Positions 1 to 35,448 of a stretch of DNA of 35,448 bases are shown in pieces; position 1 is the first letter of the stretch, and each line of letters starts with the position of its first letter. This stretch comes from Oligoflexus sp. Lineage in GTDB: Bacteria; Bdellovibrionota_B; Oligoflexia; Oligoflexales; Oligoflexaceae. The stretch is taken from the NCBI GenBank assembly GCA_041736305.1, contig JBGSTX010000164.1, positions 1 through 35,448 on the forward strand. The letters run 5' to 3'. Below the pieces are notes generated by a model, which made no database searches, had not been told where the DNA came from, and saw only the letters and a list, made by a program, of their open reading frames with translations. The position numbers and the translations under genes were made by a program.

Positions 1-207
1 AAGGCCGATGACGAGATCTATTTGCCTGTGATCCGGCAAGTTATCGAGAAGAGACCAACGTATGGCTATAAGCGCGTAACGGCTCTCGTCAACCGTATTC
101 TCCGAGGCACTTATAGAGCAGAAATAAATCGAAAACGTGTGTATCGACTCATGAAGATGCATGGTCTTATCTTGCCAAAATCAGGCGAGAAGCGCGTTTT
201 CGGCTGA
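1..207 (+). mobile_element. IS3-family transposase OrfB fragment (HTH region only); open at the window edge and truncated before the DDE core
   Basis: The frame from base 1 reads KADDEIYLPVIRQVIEKRPTYGYKRVTALVNR...INRKRVYRLMKMHGL, matching the IS3 OrfB 'YGYRR...N.KRV.RLM...GL' pattern. It stops at 207 with no integrase core. Confidence 0.85.
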
Positions 208-619
208 AAGCGATCTCCGCAAAATGAACATCATTCGTAAGCGGATCGAATTCCATAAGCTCGATGATGTTTTTGCGAGGCGAACTAGGATCACCCGAGA
301 AAGCAAAAATAAAATTATTCTGATCGCTATCGTAAGGGTTAGCTGGATTCTTTCCAAACACTATAACGCGCGGATGTTGCTCGGAAGCCGTCTGAAGACT
401 CCGACTTGAGAAGACAAGAGAGTAGCTTTCGAGTATTTCCGGAGTATCCAGACGCAATTGCCCGAGCAGGTCATCGATGCTTTTGATGTTATTTTTTAAA
501 ATGAGGTCTTTTAGATCCTTTATGCCAAAATTCGTCTGGGGCTCGGCTTTTACCATCAAGGGTGAGAAAAGAAGGCTTGTCGCTAAAGTCAAAGTCATAA
601 TGCATAGATGTTTCATCAC
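167..619 (-). pseudogene. Secreted hypothetical protein, probably 3'-truncated where it meets the IS3 fragment
   Basis: Signal peptide (MMKHLCIMTLTLATSLLFSPLMVKA) and an upstream AAGGAG RBS. The stop codon lies inside IS3-derived sequence. Confidence 0.55.
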
Positions 620-1075
620 TCAGCTCCTTCGCTTATGGCCTGAAGATACTCACGAAAGCTAGCCTTTTCCTCGATGGTCAAGGCCCGATGAGGGGCAGGC
701 GGCATCCGTCGACTGCTGTCGCCTTCATCGATCCGCTCCAAAAAAGCTTTCTGCGGTCTTCCACGCCACTAGAAGTAGTCAAAAACCACGTAGCCAAACA
801 GCAGGAGCCTCCAAAGCCAAGGAGCATCCGCAAGTCTATGGAGCTTACTGGAAAAAGAGGGACCGGTGAACAGCGGCATTCGCTCACGCGAAACCTTAGC
901 GCGTTCGCCTTGACCCGGCTCTAAAAAAACCGGGATTCAGGAGAAAGCGGATGGATATCTATGGCAAGCCTTGCTCTCCTGAGTCTCGTCCAGCTATGGT
1001 AGCCTCCGAAAGCTGGGATCTTCTACCCAGTAGCACGTTAAGAGGTGTTAAATAGCTCGCGCTAGGAAAAGTATC

Positions 1076-2083
1076 GTGACGAAGGGTCGGAAGTTCGCTG
1101 CATTGCAAAAAACTCTGCCTTGGGCCATCGTTCTTGGCTTATTGACCTGGAGCGTCGTTTTCTTCATCGCACCCAAACCTAGCGTGCGCCATCGCGTGCG
1201 ACTTGCCGTTCCGGGATTTCAAAGCAGCGCTTTAGTGATCCTTGCTCACGAGCAAGGTTTCTTCGCCGACGAAGGTATAGAGACCTCGATGACCTTCAGA
1301 GCGACTGGCCGGGATTGTCTCGATATGGTGATCAACGATAAAGCGGACTTTGCTGTCGTCTTTGAGACCCCGGTGGTCCATGCTTCTTTGGCTGGTCACG
1401 AGTTGAGCATTTTCACGGAACTCCATCGGTCCGATCATAATACTGCCGTTTTAGGACGAAAAGACCGGGGGATTACCCGACCGGCGGATTTAATCGGCAA
1501 AACGGTAGCCGTCGTGCCTCGGACCAATGCTGAGTTCCTCCTCGATCTTTTGCTCCGCTCACACCTGATTGATCCTGCTCGCGTCACTGTCGTCAAGAGC
1601 TCTATCGCGCAGGTCCTCGATGATCTCAAGTCTGGGCAGATCGATGCCGCAGCCTTCTGGGAACCTTACCTAGGCCAGGCTCTAGCGACAGATAAGGTCG
1701 CCTACATGCGCTTCCAATCGTCGTATTACTCAGAATTTTCTCTCCTCGCAAGTCTGCGTGGCAATCCGGATGTGACTGACGACGCGCTTTATGCCTTGAT
1801 GAGAAGCTTGGTGCGAGCCCAGATGTTCTTTCAAAAAGAAGCGCTCCAAGCTCAGTCCATCGTCGATAGGAAGCTGCACTCGTTGGGATTCTTCGTCTCC
1901 AGCGACACGTGGAAGACCCTCGATGTCAACCTCGGTCTCAGTGCCACTCTTCTCACCATGCTGCAGGAAGAAGCGAACTGGTACCGCAACCGTAGCGAAA
2001 ACTCCTCTGCCGTCGATATGCGTCTCCTGCTCAAAGAGACTTATATCAAAGCCGTGGTTCCCGACCAGGTGACCTTTCAATGA
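1076..2083 (+). CDS. SsuA/THI5(NMT1)-like periplasmic solute-binding protein with an N-terminal membrane anchor
   Basis: N-terminal TM segment; AHEQGFFADEGI, ADLIGKTVAV and GQIDAAAFWEP motifs; GTG start. Confidence 0.85.
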   Translation: MTKGRKFAALQKTLPWAIVLGLLTWSVVFFIAPKPSVRHRVRLAVPGFQSSALVILAHEQGFFADEGIETSMTFRATGRDCLDMVINDKADFAVVFETPVVHASLAGHELSIFTELHRSDHNTAVLGRKDRGITRPADLIGKTVAVVPRTNAEFLLDLLLRSHLIDPARVTVVKSSIAQVLDDLKSGQIDAAAFWEPYLGQALATDKVAYMRFQSSYYSEFSLLASLRGNPDVTDDALYALMRSLVRAQMFFQKEALQAQSIVDRKLHSLGFFVSSDTWKTLDVNLGLSATLLTMLQEEANWYRNRSENSSAVDMRLLLKETYIKAVVPDQVTFQ

Positions 2084-4047
2084 AGACCCTTCGTGCGCTC
2101 AAGTCGATACAGGCTCAGCTTCTGGGTCCTCTATTCGTGCTCTTGTTCGGTCTCACCGTGGTATTCATCTTTATCGCGATTTCTTTCCAAGCGGAATATA
2201 CTAGCCTTGGTACGCAGATCAAAATCAATTCCGATGTCAGTCGCTACGTCTTCGAAGTGTCGCGGAATCGCGCCCTCATGATGGAAAAACTAGTTCTCTA
2301 TAGGCTCAATCGCCAGCCCGTTCATCTCAACGAGCTCAATCGCTTAGTGAACAGTCGTCGGACCGTCATTCGCGAAGTGCCTTGGAATTTGCCTTCCAAT
2401 TCTTCCATCCGTTCACTGGGCCAGTCTTTGGCGGGAGGCTTGGAAGAATCGCTCTTTCTTCAGACCGAAATGATAGAGGCGATCCAAAGAGGGGACTTCA
2501 CGCGAGCCGATGAAGCTTTCCTACAGCTCTCGACGATATTTGAAATCAATTCAGCGCGCCTCAAAGATTTTTCTCTACGCATCGAATCCGAACTGAAAGG
2601 CAACGAAAGAGACCTCAAGAAACTCCTGGTGCAGATCTTTTGGACGCTTGCGGTCTCCGTGACCCTCTTGGGTTTGACCATCGTTCTGATAGCCTTATCC
2701 TATCGCAGTGGCATCGTGCGTCCGCTGCGGAATCTTCACCGCGGCTTGCAAAGACTGTCGCGCGGGGACCTGAGCTTTCGGATTTCCCATACTTCCGCTC
2801 CAGTCGAGATCGAAGAGATGGTTTCTGATTTCAACCATATGGTCAAGTCTCTCGAATCGAATCAGATCGTGCTCACGCGAACTAGAGAAGAGGCTTTAGA
2901 GGCCGCCCGAATCAAATCCGACTTTCTGGCTAACATGAGCCACGAAATCCGTACTCCCATGAACGCCATTATTGGAATGGCCGATATGCTGATGGAGGGC
3001 GAACTTCAGGACGAACAGCGTCGCTACGTTCGGATACTCCGAAACTGTGGCCAGGTCATGCTCAACGTCGTCAACGACATCCTCGATTTCTCGAAGCTCG
3101 AGCGCGGGGATTTGGTCTTGGAAATGGAATCCTTCGATTTCCGCGAGCTAGTTTCGAGAGTTGCCGAGCTTATTGAAGTCATGGCCACCCGAAAAGGCCT
3201 TAGATTCCGTTTCTCCTTTCACGCGGACGGATCGTCCTGGGTACGGGGAGACTCCAAGCGTACCGAGCAGATTATCCTCAATATTCTTGGAAATGCGGTC
3301 AAATTCACTGATACGGGACATATTCATTTCACTGCCATTCTTGGCGGTGCATCCCCCATGCTCGAAGCCAGCCTCCATATACTCGACTCCGGAGTCGGCA
3401 TCGAAGAGGAGAAGCTTTCGCAGATATTCAATCGTTTCGCTCAGTCTGATACGAGCATCACCCGAAAGTATGGGGGTACAGGTCTTGGACTCGCTATCGT
3501 CAAGCAGCTCGTAGAAGCGATGAAGGGTACGGTATCGGTGAAAAGTCAGGTCAAGCAGGGTACCGAGTTTGCCGTCCACCTCCCTTTCGCTCCGGGCGTC
3601 GAAGTGAAAGAAGCAGCAGAACCGAATGTCCTTCCCTTGGTCGAACTTTCGTTTCGCGAAAAGCGCATTCTGGTGGTCGACGACTCGGAAGACAATCGGT
3701 TCCTCATCAAAGCTTATCTCAAAAGTCTTCAGAGTCGCATCGAAGTAGCCGTCGACGGGAAGCAGGCGATCGAAGCATTTGAACGGCAGGAGTTTGACCT
3801 CATACTCATGGACATACAAATGCCTGTGCTCGATGGTTATGCAGCAAGTGCACGGATCCGAGAGCTCGAAACCATCTTGCAGCGGGCCAGGACCCCGATC
3901 TTCGCCCTGACAGCCCATTCCCTCGAAGCCGAGATCGCTCGGACCTACTCCGTGGGCTGTGACTTACATCTGACCAAACCTCTCCGCAGAGTGGATCTTT
4001 TCAACGCTATCGCGCGTTTTTTTGATCTTCCCCTTTCAGCGCCTTAG
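2080..4047 (+). CDS. Hybrid sensor histidine kinase (TM, periplasmic domain, TM, HAMP, HisKA, HATPase, REC)
   Basis: H-box FLANMSHEIRTPMN, N-box GNAVKFT, G1 DSGVGI, G2 GGTGLGL, receiver ILVVDD...LILMDIQMP...KP. ATGA overlap with the upstream gene. Confidence 0.95.
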   Translation: MKTLRALKSIQAQLLGPLFVLLFGLTVVFIFIAISFQAEYTSLGTQIKINSDVSRYVFEVSRNRALMMEKLVLYRLNRQPVHLNELNRLVNSRRTVIREVPWNLPSNSSIRSLGQSLAGGLEESLFLQTEMIEAIQRGDFTRADEAFLQLSTIFEINSARLKDFSLRIESELKGNERDLKKLLVQIFWTLAVSVTLLGLTIVLIALSYRSGIVRPLRNLHRGLQRLSRGDLSFRISHTSAPVEIEEMVSDFNHMVKSLESNQIVLTRTREEALEAARIKSDFLANMSHEIRTPMNAIIGMADMLMEGELQDEQRRYVRILRNCGQVMLNVVNDILDFSKLERGDLVLEMESFDFRELVSRVAELIEVMATRKGLRFRFSFHADGSSWVRGDSKRTEQIILNILGNAVKFTDTGHIHFTAILGGASPMLEASLHILDSGVGIEEEKLSQIFNRFAQSDTSITRKYGGTGLGLAIVKQLVEAMKGTVSVKSQVKQGTEFAVHLPFAPGVEVKEAAEPNVLPLVELSFREKRILVVDDSEDNRFLIKAYLKSLQSRIEVAVDGKQAIEAFERQEFDLILMDIQMPVLDGYAASARIRELETILQRARTPIFALTAHSLEAEIARTYSVGCDLHLTKPLRRVDLFNAIARFFDLPLSAP

Positions 4048-4134
4048 AACTTGCTCAAAAAATAACTGGGCCCAGTGCTCAGATTGATTGTGATCGTAGC
4101 TGTTCTGAACCGCTCCACAACTCTGAACGTCCTT

Positions 4135-4851
4135 TTAGATCTCATTCGCCAGATTATGATAAACGGTGACCACGTCATCATCGTTTTCGAGGAGGTCGAT
4201 GAGTTTCTCTATCTGTACCAAGGTCTCGGGATCGACCTCTTTTTTATTATTCGGAATACGCACGAGCGAAGCTTCTTCGGGTAAGACGTTGATAGCATGA
4301 AGCTTTTCTTGTATTTGGCCGAAGGCTTCCTTGGGGCCGGTTACTACATAATAAGATTCATCGAGTTCCACTTCATCGGCCCCAGCGTCGATCATCTGCA
4401 TCATGAATTCTTCCTCATCGATGCCTTCAGCGACTACTTCGAACTGCGCCTTATGATCGAAGACAAATTCTAGCGAGCCGACCGTGCCAAGCGTGCCATG
4501 GCATTTTTTAAAGGAGCTGCGGATATTCGCCACAGTCCGTGTCGGATTATCGGTAGAGGCCTCGACAAAGACGGCAACGCCACCGGGACCGTAGCCCTCG
4601 TAGGAGATGTCTTCGAATCCAACCCCCTCACTGCCCTGGCCTTTTTTTACAGCCTTTTCTATATGGTCCCTGGGTACGTTAAATTTTTTAGCCTTTTCGA
4701 TGGCTACTTTTAAGAGGAAGTTAGCCGATACATCACTAGTGCCGCCCTTGGAGGCCTTGAACACGTCCTTCAGCATTTTTGTATAGAGCTGTCCTCTAGC
4801 CTTATCGGCAGCGCCCTTCCTCGAAGCTATCTTTGACGACTTTCTTCCCAC
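4135..4851 (-). CDS. yebC: YebC/PmpR (TACO1) family protein
   Basis: YEGYGPGGVAV, TDNPTRT and C-terminal LENDDDVVTVYHN motifs; 238 aa. Confidence 0.95.
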   Translation of the reverse strand: MGRKSSKIASRKGAADKARGQLYTKMLKDVFKASKGGTSDVSANFLLKVAIEKAKKFNVPRDHIEKAVKKGQGSEGVGFEDISYEGYGPGGVAVFVEASTDNPTRTVANIRSSFKKCHGTLGTVGSLEFVFDHKAQFEVVAEGIDEEEFMMQMIDAGADEVELDESYYVVTGPKEAFGQIQEKLHAINVLPEEASLVRIPNNKKEVDPETLVQIEKLIDLLENDDDVVTVYHNLANEI

Positions 4852-4962
4852 GGCTTATCCTTCTTCAAAAATTCGGCTTAAATCCTAACAGACTTCCGAA
4901 AGCTGAGAAAGGAGTGGATTTGGCGTTGTTCGAGCGCAGCAGCTTTGGCTGTGTCTTTGTCT

Positions 4963-5796
4963 CTATCTCTTCTTATCGAGTGGCAGTATAAAGCTACCGG
5001 TCGATTGGCCGACCACCAGAGGTGAGACGCCGTTCCACTTTTCTATCATCTGCAGTTCGATGATCCCGGGATTTTTGCGGATGGCTTCGCCACGAATATC
5101 GATAGACTTGGCTTCACCTGCCGCGCGGATCTCGGCTGTCTCAGCGTCGACGCGGGCCTTCTCCTTGAGAAACTTGGATTTAGCGGCTTCCTGCTCCTGA
5201 ACCATCTTTTCTTCGATGGCTTTCTCTAGTTCGGCAGATAGCGTGACGTTTTCAATTACGATGTCTTCTATCACCATCAAATCTTGGATTTTCTTCTGCG
5301 CTGATTCGAGAACTTTCTGCTTGATGCGCTCGCGGCCTTTCACTATGCCTTCGGCCGTTTCCATTGCAGTAGCTTCCTTCAGAGCTTCCTGCACGCGCGG
5401 GGCGATTAGGGATTCAAAAGGTTTGCCCGCATAATCTGTGAAAATTTTGATGACCTTGCTTTCGGGAACACGATAGAGCACCTTCAGCATGACGTTGACC
5501 TGCTGCAGATCCGATGAATAAGCCTCGGATTTCACTCCCTCCGTCTCCTGGCGGATGGAGATGAGAGTCGTGGACGCGATCAGGGGAGGCTTGAAGGCTA
5601 TGCCCTCGGGTCTGGCGATGGGATCCGTTTTTCCTAGGGTGACAATGACGCCGCGATTCCCTGGTGAAACGACGAAGAAGCTAGAATTGGCCAAAATCAG
5701 GAGAGCCAGCGCAATGACGCCCGCCATAATCAGCTTGTTTGAGTTCGGTACCATACTATTATCGTCCTTTGAGTGGATCAGTTTTGGCCTTTCCAT
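4963..5796 (-). CDS. SPFH/band 7 (prohibitin-like) membrane protein
   Basis: N-terminal TM, VVSPGNRGV, SSDLQQV, AIEEK..QEQEA coiled coil, IEKWNG. GGAG RBS; overlaps the upstream gene by 19 nt. Confidence 0.92.
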   Translation of the reverse strand: MERPKLIHSKDDNSMVPNSNKLIMAGVIALALLILANSSFFVVSPGNRGVIVTLGKTDPIARPEGIAFKPPLIASTTLISIRQETEGVKSEAYSSDLQQVNVMLKVLYRVPESKVIKIFTDYAGKPFESLIAPRVQEALKEATAMETAEGIVKGRERIKQKVLESAQKKIQDLMVIEDIVIENVTLSAELEKAIEEKMVQEQEAAKSKFLKEKARVDAETAEIRAAGEAKSIDIRGEAIRKNPGIIELQMIEKWNGVSPLVVGQSTGSFILPLDKKR

Positions 5797-6785
5797 TTCA
5801 CTCCATATTCTAGGGGAGCACCTAGCTCATAGCTATGTAAACTTCCCAGGGTCGTGTCAGCGATATTGGCCAAAGCTTCGTGGGTGAGGAAGGCCTGATG
5901 CGAGGTGATAAGGACATTGGGGAAGGAAATGAGCCTCGCTAGCACATCATCCTGGACCCCTGACTCTGACATGTCGTGGAAAAAGATTCCTTCTTCCTCC
6001 TCATAGACGTCAAGCGCGGCAAACCCAACGTGCCCTTTCTTAAGAGCAGCGATGAGAGCAGAGGTCTTGACCAGCGCGCCTCGGCTCGTGTTGACGAGGA
6101 CCACCCCCTTTTTCATAGACTCTAGAGCTGCTTCATCGATTATATGTTTAGTCTCAGGCAGCAGCGGCACATGTAGGGAAATAATATCGGCTTTTGCATA
6201 GAGTTCCTGCAAAGGCACATATTCAAGGAGCTGCTGTTCGCGAAGTAGCGAATTGGGGAAGCGATCATAGGCCAGAAGCTTACAGCCAAAGCCCTTCATA
6301 ATGCGCGCAAAGGCTTGGCCAATGCGCCCGGTTCCAATGATGCCCACGGTTTTGCCATGCAAATCGAAACCGACCAAGCCATCTAGGGAAAAATTCATCT
6401 CGCGCACTCGATTGTAAGCACGATGGATGTGACGGTTCATCGACAAAATCAGTGCAACAGCATGCTCAGCGACAGCGTAAGGAGAATACTCCGGTACCCG
6501 AACTACAGGTATACCGAGATCGTAAGCAGCTTTGATATCGACCTGATTGAATCCCGCAGATCGCAAAGCTATGATGCGCACACCGAGAGACTTCAGAATC
6601 TCCAGCGCTTTTCTATCGACGCGGTCATTGACAAAGGCACAGACAGCATCACAGCCCTGAGCCAATTGTGCTGTGTCGGCCTTGAGGCGGACTTCGAGAA
6701 AAGTGATTTCGTGCTTGTAGGCCTGATTGCTTTTCTCAAAGGCACGGCGGTCAAATCCGTGGGTATCGAAAAAGGCCAACTTCAT
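5778..6785 (-). CDS. ldhA: D-isomer-specific 2-hydroxyacid dehydrogenase (D-lactate dehydrogenase-like)
   Basis: LRSAGFN, RVPEYSPYAVAEH, GIIGTGRIG, NTSRG, LDVYEEE and TSHQAF motifs. Confidence 0.9.
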   Translation of the reverse strand: MKLAFFDTHGFDRRAFEKSNQAYKHEITFLEVRLKADTAQLAQGCDAVCAFVNDRVDRKALEILKSLGVRIIALRSAGFNQVDIKAAYDLGIPVVRVPEYSPYAVAEHAVALILSMNRHIHRAYNRVREMNFSLDGLVGFDLHGKTVGIIGTGRIGQAFARIMKGFGCKLLAYDRFPNSLLREQQLLEYVPLQELYAKADIISLHVPLLPETKHIIDEAALESMKKGVVLVNTSRGALVKTSALIAALKKGHVGFAALDVYEEEEGIFFHDMSESGVQDDVLARLISFPNVLITSHQAFLTHEALANIADTTLGSLHSYELGAPLEYGVKWKGQN

Positions 6786-6855
6786 GGTACGCCGCCAGGT
6801 TCTCTAAACATCATACAATCTCTCCATGGTGTATGTTGTGTTCTTAAAGAAGCAA

Positions 6856-6875
6856 ATGTAGCAAAAAAGTTATAT
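6856..6875. promoter_or_regulatory. Candidate operator in the divergent ldhA/dabB promoter region
   Basis: Imperfect dyad ATGTAGC-AAAAAA-GTTATAT (5 of 7 complementary) in an AT-rich 160 bp divergent gap. Confidence 0.3.
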
Positions 6876-6945
6876 ACGATAGTAAAGTCGTAAGTTAGTA
6901 TTCTTTTGATTCATCGCCGCCGCGGCTCGGACCGCGAAGAGGTCC

Positions 6946-8427
6946 ATGATGCGAAACAATTTTGGTGCTCGGGTAATAGTCTTCTTTCTCTGGTGCCTCT
7001 TAGCTGTGTCTCTGGCTTGTTTTGGCTTCTATCTGGCTTACGGCAATGCAACTCCAGCTTTGTTTTTAGTTGATGTCGCCGGTCTAGACCTGGCCTTCAC
7101 TCTCCGCATCGATGCTCTCTCCACTCTTATGTTCATGACTATTTCGTTTCTCATGGCGGTCGTCGGCCAGTATGCGCTTCGCTACCTCGATGGTGAGGAG
7201 CGACAATGGTATTTCTATCGCTGGCTCCTGGTGACCGTTACATCTGTTACGATGCTAGTGCTGTCGAGCAATCTCCTTATGTTTTTTATCGCCTGGTGGT
7301 GCATGAGTTGGGGCTTGCATCATCTGCTGCTCTATAACGAACACCGCAAGGCAGCGGTGTATGCCGCGAGGAAAAAGTTGCTCGTGAGCCGACTCGGCGA
7401 CTTGGCGGTCATGGGAGCCATATTTTTTACCTACCGAGCTTGCGGCAGCTTCGATTTCCGCGATATTTTCGCTCTTGCCGAGGGAGCGCATGGCCCGCTC
7501 AGCGACGTCCAGATCTTTTCCTTCAATGTGGCGGGAGTTCTGTTGGCTTTTGGTGCCATGATTAAGTCGGCACAGTTTCCTTTTCACTTCTGGTTGCCCG
7601 AGACCATGGAAACTCCGACCCCTGTTTCAGCCCTCATGCATGCAGGGATCATCAACGCCGGTGGCTTTCTGACGATTCGACTCAGTCCTATCATGAGTCA
7701 TGCAACCTTCGCTTGCCTCATTCTTGCTCTGGTGGGAGCCTTCTCGGCGGTATATGGCTCTTTGGTGATGATGACGCAAAACAATGTAAAGAAGAAGCTA
7801 GCCTATTCGACGATTAGCCAGATGGGGATGATGCTTTTCGCCTGCGGTCTAGGGGCCTACGCACTGGCTCTCTTTCACATCATCGCCCATAGTTTTTATA
7901 AGGCGCACGCTTTTCTCAGTACCGGTGACCTTGTTGAAGAGAGCAAGCGCCTCTCGCTCCCTCTTCGGCCGCTTAAGCGCGTCTATCGTCTCCTGGCGAT
8001 TGCCGGCGGTGCGCTGATCCTCATAGTGGTTGCCCGCTGGGAGGCAAACACCTGGCTCGCTACTGCGGCGTACGGCGTCGTACTTCTCCTCGCTCTGCTG
8101 CAAAGTCTGAGCTACCTCGCCTTCGAACTCAAACCTCTTGGGAGAACTTTGGGCTTTTTGCTGCTCGCAGGCATCATCTATGCCGCCATGGAGCGAGGTT
8201 TGTACGCTTGGACTATTACTGAGCTATCCCGGGTACCAGGCTCCAACCCCTGGATCATGAGCGCCGTAGCTTTGTGCTATTTGATTTTCGTCGCCGGTTT
8301 TTGGCTGTCGAACGAACTGATGCGACCCCGCGGTCCTAGGATGCAAAAACTCTATGCGAGACTATGGAACGACAGTCATTTCGGGGTTCGCACGAGTCGA
8401 TTGCTCGCACGGATCTGGCCCGTTTAG
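6946..8427 (+). CDS. dabB: DAB inorganic carbon transporter membrane subunit (NuoL/ND5-like)
   Basis: RIDALS, YLDGE, SRLGD, KSAQFPFHFWLPETMETPTPVSALMHAG, LAYST and AHSFYKAHAFL motifs; directly upstream of the DUF2309 gene. Confidence 0.9.
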   Translation: MMRNNFGARVIVFFLWCLLAVSLACFGFYLAYGNATPALFLVDVAGLDLAFTLRIDALSTLMFMTISFLMAVVGQYALRYLDGEERQWYFYRWLLVTVTSVTMLVLSSNLLMFFIAWWCMSWGLHHLLLYNEHRKAAVYAARKKLLVSRLGDLAVMGAIFFTYRACGSFDFRDIFALAEGAHGPLSDVQIFSFNVAGVLLAFGAMIKSAQFPFHFWLPETMETPTPVSALMHAGIINAGGFLTIRLSPIMSHATFACLILALVGAFSAVYGSLVMMTQNNVKKKLAYSTISQMGMMLFACGLGAYALALFHIIAHSFYKAHAFLSTGDLVEESKRLSLPLRPLKRVYRLLAIAGGALILIVVARWEANTWLATAAYGVVLLLALLQSLSYLAFELKPLGRTLGFLLLAGIIYAAMERGLYAWTITELSRVPGSNPWIMSAVALCYLIFVAGFWLSNELMRPRGPRMQKLYARLWNDSHFGVRTSRLLARIWPV

Positions 8428-8457
8428 CCAAGAGTAACGAGCTGAAAGGAAGATGCG

Positions 8458-10887
8458 ATGGTCTCATCAGATGCTGCCCATAATTCGGTGCCCGCGACGC
8501 GCGCATCAGTGCTCGAGGCTCAACGCCTCAGCGTGCCTTCCTGGCCTTTGCAAAGCTCGGTTGCCGTCAATCCCTTCTGGAACTTGCGGGACCGTGACTT
8601 CACAGCTGTCATGACAGATCTGGCCCCTCTGCTTCACCGTCGTCTCTATATGCCTCTCGCTTACTATCTGGAACGCTATAGCCGCGGTTACATCAGCGAG
8701 GATGCGTTGGCGAGCGCCTTGGAGGCTGCTCAGAAGCGCCTGCCGACAGCTCCCGAGACGCTCGATGAGCTGATATGGAACTCGTCGAGCGATCGTGGTC
8801 TTCGCAAAGAAATACTGAGTTTTGCCGAATATCATGCGCAGAAAACAGGTGACTCGCTCCTCGCGCCACTGGTAATCGATGAGCTTTCCAAGTATGCCTC
8901 TGCCTACCTCGACCAGAACCAAGCGGTCGCCAAGTTCCCTTGGCAGTCTCAAGGTTTTTGGGAAGCCTGGTTGGCAGCACAAGGCTGCGATGATTCGATG
9001 GATGCAGCTGGTTTTAAGGGTTTTCAGGCCGCTGTAAGAGCTTTCCACTCTCTCACGGCTGAAGAGTTTATCGAGTTGGCGTTGAGCAAGTTCGCCTTCA
9101 AGTCGAGTCGAGACGAGACGCTTTATCTCTCGCGCCTGCTCGCGCTCCACCTCGGCTGGTCGACCCAGTTCAGTCTCGCCGCGTGGCCGACCACCCAAGA
9201 TAAGTCTAAGGCTGCTCGTCTTCTTGATTTTCTCGCCGTATGCCTCGCCTACGACTACGTTCTCGCCACGCTTGTGGCAGCTGATGAGTCCGAGGGAACT
9301 CTGGTCTGGAAGCGGAGTTTCGCAGCTATCAAATCGAGTCAGAGTTCGCGCGTGCACGAGTTCGAACTGCATCAGATCTGGCAGTACGCTCTGGAGCTTA
9401 GCTACCAACGCAGCGTGGCTTCATTGCTGGACCGACCGCTGCCTCCTCTGCATCCGCCTCGCTATCAGGTCGTGACCTGCATCGATGTGCGCTCGGAGCC
9501 TCTGCGCCGCGCCCTTGAGAAAAGATCCGAACAACTCAGCACCATCGGTTTTGCAGGCTTTTTTGGTCTGCCTTTCGCCTATCAAAAAATCGGTGACAAA
9601 ATCTCGCAAGGCCGTTTGCCTGTCCTGCTGTCGGCTGCTTTTACGGTGAACGAGAGAGCCAAGACATCTCACGGGAAGGCAGTGAAGTCGAAGAGTTTCA
9701 GTCAGGCCTTTTATAAGAATTTTAGGAAAGGGCCGCTCTCTTCTTTTCTATACGTCGAACTCTTTGGGCTCTTGGCCCTAGGGCGCTTAATTCGGAGAGT
9801 TGGACAGGCGGCTCTATCTCCTTTCACTCTGCGTGGCATGCCGCGGAGATTTGATGACCGCGATAGGGAGCCTGCAGTCGAGTCCAATTTGAATGGAGAA
9901 GAGCTTGCGGTCTACGCCGATCGTTTGGCCGGCGTGCTTCGGCACATGGGGCTGACGCGGGATTTTGCATCTCTCATCCTGATTACGGGCCATGGGAGTG
10001 CAACGGAGAATAACGCTTTTGCGTCGGCTCTCGATTGCGGTGCCTGCGGTGGGCATGCGGGCGATATCAATGCGCGCTTCCTCTGCAGCATGCTCAATCT
10101 GCCAGCGATACGTTCGGCACTCAAAAGTCGGGATATTGAGATTCCCGAATCCAGCTACTTCGTGCCAGCGATTCATGAAACCGTGACGGACACTATTTTT
10201 ATACTCGATAGGGATAAGATTCCAGCCGGCTGGAAGGCAGCGGTCGAAGAGCTGCAAAGCTTTATCGAGCGAGCCAGCCGCTCCGCGCAGAAGGAAAGGC
10301 AGAAAGCCCATTCGGTCTTTCTCGACAAGTCTGCCGAGCGCCGCAGCAAAAATTGGTCGGAGTTGCGGCCTGAATGGGGCCTCGCTGGCAACGCCTGTTT
10401 TATCGTAGCACCGCGGCAGTGGACCAGAGGTCTCAACTTTGCCGGCCGCTCTTTTCTGCACGATTACTGCTGGCAGGACGATAAGGAATTTAAGACTCTC
10501 GAGCTGATCCTGACCGCGCCGATGGTAGTGACCAACTGGATCAATCTGCAATATTACGCCTCGACAGTTGCCCCGGATGTTTACGGCTCGGGTAACAAGA
10601 TACTCCATAATCTCGTCAACGAAATGGGAGTTCTCGAAGGCAATGCCGGAGGACTGCGGGTGGGCCTGCCTTGGCAATCCGTTCACGATGGCGCGCAGTT
10701 TGTGCACGAACCTCTGCGCCTTTCGGTATTCATAGCGGCTCCTGAGCAGGCTATTGAAGGTATTGTAGTGCAGCACTCGGTGGTTCGCGAGTTAGTCGAC
10801 AACGGTTGGCTCTATATTCTGCGCATAGACGATGATACACGCCAGGTCACACGTCGGCTCCCCGGGGGCACCTACGAGCTCGTTTAG
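8458..10887 (+). CDS. dabA: DAB inorganic carbon transporter subunit (DUF2309/UPF0753, beta-carbonic-anhydrase-like Zn site)
   Basis: WPL..VAVNPF, CIDVRSE, GFAGFFG, GHGS, DCGACGG, RPEWGLA, NWINLQYY and HEPLRL motifs; AAAGGAAG RBS. Confidence 0.95.
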   Translation: MVSSDAAHNSVPATRASVLEAQRLSVPSWPLQSSVAVNPFWNLRDRDFTAVMTDLAPLLHRRLYMPLAYYLERYSRGYISEDALASALEAAQKRLPTAPETLDELIWNSSSDRGLRKEILSFAEYHAQKTGDSLLAPLVIDELSKYASAYLDQNQAVAKFPWQSQGFWEAWLAAQGCDDSMDAAGFKGFQAAVRAFHSLTAEEFIELALSKFAFKSSRDETLYLSRLLALHLGWSTQFSLAAWPTTQDKSKAARLLDFLAVCLAYDYVLATLVAADESEGTLVWKRSFAAIKSSQSSRVHEFELHQIWQYALELSYQRSVASLLDRPLPPLHPPRYQVVTCIDVRSEPLRRALEKRSEQLSTIGFAGFFGLPFAYQKIGDKISQGRLPVLLSAAFTVNERAKTSHGKAVKSKSFSQAFYKNFRKGPLSSFLYVELFGLLALGRLIRRVGQAALSPFTLRGMPRRFDDRDREPAVESNLNGEELAVYADRLAGVLRHMGLTRDFASLILITGHGSATENNAFASALDCGACGGHAGDINARFLCSMLNLPAIRSALKSRDIEIPESSYFVPAIHETVTDTIFILDRDKIPAGWKAAVEELQSFIERASRSAQKERQKAHSVFLDKSAERRSKNWSELRPEWGLAGNACFIVAPRQWTRGLNFAGRSFLHDYCWQDDKEFKTLELILTAPMVVTNWINLQYYASTVAPDVYGSGNKILHNLVNEMGVLEGNAGGLRVGLPWQSVHDGAQFVHEPLRLSVFIAAPEQAIEGIVVQHSVVRELVDNGWLYILRIDDDTRQVTRRLPGGTYELV

Positions 10888-11006
10888 CCATGGACGACAG
10901 TGACAAATGACTCTAAGCTCTCTCCAGAGAAAGAGGATGTTAAGCAGAAGCTCAGCTTCATGCTTGCAGTTTAGTTCACTCTTGGAGCTTCTGACGGCTA
11001 GGCTCA

Positions 11007-11459
11007 TCATTCAGCCTTTTCGATGCTCTCAGCTACCACGTAAGCCTTCTGATGATAATTCATGATATCTCCGCCCGTGACGATCGCACCAAAAGCCTTA
11101 TTCCAGTCAGTCGTTACCATATCCCTAACGACCCCACGCACCTTTATTGTATCGCCTTCCTGATAGGAGGCAAAGTCAGTCGTCGTCGATACAACCAAGA
11201 CTTCATCGAAACCCCAGAATCCATCTAGATCGATTACCACCGCGTTTTCGCCAAGGACATTTTCGACTTCACCTTTGAACTTAATTCCTTGATCCATGAA
11301 ACGGGATACGTCCTGCTTCCAGCCAATTCCGAGTTCATGATAGACTCTTTCACCTTGAGAATTCGCAGTCGAGGATTGGGCTTTTTGCCCATCTTCCCCC
11401 CTAGTACTTCCTGCGAATCCTAGGATCAATGCGATAATGAATCCATTTTTGGGTAACAT
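11007..11459 (-). CDS. Secreted hypothetical protein (possible OB-fold)
   Basis: Signal peptide; FKGEVENVLG and EGDTIKVRGVV beta-strand pattern; lies 37 nt downstream of the OmpA gene. Confidence 0.65.
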   Translation of the reverse strand: MLPKNGFIIALILGFAGSTRGEDGQKAQSSTANSQGERVYHELGIGWKQDVSRFMDQGIKFKGEVENVLGENAVVIDLDGFWGFDEVLVVSTTTDFASYQEGDTIKVRGVVRDMVTTDWNKAFGAIVTGGDIMNYHQKAYVVAESIEKAE

Positions 11460-11495
11460 AAGGTATTCCTTTTTTTTGCCCCTGCTCCTGCACCA

Positions 11496-12326
11496 TCACC
11501 TGCTACCCACGGCAGCAGGGCTTCCCTCAGAACTGACAAAGGCGTCGACGCGTCTGTTCAGCTGCATTTCAGCAGGGCTTGCCTTTGTAGTGAACTTCAA
11601 TTCGCCTGTACCTTCGATAGTGATGCGGTCCCGGCTAACTCCCATCGCCTGCAGGAGCCCGGCCACTCGCTCGGCCCGCTTTTTAGATAGTTCTTCATTT
11701 TCTTCGGCGCTCCCCCGTCGATCGGCATACCCAGTTAAAACCACCTTAGTCTCAGAATGTGAGTTCAGTGTCTCAGCGAGGCTGGCTACTGCCTCGGTAA
11801 ATTTCCCCCGTATCTGATCAGACCCAGTAGGGAAAAATGCCACAGGAACCTTGAAATTCATGTCCGAATCGATGGTGCGCCCAGCCTGTCTAGTAGAGTC
11901 TAGCCGCTCTGTTAGCGCGACTCTAGCTCTTAAGGCACTAAGCTCGGCGTTCAACTTCGGACGAGAAAGATAAGTCCCAATATTTTCGTCCCAGGCATTG
12001 ACCTGCCGGCTTAGTTCTAGAGCTTGGTTTGCTAGGTTTTTGGCTTCTGCAGCTTTATCCTTGGCCTCCCGAAATACGGCATCGCTCGCCGCGGAATCCA
12101 AATCATCCTCTTCGGCCTTTTCATAGAGTGCAAGAGCTTGTTCAAGCGATTCCTCTGCGCGCTCTATAGTTGAAGGAAGAATTTCACTGACGTCCGCTTC
12201 ATCGGCTCGCTCGATCGCGGAGTTCGCGAGATGGAAATCTTGAGGTGCACCTTCTGGTACGGTTCTACACGATGCTAAAAGAAAAGTATTCCCTAGCAAG
12301 ATGGTCGCTACCGAAGAAAAATGCAT
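11496..12326 (-). CDS. OmpA-family lipoprotein (N-terminal helical DUF4398-like domain plus OmpA_C peptidoglycan-binding domain)
   Basis: Start moved to ATG 12326, which has an AAAGGAGA RBS. Lipobox LASC; GYADRRGS..N..LS..RA and NRRV motifs. Confidence 0.88.
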   Translation of the reverse strand: MHFSSVATILLGNTFLLASCRTVPEGAPQDFHLANSAIERADEADVSEILPSTIERAEESLEQALALYEKAEEDDLDSAASDAVFREAKDKAAEAKNLANQALELSRQVNAWDENIGTYLSRPKLNAELSALRARVALTERLDSTRQAGRTIDSDMNFKVPVAFFPTGSDQIRGKFTEAVASLAETLNSHSETKVVLTGYADRRGSAEENEELSKKRAERVAGLLQAMGVSRDRITIEGTGELKFTTKASPAEMQLNRRVDAFVSSEGSPAAVGSR

Positions 12327-12424
12327 AATGATTCTCCTTTCCTCATGGTGTGAAAGTCTGCATCTCATTGTTTGAGAAAAGACCTAGAACTCTTTCGCAT
12401 AGCGCTGAGTCCTTGTCTTCTTTC

Positions 12425-12441
12425 TGCATAGGCCATGCCGA
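12425..12441 (-). promoter_or_regulatory. Candidate sigma-54 (-24/-12) promoter of the OmpA operon
   Basis: Minus strand TCGGCATGGCCTATGCA fits GG-N10-GC and lies about 100 nt upstream of the ATG. Confidence 0.6.
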
Positions 12442-12620
12442 GGATGGTCTAAGATTCGAATAGATGCCCCTGGTTCAAGCAAAGTTTCGTATCAGAGGTC
12501 TACCTCAAGAAGCCAAGTGATGAGATGATATTTAACCATGAAACATTATACGATGAGCTTGTGCGTAGTGCTTTCTAAAGGCTGGAAAGTTTGGTGCATG
12601 GGGACTGAAGGTTAAAAAAA

Positions 12621-12636
12621 TGTCGAGGATTCGACA
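12621..12636. promoter_or_regulatory. Candidate enhancer-binding-protein upstream activating sequence
   Basis: Perfect dyad TGTCGA-GGAT-TCGACA (TGT-N10-ACA) with A/T-tract flanks, about 180 nt upstream of the sigma-54 site. A degenerate copy lies at 12649-12664. Confidence 0.5.
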
Positions 12637-12756
12637 GTTTTGCAATTGGGTCAAAATTCCGATGTATCACAGAGGCTACCGACACCTGTGGCGATATGAA
12701 GTCACCATAGAAAGGTAAAAACGGCCCAGACTGAAACAGTATGAGCCAATCCTGTT

Positions 12757-15700
12757 TTAAAAAATGGCACTAGTGATTTTAACTTTGGCTCGGCTGTCCA
12801 AGCGAATTGCTGTCAACTCATCTTCATACTGCTGGCATTTACCTTCAGGCGCTAGCCCAGGCTCAACCATAGGGAGGAGTCCGGCCACGGGTGTAAGTAA
12901 AGTCCCCAGTGCTACTGCCGCAGCAATACGTAAAAACATACTTCGCTTATTGACCTTAAAATTGATGTCGCTCAGTCGACCAGTAGATATAACGGGAGTC
13001 TGAAAGCTGCCGATACTAAAATCTTTTGCACGTGCAAAAGCCTGCATGTTTATCATCTCTCGCTTGAGATCGATATAACCGTCCGCTCTGATATTGCTGT
13101 CCCTGGTAGAAATTAAGAAAGTGCGCGTCTTCACGAGCCCGTCTTTTATATCGAATTCGGCTATAGAGCAGTTGAGAGGAGTAGGCGGATGATCTTTAAA
13201 CCAAGAAACGAGTGTTTCTGTTATGTCAAAACCTAGAGCTTCGAGAATAGTCGAGCCAATGTGACCGTCGTCGACGGCCGCACGGAGATTACCGTTGAGA
13301 TTGCTCGCCATTTGCCGGAGACTGTTTCCCCGCGTTTTTAAATCAATAGCACTCTGTAGACGCCCGACAATAATCTCCCGCGGATCGATTTTGCCTTTGG
13401 CAATGGTAGGAATGATTGGAGCAACCACTGAACTCAGACTCAGCTCACTGATTCCGATACGGAGCTTCGTTTCAGCTGCTTTGGGCCGGCTATTGATAGT
13501 GAGATTGCCACCGATCGTACCTCCAGCAAAATGTAAAGCCAAGGGATCAACAGTGAGCAAACCATCGCGGAGCTTGATTCCGACTATCCCTTCGTCAAGC
13601 ATTTCGCCCAACTGCCCTCCCTTATAGTCCCCGAGCTTGAGATTGACATTCGCGTTGACCAGTTGAAGTACCTCAAGAGGAAGAGGATCTTTAGAAAAGA
13701 CATATTTTTCTTCGGGCTTTTCTTCCTCAGCAGGCAGAAGACCAGCAAAATCCTGATAACTTAGTTGAGAAGCCACTAGATCAGCTTTAAAAAAGGGCTT
13801 TTTGTCTTTCAATCTTATTTCACCCTTACCTGAAAGCAAAGACTTACCCAGACTGGCCTTCAGTTGTGAAATCTTTATTTTGTCGCGGCTATAAGTTGCA
13901 CCAAGAGCGATGCTGTACGGAGGAATGTCCATGGGACTTGCTGCTTCATAGCCTAAGGCTTTTAGAAGCGGAGCGAGCTTTTCCCCTTTCGCTGTCATTC
14001 GGAACTGATATGAGTCCTTCGAGGGGCGAAGAGACGCATGGACATCAAGTTTCTGCTGATGAATTAGTAATTTTGCATGTATCGGATAGGCCGCTGCTCG
14101 ATGAAAGCGTCGGATGGAGCCGGCCGTACCATCGAGATAAAAAGGTATTTTTTGGATAGTTCCCCGACCCTCTATATTTATCGGTGCCTTGCGGCTCTGG
14201 GAAGCAATAAGGACGCGTTCTAATTTTAACTGGATAGGATCCCGGTTGGGCTCTTCGTTGCCATCTCCCAGCAGCTTGTTTACATCTTGAAGATCGATAA
14301 AGGCCGAGCCGATCTTAAATTCAAATGAGGACTTTGGGCCGTTCCATGTTAAGTCTGCGCTTCCATGTATATGGCTGCTGCCTAGCCGCGCTTTAAGCTT
14401 AGCCAGAGCGAGCTGCTTCTGATGATAAGAGGCTTCAATCATGAGTTGATAAGAAGGCGTTTTTTGACCTGCGAAACTTGGATCAAGTATCTTAATAAGT
14501 GGCGCCAAATTTTCACCCGAGGCATTCACATCAGCGCGGTAAATGCCTTTTTTGGCCGCGATCTCGGCTTTAATTTGGGCAGTCTCTCCATTGACTACGA
14601 GCTGCACGTCTAGAGGATAGCTTCCCGCTTCATCCTGCAGCTTCTTCATGGATCCTAGTGTACCTAGTAGCTTAAAAGGGAGAGATCCAATAGAGCCCTG
14701 GCCATTCAATTGAATAGCCTGCTCAAAGCCAGGAGCCTTCATTACGAAATTATCGAGCTCTAAATCGAGCTTTCTTGGCTCTTGAGGACTTCCATTTTCT
14801 GTCGGAAGAAGCGCTTCTAGGTCGCGATAGAAAACCTGAGCTGTCGGTACTTCAAGCAAAAAATGTCGCACGTTTTCCTCAAAAATCATCTGGAGATGAG
14901 CAAAAAGATGACTTTTACCTAGCTCGAGCTTCAACTGCTTAACAAGTAAACTTTGCGGCGAATAATCGATATTCGCGTATAGTTTATAGGGATGGGTGAT
15001 GCCTTCAACTGCTTCTAGGCCAAATATCTCAAGATATGGCGCAAGTCTGCTGCCACTGGCTTCGATCTGAACGTGGTGTAGGTTCTTCTCTAAGTTGAGG
15101 TGGCCAATAATTGTTAAAAGCTGATCTTTCAGTGATAACGTGAGTTCGATTGGATAATCGCTTTCAAGGTTTTGAAAATTCGCAAGTGATCCAAGACTTC
15201 CCTGTATGACTAGGGCTGTCCCATCTACTTGTCCCGATCCTTGCATAGACAGCGGCGATTCAATCGATTTTGATCTGACAGTTAAGCGCTCCAGGAAAGC
15301 CTCTAGCTTATTTTTGCTCGCATGTGCTTGGTATGTGACCTTTGAATCGTTTATTGATGCATTTGCCACAAAAGTAGGAGGCAAACCGTCTATCATATTT
15401 TTCCAGTCTAGCTCCTCGTCCTGATCCGTCTTCACGGCAGTTTCTTTTAGAACGATATTCACCTTGTTCAGATAGAGTTCATCTATCATGACCTTCCCTT
15501 TAAAGAGCAAGGGAAGGGTTTGAATTTGAATTTTAATCTTCTGAGCTTCTAGGGTTTGGAGGCTTGAAGCAGAGGATCTTTGCTGCATCTTGATATCCTC
15601 GAAGGCGAGGACCATCTCTGACTGCAGTTTTAATGTCATGCCGTCCAGCTGTTCAACATCCCAATCGCTGAAAACCTCAATAGCGGAAGCAAGAAATTCA

Positions 15701-15852
15701 GTATGCTTGTCCCAATTTATCAAATTTATTGTTGTGATAAGCAGAGCTAGGATAGCGAACGGGGCGAAAATAAGGCCGCAGAATACGCCAATTATCTTCC
15801 TTGTTAATGACACACACCACCTCTTCATGGAGTTATGCTCGAAGAGAAGCAT
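12757..15852 (-). CDS. AsmA-family (YhjG-like) bridge-like lipid transfer protein, extended by internal repeats
   Basis: N-terminal TM then INWD; LGKS.L.G; C-terminal AsmA_2-like segment (LNCSIAEFDIKDG, GYIDLKRE, LGTLLTPVAGLLP); 1031 aa. Alternative start at 15828. Confidence 0.88.
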   Translation of the reverse strand: MLLFEHNSMKRWCVSLTRKIIGVFCGLIFAPFAILALLITTINLINWDKHTEFLASAIEVFSDWDVEQLDGMTLKLQSEMVLAFEDIKMQQRSSASSLQTLEAQKIKIQIQTLPLLFKGKVMIDELYLNKVNIVLKETAVKTDQDEELDWKNMIDGLPPTFVANASINDSKVTYQAHASKNKLEAFLERLTVRSKSIESPLSMQGSGQVDGTALVIQGSLGSLANFQNLESDYPIELTLSLKDQLLTIIGHLNLEKNLHHVQIEASGSRLAPYLEIFGLEAVEGITHPYKLYANIDYSPQSLLVKQLKLELGKSHLFAHLQMIFEENVRHFLLEVPTAQVFYRDLEALLPTENGSPQEPRKLDLELDNFVMKAPGFEQAIQLNGQGSIGSLPFKLLGTLGSMKKLQDEAGSYPLDVQLVVNGETAQIKAEIAAKKGIYRADVNASGENLAPLIKILDPSFAGQKTPSYQLMIEASYHQKQLALAKLKARLGSSHIHGSADLTWNGPKSSFEFKIGSAFIDLQDVNKLLGDGNEEPNRDPIQLKLERVLIASQSRKAPINIEGRGTIQKIPFYLDGTAGSIRRFHRAAAYPIHAKLLIHQQKLDVHASLRPSKDSYQFRMTAKGEKLAPLLKALGYEAASPMDIPPYSIALGATYSRDKIKISQLKASLGKSLLSGKGEIRLKDKKPFFKADLVASQLSYQDFAGLLPAEEEKPEEKYVFSKDPLPLEVLQLVNANVNLKLGDYKGGQLGEMLDEGIVGIKLRDGLLTVDPLALHFAGGTIGGNLTINSRPKAAETKLRIGISELSLSSVVAPIIPTIAKGKIDPREIIVGRLQSAIDLKTRGNSLRQMASNLNGNLRAAVDDGHIGSTILEALGFDITETLVSWFKDHPPTPLNCSIAEFDIKDGLVKTRTFLISTRDSNIRADGYIDLKREMINMQAFARAKDFSIGSFQTPVISTGRLSDINFKVNKRSMFLRIAAAVALGTLLTPVAGLLPMVEPGLAPEGKCQQYEDELTAIRLDSRAKVKITSAIF
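13710..15310 (-). repeat. Three tandem ~179-aa protein-level repeats within the AsmA protein
   Basis: Each unit shows L.L..L, G.G.I, G.LGS, YP[IL], ASG..LAP, PY.[LI] and LK..LG.S.[LI]. Units start near 15310, 14772 and 14236. Confidence 0.8.
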
Positions 15853-15946
15853 TCAGGCGTCCGCTTTAACGAGACAGAAAACCTTTAGCTTGAATTCAAA
15901 CATAGATTAATCCAAGCATAAGGGACTTAGCAGCGCACTGTGCTAG

Positions 15947-15962
15947 TGCAGGAAACGAGCCA
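15947..15962 (-). promoter_or_regulatory. Candidate sigma-54 promoter of the asmA-like gene
   Basis: Minus strand TGGCTCGTTTCCTGCA fits GG-N10-GC, about 95 nt upstream of the ORF. Confidence 0.55.
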
Positions 15963-16050
15963 CGATCTTTGCTTGTCAGAGAGGCGGCTGAATGGCAGTG
16001 AATAACTTCTCATCTAATAGCGCATAGGACAGCTCTTAAACTCATCAAGG

Positions 16051-16066
16051 TGGTCCATATTTTGCA
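16051..16066 (+). promoter_or_regulatory. Candidate sigma-54 promoter of sodC
   Basis: TGGTCCATATTTTGCA fits GG-N10-GC with TTGCA at -12, 50 nt upstream of the ATG. Confidence 0.6.
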
Positions 16067-16115
16067 AAAAGGATTGTTGAAAGTTGCTGGCTAAAGCATT
16101 TAAAGGAAAACAAAT

Positions 16116-16784
16116 ATGACGTCTTATAATAAGCATTCGCTTTTTCTCCGCAGTACAGGATTCTTTCTTATTGCACTCATACCATTATCAGCTCGCGGCC
16201 AAACAGAAAATGCTCCCGCCCCCATACCTCGCTCTGCTGATCCCTCTGCAAAAGAGCTAAGAAAAAATGCGGAGGCAAGAACAGAGCACATGGTCAGCAG
16301 GGAACTAGCAGAGGGGCAAAAATTCGCCGAAACACAGCTCTTGCCAAAAAGTGGATCGAAGGCAGCAGGCACGGTCATCTTTAGTAAAACCAAGAACGGT
16401 ATCCAAGTAGTATCGACCGTCACAGGAGTCAAGCCAGGTAAGCATGGAATCCACATTCACGAAAATGGTGATTGCAGTGCGGCAGACGCCTCATCAGCAG
16501 GCGCACACTTTAACCCAACCCAGGCGCCACATTCGGGACCCAGCGATTTCACCCGACACGTAGGGGACTTGGGTAATATTACAGCCAACAAAGACGGAAG
16601 TGGCATTCTAACCCTGGAGATTCCTGAGATTAAAGGCTTTTTAGACTGGTCTCCAATAATAGGTCGCAGTGTCGTCTTGCATGAAGGTGCAGACGATTTA
16701 AAGACTCAGCCATCCGGTGATTCAGGAGGACGCATTGCCTGCGGCGTGATCAGTGCCATTGAAAATAAAAATGCTGCTCGATGA
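16116..16784 (+). CDS. sodC: Periplasmic Cu/Zn superoxide dismutase
   Basis: Signal peptide; HGIHIHENGDC, GAHFNP, RHVGDLGN, VVLHEGADD and GDSGGRIACG motifs. Confidence 0.95.
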   Translation: MTSYNKHSLFLRSTGFFLIALIPLSARGQTENAPAPIPRSADPSAKELRKNAEARTEHMVSRELAEGQKFAETQLLPKSGSKAAGTVIFSKTKNGIQVVSTVTGVKPGKHGIHIHENGDCSAADASSAGAHFNPTQAPHSGPSDFTRHVGDLGNITANKDGSGILTLEIPEIKGFLDWSPIIGRSVVLHEGADDLKTQPSGDSGGRIACGVISAIENKNAAR

Positions 16785-17063
16785 CGAAGCGCCGTTAAAT
16801 GTTTCAATGTCGAGTTAGCGCACGAGAGAAGATGATTTTCGGACCTGGAAAAGTCGCAGTCCTCAGTGCGCGCTCGCACAGCCGATGGCTCATTTGGGGT
16901 TGAGAGCAGGCGTAAAAACGCATCCGATCATGGGCTAGCTAGCCTGGCCTTTATCACATTTTTCTGGACCACTATGGGTCGAGATTCACTAGAACAACAG
17001 TTCGCGAATCGAGAGTGCAAGCGACGAATACGGAACAAGGAGAGCCTCATGGTAGGAGACACG

Positions 17064-17285
17064 ATGGATTCATCTGATCACGATCGAAATAGCCATAGAG
17101 ATGGAGTTCCTCATGCGCAGGGTGAACGCTGGCTGGAGGACGAAACTCTAGAAGAACTTCGACGCTGTGCTTTTGAGTTAGCTATCCCCGACGTGGACAA
17201 CTTGAGCAGGGATGATCTGATTCATGCTGTCTACAGTGCGCGCCGCTCTCGCGGCAGGCTGGATAGCCATCGTCCCATACGTTAG
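17064..17285 (+). CDS. Small protein with a Rho-N-terminal-like helix-extension-helix domain
   Basis: ATG 17064 with an AGGAGA RBS. TLEELRRCAFELAIPDVDNLSRDDLIHAV resembles the Rho_N pattern T..EL...A..L.I....M.K..LI.A. Confidence 0.6.
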   Translation: MDSSDHDRNSHRDGVPHAQGERWLEDETLEELRRCAFELAIPDVDNLSRDDLIHAVYSARRSRGRLDSHRPIR

Positions 17286-17327
17286 ATCGTTAGACTATCT
17301 GCCGCCTTCCCATGGAGGCTCAATCTG

Positions 17328-18419
17328 ATGCCGAAACGAATGCTGAATGCGAATGTTCTAAGCCGAAATGTGTCACTTCTTCTTATTGTTGCGGTCGGCG
17401 GCCTTTTGCTCTTTTTAAGCCTAAAGATATTTCTCATTCTTTTTGCATCCTGCCTTATTGCAGTCTTTCTTTTTAGCATTGCCAGTTTCTTACAGCGCTA
17501 TTTACCCATCGGCTATAAATGGAGCCTTGCGCTGGGAATCAGTCTTTTATCGATCTTCTTCGCCCTCTTCATGGCCTATCTTTTTCCCAAGGTTTCCACC
17601 CAGCTCAATGATTTTGTAGCTAGGCTTCCTGGCTTAATCGATGAGGTCCGCGCTTTCCTTGAGCGTTACATGGGCCCTGACGTCACTGTGAGAGAATGGC
17701 TCGATCAAAATGCCCAAATGCTCCGAAACATAAGCACGAGGACACTTCAAAGCGTTACGACGCTCTTCTCAGCCCTAAGCACTTTTATGGCCATCATAGT
17801 GCTCGGCACATTTTTAGCCTTCGAACCCAAACTTTACAAATCGGGGTTTGTCAAACTTATAGCTCCTGAAACACGCGCTGCAACGGCCGAACTTCTTACT
17901 AAAATATTTCATGACCTCCGGTGGTGGCTAGTTGGACGACTGAGCAGTATGTTCTTTGTGGGTATCCTGACAACGATCGGCCTTTTCTATTTGAATGTAC
18001 CAATGGCTCTGGGAATTGGGTTTCTCTCAGGTCTCCTCGATTTCATTCCCTTCATTGGTCCTGTCCTCGCCGCCATTCCTGCCATTCTTATGGCATCGAC
18101 CCAGGACGGACAAACAGTTACGTATGTCATCCTTCTCTATGGGGCCGTACAACTTATAGAAGGCTACGTTCTCACCCCACTTATACAAAAACAGGCCGTG
18201 TCCTTGCCTCCTGCTCTCGCACTCTTCGCTATTCTATTGATGGGGAAGTTTGGAGGACTACTCGGCACTGCTTTGGCAGCACCTTTGACAGTGGTGCTCC
18301 TGCTGATCGTCAAAGAGGTTTATATAAAGGCTATTCTTGAGAAAAAGATCGCCTTGGACAGTCCGAGCACACTCGGGAAAAAGTCGTACGAAGCAAATAA
18401 CGTGGGCGACTACTACTAA
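17328..18419 (+). CDS. AI-2E/PerM family transporter
   Basis: Multi-TM protein with LRWWLVGR, LDFIPFIGP, QLIEGYVLTP and LAAPLT motifs; GGAGG RBS. Confidence 0.92.
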   Translation: MPKRMLNANVLSRNVSLLLIVAVGGLLLFLSLKIFLILFASCLIAVFLFSIASFLQRYLPIGYKWSLALGISLLSIFFALFMAYLFPKVSTQLNDFVARLPGLIDEVRAFLERYMGPDVTVREWLDQNAQMLRNISTRTLQSVTTLFSALSTFMAIIVLGTFLAFEPKLYKSGFVKLIAPETRAATAELLTKIFHDLRWWLVGRLSSMFFVGILTTIGLFYLNVPMALGIGFLSGLLDFIPFIGPVLAAIPAILMASTQDGQTVTYVILLYGAVQLIEGYVLTPLIQKQAVSLPPALALFAILLMGKFGGLLGTALAAPLTVVLLLIVKEVYIKAILEKKIALDSPSTLGKKSYEANNVGDYY

Positions 18420-18602
18420 GCATTTTTATAATCTCCAGGCGGATTCATCATAGGCTGATTACAACTCAGAGGTTCCTACCGCTGAGCAAGCAGGAATACT
18501 CAAATGGCAAGCCATTGACGATCGAAGCACTCTGTTTCTGGATAATTGCAAGTGTTTCAATAAATCGAAATTGCTGTAGCTTACTCTCAAAAGGCGTTCA
18601 TT

Positions 18603-18896
18603 ATGCGTATCGCACAAATATCACCACTCGAAGAAGCTGTCCCTCCTTTGAGCTACGGAGGCACTGAGCGTGTCGTCTCCTACCTCACCGAAGAGTTGGT
18701 GAAGCAGGGTCATGACGTAACATTATTTGCTTCTGGTGATTCTCAGACGTCTGCTCGTTTGATAGCAGCCTGCCCCAAATCCCTGCGGCACCAAATGAAC
18801 TGTCAAGACAAGCTAGCCTCTAAAAGGCCCTTCCAAGATGTCGGAGTCATTGTGCCAAGAAAGCTCGATGAATGGTGCTTAACCATTAACAAATGA
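18603..18896 (+). pseudogene. Truncated GT4 glycosyltransferase (N-terminal ~70 aa only)
   Basis: MRIAQISPLEEAVPPLSYGGTERVVSYLTEELVKQGHDVTLFASGDS is a typical GT4 N-terminus. Similarity is lost near 18820 and no continuation was seen. Confidence 0.85.
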
Positions 18897-19035
18897 ATGC
18901 ATGTTCGCAGAACTCACTCAAGAGAGAAGCTGCCAGCGATAGTTCGCAATACGGTGAACCCAGCGATGCCGCAGCATGATCGGGTCGCGCACTGCCGATT
19001 ACGAGCTTCACGGTTTTGAAGAGCTTCTTGCCAAA

Positions 19036-19866
19036 CTAAACCATTGGTGAGTGATCGGGCGTTGCTGAAGCTCTATCTCGATCCTCACTCATTGAGGTCC
19101 GCCTAGTCCTCAGGTTTCGATAGTAGCTTGCTAAACTTTCCATATATGCAGGATTCGAGCTGGCAGAATCGCTAAATGCCGGCGCGTCTTTGATGGCTTT
19201 GCTATCCAATCCAACTTCGATCCATCTTAGTCCATAGTTTATTTTCTCGATAAACGATGTTTCGATTGCTACATGCTTGCTTGGCCACCACTCGATCGTA
19301 TCAAGCACTAAGTGGGTGATAAGCGCGCTTTCCCGTTCAATGAGCAGGTCTTCTATCTTGCCGAGCTCTTTGTCAGTTGCGTCAATCTTGTATTTCTTGA
19401 TTTCATTAAAACTTCGCAAATTGGGGTCGGCATTTTCAAGTCGCTTATCCTGCCGCTGCTTCATTTCTTCGTTAAGGGTCGACTCAGGTTTTGGGACAAC
19501 CGCTGGGTAGGGATAAATTCCAAAACCGGCATGCATAGGGTAATACCAATAAGGGGACCAGGCATAGTACCTATGGAGCTGATTCTCGTACTGCCTTGAA
19601 ACCGGTAAGTCGGTAAAAACAGATGGACTCTTTTGAACTTTGTCTCTTGTCATGTCAGTGATGATCGTATCGTAAAAGGGATCAGGCACTCTCAGGCTCG
19701 AAGGTATGAGGAGTAGTTCGCGACTATCCAGCCAAGAACCTGAAGTGATCACGATATAACGAAGATTCCAGGTTTTATCATCGAAATATATATCGCTGAC
19801 TTTCCCAATGTCGCCGTCCAGCGCATGAACCTTGGCACCAATTATTCGCTTTGCGTTGATTAGCAT
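19036..19866 (-). CDS. Tandem PRC-barrel domain protein
   Basis: Two PRC units (HALDGDIGKVSDIYFDD..W..RY and DATDKELGKIEDLLIE) with a DLPVSRQYE..LH.YY.W..YW linker. ATG 19866 with a GGAG RBS. Confidence 0.9.
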   Translation of the reverse strand: MLINAKRIIGAKVHALDGDIGKVSDIYFDDKTWNLRYIVITSGSWLDSRELLLIPSSLRVPDPFYDTIITDMTRDKVQKSPSVFTDLPVSRQYENQLHRYYAWSPYWYYPMHAGFGIYPYPAVVPKPESTLNEEMKQRQDKRLENADPNLRSFNEIKKYKIDATDKELGKIEDLLIERESALITHLVLDTIEWWPSKHVAIETSFIEKINYGLRWIEVGLDSKAIKDAPAFSDSASSNPAYMESLASYYRNLRTRRTSMSEDRDRASATPDHSPMV

Positions 19867-20017
19867 GGTCAATCTCCAAATTCAGAAAATGCTTGGCCAT
19901 ATACTTACTCAAGCTTTCGATCGGGTCCCACCCGAACAGCTGAATCACTGTCAGCCTACCCAAAAATCGTAGCGCAAGATACTGTTTTTGGCCGATACAT
20001 TGTTCAGCATGAGTCAT

Positions 20018-20033
20018 GTTTAGAAGTCTAAAC
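20018..20033. promoter_or_regulatory. Perfect 7-2-7 palindrome, possible operator
   Basis: GTTTAGA-AG-TCTAAAC in the divergent gap between the PRC-barrel and desaturase genes. Confidence 0.3.
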
Positions 20034-20483
20034 CGATGGATCGGAGCCTGTTACTTGACTTGCATAATATCGACTATTTTATTTGTCATTGTGAAGAAAC
20101 ATCGCAAGAGACTCGCTAGAGTGCTTAAGCTATTGCTCGAGCGTTGATTCTCAATGACCCTGGAGATCGTGGACTTGGAATAGGAGAATCGCCACAGTCT
20201 GTGCTAGATTGTGGGCCAGGAAGCGAAGCTTTGTACGGGCCAATTCCGGCTTGCTCTAGCACATTAATTCCCTCTGTAAAGGAGATAAGCGATGCCAGCA
20301 TCCATCAATATTTCCCATGCTGCTGAGAATGCTTTACGGCTAGGCGAAGTCTGCTTAGTAGGACTAGCTCTCACGATAAGCTGGTGGGCGCTAAACCGCT
20401 CCAAAGGATATCAACTTGCCAGAGTTAGAGCTTGAAGGACCGAGGTGGAATATAAATGCCCAGATAAGATATAGGAAGAGCCA

Positions 20484-21281
20484 ATGCGAGATGGCGCTAA
20501 GAAAAAGGGAATCTGGGCCTACGGCCTACTCAAGTGTGGGGTCTTCGGAGCACTTATCTGCCTTGAACGAGCCTTTCCTTTGCGTCCTATACGTGAGGAG
20601 TCCAATCGTCATGATGCGCGCAATCTGCTTATCGCCAGCTCCAGTATGCTCATCCGTAAACTCATCGAGGGGCAGATCACGGATCGCCTGATTTACAAGC
20701 TCAGCCGTCGCCACTATGGACTAGTCCACCGATTTCACATGCATAGCCTCCTGCGTAGCTCTCTGGCCTTTGCTCTCTTGGACTACACGGTCTACTTAGG
20801 CCATAGGCTTACGCATAAAGTGCCAATCCTCTGGCGTTTTCACCAGGTTCACCACATGGACCTTGATATAAGCACCAGCACTGCCTTTCGCATCCATTGC
20901 GGTGAGGCGATCCTTTCGTCCATCTTCCGCAGTATGCAAGTGGCAGCCATTGGTCCTTCCATCAAGGTCTATCGCGTGTGGCAAAGCTTTTCCTATATGG
21001 CCCTACTGTTCCACCACTCTAATCTGAAATTGCCATTCCGCCTTGAGCGTGGTTTAGCGTACTTTCTCATAACGCCGCATCTTCACAGTATTCATCACTC
21101 TTTCATAGCGTCTGAAATGAACTCGAACTGGTCGAGTGGACTTAGTGTCTGGGACCTCTTGCACGGTTCCTTTAGGTCTGATCTCTCTGCGGATGAAATT
21201 GTATTCGGTGTTCGGGGTCTCAGCAGTCCCAGCCAGGTCGGCGTTTCACGTCTCCTCATCCAGCCTTTTCTTGCGAGCTAG
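20484..21281 (+). CDS. Sterol desaturase / fatty acid hydroxylase family protein
   Basis: Histidine boxes HRLTH, HQVHH, FHHSN and HSIHH. Confidence 0.9.
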   Translation: MRDGAKKKGIWAYGLLKCGVFGALICLERAFPLRPIREESNRHDARNLLIASSSMLIRKLIEGQITDRLIYKLSRRHYGLVHRFHMHSLLRSSLAFALLDYTVYLGHRLTHKVPILWRFHQVHHMDLDISTSTAFRIHCGEAILSSIFRSMQVAAIGPSIKVYRVWQSFSYMALLFHHSNLKLPFRLERGLAYFLITPHLHSIHHSFIASEMNSNWSSGLSVWDLLHGSFRSDLSADEIVFGVRGLSSPSQVGVSRLLIQPFLAS

Positions 21282-21299
21282 AGCTATAGGAGAGAAGGC

Positions 21300-21812
21300 T
21301 CAGCCTCGATCCCATTCACCCAAGTCCGCAGCTGCAACTCCGATCGTGTTTATCAGGGAAACATGTGAAAAAGCCTGCGGATAGTTGCCAAGGAGGCGCC
21401 GTGTCCGAGGATCATATTCTTCTGATAGAAGCCCAAGATCACTCTGAATGCGGAGCACCCAAGCCAGATGCTTGAGGGCCTTCTTGAATCTCTTTTGCAA
21501 GATATAGTTATCGATTAGCCAAAATGTGCAGGGAATAAAGGTGCCTTCGCCGGGGGGAAGCGATCATCGATCCGATGCGTATTGTAGCGATAGACGAAGC
21601 CTTTCTCACTCAGACGCTCTTCAATAGCACTGACGGTGCCCAGTATCCTCGGGTCTGTGGCGGGCAGAAAACCTACCTTGGCGAGAATGAGGAGGCTGGC
21701 GTCGAGAGCATTGGAGCCCGGAGCGTTGACAAAGGAATTAAGCTGGGGATTAAAATGCTCTCGGCAGATCAGGTCGTGAATTTTGGAGCGCATGTGTCTC
21801 CAGTGCTGAAGA
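21300..21812 (-). pseudogene. GH15 (glucoamylase/trehalase-like) C-terminal remnant with a frameshift
   Basis: LQHWRHMRSKIHD...LDASLL...DPR..GTV.AIE...VYRY, then a frameshift near 21550-21562, then LPPGEGTFIPCTFWLIDNY...DLGLLSEEYDP...LGNYPQAFSH. Confidence 0.88.
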
Positions 21813-21912
21813 GGGCTACCCGTGCGCCCAGGGCGGCAAAGGCTCGTGCTGTCGCGCGACCAACACCGGCTGAAGCTCCAGTGATAACGACAACTAATTT
21901 TTTATGCTGCAT
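21813..21912 (-). pseudogene. Short-chain dehydrogenase/reductase N-terminal remnant
   Basis: MQHKKLVVVITGASAGVGRATARAFAALGARVAL contains the TGxxxGxG motif; GGAGG RBS; runs directly into GH15 sequence. Confidence 0.85.
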
Positions 21913-22155
21913 GCGCAATTCCTCCAAGACATATTTTTTGAAAAATTGCCTCAAGAGAGTAAAAACAAGAAGACAAGGCAAAGTCATTTTCGTTTGCCAA
22001 GTGGAAAGGACCCTTACTATACAGTCACTTCATATCTATAGCTATACAGAGTATTGTGGAGGGAATTATCGCAGCTTGCTGGAGCTCGAATTTGAGAGGA
22101 TTCAATAGAGAGAGTAGTCTGACCTTCGCAGCCCATTTAGTTTCTTAGGGTAATC

Positions 22156-23229
22156 ATGAGCGATTTTTTTGCAGCACTTGGACTTTGGGGCAATATCTCG
22201 GCTTTCATAGCCGCCTCAGTACTAATTTTGATTGCGGGGACCAAGCTAGAAAGCTGGGCTAGCAAAATCGGTAGGAAGACAAAACGCGGAGAAATATTTG
22301 CGGGTACTTTTCTTCTCGCTATTGCTACTTCTCTGCCTGACGTTACGACCTCGGTGACCGCAGCCTGGCGAAATCATCCGCAGCTGGCGGTTAACAACCT
22401 GCTCGGAGGAGTGGTGATTCAAACCATCGTGCTCGCTATAGCGGATGGCGTCGGCAGCAAGAAGGCCATGACGGGAACCGCGCCCTCATTTAGCCTAATC
22501 ATTCAAGGACTGGGTTTGATCTTTGTGCTGACGACTGTGGGCTTCGTTGCCGTGCTGGAGAACTATTGGCAGCTCGAAGGGAGGAAGGCAGACTTAGGTC
22601 CAGCCTTTATCGCCTTGGTCTATGGGCTCATGGTATATATTGGTCTGAGTAGGCAGGGCCATGAGCCATGGCAACCCGTGAGCTCCGATGAAGCGACAGT
22701 TGCTCCCGAGAAAGAGCCAATAGCGAACAAAGATAAAGAGCTCCAAGGCGACGAGAAGAGTCTCGCGCGCTTGTTAAGTCTCTTTAGCTGCGGAGCTCTC
22801 GTAGTTTTCTTTGCTGGTTGGACGCTGGTGCTTACGATAGAACAAATTACGGCTATCACAGGAGCTTCCGAGGGATTCTTAGGATTTACCGTCGTTGCTT
22901 TTGCTACTTCACTTCCCGAGTTGAGCACGACTCTCACTGCCGCACGTCGGGGCCGCAACCTTACGGCTGTATCCAATATATTTGGATCGAATGGTTTCAA
23001 CACAGCCCTACTCTTCATTATCGCTATAGTAGCGAGCGAACCTATCTTTAAAGGCTTTCTGCACGAAGTTATCGCAGCGACGAGTCTTGGTATTTTTCTA
23101 ACGGCTATCTATCTCCTGGGAATGCTCGAACGTCGGGATAAGACGATCATACGGATGGGTTGGGACTCTGCAGCTGTCCTAGTGATAGGACTCATGGGAA
23201 TGTGGGTCATGTACGCACTGACGCGCTAA
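22156..23229 (+). CDS. Sodium:calcium (CaCA, YrbG-like) cation antiporter
   Basis: Two alpha repeats, LAIATSLPD...NNLLGG and VAFATSLPE...SNIFGSN; about 10 TM segments. Confidence 0.9.
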   Translation: MSDFFAALGLWGNISAFIAASVLILIAGTKLESWASKIGRKTKRGEIFAGTFLLAIATSLPDVTTSVTAAWRNHPQLAVNNLLGGVVIQTIVLAIADGVGSKKAMTGTAPSFSLIIQGLGLIFVLTTVGFVAVLENYWQLEGRKADLGPAFIALVYGLMVYIGLSRQGHEPWQPVSSDEATVAPEKEPIANKDKELQGDEKSLARLLSLFSCGALVVFFAGWTLVLTIEQITAITGASEGFLGFTVVAFATSLPELSTTLTAARRGRNLTAVSNIFGSNGFNTALLFIIAIVASEPIFKGFLHEVIAATSLGIFLTAIYLLGMLERRDKTIIRMGWDSAAVLVIGLMGMWVMYALTR

Positions 23230-23236
23230 TATATTC

Positions 23237-23707
23237 TCAGTCTATCCTTGCTAAAGCCGCTGAAATGCTACTGAGAAAGTGTTCAAGAGGCGTGCGAGGC
23301 TGCTCATAGAGATAGGCAGCGATATCGTGAGCTTCTTGTACCGTTACACCAAGATCGGGCATGAGAGTCTCGGGAGAGATTACCTGTGGATCGGAAATCC
23401 AGCGGGCCATATTCTCGGGTGTGTTAGCCAAAATTCCCGCGATATAAATTTGTTCGGAGATATCGCTGAGCTGGGGGCCGACCCTACCACTAGCCTCCAT
23501 CACTCCTTCGATGACATGGCAAGCTCCACATCCATAATGCTCTATAGATAATCTTCCGCGCTCTTTATCCCCTAGAGGCGCATAGCGGCGAGGCTCGGCC
23601 GGATGACGTTGCAAGCCGAGCACAAACATGTTTCCCAGCATAAATAGCAGCGAAGCTACCCCTGAAGCAGCGATAATCCATAAGAATGAGTGAGAGAAAA
23701 TTTTCAA
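23237..23707 (-). CDS. Membrane-anchored monoheme c-type cytochrome
   Basis: N-terminal TM, CGACH, GRVGPQL, and WISDPQ...LMP with the axial Met. The TTG start is uncertain. Confidence 0.88.
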   Translation of the reverse strand: MKIFSHSFLWIIAASGVASLLFMLGNMFVLGLQRHPAEPRRYAPLGDKERGRLSIEHYGCGACHVIEGVMEASGRVGPQLSDISEQIYIAGILANTPENMARWISDPQVISPETLMPDLGVTVQEAHDIAAYLYEQPRTPLEHFLSSISAALARID

Positions 23708-23898
23708 GAGAGAGCCTCAGAAATGAGCCATCGTTCCATCGAATCAAAGTACAAATTTGCCTTTGGCACAAGGACAGAATCAATGTACCCGACAAGACAA
23801 AGGTTCAGATCGACACGAGGCTCAATTGCCCTAAGGAGATGCTCGTATTCTCTCCGGAGGCAATATCATTTACAAATCGTGAAGCCATAGGAGAGGTC

Positions 23899-24375
23899 AT
23901 GGATCGACGCCAGGTTCTTTCGCTGACGATAACGGGGACCGGATTAGTAGTCGCAGGAATAGTAGTGGTTCCTTCACTCATCAGCATTTTCTCGCCTGCA
24001 TTCGAAGCAAGGCCTGCTAGCCTCTGGCAGGCTGTGGCGGAGGTTGATAGGTTTAAGATCGGTGAAATGCAAAAAAGCTTGCTGTCTATTGCCTCTCCGG
24101 CCCGCGCTGATGAACTGAGCCAGAAGGCGATCTACGTCTGGCGACGTTCAGCAGATGAATTTGTTGTTTATTCCCGATCCTGCACTGATCTGGGCTGTCC
24201 CCTGGTATGGGATGCGGGAAGTGAATGGTTCTTCTGCCCCTGTCACGGGGGCATTTTCGACAAGGAAGGACAGCGTCGGGCAGGGCCTCCCAAGCTTCCT
24301 ATGTGGCGCTATGAAAGCCGTATTGAAAATGGTGTTCTGGAGATCAATCTGAGATCCGTTCCTCCCATGGTCTAA
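23899..24375 (+). CDS. qcrA: Rieske [2Fe-2S] subunit of a Rieske/cytochrome b complex, with a variant box I
   Basis: ATG 23899 after AGGAGAGG; Tat signal DRRQVL; box I CTDLGC; box II CPCHGG; GPP motif. Confidence 0.9.
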   Translation: MDRRQVLSLTITGTGLVVAGIVVVPSLISIFSPAFEARPASLWQAVAEVDRFKIGEMQKSLLSIASPARADELSQKAIYVWRRSADEFVVYSRSCTDLGCPLVWDAGSEWFFCPCHGGIFDKEGQRRAGPPKLPMWRYESRIENGVLEINLRSVPPMV

Positions 24376-24390
24376 GCATTGGAAGACGAA

Positions 24391-25839
24391 ATGGCTCAAG
24401 ACGAAAAAGACGAAGGATTGCCTGAAGGTCACAGGGGAATACGGTCCTGGATCATCAAGCGTTTTGCCTTGAAGCCCATTGCCGATCGAGCCCTTTTTCG
24501 CAGAGTTCCCAACGCGCGCTGGTATTACGGGGATGGGGCAGCGCTCCTCCTTCTTTTTGGTATCCTTTTAATCACCGGAGCCTTTTTATCACTGATGTAT
24601 TCGCCGGCCCCCGCGACAGCCTATGAGAGCGTGCGGGCGATCACAGAGCAGCACAAGCTAGGCTGGTTCGTGCGAGCCCTCCACTACTGGTCGGCTGGTA
24701 TGATGGTTGTCGTTCTCTTGCATCACTTGCTGCGGCATATCCTACTCGGTGGCTACCTACCACCGCGGGAAGGCACTTGGATTGTCGGGGTATTGATGTT
24801 CATCCTAGTGATCGTCAATTCTTATCTGGGCTATACCTTACGCTGGGACGAGAGGGCTGTTTATGCCATCCGTGTCGCGCTCAACATGTTTTATCAGGTG
24901 CCATTCATCGGAGAGAGACTTGTCGTTTTTCTCCAGGGAGGCTGGGACATTGGCGTCACCACCCTCAGTCGCTTCTACTCCGTCCATGTAGTCTTTGTCC
25001 CTTTGCTGTTCGTCACATTTGTCGCCTATCATCTTTATCTCATCATTTATCATGGCGTGACGACCATACCCGAACGAATCGATCCGGTGGAAACAGCCGA
25101 AGACCAAAAGAAACTCTACGATCAGCTTAAGCATAGCAAAAAGCATGGGACTCAATTCTATCCTTATACGATGTTTGAATCTTGGGCTTTTTCGCTGGTG
25201 GTATTTGCCATAGTCCTGACGCTGACTCTAAGTTTCGGACCCGCAGAACTTTATCCCGAAGCAAATTTTATCGAGGACTCGCGTCCAATCGAGGAATGGT
25301 GGTGGCATTGGTACAGCGCTTTGATTGCCCATTTGCCGCCAGCCATAGCACCATATTTTTACTGGATGGCTCCTCTCGGCTTGATCATCCTTTTGCTCAC
25401 TTTGCCCTTGATTGATCACGGCGCGAATCGTGGATTGCGACATAGGCCTATCGCAGTTTTGTCAAGCGTCGCAGTCGTCGTGGGCATCTTAGCCCTAACA
25501 GGTCAACGCCTGCGTTCACCCTGGACGGCTTGGCCGCGGAGCGCATTGGCTCCACTGCCCCGCGACATTCAGCTCACAGAATCTGGACAGCGAGGCCATC
25601 AGCTTTTTTCGCAATACGGCTGTTTCAATTGCCATGCATTGGGGGGGCACGGCGCAGAAGTAGGACCCAATCTCACGGCCCTTGAGGTAAGGCTCTCAGC
25701 TGATGAACTAAAGCACTTCATCTTGCAGCCGCCCGAACATGCTGCGATGCCTGCCTATAAGAATCGGATTAGCGAAGCCGACCTCAGTTCTATAGTGGAT
25801 TTTGTTCTGGTGGCTCAAACTTTTCCGCGTCAATACTAA
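24391..25839 (+). CDS. qcrB: Cytochrome b (b6-like plus subunit IV) fused to a C-terminal cytochrome c
   Basis: RALHYW...HHLLR, PPRE.TW..G and RFYSVH...YH heme ligands; C-terminal CFNCH...GPNL...AMP. Start is ATG 24391 or TTG 24379. Confidence 0.92.
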   Translation: MAQDEKDEGLPEGHRGIRSWIIKRFALKPIADRALFRRVPNARWYYGDGAALLLLFGILLITGAFLSLMYSPAPATAYESVRAITEQHKLGWFVRALHYWSAGMMVVVLLHHLLRHILLGGYLPPREGTWIVGVLMFILVIVNSYLGYTLRWDERAVYAIRVALNMFYQVPFIGERLVVFLQGGWDIGVTTLSRFYSVHVVFVPLLFVTFVAYHLYLIIYHGVTTIPERIDPVETAEDQKKLYDQLKHSKKHGTQFYPYTMFESWAFSLVVFAIVLTLTLSFGPAELYPEANFIEDSRPIEEWWWHWYSALIAHLPPAIAPYFYWMAPLGLIILLLTLPLIDHGANRGLRHRPIAVLSSVAVVVGILALTGQRLRSPWTAWPRSALAPLPRDIQLTESGQRGHQLFSQYGCFNCHALGGHGAEVGPNLTALEVRLSADELKHFILQPPEHAAMPAYKNRISEADLSSIVDFVLVAQTFPRQY

Positions 25840-25852
25840 GGAGGGGGAATTC

Positions 25853-26872
25853 ATGCGCGGCAATTCTCATCCTCTTCTATCCCTTAAGGTGATTCCCGTT
25901 TCACTCGCATTCGCTAGCCTCGCTCATGCAGTACCCCAGAGTCTGCTTGAAAAGGTAGGGACTTCGGCACTCGATCCTGCCGGTCCCGCAGCGGAGAAGA
26001 TAGCGGCACTAACTTGGGTAATGATCGTGGGTTTCGGCCTCTTATTCGTATTCATAATGGGGCTGCTCATCATAGGGATAAAAAGAGGAGAGAATAGTGG
26101 AAAAAGTCAAGCGCCTCTGGGTGATCGTCGCTTTGTGGTGATTGGCGGACTGCTGATGCCACTAGTTATTCTGCTCTTGCTCCTGGTCTACACTCTGCTT
26201 CTGACGGCTTCGCTCGGACCCAAGGAGTCGCGCCTGAAGATTCGCGTCACCGGACATATGTGGTGGTGGGATGTTTACTATCCGGAAAGCAATCTGAGAA
26301 TTGCCAACGAGATCTATATTCCAGCCGGCGAGCCCATCCTTATCGAGCTGGTGTCAAAGGACGTTATTCATAGCTTCTGGGTGCCGAGCCTGGCCGGCAA
26401 GACTGATCTTGTTCCTGGAATCACCAACTATCAATGGCTCGAAGCTGACAGGCCCGGCACCTACCGCGCTCAGTGCGCAGAATTTTGCGGCCTGCAGCAT
26501 GCGCGCATGGCTCTCTATGTCGTGGCCCTGCCGCCGGAAGAATTTGCGAAGTGGCTGGCATCCAAGCAAAGATCGCAGCCTGTGCCCCAGGATCCCCGCA
26601 TGCAAGCGGGCCTTGCAACCTTTGTCAAGGCAGGTTGTGGGGAATGCCACACCATTCAAGGAACAGAAGCGAGGGGATTGATCGGCCCTGACCTGACCCA
26701 TGTGGGTAGTCGGCTCTCATTGGGAGCCGGGACGATTCCCAATAGTTATGGTTCAATGGCCGGATGGGTGGCCAATCCCCAGGCCCTGAAGCCTGGCAAC
26801 AAGATGCCCCCTTCCTATGTCGCCAGTCAGGACTACCACTCTCTCATCTCCTACCTCATGAGTCTTCAATGA
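25853..26872 (+). CDS. ctaC: Cytochrome c oxidase subunit II with a fused cytochrome c (caa3-like)
   Basis: ATG 25853 after AAGGAGG; GHMWWW; CuA motifs DVIHSFW and CAEFCGLQHARM; CGECH...KMP. Confidence 0.93.
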   Translation: MRGNSHPLLSLKVIPVSLAFASLAHAVPQSLLEKVGTSALDPAGPAAEKIAALTWVMIVGFGLLFVFIMGLLIIGIKRGENSGKSQAPLGDRRFVVIGGLLMPLVILLLLLVYTLLLTASLGPKESRLKIRVTGHMWWWDVYYPESNLRIANEIYIPAGEPILIELVSKDVIHSFWVPSLAGKTDLVPGITNYQWLEADRPGTYRAQCAEFCGLQHARMALYVVALPPEEFAKWLASKQRSQPVPQDPRMQAGLATFVKAGCGECHTIQGTEARGLIGPDLTHVGSRLSLGAGTIPNSYGSMAGWVANPQALKPGNKMPPSYVASQDYHSLISYLMSLQ

Positions 26873-29418
26873 TAGATAGCAAAGCCAATGCCGCCGGAGT
26901 CCGCTCAATAGGTGAATACCCTAGTGACGAGGAGCAAAAGGAGTTCGAAGCGACATGGAAGGCTCCCGAAGGAATTCGAGACTGGTTTGCGACAGTCAAC
27001 AATCAGCCTTTCGGCAACCGCTTTATGATTTCCTCGTTGGTCTTTTTTCTCATCGCCGGCATTATGGCTTTGATCATGCGCGTGCAGCTGGCAGTGCCGG
27101 ATCATGATGCGATAGGCCCCGATCTTTACAACAAGCTGTTTACCATGCACGGGGCCACCATGATGTTTCTGGTGGTATTGCCCTTTCTGGAAGGCATCGC
27201 CATCTATATTCTACCGCTGGTCGTTGGATCCCGGGAGATGGCCTTCCCTCGCATGAGTGCTTTCAGCTTCTGGGTGTTTTTTTCAGGGGCCCTAATCTTT
27301 TTCACAGGCTTTATTTTTAATGCGGTCCCTGATGCAGGATGGTTTGTCTATCCCCCTCTGTCACTTGAAAGGTATTCCGGTCTGGGCTTAGATTTCTTAT
27401 TGGTGGGCCTGGGCTTTATTGAGATAGCTGGAGTAGGGACGGGAATAGAAATTGTTACTACCATCCTAAAGTTTCGGGCGCCGGGTATGTCCCTCGGCAG
27501 GATGCCTCTCTTTGCATGGGCCTGGCTCGTCACGGGTGTCATGATCATTATAGCCTTTTCCACTTTGTTTGGAGCCACAGTCCTGATCGAGTTTGATCGG
27601 GCGATCGGTACCCGCTTTTTCGATCCTGAGGGGGGTGGTAATGTACTCCTTTGGCAGCATCTCTTCTGGTTCTTCGGTCACCCCGATGTCTATATTATGT
27701 TTATCCCCGCGACGGGCATCATCTCGATGATCATTCCTACTTTTGCCCGACGACCTATCGCTGCTTACTCCTATGTAGCCGTGGCGATTCTCCTCACGGG
27801 TTTTCTCAGCTTTGGTCTTTGGGTGCATCATATGTTTGCTACGGGCATCCCCGCTCTGGCCTCGGGCTTCTTTGTGGCTGCTAGTCTGATGATTGCTCTG
27901 GCAAGCGGAGTGCAAGTATTCGCTTGGATCGCTACGCTGTGGGGGAGTCGACCTGATATCAAGTCCCCCCTCCTTTTTGTGCTTGGGTTCCTCTGCATTT
28001 TCGTATTGGGGGGTATTACAGGTGTAATGGTTGCTGTTCTGCCCTTCGATTTGCAAGCGCATGATACTTATTTCGTGGTGGCACATTTTCACTATGTACT
28101 GATCGGTGGAGTGATTTTTCCTATCCTGGGTGGGCTCCACTACTGGCTGCCACTGATGACGGGATATTTGCCTAGTGAACGACTGGCTCGTTGGAGCTTC
28201 TGGCTGATTTTTATAGGCTTTAATCTAACGTTTTTTCCCATGCATGTCGCCGGGCTTCTAGGAATGTCCCGCCGCGTATATACCTATTCAGCAAGCCTAA
28301 ACGTTGGCTGGTACAATCTGCTTTCGAGCGTATCGTCCTTCATCTTAGGTGCCGGCTTTGTAATCGCCACAATCAACCTCTTGGGATCTCGCTATTTAGG
28401 GCGGAAGGCTGGTAAGAATCCATGGAACTCCGGAGCTTTGGAGTGGTCACTTATGGTCGATATGCCGAACTATGTGTTCCGCGCTCCGCCTGTGATTCTC
28501 GCTCGCGAACCCCTATGGCAGGCAGAGGCAGGAGGGGATAGCTACCTGAATCGTCTGGCCCGGCAGTTGACATCGAGGCCTTCTGCTTGGAGGGCAACCC
28601 TGATCACCGATGCGATTAGTGGTGAGCCGCAGGCCATACAAAAGGTATCGACGCCTTCCTACGTACCTATCACCGCCGCAATCGGACTCTTTATCATGTC
28701 GGTAGCAACACTTTTTAAAGCCTATATATTAGCCTTAGCTGCTCTTGTCTTTACCTTAGGCGTCGTTTGCTATTGGCTTTGGCCGGAGGAGAGGGAGCTT
28801 AAAAAAATGCGAGAGAGCGGCCTGGGTGAACTCACGGGATTGCCTCTCGAACCGACAGGAGCGCTCGCATCAGGTTGGTGGGCCATGGTCGGTACTTTAA
28901 CTGTTATCGGCACAATTTTCGGCGTCTTGTTTTATTCTTATTTTTATATCAGGATTTACTCTCCAAGCTGGCCTCAAGGTGGGATAGCATTACCGGAAAT
29001 TTGGCCTTCATCAATTTTCTATGCAGCGCTCTTGCTGGGGGCACTTAGTTTTCATTGGGCCGAGAAAAACTTTCAGAAGAACTCAGCGCGAGCAAGTCTG
29101 CTGGGAATATCGGGGAGTCTGCTGGCGGCGCTCATATTTCTTGCCTCGAGCATGTTTCACATCGTAGGGATAGGCTTTACGCCACAGGAAAACGCGTATG
29201 CCTCCCTCTTTCATACCATCACCTGGCATCTGGCGGCTCTCGTGCTGGGAGGCGCCATGTTTCTCGCGGCGCTACTTATCAAAACGATTCAATCGCAAGG
29301 GCAGCGAACTGGCTATCTGATCCTGCAGCTGCAGGTCACCGGCCTCTATTGGTACTTCACAGCAGTGGTTGGAGTCTTGTCTTTTGCCACTCTTTTCCTC
29401 TCACCCTACCTTTTGTAA
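26869..29418 (+). CDS. ctaD: Heme-copper oxidase subunit I fused to a subunit III-like domain
   Basis: ATG 26869 overlaps the subunit II stop (ATGA). FTMHG, WFFGHPDVY, WVHHMF and HDTYFVVAHFHY motifs; C-terminal NAYASLF...WH...LYWYF typical of subunit III. Confidence 0.93.
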   Translation: MIDSKANAAGVRSIGEYPSDEEQKEFEATWKAPEGIRDWFATVNNQPFGNRFMISSLVFFLIAGIMALIMRVQLAVPDHDAIGPDLYNKLFTMHGATMMFLVVLPFLEGIAIYILPLVVGSREMAFPRMSAFSFWVFFSGALIFFTGFIFNAVPDAGWFVYPPLSLERYSGLGLDFLLVGLGFIEIAGVGTGIEIVTTILKFRAPGMSLGRMPLFAWAWLVTGVMIIIAFSTLFGATVLIEFDRAIGTRFFDPEGGGNVLLWQHLFWFFGHPDVYIMFIPATGIISMIIPTFARRPIAAYSYVAVAILLTGFLSFGLWVHHMFATGIPALASGFFVAASLMIALASGVQVFAWIATLWGSRPDIKSPLLFVLGFLCIFVLGGITGVMVAVLPFDLQAHDTYFVVAHFHYVLIGGVIFPILGGLHYWLPLMTGYLPSERLARWSFWLIFIGFNLTFFPMHVAGLLGMSRRVYTYSASLNVGWYNLLSSVSSFILGAGFVIATINLLGSRYLGRKAGKNPWNSGALEWSLMVDMPNYVFRAPPVILAREPLWQAEAGGDSYLNRLARQLTSRPSAWRATLITDAISGEPQAIQKVSTPSYVPITAAIGLFIMSVATLFKAYILALAALVFTLGVVCYWLWPEERELKKMRESGLGELTGLPLEPTGALASGWWAMVGTLTVIGTIFGVLFYSYFYIRIYSPSWPQGGIALPEIWPSSIFYAALLLGALSFHWAEKNFQKNSARASLLGISGSLLAALIFLASSMFHIVGIGFTPQENAYASLFHTITWHLAALVLGGAMFLAALLIKTIQSQGQRTGYLILQLQVTGLYWYFTAVVGVLSFATLFLSPYLL

Positions 29419-29428
29419 GGAGAGCTGC

Positions 29429-29791
29429 TTGGAAAAGCACTTGGGCATCTGGTTTTGTTTGCTGGGTGGAGCCATAGCCTGGACCCTGCACCTATTGATC
29501 TGCTATGGACTTAGTGAGGCATTCTGCATCATGGGTCCGCCATCTATCTACTTTTTGGGCGTGAATTTGCTAGCTTACGTCTTAGGTCTAGTGACTCTCG
29601 TACTTTTGGGTATGGCCTTAGCAGCTGTGGTACTGTCTCGCCGTCAGGCATTAAGTCGTCCTGCAGCTGCGGGTGAGCAGTCCGACAGTTGGGCATTTAC
29701 AGCCCGAGCTGGATTCTTAGCTAATGTGGTGTTTAGTATAAGCATCATGGCTCAGTCTCTACCTATTTTTACCCTGCTTGGACGCTGTTGA
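29429..29791 (+). CDS. Small three-TM membrane protein in the oxidase operon
   Basis: TTG 29429 after AAGGAG; hydrophobic, with W..H....Y......C and a C-terminal Cys; tightly packed between ctaD and ctaG. Confidence 0.7.
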   Translation: MEKHLGIWFCLLGGAIAWTLHLLICYGLSEAFCIMGPPSIYFLGVNLLAYVLGLVTLVLLGMALAAVVLSRRQALSRPAAAGEQSDSWAFTARAGFLANVVFSISIMAQSLPIFTLLGRC

Positions 29792-29792
29792 G

Positions 29793-30698
29793 ATGAAGTC
29801 CAAGCACGGCGGATTTATCTTCTGCATTCTCGCCTCTGGTTTCGAGCAGGTGGCGACAGCTCATGCTTTGCAAACTGCCACGGGGACGCTGGACGGCTTC
29901 GCTCTTCTTTGGTTTTCATTGATTTTGGTACAGGTGGGACTTGTGACTCTGGCCTATACAAAAGGGTGGCGGCGATGGAGACTCAAACCTCGTACTCATA
30001 GCGTCGGCTCGGAGCTGCAGCCCTTTTTCTTCGGACTGGGAGTGTTCTCACTGCTCTCGGCTTTGCTACCACCGATTGATACGCTGAGCGAAGAATTGGC
30101 CTCAGTGCACATGGTGCAGCATATGCTTCTGATGATGGTGGCTGCTCCTCTTCTCATCGTAGGTGCCTCGCCGCATTTTGTCCTTTTGGGTCTGCCTAGT
30201 AAATGGCGACGCCAAATTTGGGTATGGAGACGGTTTATGATCCGCTTGGGTAGGCCCCTCATGGGGCCGAGACGAGCTGGGACCATTGCAGGTCTTTATG
30301 CATGTATCCTTTGGCTTTGGCATCTGCCTCAGCTATATCAGGCGGCGCTTGAAAATCGCCTGCTTCATGGTCTGCAGCATGTGGCGTTTTTTGGTGGCGC
30401 TTACTTCTTCTGGCGTGTAGTCCTTAACCCGCGGCTTCACCTGCGCGTGAATCTAGGAACGGGGATCTTGTATCTCTTTGTTGCCTCCCTCCATTCGATG
30501 GCGCTAGGCGTCCTCATGGCGGTGGCACCCTCGGTTTGGTACAAGCCTTATATCAGCAGTAGCTGGAAGCATGGCCTGAGTGCGCTGGAGGACCAGCAGA
30601 TTGCTGGCTATATTATGTGGATGCCGGCGGGGATGACTTATGTTGTGGTCGCTGGTGCCTTGATGCTTGAAGTGCTTAGACGCTCAGAAAGCTCGTGA
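29793..30698 (+). CDS. ctaG: Caa3_CtaG cytochrome c oxidase assembly factor
   Basis: SVHMVQHMLLMMVAAPL, WLWHLP.LY, HGLQH and LEDQQIAGYIMWMP motifs. Confidence 0.92.
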   Translation: MKSKHGGFIFCILASGFEQVATAHALQTATGTLDGFALLWFSLILVQVGLVTLAYTKGWRRWRLKPRTHSVGSELQPFFFGLGVFSLLSALLPPIDTLSEELASVHMVQHMLLMMVAAPLLIVGASPHFVLLGLPSKWRRQIWVWRRFMIRLGRPLMGPRRAGTIAGLYACILWLWHLPQLYQAALENRLLHGLQHVAFFGGAYFFWRVVLNPRLHLRVNLGTGILYLFVASLHSMALGVLMAVAPSVWYKPYISSSWKHGLSALEDQQIAGYIMWMPAGMTYVVVAGALMLEVLRRSESS

Positions 30699-30809
30699 GC
30701 CTATCGCTAAGCCCGAGCAAAAGGTAATAGTGAGATTGTAGGCATGAGATCGTGCTGTTCATTTTAAGCGCTTCAGTGGCTTGGAGGTAAAGTCTAGTGA
30801 AAGCCGAAT

Positions 30810-32201
30810 ATGTTTGAAGCTCTCAGAGATCGTTACACAGGCAAGAATCTCCCCACCTGGATTCGTGATTTACACGAAAGGTTTAAGCCATTAATAGCTG
30901 ATGTGACGGAAACCAACCTCTTGCTCCACGCAGGAAGTATGGCCTATATATCCTTGGGTTCTATCATCCCCTCTTTAGCCGTTGTCTTCGCCATCATTTC
31001 CATTTTTCAACCTCTTGCTGATCCTCAAGCTAACTGGTTTGCGCAGTTCAGAGAATTGATACTGAGTAATCTGACTCCCCAAGCAGGAGAACAGATGGTC
31101 GAGTATATGAACACGTTTCTAAATAATTTGGACGTCACTCGGATAGGTGTGACCGGCTTTGTGTTTCTGTTTATCATAGTGGTCCTTTTGCTGCGAAACA
31201 TCGAAGTAGCTTTGAACGCGGTATGGCAGGTCTCTAACGAACGAGCGTTTTTCGTCCGTTTCCTTTATTTTTGGATCGCCATTACATTGGGAGCCCTAGG
31301 TTTGTCGATTGGGATTTCCCTTTTTGCCAAGTTTGGAGCTCAGAGTTGGCTCCCAACGGTGGAAGGAGGGGCTGAAGGAGGAGCCCCGGGAACTTCGGCT
31401 GTGACTAATGCAGCGCTAAGCTTCCTTTTCTTTTCAGTCCTGCATAAGATTGGTCCTAATTGTTATGTTTCCTTCAAAGCTGCCGTAGCAGGAGGACTGG
31501 CTGCGACAATCATGACCCGTATAGCATCGGCCGGGTTCGAAGTTTATACACACTATAGTGATTGGAATCAAAATATCTACGAAGCGCTCGCGGTGGTCCC
31601 TCTCTTTTTGCTCTGGTTGTATATTGCGTGGCTTATTACAATGTTCAGCGCGATCATAGCATGGCGAACTCAGCACGGTTTTAGAGTGAGTCGAGCCAGC
31701 CCTATGGAGAGTTCGTCCCATATTGCAGAGGAGGCCCGTCTGCGTAGCATTCAAACTCGTGCATTGCTTCCAATGCTTTGCGTGCTGATAGTAGGCCATA
31801 GATTCCAAGAGGGACAAGGGAGTGGGATGACTGGTCGCGAGATTATACAGAGCCTTGACATACCACCCCCATGGGTTAGAGAGGGGATCCTCGCCGCTGA
31901 AAGCCGAGGATTACTCGTCATTGAACGATCGCATGAAAGTGCCGGGAAAACCCAAGATGACATTCTGGAGTTGCAGATTTTTCCGACGTTTCCTCTCGAT
32001 CAACTTAAGGTGGCTCATCTGGTGAATCAACTTTCGCATGATACAGTCGAATGGTTAGACAAGCGAAGAGTAGAATTGCCGTTTGATCTTAAAGCAGTGC
32101 TAGGCTCTGTTTATGAAAGTTTAAAAATTGATCAAGGAAATCAATCCCTTCAATCGTTGTTCAAGAAAACATCTGTAATTTCTGGACCCGCAAAGTCTTA
32201 A
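30810..32201 (+). CDS. YihY/virulence factor BrkB family membrane protein with a C-terminal cytoplasmic extension
   Basis: AGSMAY.SL.S.IP, IEVALNAVW and IY.ALAVVPLFLLWLY.AW motifs, followed by a soluble tail of about 170 aa. Confidence 0.88.
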   Translation: MFEALRDRYTGKNLPTWIRDLHERFKPLIADVTETNLLLHAGSMAYISLGSIIPSLAVVFAIISIFQPLADPQANWFAQFRELILSNLTPQAGEQMVEYMNTFLNNLDVTRIGVTGFVFLFIIVVLLLRNIEVALNAVWQVSNERAFFVRFLYFWIAITLGALGLSIGISLFAKFGAQSWLPTVEGGAEGGAPGTSAVTNAALSFLFFSVLHKIGPNCYVSFKAAVAGGLAATIMTRIASAGFEVYTHYSDWNQNIYEALAVVPLFLLWLYIAWLITMFSAIIAWRTQHGFRVSRASPMESSSHIAEEARLRSIQTRALLPMLCVLIVGHRFQEGQGSGMTGREIIQSLDIPPPWVREGILAAESRGLLVIERSHESAGKTQDDILELQIFPTFPLDQLKVAHLVNQLSHDTVEWLDKRRVELPFDLKAVLGSVYESLKIDQGNQSLQSLFKKTSVISGPAKS

Positions 32202-32287
32202 ATATATGTGAAAAACATTAAGAGGATTCATCTCTGTTCACGAAATCCCTCTTCGGAGAACGCAAAGTAGATGCGACATTTGGCCTA

Positions 32288-32614
32288 TCACTGCGCTTGG
32301 TCTTTGTATTCATCCAGCGATATCGTCGCTTTGACTTGAGTTTTTGCTCTGTAAGCTGCTCGTGCTAGGATATGGGATCCAATTGGAATCGTCCCGCCGA
32401 CAAAAAGGAGCACGAGCAAAATGTTGAAAGGAATTCCCTGCTCATGGCTTGACAGAACAAAAGCCAGAATCAGGAAGAAAAGACCTAAAGTGGCAGCCTT
32501 CGTCGGAGCATGAATTCGCATATAGAAATCTGGCAGCAGCCATAGACCCAGCGCTGCAATGAGCATAAAGACCACCCCAGCTGCCATAGCAATGAAAGCG
32601 AGAATCTCACTCAA
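32288..32614 (-). CDS. mrpG: Mrp Na+/H+ antiporter subunit G
   Basis: PDFYMRIHAPTKAATLG and SHILARAAY motifs. Confidence 0.93.
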   Translation of the reverse strand: MSEILAFIAMAAGVVFMLIAALGLWLLPDFYMRIHAPTKAATLGLFFLILAFVLSSHEQGIPFNILLVLLFVGGTIPIGSHILARAAYRAKTQVKATISLDEYKDQAQ

Positions 32615-32873
32615 GGATATTGCCCTCCGTATAAGCTGCTATCGAAAGTGTGCTAATAAAACCGAGAAGAGAAAGAACGAGGAGCACATCGATATAGTGG
32701 AAGGATCGCAACTGGATCGATTCCAGACAAATCAATCCCATGACAAGAAACACGAAACAATCAAAGCCGACAAGTCGATCAAACACGGTTGGACCTTTGA
32801 ATATTCTGCCGACGGCAAGGGCAATCCCTGCAATCAAAACCAGCATGAAAACCCAAACAAATTCCATCATCAT
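32607..32873 (-). CDS. mrpF: Mrp Na+/H+ antiporter subunit F
   Basis: RIFKGPTVFDRLVGFD and YIDVLLVLSLLGFIST motifs. Confidence 0.93.
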   Translation of the reverse strand: MMMEFVWVFMLVLIAGIALAVGRIFKGPTVFDRLVGFDCFVFLVMGLICLESIQLRSFHYIDVLLVLSLLGFISTLSIAAYTEGNILE

Positions 32874-33373
32874 GGTCTACCCTCGCTAGCTTGGTCCGAT
32901 TGAGTAGATTTCAACTTGGACATTCTACTAAGAAAAGTGCCAATTTCAGTTCTAATCTTATCGACATCCTCTCCATAGAGAGTGTGAACATATAAGCCAT
33001 GGCCATTTTTATCAGCATCCAAAGTCAAGCTTCCAGGTGTCAGAGATATCATATTTCCAAGCAAAACGGTCTGCGCCGGACTGAGGTCTCTGCAATCGAC
33101 TCGAAAAAAAGCGTGGGTGAACTTTGTACGACTCCATAGGATATCGCGAGCCAGCGAAATATTGGCTCTTAGCACGCTCAAAAAGAACAGCGCGGATATC
33201 TTGATCAAGTCTCTCATATGAGATGATGTTCCTGGTCTGGGATTCACCTTTTCACTCAGCCCGAGCGCGACAAAGCTCAGACCAAAACCGGTCAATAAGC
33301 CTGTCAGGGTGAAGTCATTCCTCATGAACATCCATATAACGGACAGTATCAAGTGCCAGTATAGCTTTCTCAT
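32870..33373 (-). CDS. mrpE: Mrp Na+/H+ antiporter subunit E
   Basis: RANISLA, NMISLTPGSL and LYVH motifs. Confidence 0.92.
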   Translation of the reverse strand: MRKLYWHLILSVIWMFMRNDFTLTGLLTGFGLSFVALGLSEKVNPRPGTSSHMRDLIKISALFFLSVLRANISLARDILWSRTKFTHAFFRVDCRDLSPAQTVLLGNMISLTPGSLTLDADKNGHGLYVHTLYGEDVDKIRTEIGTFLSRMSKLKSTQSDQASEGRP

Positions 33374-33884
33374 TGCCTGACCCCTTTCAGTCCACTCTTG
33401 TCCAGATCGAGGACTGCTGAGATATACTCATCAACAGTCAAAAGTCTCAATGAATATCGATGAAAATTTTCAAACAAAGGAATTGCCATGACGCCGATGC
33501 CTATTGAAATCGAAGCAAGAAGCAGCGCACCGATATACAGTCGATGAATCTTCGGCACGGGCCGCCAGACACTTTGAGCGGCATCGCCCCAATACGAAGT
33601 GCTCCAGATTTTTAGCATGGAGGCCAGCGTAAGAAAGCTGACCAGAATCGCGATTGTGCTGGTAATCCAAGCTTCATTCTGAAAACCTGCCATGATCAAA
33701 AATAGCTTGGCCCAAAACCCACTGAGTGGAGGCAAACCGGCCAGCGCCAGTGCCAGGATCAAGAAAGCTGTAGCAGCCGTAGGGTCTAGGCGCAAGACCC
33801 CTTGCGCTACACCCAGTTTGCCTGTTCCGGCGCGAAGTTCCAAGATTCCTACAGCCATGAATAGAGCCGATTTTACTACGATAT
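33370..33884 (-). pseudogene. mrpD: Mrp subunit D, C-terminal third only, cut by an IS
   Basis: IVVKSALF and LALAGLPPLSGFWAK motifs; the N-terminal part is replaced by IS sequence from 33885. Confidence 0.88.
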
Positions 33885-33904
33885 CTTGAGAGTCAGGAGT
33901 ATTG

Positions 33905-35323
33905 CTACGCACTTCGCTCACAATATTCCTGATTCATTGATACTTCCATCTTCTCTCGCAAGAATTTCTTGAAAGAAAGCGGGTCTTTCTTGCTCCAAAA
34001 ATATTCCAAATACGCTTTCTTCAAGGCTTCCGAGGTTACGGCTTCGCTAGGAGCGAGATCTTTCCTGATTGTCCTCATCCAGCCGCCGAAAGATTGCCAA
34101 ACCAAGTCAGTTTTCGTTATCGCGAGGTAATCGAGAAGTCCTTGAGCGATAGCGGCTAGGTTGACGAATACATGGTAAGCGTGCATCTTTTCTCGGACCT
34201 TAGCTCGGTATTCTTCTGTCGCTCTATGGAGATATTGGGGTCCGGTTCCTCTCGTGATTTTTGTCATGGCCTTCATCCAGAAGTGATAACCGAAGCCTCC
34301 GACTGTGTGAACAAAGGCTTTGAAAGACAGTTCGATTCCAAACCTCGCATTATAAAGCCGAATAGCCTCCGAGGGAGAAAGTTCCCAGTCATTTGTCATG
34401 AATATACATCTGCCGCGGGTAGGATGGTCGCTGAGGATAAATCGAACTTTTCCTTGGATCTGCCTCCACATCAAATCTATGACATAATACCTTATTTTTA
34501 AGTGTCCTTCGTCCCGAATGGGACTCTGAATTTCGATGAAATCGTTATATCTATTCTCGAATAGATTCCATATTTTTAGTTTCTTGCCGTATTTCTTGGG
34601 GCGGCCGCGTCCCTGCTTTTTCCCGTCTGGGATCGGATAATATCCAACGACGTTGTGCTTAACCCTCACGAGCATTGTCGCACCATGGGCGATCATTGAA
34701 CTGAAGAGTTTGGCTGAAGCGTAATAGGCGTCAGCCACCATGAGGAAGTTTTTCCCAGCTCCGTTCGTCATGTTATGAAACATTGCACTCATTTTATCAA
34801 GTAGGGTCCGTTCATCTCTATTTGAAAAGACGAGGCCCTCGTGAATGCGAGACCCTATCAATACCGATGTGATTTTTCCTCCCAAGCTTTCGACCATTAG
34901 GGCCAGCATCTGCATCGAATGCGCCATGACGAAGTCAGGCTTCGAATTGTTCGTCGAAGATTGGTGGGAAAGCTTAACAGAGGGCATTTTCCGACCCTCC
35001 TTGGGGGCTTTTATCCCGTCGCAAGCAAGGACAATGCGGCCATTGACTATCACTGGCGTGAATAGTCGCAGGCAAATTTTCAACCAAAGTTGGTTCAGAA
35101 CATCTAGTTTGACAGCTTGAGAGTGAAAGCTGTCAATCAGAGATTGATAGCAGTTGGGCCTGAGTCCGAACGCACGAATAAAACTTGTCACACCCGCAGA
35201 GTCGGATCGAACGCAAAATCCCAATACCGTCAAACATGCCCATTGAGCAGTCCTTAATCGAGAAAAAGCTGGTCTCAACTCAAAAAATGCTTGGATCAAA
35301 ATCGTGCAGAGATTAACATCCAT
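33905..35323 (-). CDS. DDE transposase (IS4 superfamily, IS701-like)
   Basis: LACDGIK, VADAYY, GRGRPKKYGKK and Y..R..IE..FK (YREK-like) motifs; intact 472 aa. Confidence 0.9.
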   Translation of the reverse strand: MDVNLCTILIQAFFELRPAFSRLRTAQWACLTVLGFCVRSDSAGVTSFIRAFGLRPNCYQSLIDSFHSQAVKLDVLNQLWLKICLRLFTPVIVNGRIVLACDGIKAPKEGRKMPSVKLSHQSSTNNSKPDFVMAHSMQMLALMVESLGGKITSVLIGSRIHEGLVFSNRDERTLLDKMSAMFHNMTNGAGKNFLMVADAYYASAKLFSSMIAHGATMLVRVKHNVVGYYPIPDGKKQGRGRPKKYGKKLKIWNLFENRYNDFIEIQSPIRDEGHLKIRYYVIDLMWRQIQGKVRFILSDHPTRGRCIFMTNDWELSPSEAIRLYNARFGIELSFKAFVHTVGGFGYHFWMKAMTKITRGTGPQYLHRATEEYRAKVREKMHAYHVFVNLAAIAQGLLDYLAITKTDLVWQSFGGWMRTIRKDLAPSEAVTSEALKKAYLEYFWSKKDPLSFKKFLREKMEVSMNQEYCERSA

Positions 35324-35409
35324 GTCGTAGCTCTGTGTTTTGGATTTGGTATTTTCTTGGTCGAAAACACTCTTAACCTTAATGCAGCGCTACTCAATTT
35401 ATAATTTTC

Positions 35410-35438
35410 AAAGAGCTGGCGATTCGCTGGCTTTTTTT
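35410..35438 (+). terminator. Intrinsic terminator-like hairpin, antisense to the transposase
   Basis: AAAGAGCTGGCG-ATT-CGCTGGC-TTTTTTT; the stem needs G-U pairs, so it forms only on the + strand. Confidence 0.45.
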
Positions 35439-35448
35439 ATGTAGTTAA

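Follow-up and report, generated by a model that had tools for sequence, protein, structure and literature searches.

The 35,448-nucleotide stretch of Oligoflexus sp. DNA analysed here (the window) was confirmed to carry, at positions 23237-30698, an intact operon encoding a respiratory branch from quinol to oxygen, together with a divergent cytochrome c gene. We consider it likely, with a probability of about 0.72, that this module is a functional and selectively maintained aerobic branch from menaquinol to O2, combining a Rieske protein of the Cys2-His-Asp type with a variant oxidase.

Open reading frames (ORFs) and Pfam searches gave the identical set of genes that an earlier reading of the DNA (the sequence-only reading) had proposed, in the order Rieske, cytochrome b-c fusion, CoxII-c, CoxI+III fusion, a protein with three hydrophobic stretches (3-TM protein) and CtaG. 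No ORF of the module contained an internal stop, and the gene junctions within the operon were 3 nt gaps or overlaps. On the forward strand, a Rieske-type iron-sulfur subunit of 158 aa (23899-24375; Pfam Rieske) is followed by cytochrome b with a C-terminal class I cytochrome c (24379-25839, the database gene call beginning at 24391; Pfam Cytochrome_B and Cytochrome_CBB3), oxidase subunit II with a C-terminal cytochrome c (25853-26872, open reading from 25802; Pfam COX2 and Cytochrom_C), oxidase subunit I with a subunit III-like C-terminus (849 aa, 26869-29418; Pfam COX1) and, after the 3-TM gene, the CuB assembly factor CtaG of the caa3 type (29778-30698, alternative start ATG at 29793; Pfam Caa3_CtaG, E 8e-48), which is syntenic in relatives from genomes and metagenome loci. 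A membrane-anchored monohaem cytochrome c of 156 aa is encoded on the reverse strand (23237-23707), its Pfam Cytochrom_C match (E 0.00089) falling just under the family cut-off. By the ORF coordinates, a divergent intergenic region of 191 bp (23708-23898) separates this gene from the operon, and a promoter and terminator scan gave no excess of sites over chance. The CxxCH motifs of the module are CGACH in the monohaem protein, CFNCH in the cytochrome b fusion and CGECH in CoxII-c. Motifs and alignments upheld the claimed retention of the haem b, haem c, CuA, CuB and haem a ligands, and alignments and coordinates did the same for the claimed replacements at the Rieske box I His, the PEWY motif, the K-channel Lys and the D-channel.

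The Rieske subunit begins with a Tat-like MxRR followed by a transmembrane anchor. Its box II (CPCH) is retained, and in box I (CTDLGC) the His is replaced by Asp97 (codon 24187-24189), the alignment counterpart of the CTHLGC His in the proteins of Thermus (1NYK/3FOU) and Chlorobaculum (8hn2). This Asp is shared by all 120 Rieske relatives. The family alignment revealed invariant C95, C100, C113 and C115, a nearly invariant D97 and H116 as the sole invariant His. All 16 Asp proteins among the best 150 of 4405 representative Rieske relatives took ranks within 1-22. In a maximum-likelihood tree of 73 rows, the product of a quick search rather than a finished careful run, the Asp proteins formed one clade of 27 (26 Asp and 1 His; SH-aLRT 98). 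As judged from the alignments, Asp in place of the cluster-binding His is fixed in a clade spanning several bacterial phyla, and Asp97 may be inferred to act as an iron-binding ligand of the cluster. Since the one protein with His (P0363, CTHLSC) is nested within the Asp clade, the box I position tolerates both residues, and Asp would not need to be mechanistically special. As the sequence-only reading had anticipated, a literature search found no published description of this variant, which has apparently not been studied before.

Cytochrome b consists of a b6-like N-terminal half fused to a subunit IV-like half. Its four haem-b His residues align with those of cytochrome b6, and a Gly occupies the position of the b6 Cys that we take to be the haem ci-binding residue. 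The Qo motif is EEWW (25291-25302) and corresponds in the alignment to Aquifex PEWY (6KLS), from which it departs at positions 1 and 4 only, Glu and Trp being retained. Among the cytochrome b relatives EEWW was found in 116/120 and EEWY in 3/120. The association of both variants was assessed in 80 metagenome loci, 33 of the EEWW family and 47 of a neighbouring APWF type. In the EEWW family, 29 of the 33 loci encode C-T-D-L-[GSA]-C and none encodes His, the other four beginning inside cytochrome b; on these contigs every Rieske gene adjoining an EEWW-type cytochrome b thus carries Asp (29/29). A Rieske gene was present in 35 of the 47 APWF-type loci, with His in 35/35 and Asp in 0/35. The Asp-Rieske and EEWW are strictly co-occurring traits of one clade, in which shared ancestry makes such counts overstate the number of independent events. 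Adjacent oxidase genes were found in 18 of the 33 loci of the EEWW family, and a further 5 gave partial evidence of them.

These observations bear on the possibility that the Rieske-like subunit lacks the canonical cluster or has a changed cofactor (the Fe-S cluster being absent, held by only three protein ligands or replaced by another metal site), so that quinol electrons would bypass a bifurcating Q cycle. The defining ligand is missing in all members but one, the Qo motif is altered at two positions, and the subunit scores 56.4 against the NCBIfam Rieske equivalog, far under its cut-off of 97.4. However, neither the box II His nor any of the four Cys (two cluster ligands, two in the disulfide) varies, the substitute is nearly always the metal-capable Asp rather than a random residue, and both b-haem sites as well as the Qo Glu and Trp are retained. 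Moreover, a Rieske fold was confidently predicted for the subunit (AlphaFold model, pLDDT 87.1), with Rieske proteins as the top PDB matches. We therefore regard a changed cofactor as unlikely, though it deserves more weight than any other alternative considered here.

In the oxidase half, the CuA motif H..CxExCGxxHxxM is present in CoxII, which scores above the NCBIfam CoxB cut-off. Comparison of the proton-channel residues revealed replacements in both subunits. In the K-channel, ASGVQVF aligns with PTGVKIF, and Gln349 (27913-27915) occupies the Lys position, as it does in 120/120 CoxI relatives. The transmembrane Glu of canonical subunit II, presumably the K-channel entrance, is Val in CoxII when aligned with the genome's own canonical CoxII. 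In the D-channel, the entry Asp is replaced by Glu123 (27235-27237), the Asn positions by Ile, Ser and Glu, and the top Glu by Asp273 in HPDVY (27685-27687); every named residue is altered and both channel ends remain acidic. The CoxI of the window additionally carries the family-specific Glu108, Glu185 and Glu194, found in 42/61, 56/61 and 43/61 of the Q-type sequences (those with Gln at the K position), respectively. All 11 K-type sequences carry Asn, Asp, Asn and Asn at the four tallied D-channel positions, and one branch with a support of 100 parts K-type from Q-type in the CoxI tree. Oxidase activity and proton pumping are only predicted, because residues essential in studied A-type enzymes are missing.

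The nonstandard state of both canonical proton channels, and a CoxI score just below the CtaD_CoxA equivalog cut-off (648.6 vs 670.75, NCBIfam), might point to a haem-copper enzyme that is not an O2 reductase, e.g., a NO reductase or another oxidoreductase. This is very improbable: the six His of CoxI (three for CuB among them, and both haem His) and the cross-linked Tyr are invariant in 120/120 relatives, as is the retention of CuA, the operon includes the gene of a CuB assembly factor, and the closest solved relatives are aa3 oxidases.

The sequence-only reading had described the changes as coordinated and had proposed a search for the co-occurrence of CTDLxC, EEWW, HPDVY and the Lys-to-Gln change. 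The pairing of CTDLxC with EEWW stood. The K-to-Gln exchange, however, marks a much larger A-type oxidase subfamily including many cultured Proteobacteria, and most genome loci of this Q-type subfamily had no Rieske/cytochrome b gene within about 8 kb. HPDVY and the D-channel-entry Asp-to-Glu exchange are confined to an Oligoflexus-like subclade, and HPDVY is, on the sequences compared, a recent subclade trait. A single coordinated event is therefore ruled out; judging by their distribution, Asp/EEWW, K-to-Gln and HPDVY arose separately at three depths.

For a functional branch from menaquinol to O2, the following route can be proposed. Electrons from quinol would pass to a Rieske-type 2Fe-2S cluster and to the two b haems of the cytochrome b-c fusion, whose fused c haem would reduce the membrane-anchored monohaem cytochrome c; from there they would reach the c domain of CoxII-c, CuA, haem a and the haem a3/CuB site of CoxI+III, the CuB of which CtaG would assemble. 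The quinol-oxidising half belongs to the monophyletic multi-phylum clade in which Asp takes the place of the first cluster His, the cluster being most likely ligated by Cys2-His-Asp. Asp and the ef-loop EEWW represent paired changes at the quinol-oxidation site, where Rieske and cytochrome b dock. In bc1 structures, the box II His hydrogen-bonds the Qo-site occupant; because this His is retained, quinol oxidation should still work. The CPCHGGxF context has Gly and Phe in place of the Ser and Tyr typical of high-potential Rieske proteins. The cluster potential would probably be lower, less pH-dependent and suited to menaquinol. This substrate is suggested by the CPCHGGxF context and by Oligoflexus tunisiensis, whose proteins are among the module orthologues and whose quinone is MK-7 in the available text of PMC5154148. 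The oxidase half belongs to a large A-family subfamily lacking the two canonical K-pathway residues, in which a pathway with extra membrane glutamates may replace the Asn-lined D pathway; in the subclade of the window the terminal acids are swapped as well (top Glu to Asp, entry Asp to Glu). The altered redox potential or ion coupling suggested by the sequence-only reading is plausible.

Synteny extends over the whole module in three congeneric genomes (L105, L106 and L107), where the divergent cytochrome c keeps its position with 53-60% identity, and, without this gene, in one genome of the same family (L108). At least 11 of the family's metagenome loci likewise contain a small separate cytochrome c (47-66% identity). 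Close orthologues were found in 3 of 13 other genomes of the genus and in 1 of 8 genomes from the family's other genera. In the L105-L107 comparison, six genes had dN/dS values of 0.02-0.16 and the 3-TM gene values of 0.22-0.30, all of them rough, as synonymous sites were saturated (dS >= 0.8, often not computable). With all of them well below 1, the module genes are under purifying selection. As expected, the relatives bear generic annotations only, and most score under the NCBIfam cut-offs.

One could suspect that a redundant operon has decayed, or that its unusual residues are private mutations or assembly errors, as the genome has other complete oxidases and the contig stems from a fragmented metagenome-assembled genome (MAG; 392 contigs, 92.7% complete). 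This explanation is refuted by the identical residues in 120/120 (Rieske), 116/120 (cytochrome b) and 120/120 (CoxI) relatives from many sources; intact ORFs, low dN/dS and retained synteny stand equally against it. The sequence-only reading was thus right in rejecting decay, the closest homologues sharing the noncanonical residues.

The genome also encodes a canonical caa3, a cbb3 and a bd oxidase as well as an ActD homologue, the sole component of alternative complex III searched for, and the module is therefore an accessory branch. A single cytochrome b gene was found, others being not found rather than proven absent in this incomplete MAG. Accessory distribution (3/13 and 1/8 genomes), canonical oxidases elsewhere and genes for a Cu/Zn superoxide dismutase, a PRC-barrel protein and Mrp antiporters within 14 kb could indicate a chain specialised for stress or dormancy, the role assigned to the module from its neighbourhood. 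The flanking genes are mixed, however: the immediate neighbours encode a Na/Ca exchanger and a YihY/BrkB-family protein, neither of which has a counterpart adjoining the module in L105-L108, and the metagenome loci, queried through module proteins, were not seen to share flank genes. This role is thus unsupported and we consider it improbable.

Actinobacterial bcc-aa3 (Mycobacterium smegmatis 6ADQ/6HWH, Corynebacterium glutamicum 7Q21), which provides some of the best solved matches to the CoxI and cytochrome b of the module, likewise leads from menaquinol to O2 with built-in c haems replacing a soluble carrier. It differs by a canonical Rieske box I and by Lys at the K position of CoxI. Its c haems are located on the dihaem QcrC, unlike those of the window on cytochrome b and CoxII. 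Physical association has been shown for bcc-aa3, whereas a supercomplex of our module may at most be inferred from gene linkage.

The best solved CoxI match was aa3-600 of B. subtilis (6KOB/6KOC, E 3e-125). Bacillus b6c (QcrABC) and caa3 (CtaCDEF, CtaG) share with the module a b6-like cytochrome b with cytochrome c on its C-terminal part, the CoxII-c fusion, a caa3-type CtaG and menaquinol as substrate; they have canonical residues in the Rieske protein, the Qo motif and the oxidase channels, and subunits I and III are not fused. Cytochrome b of Bacillus is a split protein with haem ci, unlike the single chain of the window with Gly at the b6 Cys position. The caa3 oxidase of Thermus thermophilus is of the A2 type: Tyr-Ser stands in for the Glu of helix VI and the K-channel has its Lys, in contrast to GHPDV, Gln and the extra glutamates in the window. 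Both fusions, I+III and II-cytochrome c, are common to the two enzymes (2YEV, E 1e-109). Sulfolobus SoxM differs in being archaeal and is not a close sequence relative. It employs caldariellaquinone, a blue copper protein and canonical Rieske ligands. Like the module, it has Rieske, cytochrome b and an I+III fusion oxidase in one cluster, as described in the available text of PMC8239418 and PMC4122944.

The nearest described grouping is probably that of cytochrome b fused to class I cytochrome c, published for Planctomycetes, Verrucomicrobia, Acidobacteria, Nitrospira and Firmicutes; the main text of that paper contains neither "EEW" nor an altered Rieske ligand, and its supplementary tables may list such sequences. 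The available text of papers by Degli Esposti and co-workers (PMC4013037, PMC8239418, bioRxiv 10.1101/2020.03.01.968255), which concern iron oxidisers, Proteobacteria and archaea, describes fused COX1-3, COX2-cytochrome c, clustered caa3_CtaG and COX1 without the K-channel Lys combined with a substitution of the COX2 transmembrane Glu. Loss of this Lys in some A-family oxidases is thus already published (bioRxiv 10.1101/2020.03.01.968255, PMC8239418); that text is silent on Gln in place of this Lys, on the extra glutamates and HPDVY, and on any link with a variant Rieske/cytochrome b.

Finally, the 3-TM protein (29369-29791, forward strand, start codon uncertain) had no Pfam or NCBIfam match, and its Atlas matches were "hypothetical protein" clusters only. 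It is kept after CoxI+III in L105-L108 with 34-43% identity, also occurs in most metagenome loci and is possibly an extra oxidase subunit.

The module lies between positions 23237 and 30698 of the window and comprises a small, divergently transcribed cytochrome c gene, a gap of 191 bp and then a series of tightly packed genes on the + strand. Pfam analysis of the latter predicted a Rieske protein, a cytochrome b with a C-terminal cytochrome c domain (24379-25839), a COX2 protein with a C-terminal cytochrome c domain (CoxII-c), a COX1 protein of 849 aa that is most closely related to proteins annotated as subunit I+III fusions (CoxI+III), and, as the last gene, a caa3-type CtaG. The ORF between CoxI+III and CtaG has three hydrophobic stretches and no Pfam assignment (3-TM protein), and its Atlas search returned "hypothetical protein" clusters only. 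CtaG matched Pfam PF09678 with 163.3 bits (gathering score 27.7) and remained below the cut-off of its NCBIfam equivalog (43.5, cut-off 279). None of the ORFs in the module is interrupted. A scan for promoters and terminators found fewer sites than, or no more than, shuffled sequences contained. Among the sequencing runs listed as containing the sequence there was no RNA run, and the single DNA run with a strong match may be the source sample itself and does not count as independent. The homologues closest to the module proteins bear the names Oligoflexus sp. or O. tunisiensis; the host genome is a MAG of 5.0 Mb in 392 contigs with 92.7% completeness.

Analysis of the Rieske protein revealed CTDLGC in box I instead of C-x-H-x-G-C, whereas CPCH in box II is kept. 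In HMMER alignments, the box I Asp stands opposite the ligand His of CTHLGC in the Rieske proteins of Thermus (1NYK/3FOU) and Chlorobaculum (8hn2) and in a Kuenenia Rieske protein. Ligation by two His and two Cys defines Rieske centres, and all current models of quinol oxidation and electron bifurcation in bc1 and b6f complexes assign a central part to the protonatable His ligands. Among 31 aligned members of the Rieske family, C95, C100, C113, C115 and H116 (box II and the disulfide pair) were invariant, and H116 was the sole invariant His of the alignment. The AlphaFold model of the protein had a pLDDT of 87.1, and its top Foldseek matches in the PDB were Rieske subunits (probability 1.00, TM-scores of 0.63-0.77 normalised by target). 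The score against the NCBIfam equivalog Rieske_proteo was 56.4, below the cut-off of 97.4. Because no other His is invariant and the fold is confidently predicted, the 2Fe-2S cluster is most likely held by Cys95 and Asp97 of box I together with Cys113 and His116 of box II, and the Cys100-Cys115 disulfide would be retained. In solved bc1 complexes, the box II His forms a hydrogen bond to the occupant of the Qo site. Since it is this His that is retained, proton-coupled quinol oxidation could therefore persist. The exchange of an imidazole for an anionic carboxylate should lower the cluster potential and drop one redox-linked pKa. High-potential Rieske proteins carry Ser and Tyr at the positions where Gly and Phe come after CPCH in the window protein, which points likewise to a lower potential.

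All of the 120 best Rieske relatives possessed the Asp (103 with CTDLGC, 3 with CSDLGC and 14 with CTDLSC). Source names among the relatives of the module proteins comprised Oligoflexus, Bacteriovoracaceae, Verrucomicrobia (including Phragmitibacter flavus), Desulfobulbaceae and Syntrophobacteraceae as well as, from Planctomycetota, Phycisphaerales and Ca. Laterigemmans. An exhaustive HMMER search of 1.84 billion representatives yielded 4405 Rieske relatives. The best 150 of these 4405 contained 16 sequences with Asp, all within ranks 1-22, 124 with His, 2 with other residues and 8 that were unparsed. In a quick and provisional IQ-TREE tree of 73 sequences, all 26 Asp sequences fell into one clade (SH-aLRT 98) on a long stem. 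Nested within this clade was the Rieske relative P0363, a single case with His (CTHLSC) and with Thr in place of another, otherwise nearly invariant Asp (D105 in the window protein). The provisional topology would fit one origin of the Asp and one reversion.

The N-terminal half of the cytochrome b is most like cytochrome b6, and all four His ligands of haems bL and bH, on helices B and D, align with those of b6; H98, H112, H199 and H214 were invariant in the cytochrome b alignment. The Cys that binds haem ci in b6 is replaced by Gly. Described variants of the Qo motif PEWY include PDWY, APWY and PPWF. In the window protein, the corresponding ef-loop residues EEWW align with PEWY of the Aquifex structure 6KLS, the central Glu-Trp being kept and the Pro and Tyr replaced. 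Among the best 120 cytochrome b relatives, 116 had EEWW and 3 had EEWY (1 was unparsed). Scores against the NCBIfam equivalogs were below the cut-offs for both cytochrome b6 (156.5, cut-off 325) and QcrB (98.9, cut-off 500). Among the NCBIfam models, the cytochrome b half matched best to ExtP, the b-type cytochrome of a selenite/tellurite reduction operon (162 bits, cut-off 290). A second cytochrome b was not found in the 92.7%-complete host MAG.

Metagenome contigs were scanned with the alignment of cytochrome b-c relatives, and all 80 returned loci were examined. The EEWW family accounted for 33 of them (44-54% identity): 30 with EEWW, 1 with EEWY and 2 that end before the motif. A Rieske gene was located upstream in 29 of these 33 loci, each time with C-T-D-L-[G/S/A]-C, and the remaining four contigs start inside cytochrome b. 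The other 47 loci belonged to a neighbouring cytochrome b type (26-40% identity) with APWF in 45; 35 of them had a Rieske gene, which encoded His every time. Thus, the co-occurrence of Asp-Rieske and EEWW that the sequence-only reading had proposed to test was found without exception in the 80 loci, whereas HPDVY of subunit I, included in the same proposal, does not go along: all 17 parsable CoxI of EEWW-family loci had HPEVY, and Gln at the K-channel Lys position. The two exchanges in the Qo motif (Pro to Glu and Tyr to Trp) flank the conserved Glu-Trp in the loop to which the Rieske head docks, which provides a rationale for the strict pairing with Asp. CoxI+III adjoined in 18 of the 33 EEWW-family loci, and 5 more end within CoxII or show the 3-TM gene; it is this gene linkage that points to a possible III-IV association at the module.

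In the oxidase, the six His residues of haem a, haem a3 and CuB and the His-linked Tyr of CoxI were invariant in 120/120 relatives, and the CuA motif of CoxII is intact. The position of the K-channel Lys in helix VIII is occupied by Gln349 in the window protein and by Gln in all 120 CoxI+III relatives. Moreover, the transmembrane Glu of CoxII, which presumably forms the K-channel entrance and is present in the host's own canonical CoxII, is replaced by Val. The D-pathway of A-family enzymes consists of an entry Asp, three Asn residues and either the helix VI Glu (A1, GHPEV) or Tyr-Ser (A2). In the window protein, the entry Asp is substituted by Glu, the Asn positions are occupied by Ile, Ser and Glu, and HPDVY (GHPDV) stands in place of the canonical HPEVY, so that Asp takes the position of the helix VI Glu. 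The host's canonical caa3, encoded on another contig, has GHPEVY, PTGVKIF and GARDVAFPRLN. Alignments to solved proteins and to the canonical proteins of the host confirmed the residue assignments of the sequence-only reading for the Rieske, Qo, K-channel and D-channel sites. HPDVY was found in 26 of the best 120 CoxI+III relatives, the 19 closest among them. The acids at the two ends of the D-pathway (top/entry) were Glu/Asp in 94, Asp/Glu in 18, Asp/Asp in 8 and Glu/Glu in none of the 120 close relatives, a co-variation that is an observation and not a statistical test because the sequences are kin. Against the NCBIfam models, CoxI scored below the cut-off of CtaD_CoxA (648.6, cut-off 670.75) and CoxII above that of CoxB (169.2, cut-off 147.7).

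CoxI proteins with Gln and with Lys at the K-channel position are referred to as Gln-type and Lys-type, respectively. The Gln-type family has a membrane-embedded signature of its own, consisting of Glu108 (120 of 120 close relatives, 42 of 61 members of the wider Gln group), Glu185 (120 of 120 and 56 of 61), Glu194 at a canonical Asn position (119 of 120 and 43 of 61), Glu241 (120 of 120 and 32 of 61) and His398 (119 of 120 and 54 of 61). The Lys-type CoxI kept Asn, Asp, Asn and Asn at the four tallied D-channel positions in 11/11 cases. The loss of both K-pathway residues, the acids at both ends of the D-type pathway and the additional glutamates suggest that all protons may enter through a rebuilt D-type route.

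The breadth of this oxidase family was assessed by a scan of the genome collection with CoxI+III, which yielded 80 loci of a broad Gln-type family; the close relatives came from a separate genome search. The 80 loci originated from many phyla, including the cultured Mesorhizobium, Paraburkholderia, Sphingomonas, Variovorax, Delftia, Achromobacter and Micromonospora. Of 76 extractable CoxI, 61 had Gln, 11 Lys and 4 Ala at the K position. In a FastTree phylogeny of 95 CoxI sequences, one branch (support 100) separated the 10 labelled Lys-type rows, including the host's canonical caa3, from the 61 labelled Gln-type sequences. The CoxI linked to the variant bc complex formed a clade of 22 (support 100), within which the HPDVY group was a subclade of 7 (support 100). 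The claim of coordinated changes was thus borne out for Asp-Rieske with EEWW but not for the module as a whole, as the features form three layers of different age and HPDVY and the K-less oxidase are separate. Four proteobacterial CoxI of the same scan (L064, L065, L067 and L071, from Hyphomicrobium, Sphingomonadaceae, Steroidobacteraceae and an alphaproteobacterium) had HPWVY, in which Trp replaces the helix VI Glu, and carried Ala instead of the K-channel Lys; they formed one clade (support 100) and kept the canonical D-entry Asp and Asn residues.

Within the fetched flanks, Rieske and cytochrome b genes occurred together in only 3 of the 80 CoxI+III loci, namely in one Oligoflexus MAG with the variant residues and in two Planctomycetota with canonical CTHLGC or CAHLGC. 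In the latter (L072, 4989-7084, and L076, 12308-14405), the canonical Rieske gene (CTHLGC and CAHLGC, respectively) and a cytochrome b-c fusion with Qo motifs PDWA and PEWP are located downstream of a Lys-type, unfused CoxI. Linkage of III and IV genes therefore has more than one origin.

Synteny of the entire module, divergent cytochrome c included, was observed in three congeneric genomes (53-68% identity per gene); one further genome from the family (34-51% identity) has the module but lacks the divergent cytochrome c beside it. A close orthologue was found in only 3 of 13 other genomes of the genus, and the distribution is therefore patchy. Nei-Gojobori dN/dS values among the three congeneric relatives were 0.02-0.16 for cytochrome c, Rieske, cytochrome b-c, CoxII-c, CoxI+III and CtaG and 0.22-0.30 for the 3-TM gene; these values are rough because synonymous sites are near saturation. 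All of them (0.02-0.30) are well under 1, whereas values near 1 would have spoken against the sequence-only reading. The changes at the mechanistic sites are also not private to the window, as Asp (120/120), EEWW (116/120) and Gln (120/120) are shared by relatives. Decay of the genes or sequencing errors are ruled out by this fixation in relatives together with the dN/dS values. By every sequence criterion, the module genes are functional.

The module most likely works by a mechanism in which electrons of menaquinol enter a Qo-type site to which both cytochrome b and the Rieske head contribute. For O. tunisiensis, PMC5154148 gives MK-7 as the quinone. One electron would pass to the 2Fe-2S cluster and the second to the two b haems. 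The cluster would reduce the c haem fused to cytochrome b, from which electrons would reach CuA, haem a and finally a3/CuB by way of the small anchored cytochrome c and the CoxII c domain. We give slightly less than even odds (about 0.45) to the full reading, namely that the module encodes a clade-wide, natural Cys2-His-Asp 2Fe-2S centre and an EEWW quinol site to match it, in a complex wired directly to an A-family oxidase without K-pathway, and that this oxidase takes up all its protons, or perhaps a different ion, by a rebuilt D-type pathway lined with glutamates. If true, the central chemistry of the Q cycle would have a second solution that has so far gone undescribed.

In a full-text literature search, CTDLGC, CTDLSC and HPDVY were not found, and the EEWW matches among those listed were unrelated. 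Literature searches on Rieske ligands and variant bc complexes did not find an Asp ligand, and the passages of PMC5600118 that were examined do not mention changes of the cluster ligands. The main text of PMC4122944 does not contain "EEW"; its supplementary tables may list EEWW sequences. The Rieske/Qo variant of this textbook enzyme is thus conserved and apparently has not been described before. Part of the K-less oxidase family, by contrast, is known already: Degli Esposti and co-workers described fused COX1-3, COX2-c fusions and caa3_CtaG clusters as well as A-family COX1 without the K-channel Lys together with a substitution of the COX2 Glu (PMC4013037, PMC8239418, bioRxiv 10.1101/2020.03.01.968255), and the supplementary tables may list Gln-type sequences. 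A widespread, selected His to Asp variant with a co-varying Qo loop would be a ready-made test of the ligand properties that the Q mechanism needs. A parallel question is how an A-type enzyme works without the K-pathway Lys and with the Asn of the D-pathway exchanged for glutamates. Orthologues are present under the NCBI names of the cultured, non-pathogenic species Oligoflexus tunisiensis and Phragmitibacter flavus; the ligand and channel questions are therefore directly testable at the bench.

Besides the canonical caa3, the host genome contains cytochrome bd and a strong homologue of ActD that points to an alternative complex III. The third PF00115 (COX1) match of the genome, a 743-aa ORF with a C-terminal CxxCH part (contig C277, 2639-4867, - strand), was read as a cbb3-type CcoN-CcoO fusion; a neighbouring ORF looks like a CcoI-type P-type ATPase. 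With caa3, cbb3 (as read), bd and the ActD homologue encoded elsewhere, the module is a further branch rather than the sole route to O2.

The stress role that had been proposed from the neighbouring genes found no support, since the Pfam set of the whole window is mixed (DabAB, Cu/Zn SOD, a PRC-barrel protein, a fatty-acid hydroxylase, a Na/Ca exchanger, YihY/BrkB and Mrp subunits) and the two immediate neighbours of the module are not beside it in relatives. At 32288-35323 (- strand), genes for Mrp/Mnh G, F and E are followed by an ORF that covers no more than the last 183 aa of a Proton_antipo_M (MrpD-like) protein, and this fragment adjoins a 472-aa DDE transposase ORF; the arrangement looks like an insertion sequence within an mrp operon. 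Finally, a Proton_antipo_M protein followed by a DabA protein (737 bits) at 6946-10887 (+ strand) constitutes a DabB/DabA-type inorganic carbon uptake pair.

Follow-up and report, generated by a model that had tools for sequence, protein, structure and literature searches.

The Oligoflexus genome studied here is predicted to encode the iron–sulfur subunit of a menaquinol:cytochrome c oxidoreductase in which an aspartate stands in the place of the first histidine ligand of the Rieske cluster. The substitution is real, is fixed in a clade of related proteins, and had one origin. Our favored reading, held with moderate confidence, is that the protein belongs to an old clade that uses Asp as the first [2Fe-2S] ligand and works in a complex linked to a caa3-type oxidase. 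The further proposal, that this is a natural Cys2/His/Asp Rieske centre in a quinol-oxidizing complex III with a co-evolved Qo pocket (marked by an EEWW motif and by Arg93), is more tentative, and we give it a little less than an even chance. Rieske centres are defined by ligation through two cysteines and two histidines, and the histidines underlie their high, pH-dependent potentials and their proton-coupled oxidation of quinol.

The gene occupies positions 23899–24375 of the + strand of the window, which is the whole stretch of 35,448 nucleotides that was analyzed. It runs in an intact reading frame from an ATG at 23899, preceded by a GGAGAGG ribosome-binding site, to a stop codon at 24373–24375, and encodes a protein of 158 amino acids (P0001); its homologues are 155–160 amino acids long and share the start M-x-R-R. 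The Pfam Rieske profile PF00355 matches the translation at 39.6 bits (cut-off 20.3, E 5.1e-10). Three curated NCBIfam models score below their cut-offs: TIGR01416 (Rieske_proteo) at 56.4 bits versus 97.4, NF045928 (PetC) at 43.8 versus 250, and NF050121 (QcrA) at 29.5 versus 275. The N-terminus, MDRRQVL, leads into a hydrophobic helix, as in proteins with a Tat signal and a membrane anchor. The alignment and a structure model place the twin arginines, R3 and R4, at 23905–23910 (+) and the anchor helix at residues 3–35; of 133 aligned Rieske rows, 112 keep R3 and 119 keep R4.

In box I (24181–24198, +), the codons TGC ACT GAT CTG GGC TGT are in frame and encode C95-T-D97-L-G-C100, with GAT at 24187–24189 specifying Asp97, so that the C-x-H of a Rieske domain here reads C-T-D. 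Box II (24235–24258, +) has the expected C-x-x-H, in the form C113-P-C115-H116-G-G-I-F, and supplies a ligand Cys, a disulfide Cys, the retained ligand His and a G-F signature. Both disulfide cysteines, C100 and C115, are present and conserved in all 133 aligned rows, and C95, C113, P114 and H116 are equally invariant. Two residues ahead of the first ligand Cys lies Arg93 (24175–24177, +), which is specific to the Asp-type clade by row counts. No second conserved His besides H116 was found in the 133 aligned rows, and another His was accordingly rejected as a substitute ligand. Asp105, part of a clade-typical W-D-x-G-S, is also unlikely to serve as one: it lies ten residues into the inter-box loop, at the end of strand 103–105 before the hairpin turn, and is replaced by Glu in 4 of 74 clade rows and by Thr in P0123, a database protein discussed below.

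The initial annotation of this DNA had read CTDLGC with GAT at 24187–24189 and had described an intact CPCHGG, both disulfide cysteines, a Tat signal and GGIF. All of these are borne out by the translation, and the interval it gave, 24181–24252, runs exactly from C95 to G118. It had also cautioned that a single-base slip could turn CAT into GAT, and had pointed to close relatives as the place where a His might be found. A word-indexed search of 5.8 billion proteins returned 369 relatives at E <= 1e-3, and among the matches listed Asp occupies the ligand site in 120 of 120 rows (the query and 119 relatives at 45–61% identity), which answers that question in favor of Asp. Box I reads CTDLGC in 103 of these 120 listed rows, CTDLSC in 14 and CSDLGC in 3, and none of the 120 has Glu, Asn or Ser at the Asp97 site.

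When 1.84 billion cluster representatives were scanned in full with HMMER, 4405 matched. By motif pattern, the best 150 of the 4405 include 16 with Asp and 124 with His; two mis-registered rows contain C-x-H-L-G-C, and the eight rows missed by the pattern comprise three with Asp and five with His in which Ser replaces a Cys. The Asp rows are the nearest relatives of the Oligoflexus protein among these best 150. Scanning one genome per species gave 80 loci, of which 78 were usable once L039 (no Rieske motif) and L060 (a false pattern match) had been dropped; 62 are of the Asp type and 16 of the His type. With the window included, the Asp codon is GAC at 33 loci and GAT at 30. At the site itself, an assembled contig of run X1 spans 24149–24450 without a difference; this is a contig and not raw reads, and the run is possibly the window's own source. 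Contigs of runs X2 and X4 end before the Asp97 site. Because Asp is kept across phyla with both of its codons in use, the single-base slip feared in the initial annotation is excluded.

The predicted fold is that of a Rieske protein. A cofactor-free AlphaFold2 model, built from a 66-row clade alignment, has a mean pLDDT of 90.6, with values of 95–97 across residues 91–120, which include the cluster loops, and contains the N-terminal helix (3–35) and the expected beta strands. Its top Foldseek matches, at probability 1.0, are the Chlorobaculum Rieske domain (8hn2), Kuenenia kuste4569 (9rk4) and PetC chains of b6f complexes. As modelled, the Asp-type protein keeps the three-sheet beta structure with its cluster-binding subdomain. 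All Protein Data Bank sequences were also searched with phmmer and with a clade profile; 8hn2, 9rk4 and 1nyk/3fou are the best matches in both sequence and fold (profile E 5e-15 to 3e-13). Their two cluster loops align with those of the window protein residue for residue, except that theirs read CTHLGC and the window's reads CTDLGC. In both the phmmer and the profile alignments Asp97 pairs with the His of this motif in Thermus (1nyk/3fou), Chlorobaculum (8hn2) and Kuenenia (9rk4/9rk3). The five best-matching solved Rieske sequences in the Protein Data Bank all have CTHLGC, and no structure of the Asp type is among them.

We placed the Asp-type proteins in a tree of 165 rows, inferred under LG+G4 with a quick search after the ligand column had been taken out. 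The loci and the window contributed 79 rows, and the other 86 were representatives drawn from P0121–P0215; representatives shorter than 140 amino acids or without the motif were left out, as were P0216–P0270. In this tree, which had no access to the ligand itself, all 74 Asp rows and a single His row (P0123) form one clade with an SH-aLRT of 100. Mapping the ligand label onto the tree requires two changes, and the starred branches alone leave one change possible. Arg93 is found in 74 of 74 Asp-type rows but in just 2 of the 91 rows of the His type. Along with Asp105, Ser108, Ile119, Asp150 and Ser153, it belongs to the residues that are typical within the Asp clade and seldom seen elsewhere.

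The Asp-type clade spans at least nine phyla. By title, its 62 loci belong to Planctomycetota (27), Verrucomicrobiota (9), Bdellovibrionota (7), Thermodesulfobacteriota (7), Rhodothermota (4), Bacteroidota (2), and Acidobacteriota, Myxococcota and Krumholzibacteriota (1 each); three loci are unplaced, one of them from a Sericytochromatia genome. Within the window's own phylum an Asp-type Rieske protein occurs in 5 of 131 genomes at E <= 1e-25, and within its genus in 4 of 14, the present genome included. The wide yet patchy spread of the module, as far as sequences tell, fits lateral transfer. That the clade is old and has been widely transferred is part of our overall explanation, and we consider it reasonably probable on those terms. 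A separate observation concerns the genus, in which the Rieske copies are just 56–61% identical to that of the window, a patchy and divergent distribution.

The one His-type member of the clade, P0123, has CTHLSC in box I, Thr at the position of Asp105, and Arg93. It forms a singleton cluster known from one 3.4-kb contig. The protein differs from its neighbors at many positions and for this reason looks like a true reversion to His. Its retention of Arg93 together with His suggests that the background of the clade tolerates His. The metagenome scan gave relatives of 44–45% at best, and neither that scan nor the 3.4-kb contig yielded a cytochrome b partner for P0123.

The adjacent gene (24391–25839, +, starting at ATG 24391 or TTG 24379) encodes a cytochrome b that carries a fused class I cytochrome c at its C-terminal end (PF00033 at 134.5 bits, PF13631 and PF13442). 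The cytochrome b has the four heme-ligand histidines, spaced 14 and 15 residues apart, and the fused domain has the cytochrome c heme motif C-F-N-C-H at 25621–25635. We aligned the cytochrome b partners of 59 Asp-type and 14 His-type Rieske proteins. Each of the four heme ligands is kept in 58–59 of the 59 Asp-type partners, and the four histidines and the CxxCH...M-P of the cytochrome c domain are kept in both groups. Cytochrome b of the Asp type is about 31% identical to the His-type partners; identity within the Asp clade is about 50%.

The two groups part at the Qo site. Where the partner cytochromes of bc1, b6f and bcc complexes have P-E/D-W-Y, the window reads EEWW (25291–25302, +), identified by alignment as the PEWY equivalent within the motif region P-I-E-E-W-W (25285–25302, +); its two glutamates are Glu306 and Glu307 in stop-to-stop numbering. 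Among the 59 Asp-type partners the motif is EEWW in 54, EEWY in 2, AEWW in 1 and SEWW in 1, and the frame is broken in 1; among the 14 His-type partners it is PDWY in 10, PEWY in 2 and PDWF in 1, again with one broken frame. At two loci (L061 and L064) the cytochrome b frame leaves the alignment ahead of the Qo motif, maybe through a frameshift or an assembly error, and these were tallied as broken. The alignments indicate that the Asp clade carries a rebuilt Qo motif. Since Asp arose once, the link between it, Arg93 and EEWW counts as a single evolutionary event; judged from the sequences, the three are a shared signature of that event and not a case of repeated co-variation, and a functional coupling is not proven by it.

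Genes for a terminal oxidase follow on the same strand. The cluster in the window runs from the Rieske gene through cytochrome b-c, a cytochrome c oxidase subunit II with cytochrome c, a long subunit I and a 140-amino acid ORF without a family to ctaG. Subunit II (25853–26872, +; PF00116 at 68.8 bits, PF00034) is of the caa3 type with a fused cytochrome c. Subunit I (26869–29418, +; PF00115 at 473.7 bits) is about 850 amino acids long from its likely start, the ATG at 26869, which overlaps the coxII stop codon. The longest ORF starts at 26764 and has 884 residues, of which 86–527 match PF00115. At about twice the length of the 436-position COX1 profile, this protein has an extra C-terminal part that may be subunit III-like. 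The caa3-type oxidase assembly factor CtaG (29778–30698, +; PF09678 at 163.3 bits) has a homologue at the equivalent place in most Asp-type loci. Divergent from the Rieske gene is a gene for a membrane-anchored monoheme cytochrome c with a C-G-A-C-H motif (23237–23707, − strand; PF00034 E 8.9e-4, just below the cut-off). Its tblastn homologues, at 46–60% identity, occupy the minus strand upstream of the cluster in L002 and L003 or are found after ctaG at other loci (e.g. L013, L015, L023, L044 and L062), or after cytochrome b at Desulfobacterales-type loci; from its recurrence at these loci, this cytochrome may be a fixed component of the Asp-type module.

The association with the oxidase extends across the clade. 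Downstream sequence of at least 5.5 kb is available for 43 Asp-type loci; in 37 of them cox2 and cox1 follow immediately on the same strand, and in the other 6 they lie upstream or on the opposite strand. Among 11 His-type loci with as much downstream sequence, a cox2 match lies downstream on the same strand in 3 and a cox1 match in 1.

The window genome, at 5.0 Mb and 92.7% completeness, has one Rieske-domain match and one cytochrome b match, both at this locus, and the search turned up no others. It also encodes a bd oxidase and two further CoxI proteins. MenA scores above its cut-off in this genome and no proteobacterial UbiA does, and on this basis menaquinone is the probable quinone. Of five other Asp-type genomes, 2 have one cytochrome b and 3 have two or three, and each of the five contains additional Rieske-domain ORFs that differ in size. 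The extra cytochromes b in three of these genomes, together with the bd oxidase and additional CoxI genes of the window genome, imply that the module need not be essential.

Elsewhere in the window, at 6946–10887 (+), a gene for a DabB-like proton-pumping subunit (PF00361) precedes one for DabA (PF10070, 737 bits), an inorganic-carbon uptake pair. The region 32870–35323 (−) contains an Mrp antiporter mnhE gene and a 183-amino acid fragment, beside a DDE transposase gene. The fragment covers no more than the final third of the Proton_antipo_M profile, and the antiporter operon may have been interrupted by an insertion element. Three consecutive short ORFs of 66, 92 and 72 amino acids at 21300–21990 (−) may, judged by eye, be remnants of a glycoside hydrolase and a short-chain dehydrogenase (G-A-S-x-G-x-G).

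Among characterized systems, the actinobacterial bcc-aa3 supercomplex of Corynebacterium and Mycobacterium also combines a menaquinol-oxidizing Rieske/cytochrome b pair with a built-in c-type heme, and this unit feeds an aa3-type oxidase without a soluble carrier. Its Rieske protein differs in having canonical ligands and a three-helix anchor, and a separate diheme QcrC accompanies it. The likeness of the Asp-type module to this supercomplex is one of gene content. A different kind of parallel is offered by RsrR, which has an unrelated fold, is a cytoplasmic DNA-binding sensor, uses Glu and not Asp, and takes no part in quinol chemistry. In a 2019 paper listed among the references of PMC9338935, RsrR is reported as a natural [2Fe-2S] protein with Cys, Glu and His ligation, and it has likewise the mixed thiolate/imidazole/carboxylate coordination that is proposed here.

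The closest relatives in overall design are low-potential, menaquinol-oxidizing Rieske subunits that pair with fusions of cytochrome b and cytochrome c, known as the ‘PDWY-cyt c’ and ‘PEWY-cyt c’ clades from Kao & Hunte 2014 (PMC4122944). These share with the Asp-type proteins their size, Tat anchor, fold, box II, disulfide and G-F signature, and have the same gene order, in which the Rieske gene precedes one for a cytochrome b joined to a class I cytochrome c. The His-type rows adjoin the Asp clade in our tree. The Asp clade differs from them in having Asp and not His in box I, in the fixation of Arg93, and in a Qo motif of EEWW instead of P-D/E-W-Y. EEWW is absent from the main text of Kao & Hunte 2014 (PMC4122944), and the excerpted portion of that paper makes no mention of an Asp ligand; neither does the excerpt of one review (PMC7908018), nor a second review (PMC6349859).

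How such a centre might work can be considered from the roles of the two histidines in canonical proteins. The box II His of the window protein, His116, is presumably the equivalent of yeast His181, and we take the residue lost in the Asp clade to be the other histidine, bovine His141. Mutation of a Rieske His ligand in classical bc1 systems usually leads to loss of the cluster, which speaks against the reading favored here. In yeast, one of the cluster ligands is His181, which forms hydrogen bonds with the Qo inhibitors stigmatellin and HHDBT and takes up a proton (PMC9162462, in excerpt).

We hypothesize that the Asp-type protein would still bind a [2Fe-2S] cluster, in which His116 and the Asp97 carboxylate hold the outer iron, and that His116, the counterpart of the ligand that hydrogen-bonds quinol in solved complexes, would take the first electron and proton from menaquinol. 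As a chemical expectation, the anionic Asp97 would lower the midpoint potential and leave one protonatable ligand. More speculatively, Arg93 could partly offset the added negative charge, and the extra Glu of EEWW in the Qo pocket could re-route proton exit. Electrons would then pass to the cytochrome c fused to cytochrome b, to the cytochrome c on CoxII, and on to oxygen. The initial annotation had suggested a 2Cys/His/Asp cluster of lower potential; our findings are compatible with this, and it stays a suggestion read from sequence. It had further stressed GGIF, which does contain the G-F that, following CxCH, is called a ‘low potential’ signature of menaquinol-type Rieske proteins at ~150 mV (Kao & Hunte 2014, PMC4122944, in excerpt). 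Since CPCHGG.F/Y also occurs in many His-type rows, this signature does not set the Asp clade apart. The initial annotation did not mention how large and old the clade is, that Arg93 and the EEWW motif of cytochrome b changed along with Asp97, or that the module is tied to a caa3 oxidase.

The cluster might instead be bound by Cys95, Cys113 and His116, with water, hydroxide or another group at the fourth position and with Asp97 acting in the second sphere as a hydrogen-bond or proton acceptor, an arrangement we regard as unlikely. It accords with the invariance of the three canonical ligands and with the fact, from general chemistry, that a carboxylate is shorter than an imidazole; the clade-specific Arg93 could also pair with Asp97 and keep it off the iron. 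Direct ligation is nevertheless the better fit to an Asp that is invariant at the exact ligand position (120 rows among the matches listed), and RsrR, as reported, sets a precedent for a [2Fe-2S] cluster ligated by a carboxylate.

A slightly less likely possibility is that no [2Fe-2S] cluster is present, the domain being empty and structural or holding a single metal on Cys2/His/Asp, with electrons taking another route or the protein having another role. A defining ligand is indeed missing, the Qo motif is non-canonical, and the curated NCBIfam Rieske models are all below cut-off. Against this, the three other ligands have been strictly kept, together with the disulfide pair and the Tat signal, over at least nine phyla at only 40–60% overall identity, and a Tat signal is typical of proteins exported with their cofactor already bound. 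In addition, no second Rieske domain or cytochrome b was found in the window genome, and the clustered cytochrome c oxidase needs reduced cytochrome c.

Quite improbable is a ferredoxin-like site made entirely of cysteines (C95, C100, C113 and C115) and lacking the disulfide; all four are invariant, but they are equally conserved in His-type relatives, where two of them form a disulfide, and the likewise invariant His116 would be superfluous. A sequencing or assembly error that misread CAT as GAT, or a decaying pseudogene, has a negligible chance and is rejected: one base separates the His and Asp codons and the support at the site comes from assembled contigs and not raw reads, yet Asp is found in 120 of 120 rows among the matches listed and at 62 of 78 loci with both GAC and GAT in use, the frame is intact, and the X1 contig is identical over 24149–24450, even if X1 may be the source.

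An Asp-ligand Rieske clade was not found described in the open full-text literature, the Protein Data Bank or NCBIfam; subscription bioenergetics journals lay outside this scope. The clade is apparently new to the literature, and an earlier mention may exist in those journals. Under their source names its proteins pass for standard subunits of a ubiquinol- or menaquinol-cytochrome c reductase, so that the difference goes unnoticed when metabolism is reconstructed for Planctomycetota, Verrucomicrobiota, Bdellovibrionota and other groups. Carriers are available in culture (Oligoflexus tunisiensis, Phragmitibacter flavus and Anatilimnocola sp. NA78), which makes the question of the Asp ligand directly testable.

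If the proposed centre is confirmed, quinol oxidation would need only the box II His, and could proceed with one protonatable ligand, not two, and with the potential markedly lowered. Carboxylates would form the basis of a rebuilt path for proton exit, and the module would possibly be hard-wired to its caa3 oxidase without a classical high-potential chain. The clade would then be a ready-made natural experiment on which histidine the Qo reaction needs, and would show how far ligand chemistry can tune the potential of a [2Fe-2S] cluster for menaquinol and how the Qo pocket compensates.
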